Virus record (IMG/VR): IMGVR_UViG_3300042896_001274
Coordinates: 4,035-68,034 of that record
Direction: 5' to 3' (one strand)
Source: a virus
Length of the DNA stretch: 64,000 bases
The position numbers and the translations under genes were made by a program. Positions 1 to 64,000 of this stretch are shown piece by piece. Numbering within the stretch: the first letter of the stretch is position 1; each line of letters starts with the position of its first letter. The notes under the pieces were generated by a model, which searched no databases, was not told where the DNA came from, and was given only the letters and a program-made list of their open reading frames with translations.

Positions 1-162
1 GGTCAAGATGTTGTAAAAGACACGGGGATCCCCTCCGGTCTCACTAAATTCACTTAGGAATATCACAGGGGTCGGCACATCATACCGGTGAGGATCTTGT
101 CCCTTAACCCATCCAACAGGATAACTGTGACTCCAAACAAGGATCATGTCACCAGGATTCAT
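1..162 (-). CDS. small xPGD-motif SH3/KOW-like protein, truncated by window edge
   Basis: Manual translation MNPGDMILVW...YNILT, open to the window edge; TAGTAT-N6-ATG upstream. Confidence 0.7.
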   Translation of the reverse strand, partial: MNPGDMILVWSHSYPVGWVKGQDPHRYDVPTPVIFLSEFSETGGDPRVFYNILT

Positions 163-181
163 GATTCCATACTATCACGGT

Positions 182-421
182 TCAACCACATTTTGCACCG
201 GATGATCTAAACTTACCAAACCGATCATACACGGCCACCCTCCTCAAGGTTCCCATGTCATGTTCCCCGATGATCCCATCCGCCCACAACACCCGGTATC
301 TCCACGGAACAGAAAATGGGTGCCTCATGAGCTTCTGGTCCACAAGGACCTCAACAAGAACCCCAACCGATCTCTTGTACTCGTGGACCACAAGGTCACC
401 TGGTCCAATTCCTCCCATCAC
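182..421 (-). CDS. small xPGD-motif SH3/KOW-like protein
   Basis: GPGDLVV...VGVLV...YRVLW..G. Confidence 0.7.
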   Translation of the reverse strand: MMGGIGPGDLVVHEYKRSVGVLVEVLVDQKLMRHPFSVPWRYRVLWADGIIGEHDMGTLRRVAVYDRFGKFRSSGAKCG

Positions 422-648
422 AAGTCCCTCACCTTGATCAAGTTTTCAAACCAGAAGATCAGATGGGTGTTGATCCTCTTCATTCCTCCACCCCCAAGCA
501 AGGATACATAGGTAATATTGCGGGGCCACACTGGACGTTCCACCTTCAACAAGGTTCCCTCGTGAACATTTCCGTCCACGGTCTTGTAGTAGACATAGTC
601 ACCAAGCTCAACTTCGATCTCATTGCGGCCGTGGTAGGTGATCAACAC
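418..648 (-). CDS. small xPGD-like SH3/KOW protein
   Basis: ELGDYVY...GTLL...YVSLL; 4-nt overlap with next gene. Confidence 0.6.
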   Translation of the reverse strand: MLITYHGRNEIEVELGDYVYYKTVDGNVHEGTLLKVERPVWPRNITYVSLLGGGGMKRINTHLIFWFENLIKVRDL

Positions 649-826
649 TTAATTCCTCCATGAAAGAATCGGACACGAGCTTCACTCCCAACAAGGTCAT
701 CACATGGTAATAACCCGGATGTTTTCTTCCATCACGATCCACCATGTCATATGGTCTGAGGATCAAACCCAACCCCCAACCGCTATACACGGAAGTTGTG
801 AACCTTACAAGATCACCTGGTTTCAT
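620..826 (-). CDS. small xPGD-motif SH3/KOW-like protein
   Basis: Start reassigned to MKPGDLVRF at 826 (ATGA overlap with upstream stop). Confidence 0.75.
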   Translation of the reverse strand: MKPGDLVRFTTSVYSGWGLGLILRPYDMVDRDGRKHPGYYHVMTLLGVKLVSDSFMEELSVDHLPRPQ

Positions 827-1047
827 TCTTCCCCCACAAAATCTGGGACTGGATCGGAACTCCACTGGTTACTCCACAGATCCTCGACTCCTTGTGGACC
901 AAGAATCCTGTACTTGGAATGTAACCAGCCGCTGTGAGCTTTTACCCTTTCCAGGAACAGCCCAACCATCGGCTTCCTTCCCATCTGCACCATGGGATTG
1001 TAATCAACCTGGAACGGAGAGAAAACGTAGATCATACCCGACTTCAT
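823..1047 (-). CDS. small divergent xPGD-family protein
   Basis: MKSGMIYV...VGLFL...YRILGPQG; ATGA coupling. Confidence 0.6.
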   Translation of the reverse strand: MKSGMIYVFSPFQVDYNPMVQMGRKPMVGLFLERVKAHSGWLHSKYRILGPQGVEDLWSNQWSSDPVPDFVGEE

Positions 1048-1238
1048 ACACAACGGATCCTCTCTAGTCCGATCAACTTTACCCCTTGCCGGGTTAGAAT
1101 TTCACAGGATGGAAACGATGGTGAATAACTCGGGTGGTTCCACGGAATATTACCCAAGAAAATCCCCAAGGATGACATCACCCAGGTGTAACCGTTGAGC
1201 ATCACCCCCTCAATTCTCACAAGATCGCCTGGTTTCAT
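1044..1238 (-). CDS. small xPGD-motif SH3/KOW-like protein
   Basis: MKPGDLVRI...LGIFLG...EILTRQG. Confidence 0.75.
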   Translation of the reverse strand: MKPGDLVRIEGVMLNGYTWVMSSLGIFLGNIPWNHPSYSPSFPSCEILTRQGVKLIGLERIRCV

Positions 1239-1441
1239 AACGGCTTCACCTCACGGAACCAAATCCACCCAGACCTACCATCATTCAACATGATCTGGTA
1301 CCACTCGAGTTTGTTCTCGATCAGGACTCCCAAGGTGGGTTGTTTTCCGGTGTGAAAACTTCTCTTGGCAGAACCCCAATCCACGTTGCAACTGGCATGC
1401 GGTTCCACCTGGACAAGGTCACCTGGACGAATTGTTTTCAT
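1235..1441 (-). CDS. small xPGD-motif SH3/KOW-like protein
   Basis: IRPGDLVQV...LGVLI...YQIML.DG.SGWI. Confidence 0.75.
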   Translation of the reverse strand: MKTIRPGDLVQVEPHASCNVDWGSAKRSFHTGKQPTLGVLIENKLEWYQIMLNDGRSGWIWFREVKPL

Positions 1442-1625
1442 GGATGACCTCCATCATTGTTTCTACCTCATCCACAACCACGCCTCCCTCACACATGACG
1501 GTCCACCATTGGTGCTTCTCATCCCCCCAGGTGTTGCTACGGTCGGATTCCTTGATGATGATACCAGTCATTGGGACGCCCCAGAAACCACCCACCTTAT
1601 TCCTCACAAGGTCACCCGGCTTCAC
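1419..1625 (-). CDS. small xPGD-motif SH3/KOW-like protein
   Basis: GTG start at 1625 gives (M)KPGDLVRN...TGIII...WTVM. Confidence 0.7.
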   Translation of the reverse strand: MKPGDLVRNKVGGFWGVPMTGIIIKESDRSNTWGDEKHQWWTVMCEGGVVVDEVETMMEVIHENNSSR

Positions 1626-1815
1626 TGAGGACCTCCAACTCCTGGTCACCATTTCTCCAAACATGGTAGATGAACTTACGGCCGTCTTGTTCCAGGAGCT
1701 CCATGGTAAAATCAATTCCGCTGTGATAATCTGGATATGGATGGATAGAAATGACAACACCCACAACTGTTTTGTCACGGGCCCATTTGAACCGAATAAG
1801 GTCACCAGGTTTCAT
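1612..1815 (-). CDS. small xPGD-motif SH3/KOW-like protein
   Basis: MKPGDLIRF...VGVVI...LEVLS. Confidence 0.75.
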   Translation of the reverse strand: MKPGDLIRFKWARDKTVVGVVISIHPYPDYHSGIDFTMELLEQDGRKFIYHVWRNGDQELEVLSEAG

Positions 1816-2003
1816 GGGTCCAGGAACTCCAGTTGTCGATACAGAGAATCTAACACAAGCTTTTCCACCAATCCCTTGGTCAACCGTTTCTTCCCGGTGG
1901 CCCGGAGGATCAACCCACGAATTTCTTGATTGATTTCAAGGTGCAACGTGGCGCTACCATCCGGATTCTCTACCACCTCTACCCAGCACTTTTCTTCTTT
2001 CAT
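1812..2003 (-). CDS. hypothetical protein
   Basis: 63-aa ORF with 4-nt overlaps on both sides. Confidence 0.6.
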   Translation of the reverse strand: MKEEKCWVEVVENPDGSATLHLEINQEIRGLILRATGKKRLTKGLVEKLVLDSLYRQLEFLDP

Positions 2004-2245
2004 TTCATCACCGACACCAATGAATACCGAGCAAGGTTCTTCAACCCAGTAGGGGTAATCAAGGTTCCTTTCGAAGGGTTGATCACAACGGCAGGGAAAA
2101 TGTCAGAATCATTATTGACAAAACGGTTAGCACCAAGACCCTCCAACATGTAACCACCGTTGCCGGACTGCCGGGCAGAGGACGAAGGATAAACCAAAGA
2201 TCCCTGAGGAACTTCAGATAGATAGATGTCCGTGAAGCGGCTCAT
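2000..2245 (-). CDS. small hypothetical protein, possible divergent xPGD member
   Basis: VPQGSLVY...LITPTG; coupled ORF. Confidence 0.55.
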   Translation of the reverse strand: MSRFTDIYLSEVPQGSLVYPSSSARQSGNGGYMLEGLGANRFVNNDSDIFPAVVINPSKGTLITPTGLKNLARYSLVSVMK

Positions 2246-2448
2246 ATGACCTCCAAGTACGAGACGTGTAACATTGCGAAGTGGGTCGGCTCAGATCCTA
2301 GAGGAAGAACACGGTAGGAGTTCAGCTGGTATGCCGTATACTTCGTAAATTTCCTATGAGAAAGGGGGTCTACGACAGGTCCCATCACCACGCCCAACCA
2401 ATCACGATTGATCTTGTGCCGAACCAGGTCACCGGGCTTGACTTCCAT
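2242..2448 (-). CDS. small xPGD-motif SH3/KOW-like protein
   Basis: MEVKPGDLVRH...LGVVM...YRVL...LEVI; TATACT-N6-ATG at 2455-2460. Confidence 0.75.
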   Translation of the reverse strand: MEVKPGDLVRHKINRDWLGVVMGPVVDPLSHRKFTKYTAYQLNSYRVLPLGSEPTHFAMLHVSYLEVI

Positions 2449-2454
2449 AGAACC

Positions 2455-2463
2455 AGTATAACA
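2455..2463 (-). promoter_or_regulatory. extended -10 element (TGnTATACT) of a putative leaderless transcript
   Basis: TG-T-TATACT ends 6 nt before the ATG at 2448. Confidence 0.55.
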
Positions 2464-2483
2464 CGTGGAAGATGGGTTTTGCA

Positions 2484-2681
2484 CTATGCTTCTTTAAAAA
2501 CTTCAACAAGGACATCCTCATACCACTCGAAAACCTCTCCGGTCCCACACCTTAGAATCTTACAGGCAGGACCCCCCAATGTCTCGCTGGTCCGTCCTAT
2601 CACGAGGTACATACTTTCATCCTCGAATAGTTCGGGTTGGATCAACCTGACCATGGTCCCCGGCCGGAATCCGGAGCTCAT
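2484..2681 (-). CDS. small xPGD-like SH3/KOW protein
   Basis: MSSGFRPGTMVRL...YLVIG...CKIL; ATGA overlap at 2678-2681. Confidence 0.65.
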   Translation of the reverse strand: MSSGFRPGTMVRLIQPELFEDESMYLVIGRTSETLGGPACKILRCGTGEVFEWYEDVLVEVFKEA

Positions 2682-2956
2682 CCTGCATGAAAAGAGGCAC
2701 ACAGGATCCTCTTACCCGGCTGGTGTGCCACCCCCACGAGCTCTACCTCGACATCATCAGGATTCACCCATGAATTTGACCAACTGGCCACCGTGGGATC
2801 ATCTGTGTAACACCACTTACCGCGGTCAGGATTCCATTCCAGATCTCCCTGCGGATGGACACCCCTGGCCTCTGACTCGCCAGAAGCCACAATAATCGCA
2901 GATGAATATGTGTCATATTCCCTGTTAGAAATCTGGGAGATCCGGAAGATCAACAT
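2678..2956 (-). CDS. hypothetical phage protein
   Basis: 92-aa ORF (YDTYSSAIIVA..E..AR..HP...LCASF). Confidence 0.65.
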   Translation of the reverse strand: MLIFRISQISNREYDTYSSAIIVASGESEARGVHPQGDLEWNPDRGKWCYTDDPTVASWSNSWVNPDDVEVELVGVAHQPGKRILCASFHAG

Positions 2957-2968
2957 AGTCTCATCCTA

Positions 2969-3241
2969 TCACTCTTCACCTGGGCTTTTCACCGGCACAA
3001 CATCGCTACCGAAAAGCCAACCGACACCGGCCGGGATCAGAATCTGGATGAAGGTATCACGGTCAGGATCGCCAGGGACGCTCCACGGGGTCACCTGCAA
3101 CACCGTCCCGACCTCATCAGGTCCCCAAGGAATATCGTGTGATGACATGGGATCATCACTGGATGTGATCCAAACCGTGTCAGGTTTGTAATTGTGGACC
3201 ACTAGATCTCCAGGGATTGGTTCAAATTCAGCTTTTTTCAT
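2969..3241 (-). CDS. small xPGD-motif SH3/KOW-like protein
   Basis: PIPGDLVVH...VGTVL...IQILIPAGVGW; close paralogue of 3238-3489. Confidence 0.75.
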   Translation of the reverse strand: MKKAEFEPIPGDLVVHNYKPDTVWITSSDDPMSSHDIPWGPDEVGTVLQVTPWSVPGDPDRDTFIQILIPAGVGWLFGSDVVPVKSPGEE

Positions 3242-3489
3242 TTCGGAACAGTTCCCATGATCTGAAGTTGGCTCTCCCATATCCACCCAATTCCACTAGG
3301 AATCAATACTTTTACGTAGTTCTCAGGACCAAAGTCGGGCCCTGGGTCATCATACAACGTGAACCCAAGAACAATTCCTAGCTGTTCCTTGCCCCACTCC
3401 AAGGTGAAATCTTTCTCGGGGTCATCATCACCCGGGTCCAACCAGATCATGTCCCGATACCGATGTTTGACCAGATCACCAGGTTTCAC
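3238..3489 (-). CDS. small xPGD-motif SH3/KOW-like protein
   Basis: MKPGDLVKH...LGIVL...VKVLIPSGIGW. Confidence 0.75.
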   Translation of the reverse strand: MKPGDLVKHRYRDMIWLDPGDDDPEKDFTLEWGKEQLGIVLGFTLYDDPGPDFGPENYVKVLIPSGIGWIWESQLQIMGTVPK

Positions 3490-4754
3490 GGCTCAGACAC
3501 CACCCGATCTATGATCTCTTGTGAATACCTTAAACAGTGTTCCAGGTCAAAACAACCCTCGATCTCGTCCTTGGTGAGGTGGGTCTCGATGTCAGGATCA
3601 TGGATGATCAACTTCTTGAAAGAGACACCGGACTCATGGCTCTCCAAGGCATTCCTCTGGACCATCGCATAGGCTACCTGCCGAGGAACACCCTTATCGA
3701 CCAGGGACAGCAACACGGATTCACTGTAGATCAAACCGTTGCTGGAGTCCAGGTTCTTCCTCATCCGATCCACCTTGACCACCAGATTCTCCATGACACC
3801 GGTGATCCGCTCCAACATGTAGACCACGGTCGAGGTCGAATCAGGGGCTATGTGTCTCTCCACGGAAGAATGTGATATGTCTCTTTCATGCCACAACGGA
3901 ATGTTTTCCAGGGCAGGTTGAAGGTGGCTCCGCACCACCCGAGCCAATCCACAGAGATTCTCACTGGAGATGGGGTTCTTCTTGTGAGGCATGGCACTTG
4001 AACCCTTCTGTCCTGCCCCAAACCGTTCCTCAACCTCACCCACCTCGGTCCGTTGGAGGTGCCTTAGATTCACTGCCAATCTTTCTATTCCTCCCGCGAT
4101 GAGGGCCATGACAGAAAAATAAGCGGCATACCGATCTCGAGCCACCACTTGGGTAGATATCGTCTCGGGCCTCAACCCCAGAGATTCCAGCGCAATCTTT
4201 TCTACCTCGGGTGAGAGGTGGGCATAGGTCCCAACGGCACCAGAAACCTTTCCGACCTTGATCTCTTCTCGGGCCGACATCAACCTCTTCATGTTCCTCT
4301 TGGCCTCGGACAGGTGACCGGCCAGGAACAGCCCAAAGGTAGTGGGTTCGGCATGGATCCCATGGGACCTTCCGATCATAGGAGTGGAGGAATACTGGTA
4401 GGCCATCCGCTCCAGGACACGGATGAATTTCTCCAACCTATCCCTGATGATCTCGGTCGATTCTAGGAGCAGGAGAGAGAAACCGGTATCAACTATGTCA
4501 CTAGAGGTGCAACCCATATGGACCTTCAATGCCCGGGGTCCTAACACTTCTTCTAGGTAAGTTAGGAAGGCTATGACATCGTGTCGGGTGGTCTTCTCGA
4601 TCTCCCCTATCCGATCAACATCGAATTGGATGTCAGGAAGGTCCGGTACATGTGCCGCGGAATATATGGCTCTCTCTACGCGGTACCATGTCTCGTATTT
4701 CTTTTTTTCAGACCAGATCTCACGTGTTTCGGGACTAGAATACCTGTCCAACAT
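3486..4754 (-). CDS. purB: adenylosuccinate lyase
   Basis: RHDVIAF, HMGCTSSDI, GRSHGIHAEPTT and the GSSAMPHKKNP signature. Confidence 0.97.
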   Translation of the reverse strand: MLDRYSSPETREIWSEKKKYETWYRVERAIYSAAHVPDLPDIQFDVDRIGEIEKTTRHDVIAFLTYLEEVLGPRALKVHMGCTSSDIVDTGFSLLLLESTEIIRDRLEKFIRVLERMAYQYSSTPMIGRSHGIHAEPTTFGLFLAGHLSEAKRNMKRLMSAREEIKVGKVSGAVGTYAHLSPEVEKIALESLGLRPETISTQVVARDRYAAYFSVMALIAGGIERLAVNLRHLQRTEVGEVEERFGAGQKGSSAMPHKKNPISSENLCGLARVVRSHLQPALENIPLWHERDISHSSVERHIAPDSTSTVVYMLERITGVMENLVVKVDRMRKNLDSSNGLIYSESVLLSLVDKGVPRQVAYAMVQRNALESHESGVSFKKLIIHDPDIETHLTKDEIEGCFDLEHCLRYSQEIIDRVVSEP

Positions 4755-4763
4755 ATTTCACCT

Positions 4764-5000
4764 CTATCCTAACACTTCTACATAGTCTGAATAGGTCCAA
4801 CCGACCTGACCTTCCACCATGACCTTGATTGGGAACCACCTACCTCTGTCTCGGTGAAGCTGTCTACTTTCTAAAATGATTCCAACCTGAGATGCCGTCC
4901 AATAGAAAGAAATGTGATCGACCTCGTGATCCATGTAGTCTGGATTATCAAACATGAACTCTTCATTGTCTACCGGAACCACAAGGCTGCCAGGTGTCAT
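4764..5000 (-). CDS. small xPGD-like SH3/KOW protein
   Basis: MTPGSLVV...VGIIL...IKVMVEGQVGW. Confidence 0.72.
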   Translation of the reverse strand: MTPGSLVVPVDNEEFMFDNPDYMDHEVDHISFYWTASQVGIILESRQLHRDRGRWFPIKVMVEGQVGWTYSDYVEVLG

Positions 5001-5185
5001 AGTGTCTCCAACTGAATATATCTTGCCTTGGTCATGCCATCAGGGCCTAACAGGATGGCCGTCCAGGGATCTTCTGAATCTTGACCGATATAAACATAGA
5101 TAATTTGTCTAGATTTTTTTGTGACCCACCAGCGGACCAGCTCGCCTGGAACGAATGTGTTTTGCTTTCTTTCTGGGTTGATCAT
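4997..5185 (-). CDS. small xPGD-like protein
   Basis: FVPGELVRW...ILLGPDG. Confidence 0.6.
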   Translation of the reverse strand: MINPERKQNTFVPGELVRWWVTKKSRQIIYVYIGQDSEDPWTAILLGPDGMTKARYIQLETL

Positions 5186-5363
5186 CCTGGTGCTCTACTG
5201 GAAAAATAAGGTAAGAATTGACTTCTTCAACACCGTCTTGTGTCAAAACCAAACAGTTTTCATGAGCACCGTTTGTCACCCCGTCGTCTATGTAAATTCC
5301 CAATTTTTCTGGGACGATTTCAGGGGTAAATGATGTCACGATGATCAAGTCCCCCACTTTCAT
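5109..5363 (-). CDS. small xPGD-like protein
   Basis: MKVGDLII...LGIYI...LVLTQDG. Confidence 0.65.
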   Translation of the reverse strand: MKVGDLIIVTSFTPEIVPEKLGIYIDDGVTNGAHENCLVLTQDGVEEVNSYLIFPVEHQDDQPRKKAKHIRSRRAGPLVGHKKI

Positions 5364-5366
5364 ATA

Positions 5367-5672
5367 TCACTCGTGACCCCCAGGTATCGTGTCTCTATCA
5401 TCATCACAATAGACATCAGGATGAACATCAGGATCCATGAATCCTAAGGACAGCAACCTGTCTTCCCTGCTTCTGAGGCTGTCCATGGTTCTGTGTCTGG
5501 TATTGTGGACGTTCATAATAGAATTCAATCTTGAACAAATTCCAATCGTGTCTTCCCAGCTCACTGAGCGATAGACAACAATAAAATCCTTATCATCATC
5601 AGGGTTTCTGAGGATCACTTTTTTCTCAGGCCCATCAGGTTCGACAACGAATGGCTTAAATTCGGTGAACAT
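5367..5672 (-). CDS. hypothetical protein
   Basis: 101-aa ORF preceded by GAGGAG Shine-Dalgarno. Confidence 0.65.
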   Translation of the reverse strand: MFTEFKPFVVEPDGPEKKVILRNPDDDKDFIVVYRSVSWEDTIGICSRLNSIMNVHNTRHRTMDSLRSREDRLLSLGFMDPDVHPDVYCDDDRDTIPGGHE

Positions 5673-5680
5673 GACTCTCC

Positions 5681-5845
5681 TCAGACAGTAATCCTTGGTG
5701 CACAGGGACAGTTAATGGAAGCACAGGATCCCTGTCCCTTTAGATCAACACCACATGTTGGACAGTTTGTGATCTTACCTTCACTTAGGTAATTTTCCTC
5801 TTTGTGATGGTCTGCCACGATTGCTTTTTCTTTCTTGTTTTCCAT
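5681..5845 (-). CDS. small zinc-finger-like protein (54 aa, below the ORF-track cutoff)
   Basis: Manual translation MENKKEK...CPTCG...CASINCPC; fills the gap between neighbours. Confidence 0.55.
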   Translation of the reverse strand: MENKKEKAIVADHHKEENYLSEGKITNCPTCGVDLKGQGSCASINCPCAPRITV

Positions 5846-6035
5846 TTTCCAATTTTTCCATCATGAAATCAAGCACACGAACGGTACGGGTCCCACCAGA
5901 AATCAACACGGTATAGATCTCATCGCAATACCCTATGATCATCCCGGTGAGACCGACGAGGTCATCACCCACGGTAAAACTCATTGGATCATCTATGATC
6001 CGTATGAGATCACCTACCTGCCAAGCCTGGTTCAT
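5781..6035 (-). CDS. small xPGD-like SH3/KOW protein
   Basis: WQVGDLIRI...TGMIIG...YTVLI. Confidence 0.65.
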   Translation of the reverse strand: MNQAWQVGDLIRIIDDPMSFTVGDDLVGLTGMIIGYCDEIYTVLISGGTRTVRVLDFMMEKLENGKQERKSNRGRPSQRGKLPK

Positions 6036-6213
6036 CCTCCTCGATCTGGGCTTCAGAAACGACTCGATCCTGAATCATGGACATGAACCAAGCAAGACAC
6101 TCGAGGGATTCTGATCCGACTTCGACGGTGACGAAATCATGATTTTCATCAGTGATTCCGTGCTCATCTCGGGGAGGATCAACAACCAAACGAAGCTTTA
6201 CATTCTTTCTCAT
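6010..6213 (-). CDS. hypothetical protein
   Basis: 67-aa ORF in the operon. Confidence 0.5.
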   Translation of the reverse strand: MRKNVKLRLVVDPPRDEHGITDENHDFVTVEVGSESLECLAWFMSMIQDRVVSEAQIEEDEPGLAGR

Positions 6214-6254
6214 TTCTTATTTTCCTTTGAAACTTATTCTATAATCTACACCGC

Positions 6255-6596
6255 TCAGCTGTCGGTGTTCATGTCTTTCTTATCACCGGTCTTTCGGTAC
6301 TTCACCCACAATCCCCAAAGAACGGGAACTGCCAACCAATGAAGGCACAGTGCCCAAGAAACTGGAACTCCTGCATAAAATACAGGATGAACACAAGATC
6401 CTAGGAACATGAAGATCATAGGAAACAATACATCCTCAATGATCTCCCATCCCAAAGTTATCAACAACAACGGAAACCCACCCTCAATCACGGTCTTCTT
6501 GAGCTCTTCCAAAGAGAAATGCTCTAACTTGTGGTGAATCCTGTGTTTCAACCAACCCGGAAACCCTTTAATGAATTGAACGACTTTAGTCAACAT
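6255..6596 (-). CDS. membrane protein
   Basis: Two to three hydrophobic segments; ATAGTTA upstream. Confidence 0.65.
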   Translation of the reverse strand: MLTKVVQFIKGFPGWLKHRIHHKLEHFSLEELKKTVIEGGFPLLLITLGWEIIEDVLFPMIFMFLGSCVHPVFYAGVPVSWALCLHWLAVPVLWGLWVKYRKTGDKKDMNTDS

Positions 6597-6606
6597 GATC
6601 CAATAA

Positions 6607-6864
6607 CTATTTATTCAGATCTTCTCCGCACTCCATCCAGGTTCCTTCGATACAGAACTGTACACCAACAAAACAGCTTGTCACACCACCATGCTCGCCC
6701 AATGTCACATGACACGGTCTCTTATCACCGTTGACACAACCCTCCTCGATCGGTGCAGAACCTCCGCGAGATTGACCAACATCACCACCAAGATCAACCA
6801 CCTTAGGATCATGACTCTTGGATGAGCAACAAACCAAACACAGGAATAGAAAAAATTTCTTCAT
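6607..6864 (-). CDS. Cys-rich secreted or lipoprotein
   Basis: Signal-like N-terminus ending LVCC; C..GD.R.C...C..G.Q.C..G.W..C module. Confidence 0.6.
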   Translation of the reverse strand: MKKFFLFLCLVCCSSKSHDPKVVDLGGDVGQSRGGSAPIEEGCVNGDKRPCHVTLGEHGGVTSCFVGVQFCIEGTWMECGEDLNK

Positions 6865-7250
6865 GGAGCAGGAACAAAAACGTCTCCACCAGATGCCCTG
6901 ATGATCTTAATGAAATCTTCAAGTGATGTTCCGGCCGAGATCGGCTTCAAATCTATAGAAGAATAAGATGAAGTCTTCAACCACGGTATTTTTCCCTTGT
7001 TAATCACGACCACAGACAACTTTGTCCTAAGCTCATCGCAACACGGCTCTTCATAATCAGACTCAAATGCCACCTTCACGATCTTGTGTCTTTTTTGCTT
7101 GCCATCTTTTCCCTTGTGAGAATCATAAGGAGGCATTGAGCTGTACTCATAAGGTGTTTCAGTCCACCCATCTCCCAGCTGGAAATCTAATGAGCATGAA
7201 GTGAACCATGCCCAATTACCCTTAATATAACAGAGCTTTAAATCTTTCAT
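6861..7250 (-). CDS. hypothetical phage protein
   Basis: 129-aa ORF; TAGAAT-N6-ATG upstream. Confidence 0.7.
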   Translation of the reverse strand: MKDLKLCYIKGNWAWFTSCSLDFQLGDGWTETPYEYSSMPPYDSHKGKDGKQKRHKIVKVAFESDYEEPCCDELRTKLSVVVINKGKIPWLKTSSYSSIDLKPISAGTSLEDFIKIIRASGGDVFVPAP

Positions 7251-7282
7251 GTTGTTATTCTAACACCGTCTCGTAAATTTTA

Positions 7283-7498
7283 TCACACTCGTTTAACCCT
7301 AGAATCGACGAAGCTCTTATACTTCATGATCACCTTATTTCCAACAAGAAATTGGTATCTCAATGTCGAAGGCAAGGCCGTCTCTACAACCCCAAGAAAA
7401 ATTCCAAAAAATAAATTATTGGAAATACCGGTCCGAGATAAATTAATAATCACAGGATCACCCGGAGTCATGGAGTCATAGGTTCTCTGGGTTATCAC
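7283..7498 (-). CDS. small xPGD-like protein
   Basis: MTPGDPVII...FGIFLG...YQFLV. Confidence 0.6.
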   Translation of the reverse strand: MITQRTYDSMTPGDPVIINLSRTGISNNLFFGIFLGVVETALPSTLRYQFLVGNKVIMKYKSFVDSRVKRV

Positions 7499-8468
7499 TC
7501 CAATAAATAGTCACATCGGAACCGATTTGATTTGTAATGAAATCCTTGATTCCCATCTCTGAAGAGAATGTCAACTTCTTTCCATGATAATAAAGACACC
7601 ACATCCCAATTGACCTGAGAATGTCCATCTTTGAAACAACGAGATCGGTCACACCATTGATCCTAGCTGCTTTCACCAAATTATCAATGTCCAACCAATT
7701 ACACTGCCGTGGTCGGCCCGTAGTTGCTCCATACTCATTACCAAGCCCTCGAATCTTTTCAAAAACGGGATCATCAGGTTCGAACTTCTTCGTTCCAACA
7801 TATGTCTCATAGATCTTAGCTGCCCCATAAATCTTTCTGATCTTCTGAGGTGGAACACCATTCATCACGGCAGAACCCACTGTGCAGTGAGATGACGTGA
7901 CATAAGGATAATCTCCCCAATCAACATCCAAATAGAATCCCTGTGCTCCTTCGAACAGCACAGAACATCCCTTCTTGCCGTGGAACTCCTCATAAACATC
8001 GATCAGGTAGGGTTGCAGCTCATGGACCTCTGATGCCCTAATTCCCTTACGATCGTACTTGTCTCTGTAGGCAGGTCCGTTGCCACGCTTCGTGGTTCCA
8101 ATCTTGGTGTCACGGCCGTCCTCTTCTAGGTGAGAGCTAGTGATGATGTGGGTGTTCTTTGAAATATAAACCAAACCGTTGAGATCTATTCCACAATCCT
8201 CAAGATCATCAAGCTCATCAAAGAAATGATCCACATTCACCACACAACCAGGTCCTATGATGCTCTTTACACCGTGAAGAACTCCGGCTGGAATGCTGTG
8301 AGTCACGATCTTCTTACCGTCCTTGTAGATGGTATGACCAGCATTGTTCGATCCGTTGAATCGAACGGAATGGGTATAGTCTCCAGTTTGAACCAAAGAA
8401 TTGGAAATTTTTCCTTTTCCAGAGTCACCCTGCTGCAGATCTAAAATAACATCAGCAAAATTAATCAT
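7476..8468 (-). CDS. purA: adenylosuccinate synthetase (short type)
   Basis: GDSGKG (Asp13 retained), NAGHT, IGTTKRGNGPAY, EGAQG, YPYVTSS, EYGATTGRPR. Confidence 0.93.
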   Translation of the reverse strand: MINFADVILDLQQGDSGKGKISNSLVQTGDYTHSVRFNGSNNAGHTIYKDGKKIVTHSIPAGVLHGVKSIIGPGCVVNVDHFFDELDDLEDCGIDLNGLVYISKNTHIITSSHLEEDGRDTKIGTTKRGNGPAYRDKYDRKGIRASEVHELQPYLIDVYEEFHGKKGCSVLFEGAQGFYLDVDWGDYPYVTSSHCTVGSAVMNGVPPQKIRKIYGAAKIYETYVGTKKFEPDDPVFEKIRGLGNEYGATTGRPRQCNWLDIDNLVKAARINGVTDLVVSKMDILRSIGMWCLYYHGKKLTFSSEMGIKDFITNQIGSDVTIYWSDNPENL

Positions 8469-8479
8469 GTGTTGTTTGT

Positions 8480-8851
8480 TTAACCTTTTCGGAACATTAA
8501 ATTTTTCAGTGCAGACTTTCGAGACTCAAGCTCTCTGATCTCTTCTTCAAGCTCAAACCTCATGTCGGCCAGCTGCCGAACCCTTCGAACACCCACATCT
8601 TCTGACTCAAAATTCTTCTTATCTTTTGACATTTGTACAAAAGAACATCCGACAGAAGTGAATATGGAAACAATCGCAGTTCCCAAAAGAACCCCACCCA
8701 TGGTGTGATACTCAGGACCCATAAATCCTAGACAAACACCAATCATACCAAACACTTTGGCCAAAATAAAGAAAACAATGGCGGCCCATGACATTGATGT
8801 CATGTTCGTAAACAGTCCAGAATCTTTCATCTTACGCCTTTGACGGACCAA
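8480..8851 (-). CDS. membrane protein with C-terminal coiled coil
   Basis: Two TM-like segments and a heptad-rich tail. Confidence 0.6.
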   Translation of the reverse strand: MVRQRRKMKDSGLFTNMTSMSWAAIVFFILAKVFGMIGVCLGFMGPEYHTMGGVLLGTAIVSIFTSVGCSFVQMSKDKKNFESEDVGVRRVRQLADMRFELEEEIRELESRKSALKNLMFRKG

Positions 8852-9068
8852 ACCTCACCAGCCTGAACAACGGACCCGCACCAAAATCTTTGATGATTTG
8901 AGATGATCCTGACCTGTTGTTTCTTCCCCACCTCAAATACTTCGGGGCCGGAAACAAGTGAAAAGACCACACGGTCCCACGAAGAGGATGTTCACCCCAG
9001 ACGTTCAACACACCGTGGTGAAACAGCGAGAAATTAATCCTCGTAAATGGAATCCTAAAAGTCTTCAT
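8832..9068 (-). CDS. hypothetical protein
   Basis: 78-aa ORF in the operon. Confidence 0.5.
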   Translation of the reverse strand: MKTFRIPFTRINFSLFHHGVLNVWGEHPLRGTVWSFHLFPAPKYLRWGRNNRSGSSQIIKDFGAGPLFRLVRFGPSKA

Positions 9069-9076
9069 CTCATTTA

Positions 9077-9355
9077 TTAAACCTTTTTCTTGGTGGTCAT
9101 GACAGTGGCAGGATACCTTTCTGCGTCAGTCTCCTTGACTTGGTACTCAATCACTTCCCACAACGGTGACAAAGAAATTCGAAAGGCCTCGAGGGCAGAA
9201 AAATGCTTCTTCAATTCGCCAATGTCCTTCCAAATCTTGCCCCGCTTGGACCAAGTAGGCTCACCAGTGAACTTTTCGACCTTACCGTCCTGATACAGTC
9301 CGGTTCCCAGGTCACGCACCTTAAACTTAACCTTCTTAACTTCTGTTTCAGACAT
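9077..9355 (-). CDS. hypothetical protein
   Basis: 92-aa ORF (TGLY...WSKRGKIW). Confidence 0.6.
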   Translation of the reverse strand: MSETEVKKVKFKVRDLGTGLYQDGKVEKFTGEPTWSKRGKIWKDIGELKKHFSALEAFRISLSPLWEVIEYQVKETDAERYPATVMTTKKKV

Positions 9356-9362
9356 AACTCTA

Positions 9363-9569
9363 CTATCTTATACCACCTTGCACGAAGTTTTCACAGCTCT
9401 GCAAAAGTTCTAATTCACTTTCGATCCGCTCGACAAATCCGACATCAGTCAGCACCGTGTACATCGGGGATGCCCACCCATATCGATATCCAACATAAAT
9501 TCCAAGCCGAGGTAATGTTTCTTCAGCGCTAAAAGCATCATACACAATGACAAGATCGCCTGGAATCAC
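9363..9569 (-). CDS. small xPGD-motif SH3/KOW-like protein
   Basis: MIPGDLVIV...LGIYVG...YTVLTDVG. Confidence 0.72.
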   Translation of the reverse strand: MIPGDLVIVYDAFSAEETLPRLGIYVGYRYGWASPMYTVLTDVGFVERIESELELLQSCENFVQGGIR

Positions 9570-9808
9570 TTCAAAACCTCAAGCTCAGAAACATTTGCCC
9601 ACCACAACTTGGACCCAATCATCAGCTTCACTCGACAGCTGTTTTCCCGTTGAATCTCTATGACCAACCCAGTTTCTCCCCGGTGCAGCCATCCTATGTC
9701 TCCTAGGTATCCATAATAAATGTTTTCTGGATCTATAGAAAATTCCACTGACTCGCTAAGAAGACCGACACTATCTCCTATGGGAACCACAATGTCTCCC
9801 GGTTTCAT
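9566..9808 (-). CDS. small xPGD-motif SH3/KOW-like protein
   Basis: MKPGDIVVP...TGLVI...VKLM...WW...LEVL. Confidence 0.75.
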   Translation of the reverse strand: MKPGDIVVPIGDSVGLLSESVEFSIDPENIYYGYLGDIGWLHRGETGLVIEIQRENSCRVKLMIGSKLWWANVSELEVLK

Positions 9809-10032
9809 CGGATTTCCTTTACTTCATCATGAAAGCACAGACCAACACCACCAGGTATCATCACCAACACCCCAACTTGACCCACTACTGCAGGCAAAAC
9901 AATCCCAACCTCGTGGGGATGCCATTCAGGCCACTCACTTCCCTCCGGGTCATTCAACGGGGTGAGCCTCACGATACCATTCAAATGAGAAGGATAACGG
10001 GAAACAGATCTCACCAATGTCCCAGGCCTCAT
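9805..10032 (-). CDS. small xPGD-like SH3/KOW protein
   Basis: MRPGTLVR...VGIVL...VLVMIPGGVG. Confidence 0.72.
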   Translation of the reverse strand: MRPGTLVRSVSRYPSHLNGIVRLTPLNDPEGSEWPEWHPHEVGIVLPAVVGQVGVLVMIPGGVGLCFHDEVKEIR

Positions 10033-10145
10033 AACTAGAATACAAATTATACAATGATCTTACTGAGTTTTTCATTGAGAAGATTCTTATATGTTGTTGG
10101 TGTTATAAAAAACAAATATTAAATTTTCAAACAAAAATAACTTTA

Positions 10146-10152
10146 ATATTTA
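10146..10152 (+). promoter_or_regulatory. putative late-promoter motif ATATTTA
   Basis: Same ATANTTA motif recurs upstream of more than 10 genes in the window. Confidence 0.45.
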
Positions 10153-10174
10153 TCGTGAAGAAAGAATCACACCC

Positions 10175-12391
10175 ATGGCAATAATCACTAGCAAAACCTT
10201 TAATGGGATTCAGCTGTTAAAAGTTAATTCAAATCCGTCTGGAATCTCCGCGCCTAATGGATCGATTGCTTTAGATACATCAACCGCAAACAAATATCGA
10301 AACGTTGGTGGTGACGTATGGAATCTCATAGTTTCTGGTAGCATCACGGAACCTCAAGCTAGTGGTACACAGGGACCTCAAGGCCCTCAAGGTTCAAATG
10401 GTGATAGAGGAACCCAAGGTGTTCCAGGTACTCAAGGAAGCCAAGGTTCAAATGGTGATAGAGGAACCCAAGGTGTTCCAGGTACTCAAGGAAGCCAAGG
10501 TTCAAATGGTGATAGAGGAACCCAAGGTGTTCCAGGTACTCAAGGTCCTCAAGGTTCGACCGGCGACAGAGGAGCTCAAGGTGTTCCAGGATCACAAGGG
10601 GCAACTGGATCTGGTACGCAAGGTTCTCAAGGATACCAAGGCCCTCAAGGAGTTCCAGGATCAGGTGGAGGTGGTGCAAGTGGCGGATTACCAGTCATTA
10701 ACGTTACAACGGATTTAGTTGGACTGGGGTATTCTGCAAACGCAACAAATGATGGATCGTCAAACGGCGGAGATGCAATTCAAGACGCGATAGATCATTT
10801 CTTATTAAATCCTGCAGACTTTTATGCGATTTATATACCTCCTGGCGTTTATAGCATTTCAAAATCACTCATTATTGCATATCCACCATTAGGAAACGCC
10901 GCGGCAGGAACATGGTCACAGTGTAATATCATATCATCATTGAACATGTTCCCAGACGTCGGGGGAGCTGCAATACAATGGAATTCAGGACTCGGTAAAG
11001 TTGATCCGATGCTGGTCATACAGGGAGCAAGAAACGTTTCCTTATCAGGAATTACGTTCAACGGTCCAAACGCTGCACCTTTTAATTTACTAGACGCGCC
11101 AAATCATTATGAAGCATTATTTACTTCAGAATATGCTGACTGGCTTTCCTACGGCATAAGAGATAATTCCATGTCGCCGCAATGTTGTATTGCAATCGAC
11201 CCTTTTGTAAACGGAAATCCTGGGGGTGATGCATCAAATGCATACCCAAACTTGACCGCATATTATACTGATAAATACCAAAGGTCTTCTAGCAATATTG
11301 TGTTTGAAAATTGCGCATTTAGAAAGAGCAACTTTGGCGTTGTCATATCTCCATCAGGTCCTGTAGGGGGAGTCGACGTAATTGGTAATTCAGAAAATTT
11401 CTATTTTAAGAATTGCTTTTTTGAATACAATAGAGTTCATTATAGTACCGGACAATCACAAGCAAGAGCAAATAATCTATTTTCACCTAGAATGATTGGT
11501 TCTTGGATAGCGATAGATACAGAATTAGTCGGACCAGGTGGTAATCAAGGTGTCGCACCTACGTTATCAGGTGCTCCAAACTTTGGCGGATGTAAATACG
11601 TTTTCAACATAAATACAAGAAATCAAGTTTTTGATGCATCAAGTTGTTATTTTGAATCAATCGCAAGTCTAGGAAGAATAGACTTCGGTGCTGGGGGATT
11701 AGGGGCTAGATTCTCATCTTGTAGCATTACTTTTATTGCGCCTGGTGACGTAGGGACAGATACCGCGGCGAGCGCTGCCGTGGGTGGTACTGTTGCAGGA
11801 ATCCCTTATCATTTATCCAATATGGGAATGTTGCATATGGATCGCTGTGGCATAAACACTGGAGATTATCCTTTAAAGATTTGGAATGACTCTTCAGCTA
11901 GATTAAAACTAACACAATGCGCAATACAAACCCAAGGAAGTAACTCTAAGATTCAAATCGGATTTGACAAATATTCACTTCGTAATGATCAAAAGATTGT
12001 AATAATCGATAACATAATAGTCGTCCCTGTCACGGGAAACATTATTCAAGATAGTCCTACAACGACGAAGTGGAATAGCTACGATATCGGAGGCGCAACG
12101 TTTACACAAGGCGCCAATCAAACGATCGGTACATTCACTGTAACATCAGGTCAGGCAGAAAATCTTGAAGTAGGAGATTTGATCTACTTAGAAAGTGGTC
12201 CAGGAAACGATTTTCAACCAGAAATATTTACTACGAATGGTTATTCAGCTGCAGACCTATGGGGAACAATTGGTAAGATACAATCTGTAACAGATTCCGG
12301 AGAAACAAGAACAGTTACAGTAAAACACATACACAAAGGATTTCCATTTGATACCGCAGTGAATATTAGGCGTTTTAGATGGTCAGCATGA
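10175..12391 (+). CDS. collagen-repeat fibre or tailspike with pectin-lyase-like beta-helix
   Basis: Gly-X-Y repeats, then DA(I)Q.AID...IYIPPGVY (typical beta-helix start) and N/S/G-rich beta repeats. Confidence 0.75.
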   Translation: MAIITSKTFNGIQLLKVNSNPSGISAPNGSIALDTSTANKYRNVGGDVWNLIVSGSITEPQASGTQGPQGPQGSNGDRGTQGVPGTQGSQGSNGDRGTQGVPGTQGSQGSNGDRGTQGVPGTQGPQGSTGDRGAQGVPGSQGATGSGTQGSQGYQGPQGVPGSGGGGASGGLPVINVTTDLVGLGYSANATNDGSSNGGDAIQDAIDHFLLNPADFYAIYIPPGVYSISKSLIIAYPPLGNAAAGTWSQCNIISSLNMFPDVGGAAIQWNSGLGKVDPMLVIQGARNVSLSGITFNGPNAAPFNLLDAPNHYEALFTSEYADWLSYGIRDNSMSPQCCIAIDPFVNGNPGGDASNAYPNLTAYYTDKYQRSSSNIVFENCAFRKSNFGVVISPSGPVGGVDVIGNSENFYFKNCFFEYNRVHYSTGQSQARANNLFSPRMIGSWIAIDTELVGPGGNQGVAPTLSGAPNFGGCKYVFNINTRNQVFDASSCYFESIASLGRIDFGAGGLGARFSSCSITFIAPGDVGTDTAASAAVGGTVAGIPYHLSNMGMLHMDRCGINTGDYPLKIWNDSSARLKLTQCAIQTQGSNSKIQIGFDKYSLRNDQKIVIIDNIIVVPVTGNIIQDSPTTTKWNSYDIGGATFTQGANQTIGTFTVTSGQAENLEVGDLIYLESGPGNDFQPEIFTTNGYSAADLWGTIGKIQSVTDSGETRTVTVKHIHKGFPFDTAVNIRRFRWSA
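10388..10549 (+). repeat. 54-bp tandem repeat x3 (QGSNGDRGTQGVPGTQGS), plus a degenerate fourth copy
   Basis: caaggttcaaatggtgatagaggaacccaaggtgttccaggtactcaagg... starts at 10388, 10442 and 10496. Confidence 0.9.
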
Positions 12392-12399
12392 AATTAGAA

Positions 12400-12433
12400 A
12401 TTCAGGCTTCGCGTGAAGCCTGAATCGCTTTTT
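12400..12433. terminator. intrinsic terminator between convergent genes
   Basis: 11-bp stem ATTCAGGCTTC-GCGT-GAAGCCTGAAT followed by a T-tract. Confidence 0.8.
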
Positions 12434-13098
12434 TACTTTGAAGATTCTTGTTTAAGAGCGTCTTGCTGTTCTGCAGGTTTAAACAACCCTTTTTGTTTCT
12501 CAATTTCATTATTGAGTTGCTCTGGTGTCTTCTCTAGTAGGTGTCTATAGAAAGACTCACGATTATTAACACCAGGCCAATTACAAGATCCAGCCCCGCC
12601 ATAAATTGCCATCGCACCATGAAATGTTCCGCATTGCTTCATTCCCATGGCCAGGTAACGAACTGCAACATTTGCTGACATCATTGTTGATTCAAGGCTT
12701 GAAGAATTCATTGTCTTGTATTCATCTTGATTAACAAGGCCAGTCTTTTGGATCTGCCATGGAGAACGAGCCTTGTGATAAACAGTTCCACTTGCCGACA
12801 CCGAAGGATCACATTCGTATTTTCGACACTTACCTTCGTGGACGTTCTTGGCAAACTTGCTCTCCCAATACCCCATGGTAATTAGAAGAAGTGCCAGGCT
12901 CTTCTTTTCCTTTGGCCAGGTACGTACGCATGTCTTATCAGACTCATATTTGTCAGAACACGTAGCTTTTGATGATGCATCATCGATTGCCTGAGCAATA
13001 ATTGACATGCGATCAACACGTTGTTGCCAAGCCTCACCGTCCCCGTAAGTGGGCTGAAGGCTTAGCAGAACCGTTGTAATGTAGTTAACGAGATTCAT
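12433..13098 (-). CDS. putative lytic transglycosylase/lysozyme-fold protein
   Basis: W-E-S-K-F catalytic-Glu-like motif, SPWQI, A.A.Y.G. Confidence 0.45.
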   Translation of the reverse strand: MNLVNYITTVLLSLQPTYGDGEAWQQRVDRMSIIAQAIDDASSKATCSDKYESDKTCVRTWPKEKKSLALLLITMGYWESKFAKNVHEGKCRKYECDPSVSASGTVYHKARSPWQIQKTGLVNQDEYKTMNSSSLESTMMSANVAVRYLAMGMKQCGTFHGAMAIYGGAGSCNWPGVNNRESFYRHLLEKTPEQLNNEIEKQKGLFKPAEQQDALKQESSK

Positions 13099-13223
13099 GG
13101 AATGTTATATATCACCTTTACGAAAGTTTGTTCACCTTTGTTTACATCAAATTACAGAATTCGCTGACGAATATTTTAAAAGTGTAAAATAGCCGTGCCA
13201 CGTGATAATATAAGGTACAGTTC

Positions 13224-13646
13224 ATGATCCCAACTCTCAGTCCATATGGATTAATACAAGAGTCGCTTTGGCCTGATTCTTGGAAGATCCTTGTTTCTTG
13301 TGTGATGTTGAACTGTACAACTCGGAAGCAAGTAGAAAAAGTTCTTCCTAAGTTTTTTTCTCTTTGGCCGAGTGCCGAAGAACTTTTGAAGTCAAACCCA
13401 GAAGATATTACCGAAACAATTGCAGCACTTGGGTTTAAGAACAGAAGGACCAAGAACCTATTAAGCATGACCAGATCGTATCTGGAATGTGAATGGAAAG
13501 ACCCAAGGGAACTTCCTGGTGTTGGTGAGTACGGTGCCAGAGCTTGGGAGATATTTTGTGCAGATAAATTAGGGGATGAACCTCCAAAAGACGGAGCCCT
13601 GGTGTTATATTGGGAGTGGAGAAAGAAACATGACAATCGAACGTAA
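13224..13646 (+). CDS. MBD4-like HhH-GPD DNA glycosylase
   Basis: SPYGLIQE..W.DSWK.LV...LN.T...LPGVGEYG..AW.IFC...PKD follows the eukaryotic MBD4 catalytic domain, including the catalytic Asp. Confidence 0.85.
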   Translation: MIPTLSPYGLIQESLWPDSWKILVSCVMLNCTTRKQVEKVLPKFFSLWPSAEELLKSNPEDITETIAALGFKNRRTKNLLSMTRSYLECEWKDPRELPGVGEYGARAWEIFCADKLGDEPPKDGALVLYWEWRKKHDNRT

Positions 13647-13950
13647 ACAATTTCAACAGAAGCCTGAAAAGAAAAAGGTCGACAAGATTGACGCCCGGAA
13701 ACTCAAGCGGAGTTTCAAGACAGATTCATTGTCGGACGCAATCGTTGAGGGGAAGTTCGTAGGAGAGATTGGCTGTGAGATCGTTGTCAGCAGGTTTCGC
13801 AATGGAAAAGACACATTGTCAGTCTGCACCGTGAAACAGGTGGATGAAAAGGATCTCATCCACACTTGGGATGAAACCCTTCAACAGTGGTTTGTGTTTC
13901 CAATCAACGAATCGCCTAAGATCACAAAGTTACTTACGATTAAAAAGTAA
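13630..13950 (+). CDS. hypothetical protein
   Basis: ORF from MTIERK, overlapping the end of the glycosylase gene. Confidence 0.6.
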   Translation: MTIERKQFQQKPEKKKVDKIDARKLKRSFKTDSLSDAIVEGKFVGEIGCEIVVSRFRNGKDTLSVCTVKQVDEKDLIHTWDETLQQWFVFPINESPKITKLLTIKK

Positions 13951-14994
13951 AAAGAACTTTTTGATCATATCGAATAAGAATCCAAGGAAACTTGGGTTCT
14001 TTTCTAGTTTCACGGGCGGTACTGCCACAATGGCATTTAGTTCATTGATCAATTCTTTATTGATCGTGGCTGTAGAGACTGGTTTTGAATCGATCGGTGC
14101 ACTTATTATGATTGGTTTGACTTCTTCAAGTTGAACGAAAGACCACTTCTCTAGTTCTGCGGAATTGTTCGGAAGATCAACACCGAACAAACTTTCGACA
14201 ATCGGTCTGAGAGCATCATATCTCTTTGGGTAGATCTTGATGTTTGGACCAAAAGTGAGTCTCTTGATCAATGAGATGCACCATTCTTGGGACCACTTTT
14301 TACCCACAAATTTCGTTGATGAAAACATTTCTCCTGCGATTCGAGGAAGATTGATCGCGAAGGTAAGATAAATCGCTCTTGTTGCATCGGCCCAAGGGGT
14401 TGAGGTTTTATCATCGAACAGAGACTTTTTCACCTCTGCGGGAACGAATCCCATTAATCTATCCACGGTAAACTTTTTTTGAATTTCATGGGTACGTGGA
14501 TCTTCAAAGACAGATGCCACAGCTGCGGCCCACGTTTTCGCATACATCCTCAGCTCATTGTTCCACTTTCCCTTCCGACCGTCACAACCCAAGAACAATT
14601 TCTGTTGAAGTGCAATGCTATTGACCTCAGAATCGCCTATAAAAAATCTCCAAATTCCTTTATGGTTTTTCCTAAAAGAAGAATTTGAAATTTTTAAAGC
14701 AGGCTTCAAGTGCTCTTGAACCATAGATTCTTTTCCAGAATCGCAAATTGCACCGAGGAGCTTCGAAACAGAAAAAGTGTTGGCCTCTCCCCATTGAATG
14801 AGACCCACGGTCAAAATCATCCGATCATACATGTTTATGGCATCATAATGGCCACTTTCGATCGCGGTGATCGTGGCAAGATATTTGTCCTCAAGAGAAG
14901 GATTCTTAGGAAGTTCAAACTTGGTCTTTCCACGGTAAAATGGACCCTCAAACTCCTGATACATGCTCCAATAAACGTCTTCTACGCGAGCCAT
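13930..14994 (-). CDS. putative peptidoglycan hydrolase (lysozyme-like)
   Basis: AIESG.YDAINMYD..ILTVGLIQW motif; GAGGAGG Shine-Dalgarno. Confidence 0.5.
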   Translation of the reverse strand: MARVEDVYWSMYQEFEGPFYRGKTKFELPKNPSLEDKYLATITAIESGHYDAINMYDRMILTVGLIQWGEANTFSVSKLLGAICDSGKESMVQEHLKPALKISNSSFRKNHKGIWRFFIGDSEVNSIALQQKLFLGCDGRKGKWNNELRMYAKTWAAAVASVFEDPRTHEIQKKFTVDRLMGFVPAEVKKSLFDDKTSTPWADATRAIYLTFAINLPRIAGEMFSSTKFVGKKWSQEWCISLIKRLTFGPNIKIYPKRYDALRPIVESLFGVDLPNNSAELEKWSFVQLEEVKPIIISAPIDSKPVSTATINKELINELNAIVAVPPVKLEKNPSFLGFLFDMIKKFFLLFNRK

Positions 14995-15026
14995 AAAGTT
15001 CCTCCTCGAATTTAGGAAAAATTATG

Positions 15027-15743
15027 TTAGTATATAACTTCCTCTTTCGCAAGAAACTTTGAAATTATATCTTTATGGATGAAAAAAGTCAAAAAAGGTC
15101 CAGATGTTGAAACCCAAGAACATGTTCCAATAAAATGCCCATCAGAATCAAAGGCTCCACCCCCGGAATTACCCATCCAAGCAGGAGATGAAATCTGAAC
15201 CACCTTGTCAACAGGTGCCTCAAGCGGTCCCTTCATTCCAATACGAACCGCAGACACATATCCCTTCGAATATGTCCACCCATAACCAGCCGTGTGACCC
15301 ATTATGTGAACCTCTTCACCAGACTCTATTATCTCATCAGTGAATATAACATTGTCATGAATCGGTTCAGATGTCGGATCAACTGCCAAAAGTGCGAGAT
15401 CATTTGTCTCATCAACGGCTCTAACAACCGCCATGTGAATTCCATCATCCTCATCAAAGGTTTCATATGTAACCAATTTATGACTGTTTATACAGTGCCC
15501 AGCTGTCAATAAAAATCCCCTCTTGACCCACACTGCAGAACAACGGATCCACGGATTCCTTGGATCAAGGTCTGTCAATGCAACTGTCAATCCTTTCAAT
15601 CTACGAACATTTTCAATCTGATCAGATCGATGATTTTGATGAGAAACATGTGAAATCTGCAAGTTTTTCGCAGGACTAGCACAACATCCCATGAGAAAGA
15701 AAAATAAACTAAATGCAAATAGGCTCCCGAAATTTTTCACCAA
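15027..15743 (-). CDS. trypsin-like serine protease, secreted or lipoprotein
   Basis: LTAGHC, DLALL, GNSGG triad; signal peptide with Cys. Confidence 0.88.
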   Translation of the reverse strand: MVKNFGSLFAFSLFFFLMGCCASPAKNLQISHVSHQNHRSDQIENVRRLKGLTVALTDLDPRNPWIRCSAVWVKRGFLLTAGHCINSHKLVTYETFDEDDGIHMAVVRAVDETNDLALLAVDPTSEPIHDNVIFTDEIIESGEEVHIMGHTAGYGWTYSKGYVSAVRIGMKGPLEAPVDKVVQISSPAWMGNSGGGAFDSDGHFIGTCSWVSTSGPFLTFFIHKDIISKFLAKEEVIY

Positions 15744-15868
15744 AGCCCCCTTCAGCAGGTCGAAAATCCAGCTTAATAATACCTATATGTGCTCAAGTCT
15801 GCCCGATGCTTTCGACTATGAAAATATTGCTTTTGTAGAATTTTGGTAAACAAATGTAATATCAAACC

Positions 15869-16099
15869 ATGCCTCTATCGAAAGAAAACCAAGACTTAAT
15901 TCGAGCCGCGGCCAAGGAAGCCGGTGATCACCTCAAGGGTAAACTTCCTCCTTGCAAGTTTCTCAAGGAACGGAACTCATATGCTCACATATGGGAGAGA
16001 ATAGCTTCTCGTATGGGAAAGTCTTACAAGGATTGCGATGATCATCAAGTTCCACAGATCTTAGAGATGATCGAATGGTACAGAAACAACCCATGCTAA
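15869..16099 (+). CDS. hypothetical protein
   Basis: 76-aa ORF; TAATAT-N6-ATG. Confidence 0.65.
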   Translation: MPLSKENQDLIRAAAKEAGDHLKGKLPPCKFLKERNSYAHIWERIASRMGKSYKDCDDHQVPQILEMIEWYRNNPC

Positions 16100-16401
16100 A
16101 CATCATCAAGAATATAAAATGGGACATCAAACAGGGTCGGTATAACAAGTTTCCGACATGTTGTGTCACCTTTTACTCTTTCCTATGGTCTAGGATCAGT
16201 GACTTAGGGGTATCAACGGATTCTATCCATGAAACAGGATGGTGGAGGTTGCTTGTCTGTAATCCCTACAACTTTCTCATCAAAACCGGATGGAAGCTAA
16301 GAGGTAGGGATTATCAAGAAACAACTTGGAACAGGATTCCCTGTCCCAAGTGCATTTTTTTTGGTGAACCCACTGATCCGATTGACGGATTCGCGGAATG
16401 A
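16093..16401 (+). CDS. hypothetical protein
   Basis: P.CC and PCPKC motifs. Confidence 0.55.
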   Translation: MLNIIKNIKWDIKQGRYNKFPTCCVTFYSFLWSRISDLGVSTDSIHETGWWRLLVCNPYNFLIKTGWKLRGRDYQETTWNRIPCPKCIFFGEPTDPIDGFAE

Positions 16402-16402
16402 A

Positions 16403-16951
16403 TCACTTGCCTGACTTTATCTTTTCAATTGTGGAATCAAACCACTTCTCTAGGTTTCCGCGGAAGGGCCACATCCAGAAATAATTCGCTGTTGTAAACT
16501 GCGAAATGATGAACTCCCTTACCTGCGAAGAAGAAGCGGCTTTTTCTCCATGATATTGGTAGATCGCCCGGATGCTCTCTTCGTATGCCTCTTGTTCAAA
16601 CTTCTTGCGGAAGTAAGCCAAACCTACTGGAAGCGGGAATAAGAGATATAAGAAAGAGAAAAGAAACCTTCCGTACTTCTTACCCTGTCTCATGTGAATC
16701 CTTTCGTGCCTTAGGACCTCAACCTTGTCCACAAGGCGGTTGGATTCCCACTTCTCTGTGACATACACCTTCACTCCAAGGGTGGTTATGAAATTGGTCA
16801 TGAATGTTTTCATCTGACCGAAAGTGATCACCTTGAGGCAGACATCAATTAGCTTCATCAGCTTTGAATCTGTCTTCTTGATGATGTCAAAATCTGGGAA
16901 CTCTTTCTTAATTTCTACCAGCAGTGCCTCATAGTCTTCTTTAATCGCCAT
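16403..16951 (-). CDS. putative zinc metallopeptidase (HExxH)
   Basis: LRHERIHMRQ...FEQEAY. Confidence 0.65.
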   Translation of the reverse strand: MAIKEDYEALLVEIKKEFPDFDIIKKTDSKLMKLIDVCLKVITFGQMKTFMTNFITTLGVKVYVTEKWESNRLVDKVEVLRHERIHMRQGKKYGRFLFSFLYLLFPLPVGLAYFRKKFEQEAYEESIRAIYQYHGEKAASSSQVREFIISQFTTANYFWMWPFRGNLEKWFDSTIEKIKSGK

Positions 16952-17023
16952 AGAATTGTTTCTCCTGAGAGATGATTATAATCCAGAACAACTAGAAAGT
17001 GTTGGTATAAGGTAACAAAATAG

Positions 17024-17314
17024 ATGACGGTCAAGAAGCTCCTACCCCCTGGAACTATGCTCGTGTGCCGCATAGATCTAGATCAATTGATCCTATGGTC
17101 ATCATACAATTGTGATCTTGATGATATTAATGCAACAGTGGATGTGAATGAGGTCCTGATGGTAATCGATTCTAGGGTCACACCTGAAGAAGATCGACCG
17201 AAGTATGATGAAGTCTACACGGATGAATGGAAGAACGGTGCTTACTTTGTCATGTCTTCATCAGGTGTGAAGGGGTGGATCGGTGAAGGTTGGGTAATGC
17301 CGGTCACCATCTGA
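17024..17314 (+). CDS. xPGD-like SH3-fold small protein
   Basis: LPPGTMLV...LMVI...VMSSSGVKGWI. Confidence 0.6.
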   Translation: MTVKKLLPPGTMLVCRIDLDQLILWSSYNCDLDDINATVDVNEVLMVIDSRVTPEEDRPKYDEVYTDEWKNGAYFVMSSSGVKGWIGEGWVMPVTI

Positions 17315-17579
17315 TTCTGATTCCACAAGTTGCCCCTGTTGGTTTGACTGGAGCTGGTATTCCAGTGATCTTGGTCAGATTGACATCGAAACGAAATTCA
17401 ACAGGAGACCGATAGCCTCCTGACTTTTTCTTCTCTGTGACCAGAGGAACTCCGATGCTTATAGAAGAGCTCTGAATGCTGAACTTGACCGGGACAGGTT
17501 CAAGGGTGGTCGGGACGGACGACAAAAATGTTCCACAACCCGAACACAATAACAATAGGGGAATTATTAAAAGCCTCAC
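17304..17579 (-). CDS. putative lipoprotein
   Basis: MRLLIIPLLLLCSGC lipobox-like N-terminus. Confidence 0.55.
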   Translation of the reverse strand: MRLLIIPLLLLCSGCGTFLSSVPTTLEPVPVKFSIQSSSISIGVPLVTEKKKSGGYRSPVEFRFDVNLTKITGIPAPVKPTGATCGIRIRW

Positions 17580-17593
17580 CTAAGTTAAGTAGG

Positions 17594-18421
17594 TCACCCC
17601 CACAGGTGTTCAAAGCATCCGGTGAACTTCTCCCAGCTTCCATCCTTTGTAAGTGACTTGAAACCGTGACCCTCGAACGCCGCCTTCACATCATCCCATC
17701 CTTTCTCAGGAGAAGTTGATGTCATCTCCATCCGTTCCTCCTCAGACCAAGGACGAAAAGAAATCAAATCGTGGTTCCGGGTGAAGATCTCCGCATGTTG
17801 AGGATCAGCAAGAAACTTTGAGAGCTTGTCTGGATCAGATGCCAGGTCGGCAGCCGTCTTGTCTCCAACACCAGGAATTCCAGGAATGTTATCACTACCG
17901 TCTCCCCTCAAGGACTTCCATGTCACATAGTCATAATCCTGAGGAGCAACAACATAGTCTTTCTTCATGGGATTCCAGATCTTCACGTGATGGAATTCCT
18001 GGAGCAACTGGGTAAAGTCTGAATCATTAGAGATGACTGTCCACGGTACTGCTGTGGAACTCCGCTTGATGAGGTTGTAGATGGTATCATCACATTCGGA
18101 CGTTCCATGTCGAACCACGGAGACAGGGAATCGGGTGGACAACAACTCCACGATCTCATCCTTCTGACGGAAAAACTTCTGGAGCTCTTGGTACTTGGGA
18201 TCATCCTCCTCGACCCTACGAGTTGCCTTGTATTCAGGCAAGAGTTCATACCGCTGGACAGGCCGACCCTCAAGGACCACATAGACTCGTGTCGGCTTGA
18301 ACTGGTCGACCAAGGCCTTGAACTGCCGAAAGAAGTTATAAACAACCGGTGCAGGACCCATGAGAAAACCGCTACGGGCTCGGTGACACAGGTTCATAAA
18401 ATCGATACAGAGGATTGACAT
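17594..18421 (-). CDS. 5'-3' exonuclease / flap endonuclease (T4 RNase H / Pol I N-domain family)
   Basis: ID..N, YKA.R, ECDD, SNDSDF.QL, GDGSDNIPGIPGVGDKTA. Confidence 0.92.
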   Translation of the reverse strand: MSILCIDFMNLCHRARSGFLMGPAPVVYNFFRQFKALVDQFKPTRVYVVLEGRPVQRYELLPEYKATRRVEEDDPKYQELQKFFRQKDEIVELLSTRFPVSVVRHGTSECDDTIYNLIKRSSTAVPWTVISNDSDFTQLLQEFHHVKIWNPMKKDYVVAPQDYDYVTWKSLRGDGSDNIPGIPGVGDKTAADLASDPDKLSKFLADPQHAEIFTRNHDLISFRPWSEEERMEMTSTSPEKGWDDVKAAFEGHGFKSLTKDGSWEKFTGCFEHLWG

Positions 18422-18427
18422 ATTATG

Positions 18428-18433
18428 ATCTTA
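18428..18433 (-). promoter_or_regulatory. -10 hexamer TAAGAT of a putative leaderless transcript
   Basis: TAAGAT-cataat-ATG, nearly identical to TAAGAT-cataac-ATG at 61088-61102. Confidence 0.55.
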
Positions 18434-18477
18434 CCATCTCGAGAAACAAGATTACACAACGTGATATAATTTATCAC

Positions 18478-19398
18478 ATGTTCAATCACTCTACAGAATC
18501 TCCAGAAGTCATCATGTACATCGATCAAGCTCACAAGGAAGGAGATCGATACAGATTCATAGGTTGGATTGCCCACCTCACAGAGAAGGTCAGGGGTCTC
18601 AAGGTCGGAGATTCAGAAGTGACTTGCATCTTTACCATGAGAAACGATGTCACGGCAACATATCCCGGACTTCCGTCTCCCTACGTAGGCGTAGAATTTT
18701 CGATAAAGAAAAATTCCCTCAATGCTCCCCTCACTGTCCGCACCGAACCAGGCCACGAATATCAGGTAGGAAAGATGACCAAATGGGCCGTCATGGCCTC
18801 GGGATTCAAGGCCTCGCAAAGAAGTGTGACCGTGGTGGACGGCTTCTACAAAGATCCTGACTTCATCAGGGATTTCGCGATGAACAACCTGACGTTCACA
18901 CCATCAGGGTACCACAAGGGATGCCGAAGTGAAAGGTTCCTATTGAACGGTACGAAGGAGAAACTGGAAGAAATTCTGGGGAGAAAAGTTATCAACTGGA
19001 ACCACCCGCAGTATGCCAATGGAGTCTTTCAGTTCTGTACCAAGGATGACCCCATAGTCTACCACAGCGATACCCAGACCTATGCCGGGGCAGTCTACCT
19101 CACACCTGATGCTCCACTTCGATCAGGAACCTCGACCTACCGGAGCACGACCACAGGTGCAACTCGATTCGACCCAGAAGAGATGAGCTCGGAACGGTTC
19201 AAGACCACGTTCTCGCACGGAGGTTCTGAAGTGAACTTCTACGATAATTCGACCCTAGAGGTCGTCGATTCAATTGCGAACGTCTACAATCGGTTGGTCG
19301 TATGGGACGGTCGGGCAATTCATGCAGGAAACGGTTATTTTGGAACTGACATCGGAAATTCCAGGTTCTTCCAACTTTTCTTTTTCGACCTAGAGTGA
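18478..19398 (+). CDS. 2OG-Fe(II) oxygenase-domain protein
   Basis: HSD...AGAVYLTP...YNRLV.WD...IH...R (HxD..H..R); start after TATAAT-N7. Confidence 0.75.
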   Translation: MFNHSTESPEVIMYIDQAHKEGDRYRFIGWIAHLTEKVRGLKVGDSEVTCIFTMRNDVTATYPGLPSPYVGVEFSIKKNSLNAPLTVRTEPGHEYQVGKMTKWAVMASGFKASQRSVTVVDGFYKDPDFIRDFAMNNLTFTPSGYHKGCRSERFLLNGTKEKLEEILGRKVINWNHPQYANGVFQFCTKDDPIVYHSDTQTYAGAVYLTPDAPLRSGTSTYRSTTTGATRFDPEEMSSERFKTTFSHGGSEVNFYDNSTLEVVDSIANVYNRLVVWDGRAIHAGNGYFGTDIGNSRFFQLFFFDLE

Positions 19399-19980
19399 CG
19401 GCTGCCGGGCATACTTCTTGATGGCACCCTTAGAGATCCGTTCCTGAGGAGGTACGAAGTCCATCTCGAGGATGTCAAAGAAGTCCTGTTCTTCAGGGAT
19501 CCACAGCTGTTCACCGGTCGGCATAGTAGGCATGCAGTCTGTCATCCGACCACCACCGGACAGCTTCTTGAACCTCCCAAAAATTCCAGGAATGAAACCG
19601 TTAAAGGTGCTACCATCCGGACTCGCACCAGATCCGGTCCGCATCATGTACAACCCACCCCAGTTCTGCTGGGTACCAAGGAAGACATCAAGGTTCATCC
19701 CCTCCTCCAACCGAAGGCGGAGGTACTTGGCTTCCACCTTGGGGACCCACGGAACGGCACCAGGAACTCCAGGTTTAATATGCTGACCAATATCACCCAA
19801 CAATTGGATCAATTTTTCTCGATCACCGGGGATGCCACAGATCTCGATGTCACCGACGACCTCTTTTCGACGGCGAATTGAACCGGCCACTTCGACACGG
19901 TCCATCACCGGAGAGATGTGATCACGGACTTTATTCGCAATTGATTCAGCTACACCCAGGTCGATCTTACCGATGCCCAT
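19390..19980 (-). CDS. minimal family X DNA polymerase
   Basis: VAGSIRR....GDIE, LDVF, RTGS, EEQDFF..L...FVPP..R. Confidence 0.85.
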   Translation of the reverse strand: MGIGKIDLGVAESIANKVRDHISPVMDRVEVAGSIRRRKEVVGDIEICGIPGDREKLIQLLGDIGQHIKPGVPGAVPWVPKVEAKYLRLRLEEGMNLDVFLGTQQNWGGLYMMRTGSGASPDGSTFNGFIPGIFGRFKKLSGGGRMTDCMPTMPTGEQLWIPEEQDFFDILEMDFVPPQERISKGAIKKYARQPSL

Positions 19981-20015
19981 GATAAGATCATATCATTTTC
20001 TTGTACAACTTTGCA

Positions 20016-20291
20016 CTAATCCTCTAGCGGAGGATCTTTTTCTTCTGACCCTAGACGGACATATTCTTCTTTGATGTAGTCATCATCGGCCCACGGCATC
20101 TTACGGACCATGTGATCATAGAAGAGAGGATAGTAACCATATTTGGCAAGGATGGTGAGTCGGACAATGTCTTCAGCATTCAACCCGGCTTCTTCATCAT
20201 GTCCCGAATATCGCTGGATGGCCTTTATGGCAGCACCAGCTATGGCTGTTCCAAACAGAAATTTACCGATGGAGCCCAGTTTCACCTTCAA
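20016..20291 (-). CDS. hypothetical protein
   Basis: 91-aa ORF with hydrophobic N-terminus. Confidence 0.5.
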   Translation of the reverse strand: MKVKLGSIGKFLFGTAIAGAAIKAIQRYSGHDEEAGLNAEDIVRLTILAKYGYYPLFYDHMVRKMPWADDDYIKEEYVRLGSEEKDPPLED

Positions 20292-20723
20292 TCACCTATC
20301 GCCGTATAAACTACGTTTCTTGTAGATTCTGTCGATATATTTTTCAGGTCCTATGTCTTCAGGTTCAGAAGGACGCTTGTCTACGTCAGGTTGTGACGGT
20401 GCAGGTTGTGACGGTGTATTCCATAATTCTGCAATTTTGCTTATTAATGCTTCTTTAGGATCACCATCAATTTCGCCACGGATTTTTAATGCCTCAAAAT
20501 CTTTCAGCATACCAGCGTACTTCCAGTCGCCCGATTCTATTGATTGAATTACGGAATGTAAAGATCTACGATTTCTCTTCGCATAATTGACAGTACCTTG
20601 AAGATTTGTCATGATCGTTTCTTTAGAAAGTTCTGTAGGAAGATCTACATTCACGACTTCATTTAAAGACTTTGAAATCTCTTCTTTGATGATCTTGCGA
20701 AGTTGATTGACTGTGATCTTCAT
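20292..20723 (-). CDS. protein with N-terminal MKITVNQLRKIIKEE tag (putative virion-internal protein)
   Basis: Shared tag followed by SLNE; ATATTTA at 20753-20759. Confidence 0.75.
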   Translation of the reverse strand: MKITVNQLRKIIKEEISKSLNEVVNVDLPTELSKETIMTNLQGTVNYAKRNRRSLHSVIQSIESGDWKYAGMLKDFEALKIRGEIDGDPKEALISKIAELWNTPSQPAPSQPDVDKRPSEPEDIGPEKYIDRIYKKRSLYGDR

Positions 20724-20751
20724 GGGTTACCCTTTAATCCAATTACGAATG

Positions 20752-21021
20752 TTAAATATTCGTATTTTGATCATTTCTTAAAACTTTAATTTCCTCAGGT
20801 GTTGAGGGTGGAGGAGCGTCTTGAAGATTTTCAGACAACCCTCCAACTTGTTCAACCAAAAAGTCCAGATGATCCTTAACATATGGCATCCAAGACCACT
20901 CATGACCTATATGAATTTTTGATAAATCATGTGAGGATAATTCAACCAATTTTTGTTTGATTTGTTCTAGAGCCGTGTGGACCGTACTATAAGTGTCGCT
21001 TCGTTGTTCTGGCATAATCAC
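20752..21021 (-). CDS. hypothetical protein
   Basis: Coupled 89-aa ORF. Confidence 0.55.
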   Translation of the reverse strand: MIMPEQRSDTYSTVHTALEQIKQKLVELSSHDLSKIHIGHEWSWMPYVKDHLDFLVEQVGGLSENLQDAPPPSTPEEIKVLRNDQNTNI

Positions 21022-21431
21022 ATTCCTGGAAATGGCATACGAATCTTGGCAACGGTTCCATCAGGAAGAGTTATCATCGCGTCTTCTTCTGATTGTAAGA
21101 CTTCTGAAGATTCAACCTCACGATGAACTTGGATTACATCATCAACGTTATACCATTCTTGAGATTTCTTCACGGTATTTGTAATGATGTTCTCAACAGA
21201 ACGTGTTATTCGTTCGTATAACGTTGTACGAAGAACTTCTACAGAGTCAAAAACTTGGCCGTCTAAATCAGACAGCGACATTGTTTCCCCTTTCTTTCCA
21301 AGTTTAACGATGTATGTTGTCGTTTCTCCACCCAAAGTTCTCTTGGTAATTTCTTCGACGACTTGAACAGGGCAGATCTTCGTCTCACGATTTAATAAAA
21401 CATATAAAACTTGACCAATTTTATAGCTCAT
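21018..21431 (-). CDS. hypothetical protein, SH3/KOW-like N-terminus
   Basis: YKIGQVLYV...PVQVVE; C-terminal ITLPDG. Confidence 0.65.
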   Translation of the reverse strand: MSYKIGQVLYVLLNRETKICPVQVVEEITKRTLGGETTTYIVKLGKKGETMSLSDLDGQVFDSVEVLRTTLYERITRSVENIITNTVKKSQEWYNVDDVIQVHREVESSEVLQSEEDAMITLPDGTVAKIRMPFPGM

Positions 21432-21808
21432 TCTTGTTCCTCATCTGGTAGTTCTAATCCCCTAGGGAAATCTTCATCATCTCCCCCGCCTTCACTCATC
21501 ATCTCAAAAACGCCGAGCTGAGGAGGGGCAGAGATGGTTACAACAAAGTCAGGCGCTTCATCGCCCATAGGAATGTTAGATTCCTCGCACAAACCAGCAA
21601 TCTTATTCCACAGTTTAGATTCAGCCATGTGTCGACCTTGACTAGACGCTATTGCTTGGCTGACCGTGGTTTTCATGTCTGGAGGTAGCATGATTCCAAA
21701 GAGATCTCGAAGATGAACTAGCTCTTGTTTTGAAAGCCTCAACGTAAAGACTTTTTTTGGTTTAAGAACCTCTTCTGTCTCTTTAGATTTGGTTTGAATT
21801 CGACTCAT
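21428..21808 (-). CDS. hypothetical protein
   Basis: 126-aa coupled ORF. Confidence 0.65.
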   Translation of the reverse strand: MSRIQTKSKETEEVLKPKKVFTLRLSKQELVHLRDLFGIMLPPDMKTTVSQAIASSQGRHMAESKLWNKIAGLCEESNIPMGDEAPDFVVTISAPPQLGVFEMMSEGGGDDEDFPRGLELPDEEQE

Positions 21809-22116
21809 GCTTCACCCACGTTTTGAGCTTCACCTGGGGCTGGATCTAGAACCTCTAGGAACAAGTCAAACGTGTCGCGATGAGCAACACCTTGTTGAAT
21901 CTTTACGACCTTCATAGCTGCCTGAAGAACCTTTAGATCTAGCTTCGTTGAATATTCTTCAATGAGATCTTTTCGATCTTCCTTAAGAAGTTCAATCTCG
22001 TTGTCGACGTTACCTACTCGAGTAACAAATTCTTTGACGAGTTTCTTAAGCTCGCCAATCTCATCAGGTTGCATCAAATCTACGTTGTAGCTTTTCTTTG
22101 GTTGTCGCTTTGCCAT
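21805..22116 (-). CDS. GapR / T4 DsbA-like dsDNA-binding protein
   Basis: L...V.EF..R...VDNEIELLKED.KD...E...K.D.K.L coiled-coil pattern. Confidence 0.65.
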   Translation of the reverse strand: MAKRQPKKSYNVDLMQPDEIGELKKLVKEFVTRVGNVDNEIELLKEDRKDLIEEYSTKLDLKVLQAAMKVVKIQQGVAHRDTFDLFLEVLDPAPGEAQNVGEA

Positions 22117-22165
22117 GGTCTAAACTATAACTGCGCGACTACTATATGTTTAGTAAAACCATCAA

Positions 22166-23203
22166 CTACATGTTCGATTTTATTTTTTTGATGATTTCAT
22201 CATAAGCATAAATGAGACTTCCTGGGCCGGAATACACCGACTCAGAAACTCCCGGAAATGCCTGCTTTATTTCTGATATTGCTTGGGCTCTTTCTGCTTC
22301 AACTTTAGAAAGAATTTCTCCAAGCTTCATAGCTTTTGCAGCGGTTAAAACTTCTTCTGGTTTTGCCTTTGGGTCGTTTGTTACTTTTTTAACGATGTCT
22401 GTAGGTAGTTGTCCAAGATCTTCTATCTTTGACGCAGAAACAGTTGCTTTCACTTCTGAATCAACGCGCGAAGCATAATCCATCATTGCTTTCCTAGATT
22501 CTTTCATGGCATCCTTCAACCAAGGATGTTTTTCAATAATCTCTTTAGGATTTAATTCCCGATCTTCTTCGTTTAATAGATTTTTTGAAATAAACAAATT
22601 TTCAGAAGTTTTTTCTTTTTTGTTTTTGTTTTTATCTTTATCTTTATCTTTATCTTTATCTTTATCTTTTTCGCCGTACGCCATCGTGTCGATCTTCTTT
22701 TTTACTTTTTCGATGGCGTCGGGGGCTTTTTCTTTGGCTGCACTAATAATGTTAGAACCTGCCATGAACAATAACGGATTTGTGAAAAATGCCGTGGCTG
22801 CGGCACCAGTTAATCCAGCTTTTGCTACACCGATTAAAGGAGAAAAATCATTAAAGAAAGTTTCTCTAGCATGCTTTATGTCTGCTCCGTGCTTGCTCTC
22901 TATGTTTTTTAAATCGTTTTGATATTCTTGTTTGATTTTATCGTAATTTGCGGAAAGAAGGCCAAGAGTTCCTAACTCTTTTAATGCTCCCCATGAAATT
23001 TTTGCCAAGTTTTTCAAAGATGCAAAAACTTGTTTAGATTTACCAGAAATGACACTTGCGAGTCTTCTTGTAGGTTCGCTGACTGCTCTTTTTAAAGCGG
23101 CACCCATCGCTCCAGGAGGAGCATATTCAAGAACTAATGCTTCTCTAACATATTCGCGGATAAGTTCTTCTTGTTTAAATTCACTTTTCATTGTGACCTT
23201 CAT
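22166..23203 (-). CDS. helical protein with LIREYVRE-type N-terminal helix (putative virion-internal protein)
   Basis: EELIREYVREALVLE; ATACTTA at 23213-23219; central hydrophobic segment. Confidence 0.7.
   Translation of the reverse strand: MKVTMKSEFKQEELIREYVREALVLEYAPPGAMGAALKRAVSEPTRRLASVISGKSKQVFASLKNLAKISWGALKELGTLGLLSANYDKIKQEYQNDLKNIESKHGADIKHARETFFNDFSPLIGVAKAGLTGAAATAFFTNPLLFMAGSNIISAAKEKAPDAIEKVKKKIDTMAYGEKDKDKDKDKDKDKNKNKKEKTSENLFISKNLLNEEDRELNPKEIIEKHPWLKDAMKESRKAMMDYASRVDSEVKATVSASKIEDLGQLPTDIVKKVTNDPKAKPEEVLTAAKAMKLGEILSKVEAERAQAISEIKQAFPGVSESVYSGPGSLIYAYDEIIKKIKSNM
22631..22666. repeat. (TTTATC)6 hexamer microsatellite encoding Asp-Lys repeats
   Basis: Six exact copies, in frame. 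Confidence 0.9.
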
Positions 23204-23438
23204 TGCGACCAATAAGTATGGGGTAAATTCCTGTCTTTTGATGCCATTTTTCTGCGACAATTTTCTCAAACGTGTTCATCTGCTGAACCTTTGTGACAGG
23301 ATCCCTTGTAGAAAAATACATCCGATCTGCAGGAGTTAATGTCTTCAACAACTCTTTTTTAATGACCATCCAATCGGTCGTTTGGCCGACATAGCTGGAT
23401 ACCATTTCTATTGCTTCATCGATGATCTTCTTATTCAC
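23181..23438 (-). CDS. hypothetical protein
   Basis: 85-aa ORF coupled to the NUDIX gene. Confidence 0.55.
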   Translation of the reverse strand: MNKKIIDEAIEMVSSYVGQTTDWMVIKKELLKTLTPADRMYFSTRDPVTKVQQMNTFEKIVAEKWHQKTGIYPILIGRNEGHNEK

Positions 23439-23853
23439 CGACGTAACCTCCCAAAATCAAACATGCCGCATCAAGGATCGGACGTTGATAAACGTAAATG
23501 GGTGGTAAGCTATCAATGTCAAACCACTTAACGTCAACGACTTCGCTTGCCATGTGATCACAGCGAGGCTCAGAATCGCATGTCTGAATTGCCAGATAAG
23601 GAACAACAATCTTTTTATAAGAATTTTTTTCTAAGGTAACGTGAGGCAATCTGGTTATGACTTTTATGTCTAACCCTGTTTCTTCTTTGACCTCACGGCA
23701 GGCGGTGGTGATGTAGTTTTCCCCACGTTCCATGTGTCCCTTAGGAATTCCCCATCCAGGATTATTTCCATTCTGCTTTACCAACAATACCCATGTGCTG
23801 CCTTGATCTTTTTTATAGACCACCGCACCGCAAGATATCGTTGATTTAGGCAT
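23431..23853 (-). CDS. NUDIX hydrolase
   Basis: PKGHMERGE....ACREVKEETG Nudix box; start at MPKST. Confidence 0.92.
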   Translation of the reverse strand: MPKSTISCGAVVYKKDQGSTWVLLVKQNGNNPGWGIPKGHMERGENYITTACREVKEETGLDIKVITRLPHVTLEKNSYKKIVVPYLAIQTCDSEPRCDHMASEVVDVKWFDIDSLPPIYVYQRPILDAACLILGGYVGE

Positions 23854-23899
23854 AGACTGAAAATTATTATTATTTTGAAATAAATATAGGTTTATAGAT

Positions 23900-24517
23900 A
23901 TGGACGTGCACAAAACAATCGCTCTCATACCACTCGCGGCCAAACCTTATCATGCTGGACATGATGGATTGGTAAGAATCGCATCATCTGAAAATGATGA
24001 AGTTCATCTTTTCGTATCCATTTCCGACAGAGCACGAACAGGTGAAATGAAAATCGATGGCGAAACTATGTTCATGATATGGAAAGATTACATAGAAGAC
24101 ACACTTCCAGACAATGTTAAGTCCTTTATAGATTACACTGTCACCGCTCCGGTCAGCAAAGTCTATAATGAACTTGAAAATGCTGAATCGCAAGGGTCAC
24201 AAGACGTATACACGATTTATTCTGATGTTGATGACATCAGAAAATACACAGATGAAATGTTGTCAAAGGTCGCTCCAACGCTTTTCTCTAAAGGTCAGAT
24301 ACAAAGACGAGGAATAGAAAGAACAGAGACCGTTGATGTGAGCGGTACCGAAATGAGAGAATTCATAGAAGATGGTGACATCGTAGGATTCACTGCGCTG
24401 TTGCCACCTGCTATCCAACAACACGGCAAAGAGATTTTTGATCTTTTAGTAGACGATGTTGTCGGAGAATCTGTTTTACGAAGATATATTAGAAGCTCTT
24501 TAAAGTTCGTATTGTAG
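23900..24517 (+). CDS. HIGH-family nucleotidyltransferase (cytidylyltransferase-like)
   Basis: KPYHAGH and VSGTEMR motifs; C-terminal ESVLRRYIR helix. Confidence 0.75.
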   Translation: MDVHKTIALIPLAAKPYHAGHDGLVRIASSENDEVHLFVSISDRARTGEMKIDGETMFMIWKDYIEDTLPDNVKSFIDYTVTAPVSKVYNELENAESQGSQDVYTIYSDVDDIRKYTDEMLSKVAPTLFSKGQIQRRGIERTETVDVSGTEMREFIEDGDIVGFTALLPPAIQQHGKEIFDLLVDDVVGESVLRRYIRSSLKFVL

Positions 24518-24575
24518 ATTTTACAATACCCGATTAAATTGAATTTTTCAGTTGCTTACAACAATAGGTGGTTCT

Positions 24576-25826
24576 ATGAAGGATAGATTTGCAAACATCA
24601 AGAGAAACTATACGGACGCAGACGTTTCACGCCTCAAAGGCAAGACCAAGATTGAACATACATTGGCTAAGATCGGTGCAGAAAGATTCTGGAAGCTGAT
24701 CAATGAAAGGCCATACGTTCATGCACTCGGCGCTTCAACTGGTGCTATGGCGGTACAACAAGTCAAGGCAGGTTTAGAGGCTATCTATCTATCGGGGTGG
24801 CAGGTTGCCGCAGATGCAAATCTATCTGGTAACACATATCCTGATCAGAGCCTATATCCTGCAAATAGCGTTCCTGCCATCGTTCGTAGGATTAATAGTG
24901 CTCTTCTACGTTCAGAACAAATCGATCACGCAGAAAATCCAGACAACGATAAACATTGGATGGCACCAATCGTTGCAGATGCAGAGGCAGGCTTTGGCGG
25001 ACCTCTAAACGCATATGAATTGATGAAAGCCATGATTGAATCCGGCGCCGCGGCGGTCCATTGGGAAGACCAACTTGCGTCAGAAAAGAAGTGCGGTCAT
25101 CTAGGTGGAAAGGTTCTGGTTCCAACTTCACAGTTCATTCGTACTCTTACAGCAGCTCGACTTGCAGCTGACGTCTGTGACGTTCCAACCGTGATCATCG
25201 CTAGGACTGATGCAGAGTCCGCTAGATTGATCACTTCCGATGTTGATCAAAGAGATCATGAATTCATCGATCATGAAGCCGGCCGAACTGCAGAAGGTTA
25301 TTATCACCTCAAAGGAGACGATCTTGGGCGTTGCATCGCTCGTGGCTTGGCATACGCCCCCTTTGCGGACATGATATGGATGGAAACTTCAACGCCAGAC
25401 CTTGAACAGGCTCGCAAGTTTGCTGAAGGAATTCACAAACAATTCCCAGGAAAGCTATTAGCATACAACTGTTCTCCTTCATTCAATTGGAAGAAGAAGC
25501 TTGATCAAGAAACTATTGCAAAGTTTCAACGTGAACTTGGAGCAATGGGTTACAAATTCCAATTCGTGACATTGGCTGGATTTCATTCACTAAATCATGG
25601 AATGTTTGAATTGGCACGTAATTATAGAGATCGTGGCATGGCGGCATACTCTGAACTTCAACAAGCTGAATTTGATTCTGAACAGCACGGGTACACGGCT
25701 ACCCGGCATCAACGTGAAGTTGGTACAGGATATTTTGATGAAGTTACCAAGGTTATTGCCGAAGGTGTTTCATCAACATTAGCTTTAGAGAATTCTACTG
25801 AAGCACAACAGTTCGATGAAGTCTGA
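24576..25826 (+). CDS. aceA: isocitrate lyase
   Basis: [30 protein letters not shown] signature, [14 protein letters not shown]. Confidence 0.97.
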
Positions 25827-25838
25827 GAAAGGACAATT

Positions 25839-26078
25839 ATGAAACTCATTAGAGTTATTGCAAAAGTTGCATATTTTCTTTCGTGGGGGCTCTGTATCCT
25901 ACCAGCTGCACCTCCGCAAGAAGAAAAGCCACATGAGCAAGTAGATGAACATATCGAAAAAGATCATCAGTTAACTGAAGAAGATATCGATGAAGGTGTG
26001 TGCGAGTTTCCTTTGCAACAAGGCATCTTGAAAGATCGTGAAAGTAATCATGAAGACTATGATTCTGGTGATCATTAA
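25839..26078 (+). CDS. hypothetical acidic protein
   Basis: Signal-like N-terminus; AAGGA Shine-Dalgarno. Confidence 0.5.
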   Translation: MKLIRVIAKVAYFLSWGLCILPAAPPQEEKPHEQVDEHIEKDHQLTEEDIDEGVCEFPLQQGILKDRESNHEDYDSGDH

Positions 26079-26164
26079 GCCATAGTTCTTATACATAACT
26101 CTAAGAATTAAAGGTCATGAATTCTTTCGGTATAAAATAATGTATTATTCCGAAAGTTTTATTC

Positions 26165-26410
26165 ATGACCTTTTCTTTAGGCGAAATTGTAGTAAGCGAT
26201 TTTTCTGGTATGAGCCGCCAGATGTATACAATGGGAAACCAAGGTCCACAAAAAAGTAAACAAGAAAATGATAATCTTTTGAACATAAAAGATGTCGGAA
26301 TCGTTGTTGACGTTTATAACGAAGGGGCCAGGGGATTCACCTGGATTAAATTGTTGACATCAACAGGTTCAATTGGGTACATTCCGTCCATATGGGTCAA
26401 AAAAATTTAG
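26165..26410 (+). CDS. xPGD-like SH3-fold small protein
   Basis: FSLGEIVV...VGIVV...WIKLLTSTG.IGY. Confidence 0.65.
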   Translation: MTFSLGEIVVSDFSGMSRQMYTMGNQGPQKSKQENDNLLNIKDVGIVVDVYNEGARGFTWIKLLTSTGSIGYIPSIWVKKI

Positions 26411-26449
26411 GATTTTTTGATAATATTTAAACCGGGCGTAGGTGCCGTC

Positions 26450-26632
26450 ATGACGAACAAACGCGAGTCTCTAGTTGAAGAGATCAATCTTCTCAATGAA
26501 CGTATCCGTCAATTACGAAGCATTGGAAAAGATTGTTCTAAAGAAACACAAGAATTAATAAAATTGATCATAGAGTTAGATAATTTAGAACAGGATAAGG
26601 AAATCAAGGAATACGACGAAGACGGTTCGTGA
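26450..26632 (+). CDS. small coiled-coil protein
   Basis: MTNKRESLVEEI.LLNE; may also carry LxE sites. Confidence 0.5.
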   Translation: MTNKRESLVEEINLLNERIRQLRSIGKDCSKETQELIKLIIELDNLEQDKEIKEYDEDGS

Positions 26633-26907
26633 AAAATCCACACAAAATTCCAAATCCAGGAGATCTTGTGATGTTATACAACATCGGCAAGTCTACTTCA
26701 CTTGTCATTTGGGCATCATGGAGTGACCATCATGATGAATCTAAAGATGAATTCTGGCCTAAGATTATAGGCGAACTTAGAGAAAATGAAACTGCGCTGG
26801 TGTTTGAAATTTTATATCCCCCAAAGGGACCAATAGGGGCAAGAATCTGTACGGAAAGAAATATAGTAGGGTGGATCAGCGCAAAACATCTTCGTAGCGT
26901 AACTTAA
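26629..26907 (+). CDS. xPGD-motif SH3-fold small protein
   Basis: PNPGDLVML...ALVF...IVGWI. Confidence 0.7.
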   Translation: MKNPHKIPNPGDLVMLYNIGKSTSLVIWASWSDHHDESKDEFWPKIIGELRENETALVFEILYPPKGPIGARICTERNIVGWISAKHLRSVT

Positions 26908-26949
26908 TGAATATACAAACTAATTCTGAGGTTGTAGGTTTAATGTACC

Positions 26950-27513
26950 ATGTCAGAATTAGAAAGACCAGCACCACGTAACCTGTTCCTTGCACAACAA
27001 GTTGATCAGGATTCAATGAACCACCTTTCACGAGCAATTGTGGAAATCAGAGAGCACGATGAGTATCTAAAGAAACTCTATGCTCTTTATCACCTGAAGT
27101 ATGATCCACAACCCATCGTAATCTACATTGATTCATACGGTGGTGCGGTATATCAGTGCTTCGGTCTACTTTCAATCATGAAGGACAAGGGAACTCCAGT
27201 GAACACAATCGTCACCGGTTGTGCAATGTCGTGTGGATTCATGATTGCAATTCACGGAAATCACAGAACTGCTCACAAACATGCAACTCTCATGTATCAC
27301 CAGGTAAGCACTGGCGCTCGAGGTAAAGTTGCAGACGTTGAGGAGGACATCCTTGAGGCCAAGAGGCTCCAGAAGGTGATTGAGGAAATGACCTTGGAGA
27401 CAACAAAGATCACCAAGGATAAACTGGATAAGGTCTATAAAAAGAAGCAAGATTGGTACATGGATGCCAAGGATGCCCTTAAATGGGGCTGCGTTGATGT
27501 AATTGTGACGTGA
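26950..27513 (+). CDS. clpP: ATP-dependent Clp protease proteolytic subunit-like
   Basis: YIDSYGG.V, GCAMSCG (Ser), MYHQ (His), DWYM.A..A...G..D. Confidence 0.85.
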   Translation: MSELERPAPRNLFLAQQVDQDSMNHLSRAIVEIREHDEYLKKLYALYHLKYDPQPIVIYIDSYGGAVYQCFGLLSIMKDKGTPVNTIVTGCAMSCGFMIAIHGNHRTAHKHATLMYHQVSTGARGKVADVEEDILEAKRLQKVIEEMTLETTKITKDKLDKVYKKKQDWYMDAKDALKWGCVDVIVT

Positions 27514-27770
27514 TGAATCAGTCAGCCAAGTATAAGCTTGGAAGCCTGATTGCTGTCGACAAAGGCAGAAAATTCCCGGTCGTTCTTAGGGACGGACCGG
27601 GATATACTTTTTCTAGGGTCGAAACAATAGAACCAGGAGAAATAGGAATTGTTCTTGGTTCAATGATCGGTCATGGAATGATTTGGTGGATCCTCATTCA
27701 TGTTGCAGTCAGAGAAAAAGCGGGATGGATTCCAGAGGGTTTGATCTATCATACAATAAACCGTCATTGA
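27510..27770 (+). CDS. xPGD-like SH3-fold small protein
   Basis: YKLGSLIAV...IGIVL...KAGWI. Confidence 0.65.
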   Translation: MMNQSAKYKLGSLIAVDKGRKFPVVLRDGPGYTFSRVETIEPGEIGIVLGSMIGHGMIWWILIHVAVREKAGWIPEGLIYHTINRH

Positions 27771-27791
27771 AAACAGTAGTAATATATTTTC

Positions 27792-28700
27792 ATGAATCCC
27801 GCAGCCATTCTAGTACCTCTATTACTTTCAGAACCTGTTTGTTATGAAGATTGTTCTTACATTCCAGGACAATTATTTGCAGAATGGAGCTTTGTTACAG
27901 AAAACAAACATTGGATTTCTGTACAAGATCCTGGGATTTCTATATTAGGATCTCTTAATTGTCCTGATGGGAACATGATTGAGATTAATGGAAGAATGGT
28001 TCCTGATCTCGATCCAAACCCGTATGGTTACGGTACAGCAGAGTGGATGCAAAAACGAGCTTGCACAAAATGGATCAATATAGAATTTCCAGAAAGGTGC
28101 TCACAATTCGATCGATCCAAATGGGAGTGGATGAGAGATTCGCTTGTAAGAACTAATGGTAGAAAAGATATGAATTTCTGCATCGATCGATATGAGTGGC
28201 CCAACCGAGAAGGAGCTGCTCCTTGGATCATGGTAACTTGGACTGAAGCAAAAAAACTTTGCGAATCTAGCGGCAAACGATTGTGTACTGAAGATGAATG
28301 GACTTTCGCATGCGAAGGAGAAGATGCTCTTCCATATCCGAATGGATATATTAGAGATTCTCAAAAGTGTAATATAGACAAACAATGGAAAACTTATAGT
28401 TCAGATCTTTTTCCAAGGGGAACTGAAAAATGTGGAAAAGAGCTAGAAAGACTATGGCAAGGCCACGTTTCAGGATCTGATCCTCAATGTGTTAGTCCAT
28501 TTGGGGTTCATGATATGATAGGAAACGTTGATGAATGGACAACAGCAACTAGACCAAGTAAGTACCCTTCTATTCTCAAAGGAGGATATTGGGGCCCAGT
28601 TAGAACAAGATGCAGACCTTCAACAAGGAATCATGCCCCAGGACATGCATTCTATCAACAAGGATTTAGATGTTGTAGCGATCCAAAGCCTATGCAGTAA
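27792..28700 (+). CDS. formylglycine-generating enzyme (FGE/SUMF1)-domain protein
   Basis: FCIDRYE.P, C...GKRLCTEDEW.FAC, SPFGVHDMIGNVDEW, GFRCC. Confidence 0.85.
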   Translation: MNPAAILVPLLLSEPVCYEDCSYIPGQLFAEWSFVTENKHWISVQDPGISILGSLNCPDGNMIEINGRMVPDLDPNPYGYGTAEWMQKRACTKWINIEFPERCSQFDRSKWEWMRDSLVRTNGRKDMNFCIDRYEWPNREGAAPWIMVTWTEAKKLCESSGKRLCTEDEWTFACEGEDALPYPNGYIRDSQKCNIDKQWKTYSSDLFPRGTEKCGKELERLWQGHVSGSDPQCVSPFGVHDMIGNVDEWTTATRPSKYPSILKGGYWGPVRTRCRPSTRNHAPGHAFYQQGFRCCSDPKPMQ

Positions 28701-29882
28701 TCATGTTTTTTTCATCGTTTTAATAAATTCTTTATATCCTTCGCCTATTTCCACATCAATTCCCCTACGGCGAGCAGCTGATCCAATCTCTAAATAAAAA
28801 ACATTTTTAATGTTGACTTCCTTACCGACAGCATCAACAACAAATGCACGAGAAATTTTTTGTTTAGCCTCTTCCGGCTTTTTAACGACAAAATTAAATT
28901 CTTTGCTAGGTCCTGATGATATCGTTTCAATGTCAACACTTTCTGTATCGCTAAACTTAACAAGTAACGTGACATCTGAAACGGGGGAAGCATATCCTAA
29001 TTGAGTCTTTAATAAAGTATCAATTTTTGATGAAAATCCTTTCTTCTCCATTTCACTATAAAAATCTGCGCGGCCTTGCTCGTCTTTAAAAACATCATAA
29101 ATGTCATCAAAACTAGAAGAACCTTTTATCATAGCATCACGGACATCTTTATAAATGTTACTCGGATTCAAGTCTTTTACTGCGTTGAATTGATCGGCGG
29201 TCGTGGCGGCGCTTCGTTTTTCGCTTCGTAGACCGATAAGACGATTAGATTGATACTTGACATGAATATTGTATTTTGTTTCACCAAGCAAAGCAACTAC
29301 ATCGATTAAATCGTTACCTCCAGAAGGAGGTTCGTCTGTAGCTTTCAAGCCTTTCAACTGCTTTGATTCAATCTCGTTAAGAAAAGCTGCCAGCATCGAA
29401 TCACAGTCAGCATAAAAATTTTCAACGAAGGCTTGAGGTGATGTTCTAAGGGCAGTTCTTAAACGTGAATCATTTTCAATGTTGGAATACATAGTCTCAG
29501 GTGAAGGATCGGGGCTAAGAGCCGAATAGACAGCGTGTTCTGCTCCGTAACCAAGCATTTTACCAGAAGACAAAATATTCTTTTCGGTAAGATCGATTAA
29601 GACAACAGGTATATCTTTGTTTTCTGACTTAAAAATATACGTTGGATATTTCCCTGACTTTGCATCGGGCTTGCCGGGGCTAATTATAGCGACCTCATTG
29701 CCTTCAACTTGCGTGCGAAGGTCGGCAGGTGTTCCATAAAAACGAATATGAGGACCACGGTCACCGTCTTTCGGTGAAAATTTACCGCCTATTTCATTAG
29801 CAAAAATTTTCAACGTTTTTCTGAAATCTTTCTGTTCATCCTCTAGAATTAATCTGATATATTCTTTTAATATATTTTTCAT
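28701..29882 (-). CDS. protein with LKEYIRLILE N-terminal helix and putative PD-(D/E)XK nuclease domain
   Basis: GYGAE...D(V)...IHVK pattern; N-terminal tag-like helix. Confidence 0.55.
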   Translation of the reverse strand: MKNILKEYIRLILEDEQKDFRKTLKIFANEIGGKFSPKDGDRGPHIRFYGTPADLRTQVEGNEVAIISPGKPDAKSGKYPTYIFKSENKDIPVVLIDLTEKNILSSGKMLGYGAEHAVYSALSPDPSPETMYSNIENDSRLRTALRTSPQAFVENFYADCDSMLAAFLNEIESKQLKGLKATDEPPSGGNDLIDVVALLGETKYNIHVKYQSNRLIGLRSEKRSAATTADQFNAVKDLNPSNIYKDVRDAMIKGSSSFDDIYDVFKDEQGRADFYSEMEKKGFSSKIDTLLKTQLGYASPVSDVTLLVKFSDTESVDIETISSGPSKEFNFVVKKPEEAKQKISRAFVVDAVGKEVNIKNVFYLEIGSAARRRGIDVEIGEGYKEFIKTMKKT

Positions 29883-30003
29883 TTTTTAGATCCTCTTTGT
29901 CCGTACTTAAATAATAGCCACATGTGCGAAGTGTTCGCTTAGGTTTAGTAATGCTGATTCAGCAACGTGCATGAAAATAGAGTTAAGGTGCCGGTAAACT
30001 TAA

Positions 30004-31233
30004 TCATTTACTATTCATTTTCGACTTTGTAGAACCTCTGCCATACTTGAAGAGACCTAGAATTTGTGACGCCGAGGCAAAACTTCCCGTAAATTTATAA
30101 GCATTACCCTTATAGATGAACACGACACCCTCTACCGGCGATGTTATGTTTTCAAGCGATTTCAATTTTTCCATTTGAACCTTAAGAATTGTCATCGCTG
30201 CTTCATCGCCAGAGGATTCAATTGCAGAAATTGCTTTTGAAACTTCTCCTTGAAGTCGAACAACTTCTTCTTCTGTATTATCAATCAAAGTTGATTGTAA
30301 TCCCTTTAAAAGTTCAACTGCAAAGTCATTGATAGCTAACTCAATCGGTTTTATGTATGTCTTGAGCCTCTTTGGAGATGACTTTATAAATTCGTTGATT
30401 GTTTCATAGGTCGATTTATCAACCTTTTTCTTGATGTCAACTAGAGTGGGAGAACCAGGTTCTGCAAGACACCTTAATACAACCATGTCAGAAATTTCTG
30501 GAGATTGATTTAATTCAGAAACATCTTCTCTAATCTTTGATTCTATGTAATCACGAACAGTTGATGATGGATCCAACCCAACTGAAGATAATTCATTATC
30601 AATCTTAGATAACGTGTCGTTTAAAATGGAATCATCTGATAATTTTTGCATTCTTGCCAATGCCGGTCCTCTGACCTTCCACCCACGGATCTCTACGGCG
30701 TTTTGCATTTTCTCAACGTAACTAGTGAGAAGATCAACACCTCCCATATCATCGTCAGTCATCTCAACTTTGCCATCTTCTACTTTGAATACGGGCCATC
30801 CGTGGAAAACGACATTATTTGAATCGTAGTTAATGACGTTCGGATTCGCGACATATATGATCTCCATTGAGTACCACCGACTTGCCTGTGGACCGAAGAC
30901 CTTCAACTTTGTCTTTTGAGGTAAAGAACCCAATGCGCCATTTAGAACTTTGAATGCCGAATCAAAAGCTTCTGATAGATTTCCTCGACCCTCAAACTTT
31001 GCAGCAAGAGATTCGGCATCCAATCCTCCACTTTTAATGTTTCCAGAATTTCTGGCAACCTTGAGCGAATCTGTGGAAACATCCCACGAAAATACGAGGT
31101 TAAGACCGTCAAGCTTTTCTGAGACTTTTTCAAGCTTACCAGAAGCTGCTGATGTAAGAATGTCCGCTATCTCACCGAAAGTAAGATCACGATTGTCATG
31201 CAAGTGTGCAAGATGACCGACTGCACCACCCAT
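30004..31233 (-). CDS. conserved phage protein with ligase-like KxDG motif
   Basis: MGG..GH.AH..D, SEKLDG.N, EGVVF...YK.TG.F. Confidence 0.65.
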   Translation of the reverse strand: MGGAVGHLAHLHDNRDLTFGEIADILTSAASGKLEKVSEKLDGLNLVFSWDVSTDSLKVARNSGNIKSGGLDAESLAAKFEGRGNLSEAFDSAFKVLNGALGSLPQKTKLKVFGPQASRWYSMEIIYVANPNVINYDSNNVVFHGWPVFKVEDGKVEMTDDDMGGVDLLTSYVEKMQNAVEIRGWKVRGPALARMQKLSDDSILNDTLSKIDNELSSVGLDPSSTVRDYIESKIREDVSELNQSPEISDMVVLRCLAEPGSPTLVDIKKKVDKSTYETINEFIKSSPKRLKTYIKPIELAINDFAVELLKGLQSTLIDNTEEEVVRLQGEVSKAISAIESSGDEAAMTILKVQMEKLKSLENITSPVEGVVFIYKGNAYKFTGSFASASQILGLFKYGRGSTKSKMNSK

Positions 31234-31236
31234 GGT

Positions 31237-31527
31237 TTATTCCCCGTCTTTCTCTGATAACATTTTTTGTGAAGCATGACGGTACGCAGACTTCAATTCT
31301 GCTCTCAATCTTGCCTCAACTTTTGCCCATTCGGCTCTTGCAGCTGATCCACGTCCATGACGAGACTTTCTCTTTTGAATCTCAGCGATTTGTTCCTCAA
31401 GATCTGCGACATGATCGGGAGCCCCCCATTCGGAGACCCTATCCCCTGTTAGGTGTGCCTCACGAACCCTAGATTCAACAACGAGTTTAATATATTCAAC
31501 CAAAGCTTCTTTATTAAATAGTCTCAT
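31237..31527 (-). CDS. protein with LVEYIKLVVE N-terminal helix
   Basis: Start at MRLFNK; tag-like helix. Confidence 0.6.
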   Translation of the reverse strand: MRLFNKEALVEYIKLVVESRVREAHLTGDRVSEWGAPDHVADLEEQIAEIQKRKSRHGRGSAARAEWAKVEARLRAELKSAYRHASQKMLSEKDGE

Positions 31528-31708
31528 TTTCTTGCCTGTCGATTGCACCCTTGAATGCACCATAAATATACATTCGAATGTGATCATCATCTACAGGCAA
31601 AGAAAGGCCCAACCCAAAGTGGGCACGGACCTTCTCAATGAAACCAGGATAGATTGTTACTTCTAGAGTTTCTCCACTAGGCAGCTTGATAAACTTGACG
31701 TCTTGCAT
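31514..31708 (-). CDS. hypothetical protein
   Basis: Start MQDVK after TATAAT-N6. Confidence 0.65.
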   Translation of the reverse strand: MQDVKFIKLPSGETLEVTIYPGFIEKVRAHFGLGLSLPVDDDHIRMYIYGAFKGAIDRQENETI

Positions 31709-31714
31709 TCCAAG

Positions 31715-31720
31715 ATTATA
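31715..31720 (-). promoter_or_regulatory. consensus -10 TATAAT of a putative leaderless transcript
   Basis: TATAAT-cttgga-ATG. Confidence 0.6.
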
Positions 31721-31744
31721 CCAAATTGCCTCGTGAAAAGACAA

Positions 31745-32257
31745 CTATTTTTTCTTTGCAACAATAGGTGCCGGAGGAGTTGTGTCCTCAGGAGACTTAC
31801 TGGCTCTCTCTTTTGGTTTTTCACCAGCAGATGGCTTCTTGATCACGTTTGGCTTAATTGTGACTTTTTGTGAAGATGGCTTCTTTTCCATCTTAACGTT
31901 AGCCGGCTTATCACTAGGCTCAAGGGCTTCCTTACCCTCGACCTCGCCACCGACGATTTGCGCAATTCCCTTAAGAAACGCGAACAAAGCTGTCTTCTCT
32001 GCGTCATCAAGGTCACCGACGTAAGATTCCATGGCTGTCTTTATGTTCTGGTCTTTAAAAGATTTTCCTGCCCTAATCGTATTGAGCTTTTCAATCACTT
32101 CATCGGCATTAATATCTCCAGACTTTAAAGTTTCTTTTTCGTCTTCGTCTTGCTCGACGATGAGCTTTTTCTTAGACGACAAAGTCTCGTTGATTACACT
32201 ACTCAAAAAATCTTTAAGAGCAATCGTGTCCTTGATAACTTCTTGCTTTGACATCAC
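31745..32257 (-). CDS. hypothetical protein, putative head-associated
   Basis: LKDFLSSVINE...IVE; LNTIRAGKSF. Confidence 0.65.
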   Translation of the reverse strand: MMSKQEVIKDTIALKDFLSSVINETLSSKKKLIVEQDEDEKETLKSGDINADEVIEKLNTIRAGKSFKDQNIKTAMESYVGDLDDAEKTALFAFLKGIAQIVGGEVEGKEALEPSDKPANVKMEKKPSSQKVTIKPNVIKKPSAGEKPKERASKSPEDTTPPAPIVAKKK

Positions 32258-32469
32258 TTCACCTTCACGTACTTAATGCGATTTGCTGCTCTCTCAATGT
32301 AACGCTTCACGTATTCGCGTTGTGGAGTCTCCTCCTTGAGAACAGGACGTTGGACGGATTCCTTGATGATGATATCATCCATGAACTTATCAAAGGTGAA
32401 AGTTTGTTCTTCGCCTTCGATTGCCTCTTCAATTAATTCAACTTGATCTTCTTCATTTTCGTGCGTCAT
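32254..32469 (-). CDS. small acidic hypothetical protein
   Basis: AAGGAG Shine-Dalgarno before MTHEN; CTATTTA upstream. Confidence 0.6.
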   Translation of the reverse strand: MTHENEEDQVELIEEAIEGEEQTFTFDKFMDDIIIKESVQRPVLKEETPQREYVKRYIERAANRIKYVKVK

Positions 32470-32513
32470 GACACACTCCTTTGGATAAATAGGAAGTTTT
32501 ATCAAAAAATAAC

Positions 32514-32897
32514 TCACTTGGTGGTTCTTGTCACCAATTTAAGGCACAATGTACAATCTCGTCTTGATTGATCGACATCGCGAACCTTAACGCCACTGAT
32601 CATAAATGGCCCACCAAGGGACACAGATGTCTCAAGATAAATTACCTGAATGCTTTCAAAGGTAATATCGGACATATTTTTAAAAATTTCCAAGGCCGTT
32701 GCGATGTCAATCTTCAACTCAATATCTGGATGATCATATGTCGAAACGCCTACAAGGTTTCCCTTAATCGGTTCATCTTGATCAAGAACCTTGCAAAGAA
32801 CAACAGCAAGTTGCCCATACCCAAAAATAGATTCATCTTCAAGATCCGGGACAAGACCTTGAAGTTCTGAGCTCATCATCAATGTAGATTCATTCAT
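32514..32897 (-). CDS. hypothetical protein
   Basis: 127-aa coupled ORF. Confidence 0.55.
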   Translation of the reverse strand: MNESTLMMSSELQGLVPDLEDESIFGYGQLAVVLCKVLDQDEPIKGNLVGVSTYDHPDIELKIDIATALEIFKNMSDITFESIQVIYLETSVSLGGPFMISGVKVRDVDQSRRDCTLCLKLVTRTTK

Positions 32898-33261
32898 CCT
32901 TGGGATTATAAACCAAGTCTCTACGAACTACATCGGCATATTTCGCATATTCTTTATCGAGTTCTGTCACCTTGTCAACATCCTTCGTAATCAAGGATAT
33001 TGTCACCTCTAACTCTTCTATCTTAAATCCTGCATGATGTCCCACCTGAGTCTCATACTCTAACACCGATTTCAAGAACCTGTTTCTATCTTCGTAAGAT
33101 TCAAACATGAACTTCTTGTTCAGCTTGCCATCGGTCATCTTCCACTTTTCAATCGCGATAATTGGCTTGTCAAGGTTCGAAACCTTGATAGGAAGACCTG
33201 ATGAGATCAACGGCCGAGTGGACCGATTGATAAATTCTCGATGAAGCTCGACCAATTTCAT
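32890..33261 (-). CDS. pterin-4-alpha-carbinolamine dehydratase-like protein
   Basis: W....G.L.K.F.F..Y.....F......E...GHH......V.I.L.T.D...VTELD. Confidence 0.7.
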   Translation of the reverse strand: MKLVELHREFINRSTRPLISSGLPIKVSNLDKPIIAIEKWKMTDGKLNKKFMFESYEDRNRFLKSVLEYETQVGHHAGFKIEELEVTISLITKDVDKVTELDKEYAKYADVVRRDLVYNPKDE

Positions 33262-33272
33262 TTTTTATTTCC

Positions 33273-34031
33273 TCAAAGAAGAACCATTCCACCAACAACT
33301 GCAACTTCGGTAAAAGATGATCCGTTCGACCAAATCTTTCGATTCCTGTCGATCACACAAGACCCACCTTTAAAGTTTAGGTCTCTTTCCTTGCCGACAC
33401 GGTTTGAAACGATGACATTTGCAGATGTTTGCTCCGCCAAATCTACCCAACAGCTATCTGGATATCCATAATCGCCACTCCAATTTGTCAAGAGAGCCAG
33501 CGTGTCCACTGACCCCTTCTTGTAGAATCGATGCCCTTCATTATAGAATTTATAAGAATTTCTATAATTGTTCATGGAGTCTCTACAAATCAATGTTCCT
33601 AACCTACCGGCTCGTGTTACCACGCAAGGATTGATTTGTTCTGATGGTGTTGCCCAAAGGTAATCATTGGCCCAAAGGTTGTGTTTCTGAACATTTCCTT
33701 CAATGCCCTTTGGACCAATTGTCACTGCAGAATTGTAGAGGTTACCTTCCCTCAACTCGACGTAACCCAGCACGATGTGACAGTTATGATTCTCAGCAAC
33801 CTTCATGAATGCTTGAGTTTGATAACCATCTCTTGCCTGAGCACATTCCATTGCCTCAGATGGGTTTTCAAGAGTATATCCACTGATGCATAGTTCAGGA
33901 AGAACTATCACAGCAGCACCCTTGGCCGCGGCTTCATGTACTAATTGTACTGCGGTTCCAAGGTTTTCATGAACCTCGAGTAGTTTTGGCTCAAATTGAA
34001 TTGCGGCTGCGATTGTTTGTAACATATTCAT
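33273..34031 (-). CDS. carbon-nitrogen hydrolase (nitrilase superfamily)
   Basis: LPEL, LYNS, K(H)NL, LICRD: E-K-C triad. Confidence 0.88.
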   Translation of the reverse strand: MNMLQTIAAAIQFEPKLLEVHENLGTAVQLVHEAAAKGAAVIVLPELCISGYTLENPSEAMECAQARDGYQTQAFMKVAENHNCHIVLGYVELREGNLYNSAVTIGPKGIEGNVQKHNLWANDYLWATPSEQINPCVVTRAGRLGTLICRDSMNNYRNSYKFYNEGHRFYKKGSVDTLALLTNWSGDYGYPDSCWVDLAEQTSANVIVSNRVGKERDLNFKGGSCVIDRNRKIWSNGSSFTEVAVVGGMVLL

Positions 34032-34040
34032 TCCGTTAAA

Positions 34041-34859
34041 TCAATCTTCAACGTTTTCTGATTCTTTTCTTGCACTTTTTATGGCGTTATTTAAAAATTC
34101 CCTAAAACCGTCAAGTTCTCTAACAATCCCAGGATTGTTCTTTAAAAGAGAAACTTCTTCATTGCTAATCTCGCCGGTGTTCTTGAGGATGTCAATATAC
34201 TCGCTCATGCTCTGTAACACAAGAATTTCAAGATCATCTTGGTCCATTGATCCAACAAATTTTGCTTTTTGCATGGCCTTTTCTACTGCTTGCTTTGCCC
34301 CAGACTCAGCAGCAAAACCCAATTCTTTAGCAATGTCCTTGAATGAAGTACCGTCAGACATCATCACATTCTTACGTTGACGACCCTGTGCAGGTTCATC
34401 TCCGCGGAGTGTCTCTTCAGGGTCATCAAGTTGCATTTTTTCTAAATCCTTGCGTAAAGATGCTACTCTAGGAGAATTAGGGCCACGTGGAATGCCAGAA
34501 ACACCAAAAGGAATTTTTTTGACTGGTGGAAGATCTGCTTCCACCAACATTTTTCTAACTTGTTGTCTAATGATTTGTTCAACCTTCGTTTCTTTTTTCA
34601 TTTCGGCTTCCTCTTTTTCGATAGCATCTTTAACTGCAACGTATACCTGCGGGATTCTTTCATCATCAACTGGATCTACCAGGGCCCGAAGTGCAGACAT
34701 CAATTCAACTTTGTCAGAAGGGGCAAAATTTTGATTTGTAGGATCTGTCTCTGCTGCCTGTGGATCAACTACGGGATTTGGGAAAATTGGAGCATGAGAA
34801 TTCATTAATTCACGCAATAAATCCCGTAGTGATGACTCTGTTATTAATACCTTACGCAT
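34041..34859 (-). CDS. protein with tag-like helices and an HTH-like segment
   Basis: ITESSLRDLLRE, internal IIRQQVRKMLVE, SFKDIAKELGF; ATACTTA at 34873-34879. Confidence 0.65.
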   Translation of the reverse strand: MRKVLITESSLRDLLRELMNSHAPIFPNPVVDPQAAETDPTNQNFAPSDKVELMSALRALVDPVDDERIPQVYVAVKDAIEKEEAEMKKETKVEQIIRQQVRKMLVEADLPPVKKIPFGVSGIPRGPNSPRVASLRKDLEKMQLDDPEETLRGDEPAQGRQRKNVMMSDGTSFKDIAKELGFAAESGAKQAVEKAMQKAKFVGSMDQDDLEILVLQSMSEYIDILKNTGEISNEEVSLLKNNPGIVRELDGFREFLNNAIKSARKESENVED

Positions 34860-34878
34860 AAGTTAATGCCGATAAGTA

Positions 34879-35205
34879 TTACTGCGCAGTCTCATTTTGT
34901 TCTACAGAATCGCTTTGTTGTTGCGATTCAGCAACCTGAGAAACAACTTTTGAAACTGCAGATGGCAATGAATACTTTGCGTCTGTAAGCTTTCGTCCAA
35001 AATATAATGAAATTGCTGGAATGAAATATGTCATCGCAGCTGAAACATCGAAGTGTCTAAAAGTTACCGTACCAATCTTTTCAAAAGCTGATCCCAGATA
35101 AACAAGGGTCGTAACCAGGAAAGACACTGCTGCAAAGGTCACAGAAACAGACTGCGATCCTTTATCATTTCTCATCCACCACCATGGAGTAGATTTGTTT
35201 GCCAT
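34879..35205 (-). CDS. putative holin (two TM segments)
   Basis: G..S.S.T, two hydrophobic segments, YFGRK; ATAATTA upstream. Confidence 0.5.
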   Translation of the reverse strand: MANKSTPWWWMRNDKGSQSVSVTFAAVSFLVTTLVYLGSAFEKIGTVTFRHFDVSAAMTYFIPAISLYFGRKLTDAKYSLPSAVSKVVSQVAESQQQSDSVEQNETAQ

Positions 35206-35229
35206 AAATTTATTTCCTCAATCAATTAA

Positions 35230-35784
35230 TTATTGTTTCACTGCATAAACTACTGCTGCGGCTGTCAAAGTCGAAACAAGAACACCGGCTCCTACACCAA
35301 CAGCTGCCCAAACTATAGGATTAGGCCGATCTTCTTTTTCTTTCTTGAGAGCAGCATCTAGTCGATCGATCTCTTTTCTTTGTTCTTGAATCCTATTCAA
35401 CGAAAGTTTATTGTCAGATTCATTTCTTATTTTTTCAACTGTCATTTCATAGGAATGTTGAATCTCAGCTGTTTCAATAACCCTTTGAATTTCAATTTGA
35501 ATCTCTTCATCTCTAGACTGTATGTCTGCAATAATAGATGCAATTGCCTTAGGGGACAACAACAACCCAGTAAATGGTGCTGTTTGACCTTTTTTCATTG
35601 GAGATATTGCTTCCCCGACGTCTGTCTCATTCTTGGCGAGAGGAGGAACTGGCGGGAGTGATAACAATGAGGTATCTTCGCCTCCGGGATCTGGATTATA
35701 GTCTTGTGCGATTGCGATCTGCGGCAAAACCATCGATACAGTTAATATTGCAATGAGTAATGGATTCTTTTTCATAGGTTTCAC
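35230..35784 (-). CDS. secreted coiled-coil protein with C-terminal TM segment (spanin-like)
   Basis: Signal peptide, KGQTAPFTGLLL, coiled coil, C-terminal hydrophobic helix. Confidence 0.5.
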   Translation of the reverse strand: MKPMKKNPLLIAILTVSMVLPQIAIAQDYNPDPGGEDTSLLSLPPVPPLAKNETDVGEAISPMKKGQTAPFTGLLLSPKAIASIIADIQSRDEEIQIEIQRVIETAEIQHSYEMTVEKIRNESDNKLSLNRIQEQRKEIDRLDAALKKEKEDRPNPIVWAAVGVGAGVLVSTLTAAAVVYAVKQ

Positions 35785-36173
35785 TTTTCAGGCATGATAA
35801 CTTTAAATCCAGTAACCTTTGACAATTTTTCAGCCAAACCTGCTGGATCATCTTGATGCTGTTGTAGAATTGTTTTTATTTCTTGCTTCTTATTATCATC
35901 AAGATTTTTCTTCTTTTCAGAATATTGTTTTTCCACGTGTGCCAGACCATCATCTAACTTCTGTTTTGCTTCGTCTTCTTTTCGATTCTCTTCATGCCTA
36001 ACTTGATTAGATAAATCTAACTGCGAATCGTAAGAATCTCGAATCGTTTTCGTGTCATCTGGCTCTGACTTCTTTTTAAAAGCCAATACCGCAATCACAC
36101 CACCAACAAACATGGCAATATAACCCCAATACTTCTTAAAGAAGTCACGGACTTTGTTCCAAAAAATTAACAT
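35781..36173 (-). CDS. N-terminally anchored coiled-coil protein (i-spanin-like)
   Basis: One TM segment followed by a long charged coiled coil. Confidence 0.5.
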   Translation of the reverse strand: MLIFWNKVRDFFKKYWGYIAMFVGGVIAVLAFKKKSEPDDTKTIRDSYDSQLDLSNQVRHEENRKEDEAKQKLDDGLAHVEKQYSEKKKNLDDNKKQEIKTILQQHQDDPAGLAEKLSKVTGFKVIMPEK

Positions 36174-36466
36174 TAGTTTGGTTTATCCTTCTTTGTATCT
36201 ACCTTGGAAGAAAGAACAATTTCACTATTTTTACTATTACTAGAAGCGAGCTCTAAGGCTTTAACAATGTCATCCAAAGTTTGTTGATGAACTTGTATTA
36301 CTTTTGAAAGGCTTATCAGCGATGTTCGAATTGAATTAACATCATTAGCCAAAGCTATGAGCTCTGTAACAATACTTGCAATAGTTTTTGAAGATTTAAT
36401 CGATGACTCAAAAATATAGTCAAATAATTTCATCTTAGTCTTCGGATTTTCTTTTTCCTGAGTCAT
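36173..36466 (-). CDS. coiled-coil hypothetical protein
   Basis: Heptad pattern; coupled ORF. Confidence 0.55.
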   Translation of the reverse strand: MTQEKENPKTKMKLFDYIFESSIKSSKTIASIVTELIALANDVNSIRTSLISLSKVIQVHQQTLDDIVKALELASSNSKNSEIVLSSKVDTKKDKPN

Positions 36467-36764
36467 CTGAGTTGATCATATTATACAACGTATTATGATC
36501 TAGTTCATTAATGTTGCCACGATTGTATCCGTCGGACTTCTTTATTGGCTTCTCTAATGACTCTCTGGCTCGACGTAAAGCAAGATCTTCAACGATCTTC
36601 ATCGCATGTCTGTCTTCATTAATGACTAATTTAGCAAATTCATCAAATACCCACTGCATGGATAATTGATGATGAAACAATTTTTCTCTTAATTTAAGAT
36701 GCACATCCTTGCTTAGTTTGATGTGAATCCCTTTTCTTTCGTGAAGAATGTCAGTTCTGATCAA
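36435..36764 (-). CDS. putative ribbon-helix-helix DNA-binding protein
   Basis: KGIHIKL.KDVH..LR......LSMQ.VF pattern. Confidence 0.55.
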   Translation of the reverse strand: MIRTDILHERKGIHIKLSKDVHLKLREKLFHHQLSMQWVFDEFAKLVINEDRHAMKIVEDLALRRARESLEKPIKKSDGYNRGNINELDHNTLYNMINSDDSGKRKSED

Positions 36765-37348
36765 ACAGCACCTCCACCTCCGCTTCCTGCACCGGCAGCG
36801 ACTGGGGTTGGGAACTCATTATCTTCTTCCTCAGCTTTTGATTTTCCAACAGTGATATCATGTTCATCCTCAAGAACAATCTTAAATTGGGTAACAACAT
36901 CTTGAGAGTAATTGTCAGATAAGAAATTCATTGCTCTGCGAGCCAATGTGTTACGAACCTCTAGAAGAGAATCATAATTGTCGATCAACCTAACAACGCT
37001 TGAAGCAAATTCTTCGATGTCGATATCTTCTGCAGATAGCTTCTTCTTTTCTTCTGGTTTTTCTTCATCTCCCGCTTCATCGGCAGGCTTTTCTTCCTCT
37101 TCGTCACCCTCTGCTTCAAGAAGGTTACGAGAAGTTGTAGATAAAAAGCTACGTGTCATTGAACGAAAGTCAAACCCTTCATTCTTTTTCACCTTGGCAT
37201 CGGATTCGTAGCTAATAAGAAAATCATCGACCTGCTGATCAAGAGAATCTTGAAGCTCTTTCTTAACAGTTTCTTCAAGAAGAACGCTTCTAATCTGCTC
37301 TCTGATTATTTTTTTTAAATCTTGAGAATTAATCTTTCGTGACATCAT
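36761..37348 (-). CDS. protein with N-terminal INSQDLKKIIRE tag (putative virion-internal protein)
   Basis: Tag followed by LLE sites; acidic linker; SLDQQVD. Confidence 0.7.
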   Translation of the reverse strand: MMSRKINSQDLKKIIREQIRSVLLEETVKKELQDSLDQQVDDFLISYESDAKVKKNEGFDFRSMTRSFLSTTSRNLLEAEGDEEEEKPADEAGDEEKPEEKKKLSAEDIDIEEFASSVVRLIDNYDSLLEVRNTLARRAMNFLSDNYSQDVVTQFKIVLEDEHDITVGKSKAEEEDNEFPTPVAAGAGSGGGGAV

Positions 37349-38076
37349 TTCACCTTCAATACTTGAGCCATCGACTCAGCCTTATTAAAACGATCTTCAA
37401 TAACGTTCCAATTAAATTCTCTCATGCGGGCGACGAGATGGCTCTTCTTGTCCGTAAGATAGTCACGGTAATATGCATGCTCCCACATGTCAACTACAAT
37501 AACTGGGTATAGACCCAACATAACATCTCCGCTGTGATGGCTAACTACTGTATTAACGTAACGTTGCAAGAAGGTGTGATATCCACAAACAGCCCATCCA
37601 GATCCAGCTGACATTGCACATGCCATAAAATCTCGTTGCCAATCCTCAAATGTTCCCCAGTCACGTTCAAGTCTCAAGTAAGACAATGAATCCATCGTGA
37701 TCTCTGAGTGAGGGTCAAAACTGTTTGCAAAATAAAGCTCATGAAGCCATGTTGCATTAAGGTTATAAATCTCATCAAGCTTCAAAGAACGATATTCAGA
37801 ATGTTTAGAGTCAGCTGCACCGCGATCAACTGTGTCTAACTTTGCTGAAACCTTATTTAGGGTTTCTACATAACCCTTGTATAGTTGAGCGTGAGCATCT
37901 TTCGTCTTTTGAGTTGAAAACTCAGAAACTTGTTTAAAGATCTTTGGCTCAGCAACGTAAGCTTCATCAAGAGATTCAACCTTTGGTAGAGTTGCAGTCT
38001 GCTGCGCAATTGCACTTTTTACTGTTTTCTTGAGCAAAAGATCCAAATCTACTCCGTCAAATATTTTTTTATCCAT
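37345..38076 (-). CDS. Fe/Mn superoxide dismutase-like protein
   Basis: H..LY.GY, LHELYF, GSGW, DMWEHAYY; N-terminal extension ends SLDE. Confidence 0.85.
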   Translation of the reverse strand: MDKKIFDGVDLDLLLKKTVKSAIAQQTATLPKVESLDEAYVAEPKIFKQVSEFSTQKTKDAHAQLYKGYVETLNKVSAKLDTVDRGAADSKHSEYRSLKLDEIYNLNATWLHELYFANSFDPHSEITMDSLSYLRLERDWGTFEDWQRDFMACAMSAGSGWAVCGYHTFLQRYVNTVVSHHSGDVMLGLYPVIVVDMWEHAYYRDYLTDKKSHLVARMREFNWNVIEDRFNKAESMAQVLKVK

Positions 38077-38085
38077 GATGCTTCA

Positions 38086-38442
38086 TCACTCTCTTTCGTA
38101 ATTATCCTGAAAATCCTGTAACGATACAATAACTTCTTTTGTATCCCCACCGGTTGCTGCTGGGCGACTTAACGTAACTGTCTTATCTTTAACATTAACG
38201 TCAACTACGTCGTAATTCAATCCTGACATAGGATCGCCTTTAGACGCTTTCTTTTTTACTTTTAATCCAACAGCAGCAGAAAGAACATCTTCACTTTTGC
38301 CATCGATATTAGCAAATACTTTAAGACCTGTTTCTGGCTTTTTAGATTGCTTGTTTGGCTTTTCAAGCAAAGAATGAACTTTTTTATCCCATTCTTCTTT
38401 CATGAGATCGATAATATATCTCTCTGTAAGCTTTTGCTTCAT
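38086..38442 (-). CDS. protein with tag-like N-terminal helix
   Basis: KLTERYIIDLMKEE...LLE; ATAATTA at 38459-38465. Confidence 0.6.
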   Translation of the reverse strand: MKQKLTERYIIDLMKEEWDKKVHSLLEKPNKQSKKPETGLKVFANIDGKSEDVLSAAVGLKVKKKASKGDPMSGLNYDVVDVNVKDKTVTLSRPAATGGDTKEVIVSLQDFQDNYERE

Positions 38443-38468
38443 GACAACTCCGTGTAAGTAATTATCGA

Positions 38469-38948
38469 TCAAGTCTCTCGAATCTTCAGGATAGTAGCTG
38501 GATTCTGCAAAAGGTCATCAAATTTAACACATGAAGTACCAGTAACTTCAAATATATGATTGCTAGAGGCTTCTGCATCAATATAATCAGAATGATAGAT
38601 GACGTTCTTAATCCCACTATTAACAATCCTTCTTGCACACATGGAACATGGTTTGTGCGTGCATAACATCAAAAGATCACCTCTTAGTTCATATGGCTTA
38701 CAGAGGTGAAATAAAGCATTTTCTTCTGCGTGAAGAAATCCTGATCTTCCAGACTCTAAAGATGATCTCTCGTTAGGACCGCCTTTATATCCACCGTTGT
38801 ATCCAATTGCACAAACTTCTCGATAATCTTTTGTGATTATGATTGCTGCAACTTTGTATTTCGAGTCATAAGACAATGTCGATAACTCTGTGCACATCTT
38901 CATGAAAACAGATAGTTTTTGTTTATGTCGATTAGATGTGTCAATCAT
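38469..38948 (-). CDS. dCMP deaminase
   Basis: KVAAII, GYNG, HAEEN, PCSMC. Confidence 0.9.
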   Translation of the reverse strand: MIDTSNRHKQKLSVFMKMCTELSTLSYDSKYKVAAIIITKDYREVCAIGYNGGYKGGPNERSSLESGRSGFLHAEENALFHLCKPYELRGDLLMLCTHKPCSMCARRIVNSGIKNVIYHSDYIDAEASSNHIFEVTGTSCVKFDDLLQNPATILKIRET

Positions 38949-39522
38949 GATTGCTAGAAAATAAACTTTCTCTATTTAGAATCAGCGGATGACATTTGCA
39001 ACATCGAGGTTCATATAATTCAGAACCACCGACTTCAATCTCATTCCCACCAGTCTGCTTCTTATAAGTGTAGTAAGCATCTCTATTACAAACTACACAG
39101 ACAGCGCTCAGTTTTTCAACCTTAGTTGCCCAAGGTAACATTTTTTCAATTTCTTCAAAGGGCTTTCCTGCCGCAGAAAGATCTAGACTAGAAACTACAA
39201 CTGAATATCCACTACGATATAACCAAATCAAGACGTCTGCTACACCTGGTATCATGAATGCTTCATCAACCGCAATCACATGAGGATTTTCATCCATCTC
39301 AGCAAGGTGCTCAAGTATGTCTGTCCCATTCTTTACACAAATTGCAGGAATTTTCCACCCGCTATGTGTAGAAATGTTGTCAGTACTATATCGATCATCA
39401 AGGCGAGGTTTGAAAGTTGCGATTCGCTTGCTTTGATATTTGAATCTATCAAGAATTGACAATAATGATGTCGTCTTTGCAGAAAACATCGGCCCACAAA
39501 ATATTGTAAATGTAGCGGTCAT
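38941..39522 (-). CDS. tdk: thymidine kinase
   Basis: GPMFSAKT, KP.LDDRY, VDEA, CxxC, VGGSELYEPRC. Confidence 0.92.
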   Translation of the reverse strand: MTATFTIFCGPMFSAKTTSLLSILDRFKYQSKRIATFKPRLDDRYSTDNISTHSGWKIPAICVKNGTDILEHLAEMDENPHVIAVDEAFMIPGVADVLIWLYRSGYSVVVSSLDLSAAGKPFEEIEKMLPWATKVEKLSAVCVVCNRDAYYTYKKQTGGNEIEVGGSELYEPRCCKCHPLILNRESLFSSNHD

Positions 39523-40514
39523 GGCTTTGCAAAATACCTATACCCTTCAAACGTTGTAGAAAGAAGTAACTTATTTGCCAATTGAGGATCCTTAAGCTTC
39601 GTGGCTCTATGTGATGCCAGTACCTTGCACCAATCAAGCCAATAATCATCAAGACCTGACTGATCAAGGATGTCAGAAATTTTCTTCTCGCAACCAGACT
39701 TTCTAACATCATTCTCCACACCCATCAACAAATCTAGTGGTGGATTACCAGGCATCTGAGGCATCTCTAAAACATTTCGATAATCCTGCTTCTTATCTTC
39801 CTCTAGTATTTTCTCGACCATTTTAAAGTGCCTCTCGTAGACATGAAGAGATGCGCTCAGGTGCGTGTAAGTTCCTAGTCCGATAGGCCGACCCAATTCA
39901 TTTGTGAGCTGAACTGCCAAGAGCTCCTGAAAGATGGTGAATGCTGGAACATCATAGGCTAATCCAAGAATCACATCGGAAGATCTCATCGAGGTCACCA
40001 TATGAATCTTGTCATTCCTCAAGAAAAATTGAAGTGATAGCGTGCAAGGTACATCAAGCTTGGCATACTTGCTGTCTTGCGGCATTCTAATGTGAATCAC
40101 AGCCCTACGAGAATCAGGATCAAGCTTCAACTCATTCTTAACATATTCCCATTGCGTCCATGTCCCCTCTTCAGGACCTTGGTAGGAATGATGTTTAAAG
40201 ATTCTAGACCCATATGAGCTGTTTGCCGTGGCGCCATCGTCAGAAATCTTCGACCAAAATGCAGAATAATTCGAAATCCAGTCGGTGGAGTTGTTTCCGC
40301 TCAAATACCAAAGAAGCTCTGCAACCATGTAGTGAACCGACAAATCTCTACCAGGAACATAAGGAATCCTATTTCTTGGATTTAGTATCTTGAACTGATA
40401 ACCTAAAATTTCTTTTATTTTCATTCCGCGAGGCGATGATGTGAATTCAGGATGTTCGTATACGTCCTTGGCGATATCGACATATGCTTCGGTAAAGTTA
40501 TTATAGACTTTCAT
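39519..40514 (-). CDS. thymidylate-synthase-fold enzyme, predicted dCMP hydroxymethylase/modifying enzyme
   Basis: ELLWYL, DSRRA, PCT, MRSSDVILGLAYD (Asp at the E. coli ThyA Asn177 position), SLHVYE. Confidence 0.8.
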   Translation of the reverse strand: MKVYNNFTEAYVDIAKDVYEHPEFTSSPRGMKIKEILGYQFKILNPRNRIPYVPGRDLSVHYMVAELLWYLSGNNSTDWISNYSAFWSKISDDGATANSSYGSRIFKHHSYQGPEEGTWTQWEYVKNELKLDPDSRRAVIHIRMPQDSKYAKLDVPCTLSLQFFLRNDKIHMVTSMRSSDVILGLAYDVPAFTIFQELLAVQLTNELGRPIGLGTYTHLSASLHVYERHFKMVEKILEEDKKQDYRNVLEMPQMPGNPPLDLLMGVENDVRKSGCEKKISDILDQSGLDDYWLDWCKVLASHRATKLKDPQLANKLLLSTTFEGYRYFAKP

Positions 40515-40515
40515 G

Positions 40516-41487
40516 TTATGCCTTGAGACTCAACTTCTTAATCATATCCCAGTTCTCATCATACCACTTGATGGTACGATCAAGACCCTCCCAAAACCTA
40601 ACTAGAGGAGTGTATCCAAGAACTTCTGTTGTGTTAGAGACATCTGCCAACGTGTGCATGACATCGCCAGGACGCCATGGTGCATCATGATACTTTGCAT
40701 CTGGATATTTGGATAAAAGATATTGAAGAATTTCTTTGTTTGTAGTTCTATCTCCACAAGCTACATTTAAAGACTTAGCCCTTAATAGGCCTGAAGCCTC
40801 GCCGGCTCTTATGCAAGCATCAACGACATTGTCAACATAGCACATATCGCGAGATTGAGAACCGTCCCCATCTGAACGCATAGATTTTCCATTTTTAATT
40901 GCGGTAAGCCATGATCCAATTACCGTCGCGTATGGAGAATCTCCGAGTTGGTGTGGTCCAAAAACATTAAAAAATCTTAAAGATACAGAGTCTAAACAAT
41001 AGAGATCATTATACATTTTCAAATAATCTTCGATGATAGATTTTTGTAACGCATAAGGAGACTTAGGACTCTTTTGACACGTAACGGGGGTCGGCAACAA
41101 TTCTGTGTTTCCATACACAGAAGATGATGATGCAAAAACAAAACGTTTAATATTGCCTCTGCGGCAAGCATCAATTAGTTTAAGTGTTTTTGAAACGTTT
41201 ATATCGTTGGTTTCTAATGGATACTTTACTGAATAACTAACTCTTGGAACTGCTGCAATATGAAAAACAACATCATATAACTTTGATCTAACACGATTCA
41301 AAATTTCTTCTGAAGAAAAATCATCGATAATAATCTTAGATTTTAATTCTTCTAGTAGAAATTCTATTTTTCCATTTGACATATCATCAACGATATCAAC
41401 ATCAACTCCTCTTTTTGTCAATTCAATTGCCAAATTGCTACCGATGAATCCTGCTCCACCAGTCAATAATGCTCGTCTTGTCTTCAT
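40516..41487 (-). CDS. NAD-dependent nucleotide-sugar epimerase/dehydratase
   Basis: TGGAGFIGS, ASSSSVYG, PYALQK, RFFNVFGP, RPGDV. Confidence 0.9.
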   Translation of the reverse strand: MKTRRALLTGGAGFIGSNLAIELTKRGVDVDIVDDMSNGKIEFLLEELKSKIIIDDFSSEEILNRVRSKLYDVVFHIAAVPRVSYSVKYPLETNDINVSKTLKLIDACRRGNIKRFVFASSSSVYGNTELLPTPVTCQKSPKSPYALQKSIIEDYLKMYNDLYCLDSVSLRFFNVFGPHQLGDSPYATVIGSWLTAIKNGKSMRSDGDGSQSRDMCYVDNVVDACIRAGEASGLLRAKSLNVACGDRTTNKEILQYLLSKYPDAKYHDAPWRPGDVMHTLADVSNTTEVLGYTPLVRFWEGLDRTIKWYDENWDMIKKLSLKA

Positions 41488-41538
41488 ACCGTTTCAAATA
41501 TTATAACATTTTTTTACCAAAGTTCATTACTTATTTTC

Positions 41539-42249
41539 ATGAAAACGTTTAACATCATCAATCATTCTTCCAAGGTCTCAAATGACGATCTACAACTAAT
41601 GATAGAAGCTTGTAAGATTCAACTAAGAGATCATGCTGGACCCGCACTGGACAGAACGCCTTGGGACATCAAGCTCAGCGGAGATGATGGGTTTCCTATG
41701 AATATCTTTGATGATACCGATCATGCAGGAGTCATGGGATATCACAGCCAAGACCCAAACGGGAAAGTCTGGGGTAGGGTCTTTGTGAATCCCATTCTAA
41801 ATAGTGGCGGAACAATTATGAACGGAACAAAATCCGTCTCGGTGGTACTGTCACACGAAATTCTTGAAACCTTCTACAATCCGTATATCAATCTTTGGTC
41901 AAATAGAGGTGATGCCACTTTTGTTGCCGTTGAACTTTGTGACCCTGTCGAAAATCATAGTTACGAAATTGACGTAAATGGTAAATCAGTAAGTGTATCA
42001 AACTTCGTTCTTGAATCTTGGTTTGATAAGGAAATGGCGTCGGCAGGAAAGTTTGATTATCTTTCTATTTTAAAATCACCTTTAACTTTAGCGCCGGGCG
42101 GGTACAACATCATTTTCGATAGCATAACAGGAAAAATGGGACCTGTATTTGCATCAAAAGAAGATGAAGATGCTCATGATTTGTTCAAACCTTCCCATCC
42201 TGCCGCGAGATCAAACAGGCACAAATCATTCAATACCACCACCACCTGA
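41539..42249 (+). CDS. putative zinc metallopeptidase
   Basis: GYH...SHEILE...ELCDP. Confidence 0.55.
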   Translation: MKTFNIINHSSKVSNDDLQLMIEACKIQLRDHAGPALDRTPWDIKLSGDDGFPMNIFDDTDHAGVMGYHSQDPNGKVWGRVFVNPILNSGGTIMNGTKSVSVVLSHEILETFYNPYINLWSNRGDATFVAVELCDPVENHSYEIDVNGKSVSVSNFVLESWFDKEMASAGKFDYLSILKSPLTLAPGGYNIIFDSITGKMGPVFASKEDEDAHDLFKPSHPAARSNRHKSFNTTTT

Positions 42250-42456
42250 AGATCCATCAACTGATTTTGATGTAGATGAGTATAGATCTTTATACCATCC
42301 TCCACCCTTCAGCGCAAATCCAGATCCTCCTGAAATTAATCTTTGAAGTGCACTCACCAAACATTTTGGACACTCTGACAGTGGGTCATCCTTCATGGAT
42401 TGAAATGCTTCAAAACAATGATTACAACACTTACATTGATATTCGTATGTAGGCAT
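42226..42456 (-). CDS. FmdB-family zinc-ribbon protein
   Basis: MPTYEYQC..C...CPKC...LKGGGWY..Y. Confidence 0.88.
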   Translation of the reverse strand: MPTYEYQCKCCNHCFEAFQSMKDDPLSECPKCLVSALQRLISGGSGFALKGGGWYKDLYSSTSKSVDGSSGGGGIE

Positions 42457-42468
42457 TTGCTTTTCTCC

Positions 42469-43245
42469 TCATGGCACAATAACTACTGGAAATAAAACCT
42501 GCTGACCTGTAATCTTTTGAACATCCTGTTGTCTATCATTCTTTAATGGCCCATTTGATGTAACAAGATGAGACATGTTTGGATCTTTGACAAGATCAGA
42601 GAAACGATATTCAACTCCATCAATCCAACATAGTTGCGAAACTAGTTGACAAGTTTGAGAATAATCCGTGTGATTCGGATCATGGGCAGTTGCATTAGGT
42701 TGAATAACCTTTGCGCCCTTTCCACAATACAAGGTTGCTGCAGGAAATCCCGTAATTCCGTTGAACGAAGCACCTGTAAAGTGCCATCCATAATTGCAAG
42801 CCTGCCTTCTTGCATATTCTAGCTTTTTATCAAGAATCCAGTGTTTTCCTGCAGGAGAAACAATTCCTCCGTTGTACGCCCCCAGAAGCTTATCTACTCG
42901 TTGACTATGAGCCAGCATAGACTGAACTGAAGATGAAATAGGTTGAGGAGAAGGAGCAATTCGATGATTCGCGTTTGCATACATAAAATCTGCTACCTGA
43001 GCAGTTAACAGGGATGCATCAAATACATCTGCAAGTTGTTGTTGTAATGTCGCTGTGACATTGACACGAACTCCACCAATTTTGAGTGCATCTGACATGA
43101 CATCGAGCTTTACTTTTTTTCCAGCGATGTCATATTCAAGAGGAACCCAAGATGCTTCAAAATTTCCTGCAACAACTTGATCAAAGATGTACTTTTGACG
43201 ATCAGGGATCTTTTCTGGAAATATTGTCGTTGTAATCATGATCAC
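42469..43245 (-). CDS. conserved hypothetical protein
   Basis: DALKIG...GKHWI...NYGWH...H...H.DYSQ. Confidence 0.7.
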   Translation of the reverse strand: MIMITTTIFPEKIPDRQKYIFDQVVAGNFEASWVPLEYDIAGKKVKLDVMSDALKIGGVRVNVTATLQQQLADVFDASLLTAQVADFMYANANHRIAPSPQPISSSVQSMLAHSQRVDKLLGAYNGGIVSPAGKHWILDKKLEYARRQACNYGWHFTGASFNGITGFPAATLYCGKGAKVIQPNATAHDPNHTDYSQTCQLVSQLCWIDGVEYRFSDLVKDPNMSHLVTSNGPLKNDRQQDVQKITGQQVLFPVVIVP

Positions 43246-44231
43246 TTTTTCCAGAAAGAGTACATGTTCTTCTCAATCTCATAATCCATATTCTTCATCG
43301 GACGATTTGGTTGTTCTTGCGCCCACTTAAACATCTTCATAATGGTTTCATGAAGATCTGTATTGTCTTTAAATCCAAGAAGCTTGTGTGCCTTTGTATG
43401 ATCGCAATATGCAGTATGAACTTCATTACGAGGTTCAAGATGAACCTTAGTTGCATTGATTCCTAGTTCCTTAGCAACGTTAATGACTGCTTCTGCAGCT
43501 TCATTAATTGTATAATGTTTATCTGCACCGATGTTGAATATCTCACCATCATGAGCAGTCATCAGTTTTTCAAAAGGATCCATGTAGAACTTAATGTCAG
43601 AAAATGCGCGGATCTGAGTGCCGTCTCCGAAAATAGTCAGAGGTTCACCAGCCAAAGCCTTACGAATCCAGATTCCAATAACATTACGATAACGATCCCA
43701 GATGTTTTGATAAATTCCAACAACGTTATGAGGACGAACAATACTATACTTCAATCCAAACATTTCATGCGCAAGTTTTAGATCCATTTCAACAGCATAC
43801 TTTGCGATACCATATGGATCTTCAGGCGTCGGAAGCTGACTTTCTGTAAACGGAGGGTTTCCTACACCATATACCGCCATAGATGAAGTAAAAACAACCT
43901 TCTTAATTTCGTTATTGATACATGCATTAATGACGTTTGCTGAAGAAAGAATGTTATTCGTATAATTGTAATTACGAATAAAAGGACTCAATCCTTCTGC
44001 AGCGTATGCCGCAAAATGGAAAACATAGTCTGGCTTTTCACTTGAAAAAATTTCTTCTACAGCTTTTCGATTTGAAAGATCTTGTTTATAAAATGTCATT
44101 TTAGAAGGAACTGAATCTTCATATCCTCCACTAAGATCATCAATTCCTACGACTTTATAACCCTTATTCAAAAGATGACGAGAAAAGTTTGCGCCGAGAA
44201 GACCTGCTGCACCTGTGATTAATACTTTCAT
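43242..44231 (-). CDS. NAD-dependent nucleotide-sugar epimerase (GalE-like)
   Basis: TGAAGLLG, HFAAYAAEGLS, SSMAVYG, YGIAK, GDGTQ.RAF. Confidence 0.9.
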   Translation of the reverse strand: MKVLITGAAGLLGANFSRHLLNKGYKVVGIDDLSGGYEDSVPSKMTFYKQDLSNRKAVEEIFSSEKPDYVFHFAAYAAEGLSPFIRNYNYTNNILSSANVINACINNEIKKVVFTSSMAVYGVGNPPFTESQLPTPEDPYGIAKYAVEMDLKLAHEMFGLKYSIVRPHNVVGIYQNIWDRYRNVIGIWIRKALAGEPLTIFGDGTQIRAFSDIKFYMDPFEKLMTAHDGEIFNIGADKHYTINEAAEAVINVAKELGINATKVHLEPRNEVHTAYCDHTKAHKLLGFKDNTDLHETIMKMFKWAQEQPNRPMKNMDYEIEKNMYSFWKK

Positions 44232-44238
44232 TTTTTCC

Positions 44239-45264
44239 TCACACTAAGGACTCTAGAAAATCTACAACTCCGTCAATAGAAAATACACCGCTCGATTTTA
44301 AATTGTTTTCTTGTTCTAAAATTAATGAAGTTCTATCATCAATCGACATCGAAAATATCTGCTTTACTTTATCAACGACAGATCCAGATCCAGTAACAAT
44401 CCAATCTTTTCCTAATAGACCTGGGATCAAAAATTCTTCTGGTACTAATCCTGGTACATTTGAAACTATGTTTTCTACGTACCTAGGAGAAGCAAATCCT
44501 CGAAGTGCATATTCTGGTTTTGTTATGTGTGTTGTACAGACGAACGTATTCAACCTCTTCATCGAATCATAGAAGTTTAACCTAGGAGCGAATGCAACGT
44601 TCATATGAGATGATATCAACTTTTTAGGGGATTCACGCTCAGGTGAAACTTCTAACCAGTTTCCATGAACCGTTGTTTGGATACCAAATTCCCTAAGTTG
44701 TGAAGAAGGAAATGAATAATAACGTTCAAACGCTTGTGGGCGTTCATAATTGTTACCAACGTATCCGTACTCGAATGATGATCCATTAACTGGCATCAAT
44801 TTCTTCCAATCCGTCCAGAACATGAGACGAGTACGGTTCCTAGTCAAGCTTCTAGGATCAAATGCTGGATCTGCAATAACGGCTTGCGGCCACTTCAACT
44901 CGTCTTGTTCTGTGACCTTATAATCACAATCCCAAATCACGACAGGGATTTTTCCATGATAATAAGATAAAAGCTCAGTCTGTCGATCAAGATCTGGTTC
45001 AAACTTACTTGAACCAGAATTCTTATATGTTGGCCATCTCCACTCTACAAACAAAATATCAATATCAGGAAATCCATCATCATACTTCAATCCAGGATAT
45101 GGGGCTGGTTCCCTACGGGCTTGTAATGAATAAACTTCATGACCTCTTCCTACCAAAGAATCTACCATAATAGGCCGACCGTACCGATGACCGTCCGGCG
45201 TCTTTGCTTCTTTTGACGCCTCGAAAGGCTCACAAAATCCCCAATAACTGATTCCTAGTTTCAT
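44239..45264 (-). CDS. GT-B glycosyltransferase, T4 beta-glucosyltransferase-like (putative DNA base glycosyltransferase)
   Basis: C-terminal GFASPRYVENIVSNVPGLVPEEF parallels T4 BGT FITLRVWE.MAS...LIDEEF (recalled); genomic context. Confidence 0.65.
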   Translation of the reverse strand: MKLGISYWGFCEPFEASKEAKTPDGHRYGRPIMVDSLVGRGHEVYSLQARREPAPYPGLKYDDGFPDIDILFVEWRWPTYKNSGSSKFEPDLDRQTELLSYYHGKIPVVIWDCDYKVTEQDELKWPQAVIADPAFDPRSLTRNRTRLMFWTDWKKLMPVNGSSFEYGYVGNNYERPQAFERYYSFPSSQLREFGIQTTVHGNWLEVSPERESPKKLISSHMNVAFAPRLNFYDSMKRLNTFVCTTHITKPEYALRGFASPRYVENIVSNVPGLVPEEFLIPGLLGKDWIVTGSGSVVDKVKQIFSMSIDDRTSLILEQENNLKSSGVFSIDGVVDFLESLV

Positions 45265-45265
45265 G

Positions 45266-45802
45266 TTATCCTTTTTTATTAATAAATTCTAGAATGGTTT
45301 TCATTTCCCAATCAATGTCTTCTGAATCGACGCACAGTCGCAGAGTCTCACATTTGGTCCAAATTATAAATTCAGCATACATGTCAGATATTTTTTGCAT
45401 TGCTTTGCAATCAATGTCATGCATATCATCATGCATTCCTTCATATGATGTTCTGTACGGAATCACAATTTTAACGCCTACTTTAGCTGCAAGGTCATCG
45501 ACATATGTCAACGCTTCATGATCAGTGATTCTATTATAAACTCTTGAGTATACCCATTCAGAAGGATAAGAACGATCAAGAACGACAGAAGTTCCTGTCA
45601 TCTTTAAAAAATTATAAAAATATGGATCTCCATACTTCAATGCGTTTGAAAAATATGAAGGATCTTTTGAGAAAGCATTCCATTCAGATTCGTTCTTAAA
45701 ATACGGAACTTGAATTCTTTTTGACAATTCGCGAGCCATCTCCGTCTTGCCGACCTTATCAGACCCATCAAATAAAATAACGGTTCCCATTTTATTCCTC
45801 AT
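45266..45802 (-). CDS. dNMP kinase (thymidylate-kinase-like), probable modified-dCMP kinase
   Basis: DGSDKVGKT P-loop, LDRSYPSEWVY. Confidence 0.75.
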   Translation of the reverse strand: MRNKMGTVILFDGSDKVGKTEMARELSKRIQVPYFKNESEWNAFSKDPSYFSNALKYGDPYFYNFLKMTGTSVVLDRSYPSEWVYSRVYNRITDHEALTYVDDLAAKVGVKIVIPYRTSYEGMHDDMHDIDCKAMQKISDMYAEFIIWTKCETLRLCVDSEDIDWEMKTILEFINKKG

Positions 45803-48036
45803 GAATCAATGATCTTAATACGGTTCATGAAAGTTTTATTACCGTAGTTATCAACCGTGATTTCAGAAAGACAAACACTATATTTTGGAATCTCAGTCTT
45901 GCCATCCCATCCCCAACAAAACAACCTTCGATTTTGACCGCCTAATCCAGTTATGGTCAACAACAAATAAGGTTTTCCTGTCTTGGTTTTCTTTGGTTTT
46001 GAATCAGCAATGATAAACCAATAAATGTTTGTATCTGAAAGATCGTCGACCGATTGAACACCCTTCGATTCAAGCTTTTGAAGAATGTCTTCAGGCATAA
46101 GCATAGCTGCGTTGAATGACCCGAGATATTTTATGCTGTTATCTACCATCTCAGATCTGGTCCATTCTTCAATATCTTGAGTTTCGATTAAGATATTTTT
46201 AAATGATTCCATTCCGACCAACGGATTCTTTTTTGTATGTTTCTTGATTTCTACATTCCTATCAATCAAGATTTCATTCATTTGCTTATAACTGCTAAAC
46301 GTTTTTCCGTATCCGATACAATCCAAAGAATCGAAGGCTTTAATTCCAATCAGCGCTTCGAGTGAACGTTTATTAAATTTTGAATGTTTCCACGAACCGT
46401 CTTCATTCCACAACATCTCTTCTACATTCTTATAAGGACGCTTTTCAATAATCTCATCCACCGCTGACTCGCCAACTCCCTTACATGAAAGGAAGCTCGG
46501 CATAAATCGTTTGCCTTCCAAAATAGTCCAGCTCTTCGTCGCATAGTTAATGTCGATATTAACGATTTTATATCCCAATGCTTTAACTTCAGAGAATGCT
46601 TTAGAACGTTTTTCGTCATTTCCTGACATGGATTCAAGATATGCACAAAGCCATTCCTCTTCAAAGTAAGTTAGAAGCCATGCACAGTAGTAAGAATCAA
46701 TTGCATAAGAAACTGCGTGAGATGCATTGAAACCGTATCCTGAGAAGAACAACATCTTTTCATACAGCTCGTCTGCAACTCTTTCAGGTATTCCATTCTT
46801 CATTGATCCGTTAACGAACTCTTCTTTTGCCTTGCGAGCATCTGCAGCAGCATCATCTTTCTTTGCAGCAGAACGTTTCATAATGTTTCTACGGATCGTG
46901 TCTGTCTCTGCCTCAGGAAAACCTGCAACTACAGAGCACAACTTCATAACTGATTCTTGGAAAATGATGCAACCATACGTGTTCTTAAGAACCTTTTCAA
47001 TCAATGGATGTTGATAATCGATGTTATCTGCATTGTTCTTCGCGTCGATGTAAAGCTTATCAACGTTCGCAGCCAATGGACCTGGACGATAGATTGAAGT
47101 CAACGTTGCGATGTCGATGATGTTACGAGGCTTTGCCTTCATAAAAAGGCGTTGCGCGCCAGGCTGCGTACATTGGAAAACACCGGCAAATCTTCCTTCA
47201 TGATAAACATATTCATAGACCTTTTGATCGTTTAGATCAATGTTCTTTGGATCCATGCGTTTATCGAACCACGACTTGATGTCTTTAAATGTAGGATTTG
47301 CGATTCCTTCTCTACGTTGTAAGATCAAATGAATGCATCGTTCAATGATTCGTAAGGTTTCAAGGCCAAGCAAATCGAACTTAATCCAACCAAACTCTTC
47401 TAGATGTTTGTAATGCATGCCCTCGACCCATGGCGTTTGAGGTTCGCCACGGGCCAAGATGAGAGGCATCTGTTCTGCAACATTTTCAGATACGATAACT
47501 CCACCAGCATGACGGCCAAGAGATCTGTTTTGTTTGAATAAAATCTCAATCGGCTCTGCAACTTCAGGATGCAAAGCCACAAAGTCTTGCATGGATTTTG
47601 AATACTTCATCGCATCTTCATACGTCAAAGTAAACAAATTCTTGTCAACACCAGGTTTAAAAACTTCTTTCTTAACGTCATCCTCAATGGGAGCCAATGC
47701 AGCATTCACTTCTTCGAATGGAATGTTATAGAACCTAGCAATGTCCTTGATAAGGCTCTTTAGCTTAAAAGTATTGTAGTTAGAAATTGGAATGACATTA
47801 TGATTTCCAAAATTTTCGCGAAGCAAGTCGATTAGCTTATCACGGTCTCCAATATCAGAATCGATATCAGGAGCACCTGAATTATGAGTTAACAGCCATT
47901 CTTTACTTGTGTTTGAAACAAAAAACGTGTGATCATCGTCAACTTCGATATCGATTAATTCGATTTCATCTTCTAGGTCAACAATCTCAATTGAATTAAT
48001 CTTTGTACGTTTTAATGAGATAAGCTGTTCTTCCAT
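45799..48036 (-). CDS. dnaE: DNA polymerase III alpha subunit, C-terminal half with N-terminal split-intein C-fragment
   Basis: HN/S splice junction, then SGAPDIDSD, GRHAGGV, KFDLLGL, GVFQ, YRPGPL, IFQE, YGFNASHAVSY. Confidence 0.95.
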   Translation of the reverse strand: MEEQLISLKRTKINSIEIVDLEDEIELIDIEVDDDHTFFVSNTSKEWLLTHNSGAPDIDSDIGDRDKLIDLLRENFGNHNVIPISNYNTFKLKSLIKDIARFYNIPFEEVNAALAPIEDDVKKEVFKPGVDKNLFTLTYEDAMKYSKSMQDFVALHPEVAEPIEILFKQNRSLGRHAGGVIVSENVAEQMPLILARGEPQTPWVEGMHYKHLEEFGWIKFDLLGLETLRIIERCIHLILQRREGIANPTFKDIKSWFDKRMDPKNIDLNDQKVYEYVYHEGRFAGVFQCTQPGAQRLFMKAKPRNIIDIATLTSIYRPGPLAANVDKLYIDAKNNADNIDYQHPLIEKVLKNTYGCIIFQESVMKLCSVVAGFPEAETDTIRRNIMKRSAAKKDDAAADARKAKEEFVNGSMKNGIPERVADELYEKMLFFSGYGFNASHAVSYAIDSYYCAWLLTYFEEEWLCAYLESMSGNDEKRSKAFSEVKALGYKIVNIDINYATKSWTILEGKRFMPSFLSCKGVGESAVDEIIEKRPYKNVEEMLWNEDGSWKHSKFNKRSLEALIGIKAFDSLDCIGYGKTFSSYKQMNEILIDRNVEIKKHTKKNPLVGMESFKNILIETQDIEEWTRSEMVDNSIKYLGSFNAAMLMPEDILQKLESKGVQSVDDLSDTNIYWFIIADSKPKKTKTGKPYLLLTITGLGGQNRRLFCWGWDGKTEIPKYSVCLSEITVDNYGNKTFMNRIKIIDS
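47881..48036 (-). mobile_element. split intein C-fragment (52 aa)
   Basis: Block F (IDIEVDDDHTFF) and block G (LLTHN) followed by Ser +1. Confidence 0.92.
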
Positions 48037-48931
48037 AATCTTTATTTTCTAAATTGGGGATTTTATCATAGAGACCAGATGATCTCAACATTGAATAAAA
48101 ATCGTTCATATACACGACTTTTATTTTCACATCTGCAGAATTTAAACTCTCCCTAGCAGCTGAATTTGAATTTAACTTTTTCGAGAATAAATTTTCACTT
48201 TCTCGAATACCTTTTAATTCGATAAATTCGCCTAAGTCTGGTAAGTAAAAATCGGGAGTATAAAATCTTTTCTTTCCGTTTATTTCCGTTTCAAAAACTT
48301 TTTTTTCGTATTCAAATCGAATTTTTAGATAAATGCAATATCTCGCGTAATCTGCTTCAAGAGAACTTTTAAAATAAGGAGAATCTTGTATGTCAACCCT
48401 CCACCCTGTTCTTCCGTTTGTGTGTGACTTTATCAACCCTAACGATTGACCTTTTCTTGAACAAATTTTATTACAAAAACGAGTTGTTGCAGATTTTTTT
48501 ACTGTTAGTTTAGAGTTGCAAACTTCACAAAAAATATCTTTTCTATCATAAAGACTTTTTGAAAAACAATCAGGAGAACAAAATTTCTGAGTGCTATTTT
48601 CATTTATCTCAAACTGTTTAAGACAGTTATTACATTTTTTTTGGACTTTTACATGCCTGGTATTAACAAATGACATGTGCTTTGCGTAACAATTTTTTGA
48701 ACACGTCACACGATTTTTTGCTTGCGAATGAGGAAGATAAAATTCTTTACAACATATCTTGCATTCAACTTTTTGCTTAGATCCATTTTCAGGAATTTTG
48801 TACCAGGCTTTTTTGCATTTTTCACCGCAGTACTTCTTTCTTGCTGAACCTGCAGAACCAGATCCATTAACGACATATTCTACATAAAAAATCTTTTTGC
48901 AATGTTTACATGTTTTCTCAATTCTTTTCAT
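47996..48931 (-). CDS. free-standing putative homing endonuclease: four zinc-finger repeats plus PD-(D/E)XK domain
   Basis: Four CxxC...C-x3-C units; FKSSLE, YTPDFYLP, FIELKG; AT-rich; lies between the intein halves. Confidence 0.8.
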   Translation of the reverse strand: MKRIEKTCKHCKKIFYVEYVVNGSGSAGSARKKYCGEKCKKAWYKIPENGSKQKVECKICCKEFYLPHSQAKNRVTCSKNCYAKHMSFVNTRHVKVQKKCNNCLKQFEINENSTQKFCSPDCFSKSLYDRKDIFCEVCNSKLTVKKSATTRFCNKICSRKGQSLGLIKSHTNGRTGWRVDIQDSPYFKSSLEADYARYCIYLKIRFEYEKKVFETEINGKKRFYTPDFYLPDLGEFIELKGIRESENLFSKKLNSNSAARESLNSADVKIKVVYMNDFYSMLRSSGLYDKIPNLENKDYGRTAYLIKTYKD

Positions 48932-48939
48932 GCAGATAA

Positions 48940-49218
48940 TTATTTAACGATAGACAATAATTCGTCTGTAATTAAAATTTCTTTAGCTTGAACTTCAATC
49001 TTTTTATCATCACGGACAACAATCCATAGATGATTTTCTGAACATTCGATACACCCTTCATCAGTTCTAAATCGATAAACTCTTTTTGCTTTTGAAATAA
49101 ACTTGCTATTAACTTTCTTTAATGACCCAGATCCTCCGACTACTAAATCACCAATTTCTAAATCTTTGATTTTTTTAAAACTTTTTTCAGTTTTTACTAA
49201 AGTTTCTGGATTTAAACA
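48940..49218 (-). mobile_element. split intein N-fragment (92 aa)
   Basis: Block A CLNPETLV, KIKDLEIGDLV, block B CSENHLW, then a stop codon. Confidence 0.92.
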
Positions 49219-50718
49219 TCTATGAGGATTAAGAAACCTTTCAAACGAAAGGTCGTACTCCATTGGGTCAAGGTTCGTCACACCAAGAACATAAGCAACA
49301 AGAGAACCTGCTGCAGATCCTCGACCTGGACCGATCAGCATGTGTTCGCGGGCGATATCCATGATCGCCTTCATCGTCAAGAAGTACCTAGAGAACTTCT
49401 TACCCTTAATGATTCCTAGTTCATACTTAATACGCTCGATGTACTCTGGTTTGTCATCGAGTCCCCGCCAAACAAGTCCTTTCTTACAAGCATCAACCAA
49501 TGCCTTGTCCTCTGTCATTCCTTCCGGAATCACGTAGGAAGGAAGCTTCATCTCTTTGTTGGGATGAATGTCTCCAATTTCGTTGTGGACGATGTCGTGT
49601 GTGCGCTCAACTGCTTCACGAACAACATCATCATCATAGAACTCCATCTCACCAGCTGTCTGGATATAAGAATCCCAGACCTGAGAAGCATTCTTTGGAT
49701 ACAACTCGCACTTAAGATCATCCTTAGATTTTGGAAGCTGGCTAGGGTCAAAGTTTTGATAGTTCAACCAACCAAGTTTCTTATAGATCTCACGTTCCTT
49801 CCAGTTGTCTGGTCGAGCATAGTGAGAATCGCACGTCACGATCAACCTGTCTTCAAGGGAATTTCTCTTTGCAAATTCGATGATCGCACGATTGACAAGA
49901 TGCTGAGCAGGAAGCTTGTTAAACTGAAGCTCTAGACATACGTTATCACGACCTAGAGCGTCTGCTAATTTGTCATAGGTATTACCCATCTCGAGTAGAG
50001 CAGCTTCCATGATGGACTGATCATCCAGAAGCTTGTAGGAAAGGTCCTCGAATTTTACTCGTTGAACCTTTGAGAACACGTCATACGACAGCGGCCCTCC
50101 CAGACAAGCTGAGCTCACCATCAAGTGACCACCTTGAGCTGCTTCCTTAAGCATTCCGTAATCAACTCGTGGGAACCTGTAGAAGCCCTCCAAATAACCT
50201 CGAGAAACTAGATGGAATAATCTTTGTAGACCAATCGAGGTTTTTGGTAGGACAACCAGATGGTGCCGGCGCTTCACTGGGTCATTGTACTTACCAGATT
50301 TTGTCTCTTCCTCGTTCTCAATGGTCAGAGCAGCTTCGTCTGTTCCAATATCTGTTGTCTCATCATTTCCATCTACTACTGCAGTGAGAGGTGTGAGGAT
50401 AGACTCATCTTTGACAGGCTTCTCTTTTGATTTTTGTAGGTCCCTCTGCCACTGCTTCAAGTCAGGATGGACGTACATCTCACACCCAGGAATGAACTTA
50501 AAGTTCTTACCAGACTTACGAAGCTTCTCAGCATGAAGGTAGGCATGTCCAAAACCATTCATGTGACCATGGTCGGTCAGCGACCATGCGTCCATTCCAT
50601 TCTCAAGAACATAATCGATGTGCTCTTGTGGGTAGTCAAGTCCATCGAAGGTTGAAAATCCAGAGTGAGAATGTACACCTACGAATCGTGAGGGCACTTT
50701 TTTGTGATTTACGCTCAT
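48940..50718 (-). CDS. dnaE: DNA polymerase III alpha subunit, N-terminal half (PHP domain) with C-terminal split-intein N-fragment
   Basis: HSHS..S.FDG, TDHG, GCEMY, DSHY, GPGRGSAAGSLVAY, FERFLNPHR followed by CL. Confidence 0.95.
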   Translation of the reverse strand: MSVNHKKVPSRFVGVHSHSGFSTFDGLDYPQEHIDYVLENGMDAWSLTDHGHMNGFGHAYLHAEKLRKSGKNFKFIPGCEMYVHPDLKQWQRDLQKSKEKPVKDESILTPLTAVVDGNDETTDIGTDEAALTIENEEETKSGKYNDPVKRRHHLVVLPKTSIGLQRLFHLVSRGYLEGFYRFPRVDYGMLKEAAQGGHLMVSSACLGGPLSYDVFSKVQRVKFEDLSYKLLDDQSIMEAALLEMGNTYDKLADALGRDNVCLELQFNKLPAQHLVNRAIIEFAKRNSLEDRLIVTCDSHYARPDNWKEREIYKKLGWLNYQNFDPSQLPKSKDDLKCELYPKNASQVWDSYIQTAGEMEFYDDDVVREAVERTHDIVHNEIGDIHPNKEMKLPSYVIPEGMTEDKALVDACKKGLVWRGLDDKPEYIERIKYELGIIKGKKFSRYFLTMKAIMDIAREHMLIGPGRGSAAGSLVAYVLGVTNLDPMEYDLSFERFLNPHRCLNPETLVKTEKSFKKIKDLEIGDLVVGGSGSLKKVNSKFISKAKRVYRFRTDEGCIECSENHLWIVVRDDKKIEVQAKEILITDELLSIVK

Positions 50719-50781
50719 CTTTGCCTGTCTGTACATTGTATCCCAAAGGACAACGATTTTGCACAACAAAGATTCTGAAAT

Positions 50782-50808
50782 GAAAAAGGCCCCATTAAGG
50801 AGCCTTTC
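50782..50808 (-). terminator. intrinsic terminator
   Basis: AAAGGCTCC-TTAAT-GGGGCCTTTTT on the minus strand, downstream of 50856-51233. Confidence 0.65.
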
Positions 50809-50855
50809 CAGGTAAATTCAATAAAGAATTACGCGGTTATCGAATGTTCCCTAAA

Positions 50856-51233
50856 TCACTGAAAAGATTCTTCTGGTATCTCTCTCCACTCTGTATCCAT
50901 TGGATCAAAGAAATAAGTCGGTATTCTTCCTTTTTCGCCAGCTAAAAGAACAGGACCAGACATACCAGATTGTGGAATTTTGCCTAGCATAAATGAAACC
51001 TGTTTAGGATCTCGTGGAGGGGCTTCAGGTCCTCTCCGCGGTTGTAACATGTCAGCTACTTTTTGCAAAGTATCTTTTGGGTTTTCATCGCCCACCATGT
51101 CTAGGTTTTCTAAAGCCTTTGAGTACCCTATTTCTTTAGAACCGATATTCGGATTGTACGAGATTTTTTCCGATACGATTCTTTCGACTTCTTCCTTGAT
51201 GATTCTGCGTAGTTGATTGACTGTGATCTTCAT
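50856..51233 (-). CDS. protein with N-terminal MKITVNQLRRIIKEE tag
   Basis: Tag followed by IVSE; ATATTTA at 51259-51265. Confidence 0.75.
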   Translation of the reverse strand: MKITVNQLRRIIKEEVERIVSEKISYNPNIGSKEIGYSKALENLDMVGDENPKDTLQKVADMLQPRRGPEAPPRDPKQVSFMLGKIPQSGMSGPVLLAGEKGRIPTYFFDPMDTEWREIPEESFQ

Positions 51234-51282
51234 GTTATATTTCCCTAATCGATGTCGTTAAATATTAACCCACGTAAAAAAA

Positions 51283-52287
51283 TCACATTACCTGTGCCGC
51301 GATCAAGCAACCACGGGCAACGGCATGAAGAGGATCTGCTGCATGACGGACCTCCTTGACTGGAAGAGGAAATCCATTTTCCTCAAGTTTCTTTGCGAAT
51401 AGATCCACGAAACCCTTGGCCTTCGAAGTTCCACCGGCGACGACGATCGGAAGCGGATCCTTGAATTTCGGAATTGATTTATGACCATCCATCGCTGATG
51501 CCAATTGCTTCGTCGTATAATCGATCAAACGATCGTAGTAAGAAGCAACGGCTGCTAGAACCTGATTATCATTTGGCTCACCGACCGTAAAGTCGCCTTG
51601 TTCCTTCTCTGCCTGGACAATAGAGTCGGCTTCACCTGTTGCGACGGCTGCCATGCGGTCGACCCAATCACCTGACTTCGTTGTGGAAAATGTGACGACA
51701 GGTTCACCGTTCAACATCACACAAACGTTGACCATACCTGCACCCCATGAAAGAGCAACTCCGGTATAATCATCCTTTTCTAGTTCTGAATAGCAAAGGG
51801 CTTCGGCCTCATTGATTGCACGAGCAGAGTATCCTACCTCTGTTAGGAGCTTGACAATAACATCCTCGTGATAACCAACATCGAAGTCATCATCCTCCTG
51901 ATCAACAGGCTGTGCGGGGATGCAAAACACCAACTTCTCTCCAGGCTCTGAAGGCTTACCAGAAACTTCCTTTAAGATATACGTTAGGATCCTGCGAGCA
52001 TCTTTCTCCTTAGAAGAAACCACTCCTTTATACATTGGACGCTTGGCTGAGTCGTTTCTTTCTACGGCCTTTTCAATTGCGTCCTTGCCGAGGATGATGA
52101 AAGAACCGTCTTCATCCTTGACGAAAGTCTTTCCTGCGAGACCTTTCTCAATCATCTTGGTTGCGATGGGTGTTGTTGGTTTGATGACATAAAATGCATC
52201 GCGGAAATCCTTATATGTAACTTTGTTCTTAGAGCCTTCTTCAGCGAGAACGATGAAAGAAGTACCGACGTCGAGACCTTTAGCCAT
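51283..52287 (-). CDS. actin-like ATPase (MreB/ParM/Alp superfamily)
   Basis: GLDVGTS (phosphate 1), RP..GV, INEAEA (connect 1), SWGAG (phosphate 2), VAGGTS (adenosine), AVARG. Confidence 0.85.
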   Translation of the reverse strand: MAKGLDVGTSFIVLAEEGSKNKVTYKDFRDAFYVIKPTTPIATKMIEKGLAGKTFVKDEDGSFIILGKDAIEKAVERNDSAKRPMYKGVVSSKEKDARRILTYILKEVSGKPSEPGEKLVFCIPAQPVDQEDDDFDVGYHEDVIVKLLTEVGYSARAINEAEALCYSELEKDDYTGVALSWGAGMVNVCVMLNGEPVVTFSTTKSGDWVDRMAAVATGEADSIVQAEKEQGDFTVGEPNDNQVLAAVASYYDRLIDYTTKQLASAMDGHKSIPKFKDPLPIVVAGGTSKAKGFVDLFAKKLEENGFPLPVKEVRHAADPLHAVARGCLIAAQVM

Positions 52288-52311
52288 TTGATTTCTCCTA
52301 ATCTGGAAATA

Positions 52312-52614
52312 TTACTTATTCTTTTTGAGTTGTGCAAGTTTCGACACTGACGTGCCAACATCATCATTGACTGTCACCTGTGTGCCTAACTCGCCGCCCT
52401 TCTTGATGAGCTTATCAGTCGTGACATCAGTCACAAACTTTTTATCATCAATCTCAACAATCTTCTTCTGGCGTTGCGCAGGTTTAAAGAATGAACCCTT
52501 TGCGTCTATTTGATCGTGAACCTTAGGACCTGTTATCTTACCGATGACAAATCCTAATCCAAATGCTGTCACATATAGAAGCACTTGAATCGAGAAGATC
52601 GTTATGTCGTTCAT
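52312..52614 (-). CDS. small membrane-anchored protein upstream of the actin homolog
   Basis: N-terminal TM segment; C-terminal SVSKLAQLKK. Confidence 0.65.
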   Translation of the reverse strand: MNDITIFSIQVLLYVTAFGLGFVIGKITGPKVHDQIDAKGSFFKPAQRQKKIVEIDDKKFVTDVTTDKLIKKGGELGTQVTVNDDVGTSVSKLAQLKKNK

Positions 52615-52647
52615 AGAATAATCTATCTATCAAAGATATTTAGTACC

Positions 52648-53370
52648 ATGAAGAAGAATTTAGAAAAAACTTTAGTTGAAATGTTCGGAGACCCAATCGA
52701 CCCTAAGCTTGGAACAAAGATAGGACAGCTACCTGGAATCACCACTGTTGGTGCGGTGGGAGTAAGAGACATGGGAATGAACGATGATCTTGGAGATGTG
52801 TGCCAAAACTGTGGAATGATGTCCATAGACGGAAAATGTGGCTGCGAAGAAATGCCAGAAGAACACCACGATTCGCTAGAAGGAATGTGTCATGGTTGTG
52901 GAATGCCAGTTGAACAATGCATGTGCGCATCAAAAGAAACATGCCCAGTTTGTGGAATGTCACCTTGTGAGTGTGGCGATTATGGTGACAATGTTTGTTC
53001 TTCTTGTGCAATGATGTCACCTAGCATTGAAGCTCCTTCATGTGGATGCTTAAGCACAGGCGAAGAAATGTTAGAAGAAAAAACATGTTCTGAATGTGGA
53101 ATGAATGAATCCGTCTGTGAATGCGGAATGGATGAAGGCATGGGAGCACGCTGCGAAGCATGTGGAATGGATGAATCCGTCTGTGAATGTGGATATATGA
53201 GCGAAGCAAAAAAAAAAGGTCCAAGTAAGAAAACTGCAAAGAAAATTCTTCGTGGAACAAAGACCTTTGCACAAAAAATGAAAAAAGTTTCAGGTTGGGC
53301 AGAAGATCCAGCAGCTGCTGCAGCATGGATGATGCATAAGGCTACAGGGAAATGGCCTTCAGAAAAATGA
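52648..53370 (+). CDS. Cys-rich repeat protein (CxxCGM...C.C)
   Basis: About six CxxC(G)M units; basic C-terminal domain; ATATTTA 5 nt before the ATG. Confidence 0.7.
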   Translation: MKKNLEKTLVEMFGDPIDPKLGTKIGQLPGITTVGAVGVRDMGMNDDLGDVCQNCGMMSIDGKCGCEEMPEEHHDSLEGMCHGCGMPVEQCMCASKETCPVCGMSPCECGDYGDNVCSSCAMMSPSIEAPSCGCLSTGEEMLEEKTCSECGMNESVCECGMDEGMGARCEACGMDESVCECGYMSEAKKKGPSKKTAKKILRGTKTFAQKMKKVSGWAEDPAAAAAWMMHKATGKWPSEK

Positions 53371-53382
53371 TTTAATTACGAC

Positions 53383-54468
53383 TCATTTACCATGGGGCTT
53401 ATTTTCTTGAACACCTTGTGGGGTCACTGTGACGAATCTAGCCTTACCTCGCAACTCTCTGATGGTCCGGGCTCCTGAATAGGATAACCCGGACCGAATT
53501 CCGTCTAGCATCTCTGTTATCGTTGTCCTCATGGATCCCTTATAGCCAACCATCGTAGACTCACCTTCGACGACTGAAACACGGCCTCTCCAACTCATCT
53601 GAGCTTCCTTCGAAGCCATGCCTCGAAACTTCTTAAACAATGGAACACCGGCATGAGGCTTGGTCTTATATGTCATGCCCTTTTCATCCACAAGCTCACC
53701 TGGGGATTCATCATGACCGGCAAGAATCGAACCTAACATGAGCATGTCGGCTCCGGCTGCCAAAGCCTTCACAGCATCTCCGCTATTCCTAATTCCACCG
53801 TCAGCAACAAGGTAGACATCCCTATCTGACTTGCCACAATCCATCACAGACTGCAGGGTTGGAATTCCATGTCCTGTACGGATCCGCGTTGAACACATGC
53901 TCCCGCCCCCGACACCGACGCGGATCGATGAAGAACCCCAATCAGCAAGGTCATTGAATGCCTCCAGGGTAGCAACGTTTCCGGTCATGATGTGAATGTC
54001 ATTCCCGAACTTGTTCCTCATCAACGTCAATGCAGATTTCACGGATGAATGATGGCCGTGGGCGACATCAATACAGAAAGTCTGACATCCGACGTTGTGA
54101 AGAGCAGTGGCCCTTTCTAGAAAATCTCCAGTTGCACCAACGGCAATCATAACATTTGGAATCATTCTTTCAGGAGTCACCCTTAACTCGTTGACCTTGA
54201 GAAATGCCTTGACAGCTTCATCGATCGTACAATACCGATGAAGAATACCAAAGCCACCCAACTCATCAAGTAGAGCGGCGGCAGTTGGACCTATGACAGT
54301 ATCCATCGGAGATCCTACGATCGGACAAGAAAGAGATGGATGAATCTTGGTTAAAGATGCTGTTGCTTCATGGAAGCCAGTCACGCAAAGACTAACATTC
54401 GATCGTGATTCAATCTCAGAATATTGTGGAGTCAATAGGACATCATCAAAGCAAAGAGTTCGCTGCAT
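53383..54468 (-). CDS. guaB: IMP dehydrogenase / GMP reductase family (no CBS domains)
   Basis: FDDVLL.P, SPMDTV, IDVAHG, GNVAT, GVGGGSMCSTR, ADGGI, FRGMAS. Confidence 0.88.
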   Translation of the reverse strand: MQRTLCFDDVLLTPQYSEIESRSNVSLCVTGFHEATASLTKIHPSLSCPIVGSPMDTVIGPTAAALLDELGGFGILHRYCTIDEAVKAFLKVNELRVTPERMIPNVMIAVGATGDFLERATALHNVGCQTFCIDVAHGHHSSVKSALTLMRNKFGNDIHIMTGNVATLEAFNDLADWGSSSIRVGVGGGSMCSTRIRTGHGIPTLQSVMDCGKSDRDVYLVADGGIRNSGDAVKALAAGADMLMLGSILAGHDESPGELVDEKGMTYKTKPHAGVPLFKKFRGMASKEAQMSWRGRVSVVEGESTMVGYKGSMRTTITEMLDGIRSGLSYSGARTIRELRGKARFVTVTPQGVQENKPHGK

Positions 54469-54513
54469 GCCTCAATGGTATTCCAAAAGAGGCATGCTTT
54501 ACAAACTAAAAGT

Positions 54514-55104
54514 TCACTGATCGTCTTCGATCGAATCTGTTTCAGAAACGAATCCCCAGTCACCGCGCATCCATGCTCTCATTTCCTCTTGGGTAACACG
54601 AGCATGAGCCTCATTAAGGTTGCTAGACTTACGGTTACGAGATTCCCCAATTGGCATATCCATTCCGACAGGTTCGACTGCGGATGAAACTTCTTGGTGG
54701 GATCTCATTTCCTCATCACCCATGAGGTAACCATGGACCTGCTGAAGGTTTTCATGAGCCACTGCAACATGGTCCTGAACCCAAGCAGGAAGTTGGTCCT
54801 CAGAATCAAGAAGACCACAGACGTCTTCTGCCATCTTTTTCATGGAAGCCATACGAGACTTGACCATGTATCCTTCATCATCGTGTGGATGGCCTTCGTC
54901 TGATCCATGGAGGAATTCTTGGTGATCGTGTCCTGGTTCTGGCATGGCATCGCCAGAGACATAACCTAAGTCACCATTCTTCCACGCAGCAATTTCATCC
55001 TCTGTGATTCTTGTCATTGCCTCGGAAAGGTTCTTCTTGCCTGAAGTAGCCTTTTTGACTTCTTCACGGATGATGTTGCGTAGTTGTGATGGTGTTAGTT
55101 TCAT
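54514..55104 (-). CDS. tagged protein (MKLTPSQLRNIIREE) with duplicated internal peptide
   Basis: Tag; two NLxE-A..R.T..E..AW..GD.G.VS repeats. Confidence 0.75.
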   Translation of the reverse strand: MKLTPSQLRNIIREEVKKATSGKKNLSEAMTRITEDEIAAWKNGDLGYVSGDAMPEPGHDHQEFLHGSDEGHPHDDEGYMVKSRMASMKKMAEDVCGLLDSEDQLPAWVQDHVAVAHENLQQVHGYLMGDEEMRSHQEVSSAVEPVGMDMPIGESRNRKSSNLNEAHARVTQEEMRAWMRGDWGFVSETDSIEDDQ

Positions 55105-55493
55105 TTTTTATCTCTTATATTTTTAGTTGTTTTCTCTGCTTTTGCGATTGCCTTTTTTTTCGGTAATCCTGATGCCATCATACGAGATGCCATAACATCG
55201 GTAAAATCTTCTTTACCATCTCCTGTTACGTCTTTTTCTTCAGATTCAGTCATTTCTTGATTATCTTCTTCTTTAATCAAGTCGCACATTCCCTGTGATT
55301 CAATCATGATTGCTTCGCAAACTTGATCTACGGTAAGTCCGGATGCAAGGTAAGTATCAGCAAAATATCTTAAAGCATTACTTAAACCTTCTAGAGCATC
55401 TAGTTTGCTCTCCGTGAGAAACAACTCGTTGCTTACTTCTTCTTTAATGATCTTACGTAGCTGATTAACTGTAATTTTCATGTCGTTCCTCAT
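55101..55493 (-). CDS. tagged protein (MKITVNQLRKIIKEE)
   Basis: Tag from 55481; LTE site; DVTGDGKED.TD calcium-binding-like loop. Confidence 0.72.
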   Translation of the reverse strand: MRNDMKITVNQLRKIIKEEVSNELFLTESKLDALEGLSNALRYFADTYLASGLTVDQVCEAIMIESQGMCDLIKEEDNQEMTESEEKDVTGDGKEDFTDVMASRMMASGLPKKKAIAKAEKTTKNIRDKK

Positions 55494-55723
55494 GGTCTAG
55501 ATGGATATACACCTTCAACACAGATTATTGTCTTTAATCCATTAACTTCTGCGATCTTTGGAAGATTGAAAGTATGGACACCGTCTCCACCAAATCTATT
55601 TCCGAGTAGAGAGAACAATGCTGCATACTGTTGTGTTTGTAATGTAGAACCGTCACAAGACATCCAGCCCTGAGGAACAAAGCTTCCCGCGAAGTACATG
55701 ATTGTTGCTAACATTGGATCCAT
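55490..55723 (-). CDS. phage tail-collar domain protein
   Basis: I.YFAG.F.P.GW..CDG..L....Y.ALFSLLG..FGGDG..TF.LP. Confidence 0.85.
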   Translation of the reverse strand: MDPMLATIMYFAGSFVPQGWMSCDGSTLQTQQYAALFSLLGNRFGGDGVHTFNLPKIAEVNGLKTIICVEGVYPSRP

Positions 55724-55733
55724 GATAAATTCC

Positions 55734-56297
55734 TCAGACTAGTGGTTTAGAGATTCTCTGCTTCAAGAGGTAGATATGACCTTCGTGAGTATCGGCAATT
55801 CCCTGGAGCATGTTGGAAAGACCGTTGGTCATCAGTCCGCATTCTTCTAGTGAAGATATCATGACATCAATGACCTTGAGGAAGTTCATTTCGGCCATCA
55901 ATGATTTTCGAGCGAGGTCTGAAGACTTTGGAATCATTGATGCTCCGCCTGAACCAGAGATGAGCTTGAGGACCTGAGAATTTTGAAGAGCTAGATCAAC
56001 GTTTGCTGTGCTTCCAAGACCGATAGCCTTTTCTGCAAGACCGTCAATCTCTTCTACCGTTGCTCCATAGAGACGCTGGAATAGTTGATGATCTCCGTAG
56101 AATGGATCTCCCATTGTTGTCCAATGATGATTCTGATGAAGAGCATAAAGATACTTAAGATGAACTAACAACACTGAAAGTTGTGGGTAAGAAATCCCAC
56201 CCCACTCTGCCATCATGTTGTCTGTGATGATGTTTGTATTTGGTTCAACGGTAAGAATAAATTCCATTGATTCAGTTAGTTTCTTCTTTCTCATCAC
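55734..56297 (-). CDS. Dps/ferritin-like protein
   Basis: HHW...G..FYGDH.LF..LY...EIDGLAEK...HE...Y.L. Confidence 0.8.
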   Translation of the reverse strand: MMRKKKLTESMEFILTVEPNTNIITDNMMAEWGGISYPQLSVLLVHLKYLYALHQNHHWTTMGDPFYGDHQLFQRLYGATVEEIDGLAEKAIGLGSTANVDLALQNSQVLKLISGSGGASMIPKSSDLARKSLMAEMNFLKVIDVMISSLEECGLMTNGLSNMLQGIADTHEGHIYLLKQRISKPLV

Positions 56298-57364
56298 TTT
56301 AGCTCCACTTTAAAAGTAATCTTGTTCATGGCTTCAGGATGATTATCCCACCTGAGCTTAAAAGGTTCTCCCATCATCTTTTGTTTATCGTTCCAATGGT
56401 CTACAAAAGTGTCGAGAGCGATCTCATCAATTCTGCGTGGGGATGAATTGTGGGTAAGCATGCAAGAAACTGGTATCTTGTTCAAAGACAGACCTTCTCG
56501 AATTTTGTACTTCATGATTCCGGGAGGAAGAGTTGCATAACGAATATTAAAAACCTCGTTGCAACGATCAATGAATTCTTTTGGAGACAAATTTTCGCCG
56601 ATAAGATCGTCAATTGGGTCTTCTGCAATTTCAGATTCCGAGATCAATCTTTGAAGGCTTTCATTAATTCCAAGCTCTTTTGCCCTTGCTTGATCATATG
56701 TTGAAAGAAGAGAATCCATCTTTTGCATCAGCTTTACAGCATCAACATTAACCCTTGTTGATGAACGAACAGAAGAACAATATTGCTTTACTGCAGAAGT
56801 TTTCCAAGTCGTATCTAAAGTTCGGCCGTAATCTTGAATCAACTTACGAGCAACTCCGTCATACCACTCCTCGCTTAACATGTCTTCATCTTTAGAAGAG
56901 GCCGCGGCTTCGAGGGCAGAAACTTTGTCCTTTTTCTTTTCTTCAAAGAGATCATTTAAAGCTACGTCATTTGGAAACTTGCGGAGAGCCTCTTTGATCA
57001 TTTTTGCTGATGATTTTTTTGCTGCTGCAATCCTAACGGAAGCATTGCGGTCAAGCAATAAAGATGACGCAACACTTTCTGGGAGGATTCTGGCCACGAA
57101 TTTTCTGACGTCTGCAGATTCATGATTCACCATTCCTAATGCAACTTTATCAGAAAAGTGCACTGTGTCTAAGTGTCCTTTGTATTCAAGAACATCCAAA
57201 TGTTCATTTGCAGCTTCAACGAGAGATCCAAGGGTGTTACCGACAATCACCGAAGGTCCAAAGACTTTCTTAATCTCATCGCAAAAAGCATCACTATGCT
57301 TTTTTTCCTGTAATGTCTCTTTGACGACTTGTTGTAGATCAGATAACTTCAAGCGCATGGGCAA
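56294..57364 (-). CDS. tagged protein with HEAT-like repeats
   Basis: MRLKLSDLQQVVKE; VRKFVAR...DRNASVRIAAA; ATAGTTA at 57378-57384. Confidence 0.7.
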   Translation of the reverse strand: MPMRLKLSDLQQVVKETLQEKKHSDAFCDEIKKVFGPSVIVGNTLGSLVEAANEHLDVLEYKGHLDTVHFSDKVALGMVNHESADVRKFVARILPESVASSLLLDRNASVRIAAAKKSSAKMIKEALRKFPNDVALNDLFEEKKKDKVSALEAAASSKDEDMLSEEWYDGVARKLIQDYGRTLDTTWKTSAVKQYCSSVRSSTRVNVDAVKLMQKMDSLLSTYDQARAKELGINESLQRLISESEIAEDPIDDLIGENLSPKEFIDRCNEVFNIRYATLPPGIMKYKIREGLSLNKIPVSCMLTHNSSPRRIDEIALDTFVDHWNDKQKMMGEPFKLRWDNHPEAMNKITFKVELK

Positions 57365-57422
57365 AAAACTCCTAGCATAACTATTCTCAACAATAACACT
57401 TTTTGTGTCAGTTGATTAATAT

Positions 57423-57953
57423 TTAAATGTTCACAAATATTGACCAGTCATCGTGCCACACAGATGACTTAGATAAATCCCAAAAATGTAAGGCCGATGG
57501 TTCAATTGGTTTTTTAGAAAGACGCATTCCAACCTCTTCTAGGGTCTTCCAGCCTTTCTTTCTGTTACATGCTTTACATGCAGCAACACAGTTTTGCCAT
57601 GTTGTAGGTCCACCCTTACAAACTGGAATTATATGATCAACTGTTATTGCAGAATAGCTCAATTCTATTCCGCAATACTGACATTTCCAAGAATCCCTAT
57701 TAAAAAGTACTCTCTTTTGAAAACGAGCCTGTTTGCGATCTATCCTTCGAATGATATAATTCTTTAATCTTAAGACAGCAGGTAACTTAAAGTTTGAAGA
57801 ACATGTTTTGTATTCTTCTTCCCAATATGAAGGTTGGCCTGTTAACCCAGATTGTGGGTCAGCCCGACCACTGAGCATCAACTTGATTGCTCTAACTTCG
57901 GTGATGAACTGTAATGGTTCACCGTTCGAGTTCAACAGTAGTGATCTCTTCAT
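57423..57953 (-). CDS. HNH endonuclease
   Basis: LLLN...EPL, RD.WKCQYCG, TVDHIIP..KGG..W.N.VAAC..CN..K. Confidence 0.9.
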   Translation of the reverse strand: MKRSLLLNSNGEPLQFITEVRAIKLMLSGRADPQSGLTGQPSYWEEEYKTCSSNFKLPAVLRLKNYIIRRIDRKQARFQKRVLFNRDSWKCQYCGIELSYSAITVDHIIPVCKGGPTTWQNCVAACKACNRKKGWKTLEEVGMRLSKKPIEPSALHFWDLSKSSVWHDDWSIFVNI

Positions 57954-57969
57954 GGCCGCACTAATATAA

Positions 57970-58803
57970 TTAGATCGATATTGAACTTGCCAACTGCGGA
58001 TTCCCATAAATTGCACGGCCAACTTTCACATTTAAGTTATTAAGAAGATCGTCATCGTAATGACTATGAGCATGTCCTGATAACACTGTAAATTTGATAT
58101 GGGGATATGCCTTGGCCGCAGCTAATAATGTATCACCCATCAATTTACATGTGTACCACGGAAGAACATCATTCACCGACATCCCAACATATTTCTCCAT
58201 TGCATTAAACGATTCTTTGAATGGAGGAACATGAGTCATCACAATGATGTGATTGCTATCCTTGACTACGGCTTTAATTCCATTTGCAACGTGATTTGCT
58301 GCCTGTTGGGCCAACTTACAAGAAATTTCAATAATCACACGCTTGTTAAAAATTTGTCCCCCAAAGGCTCCTCTCAATGCGGCATTAAAATCAGATATTT
58401 TAATCCAGTCATTCATCAATAATGCATTGCTATGAGGATTACCATTCTGCCCATCATACCATCCATCATGCCCAACAAGACTGACGCCAGGACTCAATCT
58501 TATGAAAGGTACACTAGACATGTACCTCAAATAAGAGGACGATTTACAAAAATCATTTACCACGTGCCGAACTGTTCCAAAATTTGAACCATAATAATCA
58601 TGATTTCCCAAAACAAAATAAATCTGTTTTTCAAGAGTCATTTCCAATAATGATAAATGTTGCAAAATCATGTTTGAAACAGATATGTCACCAGTGATAA
58701 GAACAGCGTCTGCATCTCTAGATGCATTGGCGATAGATCGAACTTTATTAATCGTATCACCAGTCATATCAAGATGAATGTCTGTCGCCCATGCTAATCG
58801 CAT
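57970..58803 (-). CDS. calcineurin-like metallophosphoesterase
   Basis: TDIHL, TGDI, GNHD, THVPP, GHAH. Confidence 0.9.
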   Translation of the reverse strand: MRLAWATDIHLDMTGDTINKVRSIANASRDADAVLITGDISVSNMILQHLSLLEMTLEKQIYFVLGNHDYYGSNFGTVRHVVNDFCKSSSYLRYMSSVPFIRLSPGVSLVGHDGWYDGQNGNPHSNALLMNDWIKISDFNAALRGAFGGQIFNKRVIIEISCKLAQQAANHVANGIKAVVKDSNHIIVMTHVPPFKESFNAMEKYVGMSVNDVLPWYTCKLMGDTLLAAAKAYPHIKFTVLSGHAHSHYDDDLLNNLNVKVGRAIYGNPQLASSISI

Positions 58804-59231
58804 CTAATAATTCCTAACTTTGTCTTACGCTCATCATCACAATTACCACAAAGCGTTTTAATCCATCCACCGCCACGCGGCTCGCCTGGACAACCACAAT
58901 TCTCACAGGTTCTATGAGTCATAGATTCAGCCATGGAAACCATTCCTTCGACGGCTTCATCTCCACCATGATAATAAAATCTTAGTGTGCCGTACTTCTC
59001 TTTTACCTGATCAGCAACGACTTGTATCAATTCGCGCTCTTCATCAGGAAGGTCCTTATATTTCCAATCAATGTGATGTTGAATCTCATGGCAAAGTATG
59101 TCGATGATATCGAACCACCCAGAATCACACTCAAAGCCCCACGCCATGCAAGTATCCATGATCGAACCGTCTCGATTCTTGAAAATCTTTGGATATTTTT
59201 GGCAAAGAATCTTGTCTTCTTCTTCAGTCAT
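58794..59231 (-). CDS. conserved hypothetical phage protein
   Basis: GW..I, QVKEKYGTLRFY, CENCG, LC..C. Confidence 0.75.
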   Translation of the reverse strand: MTEEEDKILCQKYPKIFKNRDGSIMDTCMAWGFECDSGWFDIIDILCHEIQHHIDWKYKDLPDEERELIQVVADQVKEKYGTLRFYYHGGDEAVEGMVSMAESMTHRTCENCGCPGEPRGGGWIKTLCGNCDDERKTKLGIIRCD

Positions 59232-59254
59232 ACTATGAATAATAGTACAAACTA

Positions 59255-59286
59255 TTCGGCGCTTTTACAAACGTAAAAGCGCCGAA
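59255..59286. terminator. perfect 14-bp hairpin, probable terminator
   Basis: TTCGGCGCTTTTAC-AAAC-GTAAAAGCGCCGAA, intergenic. Confidence 0.7.
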
Positions 59287-59314
59287 AATTAAAAACGAAT
59301 ATGTAATTTTAGGT

Positions 59315-59821
59315 TCAGCCGCCCAAGCCAGCAATTCCCATCAATTCTGAAGTAAGAATTGTTGAAGCTAAAGACTTAGCTTCATCTTCACTCATACCAG
59401 CAGAAACAAGTTGTTTAATTCCAGTTGCTAATGCCTTTTGAACGTCAGATTTAAGAGAATTCTTGAATGATTCTTGTGCCGCTTGTGCTGCAGCTTTTAG
59501 AGTCTCATCCTTGATTTGATTGACAAAGTTAGAAACATCTCCAGCTGCCTTAGCTGCACCTGCTGCTGCTGATTTGACAGCTGCAACTGCAGGAGCTAAA
59601 GCTTTACCAGCTGCATCGCCAAGCTTACCTCCTGCCGCGCCAGCACCACCCTTTAAAGCTGCAAATCCAGCTTTTATAGAATCCCAAAGACCCTCATCAA
59701 GAACTTGTTCCGCCAAATAATTGGCTCTTGCTTCTGTCATTAGTGTGCCAGCTGCAGCTGGTGTGACTCTAAGGTATTCTTCCTTAATGATTTGTTGTAA
59801 TTGCTTTTTAGTAATTTGCAT
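59315..59821 (-). CDS. tagged Ala-rich protein (MQITKKQLQQIIKEE)
   Basis: Tag; MTE and LDE-GLWD sites; ATATTTA at 59846-59852; AGGAG Shine-Dalgarno. Confidence 0.75.
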   Translation of the reverse strand: MQITKKQLQQIIKEEYLRVTPAAAGTLMTEARANYLAEQVLDEGLWDSIKAGFAALKGGAGAAGGKLGDAAGKALAPAVAAVKSAAAGAAKAAGDVSNFVNQIKDETLKAAAQAAQESFKNSLKSDVQKALATGIKQLVSAGMSEDEAKSLASTILTSELMGIAGLGG

Positions 59822-59871
59822 GGTTTTTCTCCTAAATCGTACAATTAAATATAATTGTCTATGAATAAAAA

Positions 59872-59896
59872 TAAAAAAGCCCGAAATAATCGGGCT
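59872..59896 (-). terminator. intrinsic terminator after hsp20
   Basis: AGCCCGA-TTATT-TCGGGCT-TTTTT on the minus strand. Confidence 0.8.
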
Positions 59897-59927
59897 AATA
59901 AGACTTAACTACCTACGATTTTTATTT

Positions 59928-60293
59928 TTAAGTTTCAATATTAATTTTTCTAACAGCGCATTCAGGATGTTTCTTCGGTAACGTAACACTTAATAAGCCA
60001 TTTTCAAGTTTTGCTGTAATCGAAGATTCATCAATTGAAGACTTTAAAGAATAAACGTAAGTAAACTCTTTACCATGACGAGATTTTCCTGTCACCTTTA
60101 ACGTTTTACTTTCTAACGTAATTTCTATATCTTCAACTTTTACTCCAGGAAGTTCAATTTTAATTCCTTCTTCATCGATAACGTTTGGTTTGTGACGATA
60201 ATTTTTTCTATCCAGATCATCTAAAATACCAAAAACATCAAAAAGATTGTGAGTAGGAAGATGAACAGCATCAAAATACCATCTAGGCATCAT
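59928..60293 (-). CDS. small heat shock protein (Hsp20)
   Basis: ELPGV..EDI.I, L.V.G, I.AKLENGLL.VTLPK. Confidence 0.9.
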   Translation of the reverse strand: MMPRWYFDAVHLPTHNLFDVFGILDDLDRKNYRHKPNVIDEEGIKIELPGVKVEDIEITLESKTLKVTGKSRHGKEFTYVYSLKSSIDESSITAKLENGLLSVTLPKKHPECAVRKINIET

Positions 60294-60382
60294 TAAATTT
60301 CTCCTTGTTGATTATACGGCGTTTACCGTTACAAGAAGATGATAATCATTGATTTAATTTTGAAAAGGGGAGAACATACATT

Positions 60383-60751
60383 TTAATAACCACTTTCGAT
60401 CCGAGTGATGTTGACATTTCCTTTCTTCATGTATGAAGCATGAAGTTCTTCGAGAGAAACGCCACTTAATATCGCAATTTCAAAGAAATAATGAAGCGCA
60501 TCGACTAGCTCTTCTACATAACCGTCCCTATCAAAATCATCAACATCAGTTGCACGATGATCTTTAGAATTCTTCAACATCTGGTTGGCTTCGAACAACT
60601 CATGCATACATTCATGCGTGATACCTTTGAGAAGCTTTTGTCCAGATTTCGATGTCATATCAACTGGAAATTTAGTAAAATCGCGTCGTTCTTGAAGAAG
60701 CTCCATAAACTTCTTCTGCTGTTCCCACATCTCTTGTAGCTTGTCCATCAT
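60383..60751 (-). CDS. all-alpha NTP pyrophosphatase (dimeric dUTPase / T4 gp56 dCTPase / MazG-like)
   Basis: E..E...K.H...EELVDALHYF...Y..K..VN..R...GY. Confidence 0.8.
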   Translation of the reverse strand: MMDKLQEMWEQQKKFMELLQERRDFTKFPVDMTSKSGQKLLKGITHECMHELFEANQMLKNSKDHRATDVDDFDRDGYVEELVDALHYFFEIAILSGVSLEELHASYMKKGNVNITRIESGY

Positions 60752-60825
60752 TCATCATCCTTGATGTAAAAGAAACGAAGGATCACCAGGGTGGTGAACA
60801 AGATGAACATCACCCCGGTAGCCAT
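60748..60825 (-). CDS. 25-aa single-TM peptide
   Basis: Manual translation MATGVMFILFTTLVILRFFYIKDDE; ATGA overlap with the next gene. Confidence 0.45.
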   Translation of the reverse strand: MATGVMFILFTTLVILRFFYIKDDE

Positions 60826-60826
60826 C

Positions 60827-61090
60827 TCAATTCTCAAAGATCAACTTTGGAAGTTCAGACGTAGATTCTGTTTGCGTCTTTAACTTCTCTGCATCTTGAA
60901 GATACTTCTTATGCATCTCAATAACCTGTGCCTCATACTGAGGACACAACGTAACTGTGTCCGGACTAGCCTCATCTACAACAAGCCGTACCTGCCTCAT
61001 GAGATCTGCTCCGTCAAGCCCCATTAGAACGGCCTCTTGAAAGATCTGAATAAAACGCATTGCAACTGAATCTGAAATTTTGTAACTCAT
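60827..61090 (-). CDS. hypothetical protein
   Basis: 87-aa ORF; TAAGAT-N6-ATG. Confidence 0.7.
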   Translation of the reverse strand: MSYKISDSVAMRFIQIFQEAVLMGLDGADLMRQVRLVVDEASPDTVTLCPQYEAQVIEMHKKYLQDAEKLKTQTESTSELPKLIFEN

Positions 61091-61122
61091 GTTATGATCT
61101 TACATTCAAATTTATTGTTGTA

Positions 61123-62064
61123 TCAACCCATCGAAAAGTCAAATGATACTTCGCAAGTATCTGCATTCATATTGCATTGAGCACCAATTGGAATTGGAGC
61201 AACTACGGATCCATGAGAAAACGGGTGTCCAAAACAACAAGGAACGCCATCTGAAAAATACTTTTGAACAGCATCTTCAACACTGATCTTTGAGTCTTTA
61301 CCAGAATCTTGAAATTCGCCAATAACAAACCCAGACACTGTTTCCATGACACCCGCAAGTTGTAGGTGTAAAAACTCACGATCTAAAACAGTTCCACCCT
61401 TGTGGACATCCTCAATAAACACAATCGTTCCTTGAAGATCATGTATGTGAGGAGTTCCAAATAACCGCGTAAACGTATCTAAGTTTCCTCCTACCGCAAT
61501 CCCAGATGCAGTACCAGGTGAAACAGTTCTCGGAATGTTGATAGCCTTATCAAAAGGTTGAGAACCCCAAGGCTGATCTGACATCATCAATCTTAAGGTG
61601 TGAAAAAATGATTCTGCTTCATTCTTTCGAACTTGTTCTCCTCTGTCGACATGAATGCTTGGCGTCTGACCATTGATACTAATCAATCCTGCATGAGTTA
61701 ATAGTCCAGTATTAAGAGCAGTTATGTCAGATCGACCAAGAAATGGTTTTCTGCTGGACCTAATCATGTCATAATCTAAATGAGGAAGTAGTGCCGCAGA
61801 ACCCTCACCTCCTAATGCACAAATCACTCCAGAAATTTCAGGTGCACCAAATGCCCAATTAAGCTCATCCACCCTGTCTTTTAATGGTGCAGAAGAACAA
61901 CCTTCAGTTCTAAGATTCTTAACACAAGGTCCAAGAATAGGAATTAATCCAGCCTCACGAAGGATGTCAAGACCTTCCATTAACCGATCTGAGTGAATTG
62001 GTGATGCTGGTGCTACAATAGCAACCCTGGACCCTCTACGAAGTTTTCTTGGTGCAAGATACAT
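61123..62064 (-). CDS. LD-carboxypeptidase (peptidase S66)
   Basis: IVAPAS, R.DEL..AF, GGEG, GRSDIT (Ser), GGNL, IED, FSHG (His). Confidence 0.87.
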   Translation of the reverse strand: MYLAPRKLRRGSRVAIVAPASPIHSDRLMEGLDILREAGLIPILGPCVKNLRTEGCSSAPLKDRVDELNWAFGAPEISGVICALGGEGSAALLPHLDYDMIRSSRKPFLGRSDITALNTGLLTHAGLISINGQTPSIHVDRGEQVRKNEAESFFHTLRLMMSDQPWGSQPFDKAINIPRTVSPGTASGIAVGGNLDTFTRLFGTPHIHDLQGTIVFIEDVHKGGTVLDREFLHLQLAGVMETVSGFVIGEFQDSGKDSKISVEDAVQKYFSDGVPCCFGHPFSHGSVVAPIPIGAQCNMNADTCEVSFDFSMG

Positions 62065-62076
62065 GATGTTTAAATA

Positions 62077-62682
62077 TCAATATCGAGGAAGTATTCTTTT
62101 TTCTTGCAAAGTTCGATGGATATTAACTGCAATGGCTTTTTTATCCTGCTGACAATCAATCAATTTCGTTGATTGAGGGTTTTCAATGGCCCATTTGGCA
62201 TATTCTAATCTTACTTGTTTCTGTAAGGATGAATCGGCTTCATACGAATCTTCTGCTTCATGAGCATGCGCTGCGCCATGAAGAATGATGGTAAAATCAG
62301 GCTCTCTCAACTTCTTTGCAAGTCCAACCGTATATTCTTTAGAAACTCCCTCAGCAGCTCCGTACACGATCGTTGACAAGCTCCACCTATCCATAATGAT
62401 AAAATCGTAGTACCTCTCCAAAGAAGGCAAAGTGAACACCTGAAAAATCTTTCTATTCATGTATTGAAACCATTGAAAGACTTTTGGAAACTTTTTTGCA
62501 AGGCCATTCTTGAGCATCCAATAAATGATCCGATAAGTTAACACTGAACGAATAGGAACCTCTATCACCGTTGCCAACATACCATACTTCATCACCGTCT
62601 CTTTCAAAAGACGAGTCTGCGTCTGTTTACCTACTCTATCCGGCCCTTCAATCACAACAATCTTTGACATCATTTTTCCCAA
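62077..62682 (-). CDS. tmk: thymidylate kinase
   Basis: IEGPDRVGKQTQ, IMDRW..S..VYG, PD.TI.L. Confidence 0.82.
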   Translation of the reverse strand: MGKMMSKIVVIEGPDRVGKQTQTRLLKETVMKYGMLATVIEVPIRSVLTYRIIYWMLKNGLAKKFPKVFQWFQYMNRKIFQVFTLPSLERYYDFIIMDRWSLSTIVYGAAEGVSKEYTVGLAKKLREPDFTIILHGAAHAHEAEDSYEADSSLQKQVRLEYAKWAIENPQSTKLIDCQQDKKAIAVNIHRTLQEKRILPRY

Positions 62683-63212
62683 TAAACGGTTTCGCCACGC
62701 AAATAATTTTTGAGGTTTTCTTTTGCAACTTCATTCGTGAAGTGTTTGTCTTTATACAAAACAAAGTTATTAGGCAAAAGAGCAAATTGGCCATTTTTAA
62801 GCTCAATTAAGTTCAATGGTTTATGTTCAGATGGGTATCTTGAATATCCATCTACCCAATCAAACATCATTCCAGTATGCCTGCCAAATGACTTGATTGG
62901 TTTGATAGTTTCACATTCTAATCCTTCAAGGTACTTCGCATGAAAAACATCCATATCATCACCCATTGCTGCCCATGGCATCAGTTGCTCTCTTTCTAAA
63001 GAGAAATCCAATGTTGTGGACACAGCATGCAAAGGCAATCCGCTCCAATGAGCACCAGACTCGAGAAAAACGTGACACATCAAAGTCTGATATTCACGAC
63101 AATATGAACTATGCCAAATCGCGGGCGTGGCTCCTTCAGGCATATTAGGTCCTAAAAATTTGTTATTAACGTTTACGTACAAATGAAATGAAAGATTAAC
63201 ATTTCTACTCAT
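62670..63212 (-). CDS. conserved hypothetical phage protein
   Basis: GA.W..LP.HA...PW...EHK....L.NGQFAL.PNN. Confidence 0.7.
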   Translation of the reverse strand: MSRNVNLSFHLYVNVNNKFLGPNMPEGATPAIWHSSYCREYQTLMCHVFLESGAHWSGLPLHAVSTTLDFSLEREQLMPWAAMGDDMDVFHAKYLEGLECETIKPIKSFGRHTGMMFDWVDGYSRYPSEHKPLNLIELKNGQFALLPNNFVLYKDKHFTNEVAKENLKNYLRGETVYWEK

Positions 63213-63868
63213 GTAAATGGCCCTCGTAATTCACCATTGATAGTTAGCCCAAACGCTTCCAATGTGTGATCAAAATCTCCAGTAGATACCACCAAGTCCA
63301 ACATAGACTTTGCGATGTCACGGATCTCTATTTGAGCATGCTTAGAATATCGTAATCGAATAAAGTGTACGAAACTTCGGAAGTTAAACATCACGTCGGC
63401 AGTGATCTGATTGCCATAAGGAAGATAGAGACGAGCAGATTCTTTTGCACGTTTCCGACTCATTCCTCCTTGAACCAAACGATCAAGTGCAGCATGATAT
63501 TTCTGAAGACTGGATTCTAAGTGTTCTATGTAGAGTTCTTGCTCGACTTGAGGCCAGTCTGTTGGAACATAGTACTTGTCTTCCTTAAGTTCCTTGTATC
63601 TAGCTGATTCTGCGTTGATAGAAACTCCAATACGATGTTTCAAGAGATGCACATGTGAAGCTATGTCGGTTGTTACAAGGAAGCTAATTGAGCTTTTTTC
63701 GAAAGGCGTTTCATGTCCATTCTCAGCAAGCATCTTGAGAAGATTAGGAATTCTGTTCTTCTTGTCTTCTGTAAGCTCACGTGACGTAGAAGTCCATGCT
63801 GAAAGTGCATGCGACTCATCTGATCCATAGATCCCGATTAACTCTACCTTGTTAGGTTGTGACGGCAT
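63209..63868 (-). CDS. thyX: flavin-dependent thymidylate synthase
   Basis: GHETPFE, LKHR..S.N.ESARY, E.AR..LP, NFRS..HFI.LR...HAQ.EIR. Confidence 0.93.
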   Translation of the reverse strand: MPSQPNKVELIGIYGSDESHALSAWTSTSRELTEDKKNRIPNLLKMLAENGHETPFEKSSISFLVTTDIASHVHLLKHRIGVSINAESARYKELKEDKYYVPTDWPQVEQELYIEHLESSLQKYHAALDRLVQGGMSRKRAKESARLYLPYGNQITADVMFNFRSFVHFIRLRYSKHAQIEIRDIAKSMLDLVVSTGDFDHTLEAFGLTINGELRGPFT

Positions 63869-64000
63869 GACCGTATATTAAACCACACCGTCATCATTGG
63901 ATATAGTCAAAAACCCTTGAGAATTTTATCAAACTTACCAGGCATCTTTTCTGATAACATTTTGATTACTTCAATGGCTTGCATGTAAGGAAGTCCACTC

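Follow-up and report, generated by a model that had tools for sequence, protein, structure and literature searches.

Does the group of genes lying 3' of the DNA polymerase gene in this phage serve to replace its cytosine with a glycosylated derivative, and if so, with which sugar? The window (the whole stretch of 64,000 nucleotides analyzed here) originates from an uncultured freshwater (lake) jumbo or giant phage, whose record, IMGVR_UViG_3300042896_001274, is a fragment with an estimated completeness of 21%. A sequence-only reading had proposed that cytosine is converted to 5-hydroxymethylcytosine (hmC) before replication and subsequently glycosylated with a non-glucose sugar. We consider it probable that the block is indeed such a cytosine hypermodification module, combining pre-replicative hmC formation with glycosylation. 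The earlier interpretation thus holds in part: the hmC enzyme, the linked transferase, and the non-glucose sugar find support, whereas the kinase, the likeness of the pyrophosphatase to a known dCTPase, and the novelty make a weaker case than was claimed.

The gene block and its setting

All genes named in the sequence-only reading were found on the minus strand at the coordinates below. In minus-strand order, the split dnaE is followed by a kinase, a GT-B transferase, SDR1, SDR2, a ThyA-fold enzyme, tdk, and dCMP deaminase. The genes of the block are tightly packed, with gaps of 1-12 nt or overlaps of 4-8 nt.

45799..48036, minus: DnaE C-terminal part (split, family C replicative polymerase); tblastn to annotated phage DNA polymerase III alpha genes, identity <=29%
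45266..45802, minus: Tmk/YorR-like nucleotide kinase; phrog_761 thymidylate kinase, 5.6e-12
44239..45264, minus: GT-B fold glycosyltransferase of an uncharacterized phage family; AlphaFold model
43242..44231, minus: SDR1, NDP-hexose 4-epimerase-like extended SDR; PF01370, 2.1e-49
42469..43245, minus: orf258, inside the block; 202 relatives
42226..42456, minus: zinc-ribbon protein, 76 aa; PF09723, 2.6e-14
41539..42249, plus: orf236, on the opposite strand; only hypothetical viral clusters in the atlas
40516..41487, minus: SDR2, UDP-HexNAc-type 4-epimerase-like extended SDR; PF01370, 3.5e-48
39519..40514, minus: ThyA-fold enzyme, long MilA-like form; PF00303, 9.1e-30
38941..39522, minus: tdk, thymidine kinase; PF00265, 1.6e-40
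38469..38948, minus: dCMP deaminase; PF00383, 4.8e-18; phrog_174, 3.8e-28
60383..60751, minus: all-alpha (MazG/dimeric dUTPase-like) NTP pyrophosphatase, candidate dCTPase; PF08761, 7.3e-6; phrog_12184, 1.2e-14
62077..62682, minus: Tmk, canonical thymidylate kinase; PF02223, 1.1e-10
63209..63868, minus: ThyX, flavin-dependent thymidylate synthase; PF02511, 9.3e-36

The dnaE C-part, which at its stop shares 4 nt with the beginning of the kinase gene, forms the upstream border of the module. Three ORFs inside the block were absent from the earlier gene list, namely orf258, the 76-aa zinc ribbon, and orf236, the last of which divides the block into two transcription units. Neither orf258 nor orf236 matched a Pfam, PHROG, or NCBIfam family. 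The orf258 model (pLDDT 77.8) gave no Foldseek match at E<=0.001, and its best fold match (Z 6.5, C-type-lectin/FGE-like domains) does not reach the value of about 8 up to which the tool's scores count as noise. Within the module, all three ORFs are confined to the closest relatives (L002-L007).

A predicted dCMP hydroxymethylase

As the sequence-only reading had noted, ThyX and Tmk are encoded apart from the module, at 62-64 kb. With ThyX supplying dTMP, the ThyA-fold enzyme (331 aa) is free to act on cytosine. Its best PDB match is MilA (5jnh, 8.1e-46, residues 4-326), and T4 dCMP hydroxymethylase (1b49) matches at 1.7e-15. In E. coli ThyA numbering it carries E58, R126, R127, D143, C146, S167, D169, D177, H207, and Y209; apart from position 127, which is Gln in locus L015, these residues are identical in 13/13 relatives. 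Compared with E. coli ThyA, Leu143 and Asn177 are thus both replaced by Asp, while Cys146 and Asp169 are retained. The string quoted earlier, RSSDVILGLAYD, is present in the translation, and its Asp aligns to Asn177 of the E. coli enzyme. T4 gp42 shows the same diagnostic pattern, whereas RB69 gp48, a verified 5hodCMP synthase, has Asn169 in the same alignment.

According to published rules for ThyA homologues, N177D selects dCMP, L143D/E leads to hydroxymethylation, and D169N leads to 5-hydroxylation (PMC13326640 sections 24, 28). The available text of PMC5175136 links Ser167/Arg126 to deoxyribose, MilA having Ala176/Lys133 instead. Read against these rules, the enzyme carries every published dCMP 5-hydroxymethylase marker and is predicted to have that activity, in line with the proposed dCMP-specific C5 chemistry; the residues point to a hydroxymethyl rather than a methyl or hydroxy group as the C5 product.

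Kinase and pyrophosphatase

The second kinase foreseen by the sequence-only reading is present, albeit of another type than in T4. It has the P-loop GSDKVGKT, no Pfam match, and YorR (2axp, E 0.19) as best PDB match. It is related to RB69 gp45 (26% identity, pairwise E 1e-9) but not to T4 gp1 (E 1.6), and no gp1-type kinase was found in the phage's own (fragmentary) record or in five relatives' records that are 52-84% complete. The cluster kinase is a candidate for acting on hm-dCMP or on glycosylated hm-dCMP, although the RB69 kinase shown to phosphorylate modified dCMP is of the gp1 type and not the gp45 type (PMC13326640).

An all-alpha pyrophosphatase likewise lies at 60383-60751 (PF08761, 26.8 bits against a cutoff of 22.9), yet the comparison with T4 gp56 comes down to a 42-residue C-terminal local match (33% identity, pairwise E 9e-6). 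A homologue sits directly upstream of dnaE in three related loci (L008, L011, and L014).

The glycosyltransferase and its conserved neighborhood

The transferase model (pLDDT 93.2, pTM 0.90) adopts a GT-B fold. With VIA-align, T4 BGT (1c3j; Z 21.9, rmsd 3.7, 294 aligned) ties with PimA (21.9) ahead of BshA (21.2) and T4 AGT (1y6f, 19.9); Foldseek, proposed earlier as a check, matches BGT at about 1e-8, but BshA and tll1591 at about 1e-10. Besides BshA and PimA, the top structural matches include tetrahydrobiopterin and selenosugar enzymes, and structural similarity does not tell BGT from GT4 enzymes acting on small molecules or lipids. For the BGT-like C-terminus described from sequence, hhalign finds a weak match (E 0.0014, probability 17%, residues 246-329 to BGT 251-334), with T4 AGT as a control giving E 0.36.

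No Pfam or PDB sequence match was found for the window's protein itself. It has 214 relatives at E<=0.001; among 30 family members, 14 match PF13524, and at E<=1 none falls into the Pfam family of T4 BGT. A tblastn search of 50,697 GenBank phage records returned no match, and the family shows no significant similarity to the RB69 gp46 and gp47 profiles (E 0.2 and 0.58). The family is without any characterized member. Its acidic pI (median 5.96 over 30 members) carries no information, given that T4 AGT, which acts on DNA, has a pI of 6.11. We infer the acceptor (DNA, nucleotide, or other) solely from synteny, which makes the protein a candidate hmC glycosyltransferase.

Fourteen related IMG/VR loci were compared, 13 of them assessable for the link between transferase and ThyA homologue (L007 ends before that point). 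The two genes lie within a few genes of each other in 13/13 loci, and the kinase clusters with them in 12; the thirteenth is a short fragment in which transferase and hydroxymethylase adjoin and no kinase was found. The kinase lies beside or near the transferase in 13/14 loci. The linkage survives rearrangement (L013, L014) and a transferase identity of 28% (L015), and in L013 a T4 gp42-type hydroxymethylase (54% identical over 201 residues) takes the place of the long form. Together, these observations support a functional tie between the transferase and the ThyA enzyme.

Epimerase-like enzymes and the probable sugar

SDR1 matches UDP-glucose 4-epimerase best in the PDB (4zrm, 1.7e-45) and retains GxxGxxG, Ser124, Tyr149, and Lys153. 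SDR2 matches 6dnt (2.8e-58), WbgU (1.4e-47), and WbpP (5.9e-43), and keeps the catalytic Ser/Tyr/Lys; its best NCBIfam model is TviC-type (1.5e-45), far below that model's cutoff. Both have a small residue at the position of Tyr299 in E. coli GalE (Ala in SDR1, Thr in SDR2). By sequence, SDR2 is closest to UDP-HexNAc 4-epimerases, and it is the epimerase most often kept, its best-matching homologue lying inside the module in 11 of the 13 assessable loci. The matches and conserved catalytic residues support the earlier suggestion drawn from two phage epimerases: with 4-epimerase-like enzymes of its own, the phage would be expected to attach something other than plain glucose, probably a sugar of the Gal or GalNAc type.

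Comparison with known systems

T4, which makes glucosyl-hmC with gp42, gp1, gp56, cd, and alpha-/beta-glucosyltransferase, shares the pre-replicative logic and the hydroxymethylase diagnostic residues. In both phages, hydroxymethylase and GT-B transferase lie near the polymerase gene (T4 order 43, imm, 42, b-gt), and the shared set extends to dCMP deaminase, tdk, and a gp56-like pyrophosphatase. Unlike T4, the phage has a long MilA-like hydroxymethylase (331 versus 246 aa; 29% identity to gp42 over 225 residues), a Tmk-like instead of gp1-like kinase, a transferase outside the BGT Pfam family, a family C polymerase, dTMP from ThyX, and two epimerases. T4 DNA glucosylation draws on host UDP-glucose.

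The core order of Tmk-like kinase, base-proximal GT-B transferase, and ThyA homologue recurs in the glycosyl-5-hydroxycytosine phages RB69 (gp45-48), DLP3 (gp78-80), and Rhizobium phage RL38J1 (gp214-216) (PMC13326640 Table 1; Lee et al., NAR 2026). For all three, it has been shown or predicted that the phage itself encodes the supply of nucleotide sugars with which its DNA is glycosylated (PMC13326640), and here too the nucleotide-sugar enzymes are the phage's own. The kinase is a homologue of RB69 gp45, and throughout, the solved structure nearest to the ThyA homologue is MilA. However, their D169N enzymes are flavin-dependent hydroxylases, whereas this one keeps Asp169, and their sugars come from an arabinose pathway or UDP-galactopyranose mutase instead of 4-epimerases.

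MilA itself, the CMP 5-hydroxymethylase of mildiomycin biosynthesis (5jnh, 5b6d), matches over its full length including the C-terminal extension, and shares Asp at 143 and 177. It differs at Ala176/Lys133, which are Ser/Arg in the phage as in deoxyribose-specific enzymes, and no MilB-type N-glycosidase was found near the phage gene.

The 'subclass II' pairs from metaviromes (Pyle et al., bioRxiv 10.1101/2023.12.21.572611, cited as Cell Rep 2024 in PMC12619734) likewise combine transferase and sugar epimerase. In the available text of that preprint, such pairs gave Hex-, HexNAc-, and HexA-5hmC in an epimerase-dependent manner, and about 28% of surveyed GT-B contigs occurred in association with homologues of thymidylate synthase, epimerases and dCMP deaminase being encoded close by. 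The tested pairs described there make 5hmC after replication (methyltransferase plus TET-like dioxygenase), whereas the phage is predicted to do so before replication with a ThyA homologue. Given these reported bases, a 'possibly new base' was an overstatement; the kind of system is already known from T4, from RB69/DLP3/RL38J1, and from the epimerase-dependent metavirome transferases. The use of a family C polymerase, also singled out earlier, is not very surprising either, because E. coli expressing T4 hydroxymethylase incorporates 5hmdC into plasmid DNA (PMC13326640 section 24), which suggests that the host polymerases accept it.

Weighing the alternatives

Might the ThyA homologue make another C5 derivative, be it 5-hydroxy-dCMP as in RB69, DLP3, and RL38J1 or 5-methyl-dCMP, or use CMP like MilA? 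MilA is its best PDB match, the 5hodCMP synthases of those three phages are also structurally closest to MilA (PMC13326640 Table 1), and their gene order is the same. We regard this as very unlikely: an RB69-type synthase is contradicted by Asp169, found here and in 13/13 relatives where RB69 gp48 has Asn, as nine of nine D169N homologues assayed made 5hodC (PMC13326640). Asp143, not a bulky hydrophobic residue, argues against methylation, and Ser167 with Arg126, instead of Ala176/Lys133, against a MilA-type preference for CMP.

If hmC DNA is made, the transferase and epimerases could still serve virion proteins, host envelope glycans, or a small molecule. Small-molecule and lipid transferases do rank among the top structural matches (BshA, PimA, the tetrahydrobiopterin and selenosugar enzymes), and about 65% of the phage GT contigs surveyed in section 9 of the available preprint text (bioRxiv 10.1101/2023.12.21.572611) are not beside a base-modification enzyme. 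The clustering with the ThyA homologue described above, kept despite rearrangements and at identities as low as 28%, the retention of the same partners by L013 with its T4-type hydroxymethylase, and a gene order shared with three phages having proven glycosylated cytosines make this other use rather unlikely. The same pathway could also run with the first sugar attached to the mononucleotide: the transferase would act on hm-dCMP, the kinase would be specialized for the bulky glycosyl-hm-dCMP, and DnaE would insert the glycosylated nucleotide. RB69, DLP3, and RL38J1 likewise have such a kinase, without assigned role, beside the base-proximal transferase and the ThyA homologue; no activity on 5hoC DNA was reported for individual transferases, and the experiments in PMC13326640 section 26 do not separate mononucleotide from post-replicative first glycosylation. 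The lack of a gp1-type kinase in the six records examined fits as well. On the other hand, this route requires a polymerase that tolerates a very bulky dNTP, and the characterized DNA glycosyltransferases (T4 AGT/BGT, the later arabinosyltransferases, and the metavirome enzymes in the available preprint text) all act on DNA. We therefore think this route unlikely.

Proposed pathway and significance

In the favored reading, pre-replicative hmC formation followed by glycosylation, the ThyA-fold enzyme would convert dCMP and methylene-tetrahydrofolate to 5-hydroxymethyl-dCMP, as its full diagnostic residue set suggests, and the adjacent Tmk-like kinase together with host NDP kinase would raise it to the triphosphate. 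The all-alpha pyrophosphatase probably lowers dCTP, while dCMP deaminase, ThyX, Tmk, and tdk would maintain the dTTP supply. The split DnaE polymerase would then incorporate hm-dC, after which the GT-B transferase would add a sugar to the hydroxymethyl group. The donor may derive from host UDP-sugars through the phage 4-epimerases, UDP-GalNAc or UDP-Gal being most likely.

If this is true, the phage DNA would withstand host nucleases of both restriction and CRISPR systems, and the module would represent a variant of T4's way to hide DNA from bacterial nucleases.

Gene content and genomic setting

Formation of 5-hydroxymethylcytosine (hmC) before replication, followed by its glycosylation, is probably the best explanation of the gene module downstream of the split dnaE. 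This interpretation, which a sequence-only reading had proposed, is supported in part: the predicted dCMP hydroxymethylase is backed by diagnostic residues, the tie between the glycosyltransferase and hmC by synteny, and the GT-B fold of the transferase by a structural model. Membership in the sequence family of the T4 beta-glucosyltransferase (BGT) falls away.

The window spans 64 of the 68 kb in an IMG/VR virus record whose completeness is estimated at 21%, which implies a whole phage of about 300 kb; the contigs carrying its relatives measure 187-278 kb. From 50.8 down to 38.5 kb runs a tightly packed series of minus-strand genes, spaced by 1-12 nt or overlapping by 4-8 nt, with one ORF (orf236) opposite to the rest of the block.

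Genes of the run (window coordinates; strand; description)
48940-50769; minus; dnaE, N-terminal part
47996-48931; minus; HNH/endonuclease-like ORF (phrog_1271, 6.1e-13)
45799-48036; minus; dnaE, C-terminal part
45266-45802; minus; kinase, 178 aa
44239-45264; minus; glycosyltransferase, 341 aa
43242-44231; minus; SDR1, extended-SDR 4-epimerase-like
42469-43245; minus; orf258
42226-42456; minus; zinc ribbon protein, 76 aa
41539-42249; plus; orf236
40516-41487; minus; SDR2, extended-SDR 4-epimerase-like
39519-40514; minus; ThyA-fold enzyme
38941-39522; minus; tdk
38469-38948; minus; dCMP deaminase

All genes that had been named in this block are present. Pfam, PHROG, and NCBIfam matches place both SDRs in the epimerase/dehydratase family and also identify the thymidylate synthase, thymidine kinase, and dCMP deaminase. 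Three further ORFs (orf258, the zinc ribbon, and orf236) lie within it, and ThyX, Tmk, and a small all-alpha NTP pyrophosphatase are encoded at 60-64 kb. The 7.3-kb block has no megablast match among GenBank phages, and the closest phage DnaE match is at most 29% identical. A promoter scan performed no better than on shuffled sequence (22 found, 25.3 expected from shuffles).

Several neighboring features deserve a short description. The dnaE gene (45799-50769) is split, with intein-like ends and the endonuclease-like ORF between its halves. Among the related IMG/VR loci L002-L014, matches to this insertion occur in L003, L007, and L013, whereas the dnaE parts abut without it in L002, L005, L006, L008-L011, and L014; in L004 the ORF is absent, yet a gap of about 2.2 kb separates the matched dnaE parts, and L012 has no dnaE match within its flanks. 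Since it is present in some loci and absent from others, the insertion is polymorphic in the clade. As for orf258, at least 202 proteins from metagenomes make up its family, which lacks a Pfam domain and in which numerous His, Cys, Asp, and Trp positions never vary. Pfam, PHROG, and NCBIfam are empty for both orf258 and orf236, and an atlas search returned hypothetical viral clusters only. A resemblance of the orf258 model to C-type-lectin/FGE-like proteins (Z 6.5) was discarded as below noise, with Foldseek empty.

Elsewhere, the window encodes an FGE-sulfatase (sulfatase-modifying factor-like) domain protein (27792-28700; PF03781, 2.7e-20), a Volactin-family actin-like protein (51283-52287; PF25216, 4.6e-67), and a 5'-3' exonuclease (17594-18421). 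It also carries three metabolic genes that are unusual for phages, namely isocitrate lyase (24552-25826; PF00463, 2.6e-102), an IMPDH/GMP reductase family protein (53383-54468; PF00478, 9.5e-85), and adenylosuccinate lyase (3486-4754; PF00206, 1.8e-53). An Fe/Mn superoxide dismutase homologue (37345-38076; PF02777, 6e-20), two genes downstream of the module and preceded by a 128-aa ORF at 38086-38472, is kept at the same place in most relatives. Finally, a small HhH-GPD glycosylase (13224-13646; PF00730, 1.7e-8) could conceivably process deaminated modified cytosines.

A predicted dCMP 5-hydroxymethylase

The ThyA homologue has the thymidylate synthase fold (PF00303, 9.1e-30), with Cys146 and Glu58 at the aligned positions (E. 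coli ThyA numbering for this enzyme and its relatives). Its best match among solved structures is MilA, the CMP 5-hydroxymethylase of mildiomycin synthesis (8.1e-46, residues 4-326), compared with 1.7e-15 for T4 dCMP hydroxymethylase and about 1e-17 to 1e-21 for ordinary thymidylate synthases. This match leaves the chemistry undecided, since the 5-hydroxy-dCMP synthases of the phages DLP3, RB69, and RL38J1 likewise have MilA as their nearest structure (PMC13326640, Table 1). We therefore applied published residue rules. Replacement of Asn177 by Asp selects cytosine rather than uracil (PMC13326640 and PMC5175136), and an Asp or Glu in place of Leu143 gives a hydroxymethyl rather than a methyl product (PMC13326640). 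Asn in place of Asp169 marks flavin-dependent hydroxylases: 9 of 9 tested D169N homologues gave 5-hydroxydeoxycytidine (5hodC; PMC13326640). According to PMC5175136, Ser167 and Arg126 accompany deoxyribose substrates, MilA and BcmA carry Ala and Lys instead, and a MilA A176S/K133R mutant switches to dCMP.

The window enzyme was aligned with 13 IMG/VR relatives, T4 gp42, RB69 gp48, and E. coli ThyA. It carries Glu58, Arg126, Arg127, Asp143, Cys146, Ser167, Asp169, Asp177, His207, and Tyr209, the pattern of T4 gp42, and the diagnostic positions are identical in all 13 relatives, with Gln at position 127 in L015. Because this full diagnostic set equals the T4 gp42 pattern, we predict a dCMP 5-hydroxymethylase of long, MilA-like architecture. 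The cytosine-selecting Asp noted in the sequence-only reading is indeed Asp177 in the alignment with E. coli ThyA and T4 gp42, and it is shared by the window enzyme, T4 gp42, and every relative.

The same residues decide between this prediction and its competitors. A 5-hydroxy-dCMP synthase of the RB69 gp48, DLP3 gp80, or RL38J1 gp216 type would share the MilA match, but the window enzyme and all 13 relatives retain Asp169, whereas RB69 gp48, the positive control for hydroxylases, shows Asn169 in the same alignment. Ser167 and Arg126, found instead of Ala and Lys, speak against a CMP-preferring enzyme of the MilA/BcmA type. A dCMP methylase is rejected on the acidic Asp143; T4 gp42 and MilA likewise carry Asp three residues ahead of the catalytic Cys.

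Conservation of the module in related loci

Scanning IMG/VR with the transferase-family alignment yielded 14 loci, in which the window proteins were searched by tblastn. In 13 of them no more than a few genes separate the transferase from the ThyA homologue, and the contig of the remaining one, L007, stops short of this region. The kinase adjoins the transferase or is close to it in 13 of 14 loci, the exception being the 7.6-kb fragment L015, from which it is missing. Transferase and hydroxymethylase are direct neighbors in L009 and L010, and the module genes stay together in L013 and L014 despite a rearranged order. In L015 the transferase is only 28% identical, yet it abuts the ThyA homologue and dnaE. 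Conversely, orf258, the zinc ribbon, and orf236 are limited to the closest relatives (L002-L007) and thus fall outside the conserved core.

T4 gp42 is an experimentally established dCMP hydroxymethylase. In L013 the long MilA-type enzyme has given way to one of the gp42 type (12878-13459), which shares 54% identity with gp42 over 201 residues, with the transferase (44%) and the kinase (47%) kept beside it. Because both partners persist through this non-orthologous swap, we regard it as strong evidence that transferase and kinase would require cytosine derived from hm-dCMP.

A glycosyltransferase of GT-B fold

The transferase has no Pfam, PHROG, or NCBIfam match of its own, and phmmer against the PDB gave chance-level matches only. 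Tblastn against 50,697 GenBank phage records (T4 included) found nothing. In metagenomes the protein has 214 relatives at E<=0.001, and contigs of 190-290 kb encode several of them; it is thus a GT-B family without a characterized or cultured member. PF13524 (glycosyl transferase group 1-like, C-terminal domain) matches 14 of 30 aligned relatives, with a best E of 6e-9, and does not match the window protein.

An AlphaFold model built on the family alignment (pLDDT 93.2, pTM 0.90) shows the two-Rossmann GT-B fold. In a fold search covering 48,161 PDB representatives, it matches T4 BGT (1c3j) at Z 21.9 and rmsd 3.7 with 294 of 333 residues aligned, next to PimA (Z 21.9), BshA (Z 21.2), and the T4 alpha-glucosyltransferase AGT (Z 19.9), so that structural similarity does not separate a DNA transferase from small-molecule GT4 enzymes. 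Foldseek likewise ranks GT4 enzymes first (about 1e-10), ahead of T4 BGT (about 1e-8). A search of the BFVD with the model returned generic viral GT-B proteins with none standing out; among them are transferases of Bacillus phage SP-15 and Rhizobium phage RL2RES and one annotated as a "DNA alpha-glucosyltransferase."

The profile comparison with T4 BGT, suggested earlier together with the Foldseek search, gave an hhalign E of 0.0014 and a probability of 17% over the C-terminal 82 columns only, against an E of 0.36 for AGT. In this weak match, the invariant R261 and E264 fall in the part aligned to the TLRVWETM segment of BGT, which binds UDP through Arg269 and Glu272; for the catalytic Asp of the N-terminal domain, the comparison yielded no counterpart. 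The "BGT-like C-terminus" of the sequence-only reading thus survives as a weak but specific hint, and the GT-B fold is upheld by the model. Membership in the BGT sequence family is rejected: in addition to the low profile probability and the empty GenBank search, 0 of 30 aligned members match at E<=1 the Pfam family PF09198, which, with CAZy class GT63, we take to be that of the T4 enzyme. Neither do the proposed base-proximal transferase genes of RB69 offer a relative, with hhalign E values of 0.2 for gp47 and 0.58 for gp46 being not significant; a common DCD(F/Y) string is too short to carry weight.

The family is acidic (median pI 5.96, n=30). We dropped this as an argument against DNA binding because it is uninformative: T4 AGT has a pI of 6.11 (BGT 9.05), and the DnaE parts of the window phage are acidic too. 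On the basis of gene linkage and synteny, we infer hmC DNA as the acceptor of this candidate transferase.

The kinase and a shared gene core

The kinase contains a P-loop and has YorR as its best PDB match, as does DLP3 gp78. RB69 gp45 is a homologue (26% identity, pairwise E 1e-9), and no similarity to T4 gp1 is seen. As a Tmk/YorR-like protein adjoining the transferase and the ThyA homologue, it matches the description of RB69 gp45, DLP3 gp78, and RL38J1 gp214. In those phages, the kinase, the proposed base-proximal transferase, and the ThyA homologue share one order, namely gp45, gp46:47, and gp48 in RB69, gp78-gp79-gp80 in DLP3, and gp214-gp215-gp216 in RL38J1 (PMC13326640). Given the same gene types in the same order, the window module appears to be the hydroxymethyl-type counterpart of that core. 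The glycosylated cytosines of the three phages have been shown chemically (PMC13326640).

The kinase shown to phosphorylate 5hodCMP is of the gp1 type, not the cluster kinase (PMC13326640). No gp1-type kinase was found in the window's record (21% complete) or in the records of five relatives (52-84% complete), an absence that fits a cluster kinase which would itself activate the modified dCMP here.

Probable sugar supply and pool control

The GxxGxxG motif, Ser124, Tyr149, and Lys153 of 4-epimerases are kept in SDR1, SDR2, and their 12 aligned homologues. For SDR2, the closest PDB entries are UDP-HexNAc 4-epimerase-type enzymes (6dnt, 2.8e-58; WbgU, 1.4e-47; WbpP, 5.9e-43); for SDR1, the closest is 4zrm, a Thermotoga UDP-hexose 4-epimerase (1.7e-45). 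SDR1 has Ala and SDR2 has Thr at the position of the E. coli GalE gatekeeper Tyr299, where a small residue admits N-acetylated substrates. NCBIfam scores are far under every equivalog cutoff. Of the two, SDR2 is the more persistent member of the module, being retained in 11 of 13 assessable loci. In metavirome gene pairs, epimerase-dependent transferases place Hex, HexNAc, or HexA on 5hmC (bioRxiv 10.1101/2023.12.21.572611). Because of these epimerase features and the demonstrated epimerase-dependent DNA glycosyltransferases, a donor of the Gal or GalNAc type would be the most likely one.

The pyrophosphatase (60383-60751, 122 aa) is of the all-alpha NTP type (PF08761, 7.3e-6, 26.8 bits with a cutoff of 22.9; phrog_12184, 1.2e-14). 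It shows a short local C-terminal match to T4 gp56 (42 residues, 33% identical). In L008, L011, and L014 its homologue immediately precedes dnaE and borders the module. It is a plausible candidate dCTPase.

Level of glycosylation, novelty, and significance

Sugar transfer to hmC in DNA competes with a second scheme, in which the core acts wholly at the nucleotide level: hm-dCMP would be glycosylated before polymerization, the sugar probably being of the Gal or GalNAc type, the dedicated Tmk-like kinase would activate the bulky product, and the family C polymerase would take the ready-glycosylated dNTP. For RB69 and DLP3, the choice between nucleotide and DNA level for the first sugar transfer has been left undecided (PMC13326640), and because the core gene order is common to these 5-hydroxycytosine phages, the module suits that question well. 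We nevertheless consider the nucleotide-level scheme improbable. If true, it would answer the first-sugar question for RB69 and DLP3 and represent the first pre-replicative DNA glycosylation.

With pre-replicative hmC and subsequent glycosylation as the preferred reading, the strategy is common to the module and T4, its gene order to RB69, DLP3, and RL38J1, and its epimerase coupling to metavirome subclass II pathways. Three parts differ from T4, namely the MilA-type hydroxymethylase, the Tmk-like kinase, and the GT-B family fed by phage epimerases. The module differs in how its parts are combined, with a dCMP hydroxymethylase of the long MilA type, a Tmk-like rather than gp1-type kinase, a GT-B family without a characterized or cultured member, ThyX for dTMP, and a split family C polymerase. 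The sequence-only reading had pointed to incorporation by a family C rather than a family B polymerase; the window encodes such a polymerase as the split dnaE. Since E. coli expressing the T4 hydroxymethylase incorporates 5hmdC into plasmid DNA (PMC13326640), such use is little surprising, and host polymerases would seem to accept 5hmdC. In the literature, we did not find this exact module described; the supplements of two key papers may list the transferase family or these contigs. The accessible part of a paper on an aquatic jumbo-phage lineage (PMC12619734) names glycosyltransferases and mentions neither DnaE nor thymidylate synthase.

At least half of the sampled words of 38469-45802 are contained in 20 public sequencing runs from 19 studies, labeled lake, freshwater, or plain metagenome, where the sequence is present as assembled contigs and five runs may be the source sample. 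By this recurrence, the phage appears to be a repeated inhabitant of lakes.

The general strategy is well known, and the gain would stay incremental if neither the sugar nor the level of glycosylation turned out to be unusual. If the preferred reading is true, modified-base biology and the toolbox of 5hmC-tagging enzymes would gain a further variant in the attached sugar, together with a new family of DNA glycosyltransferases, and a widespread freshwater and marine clade of jumbo phages would shield its DNA with glycosylated hmC.
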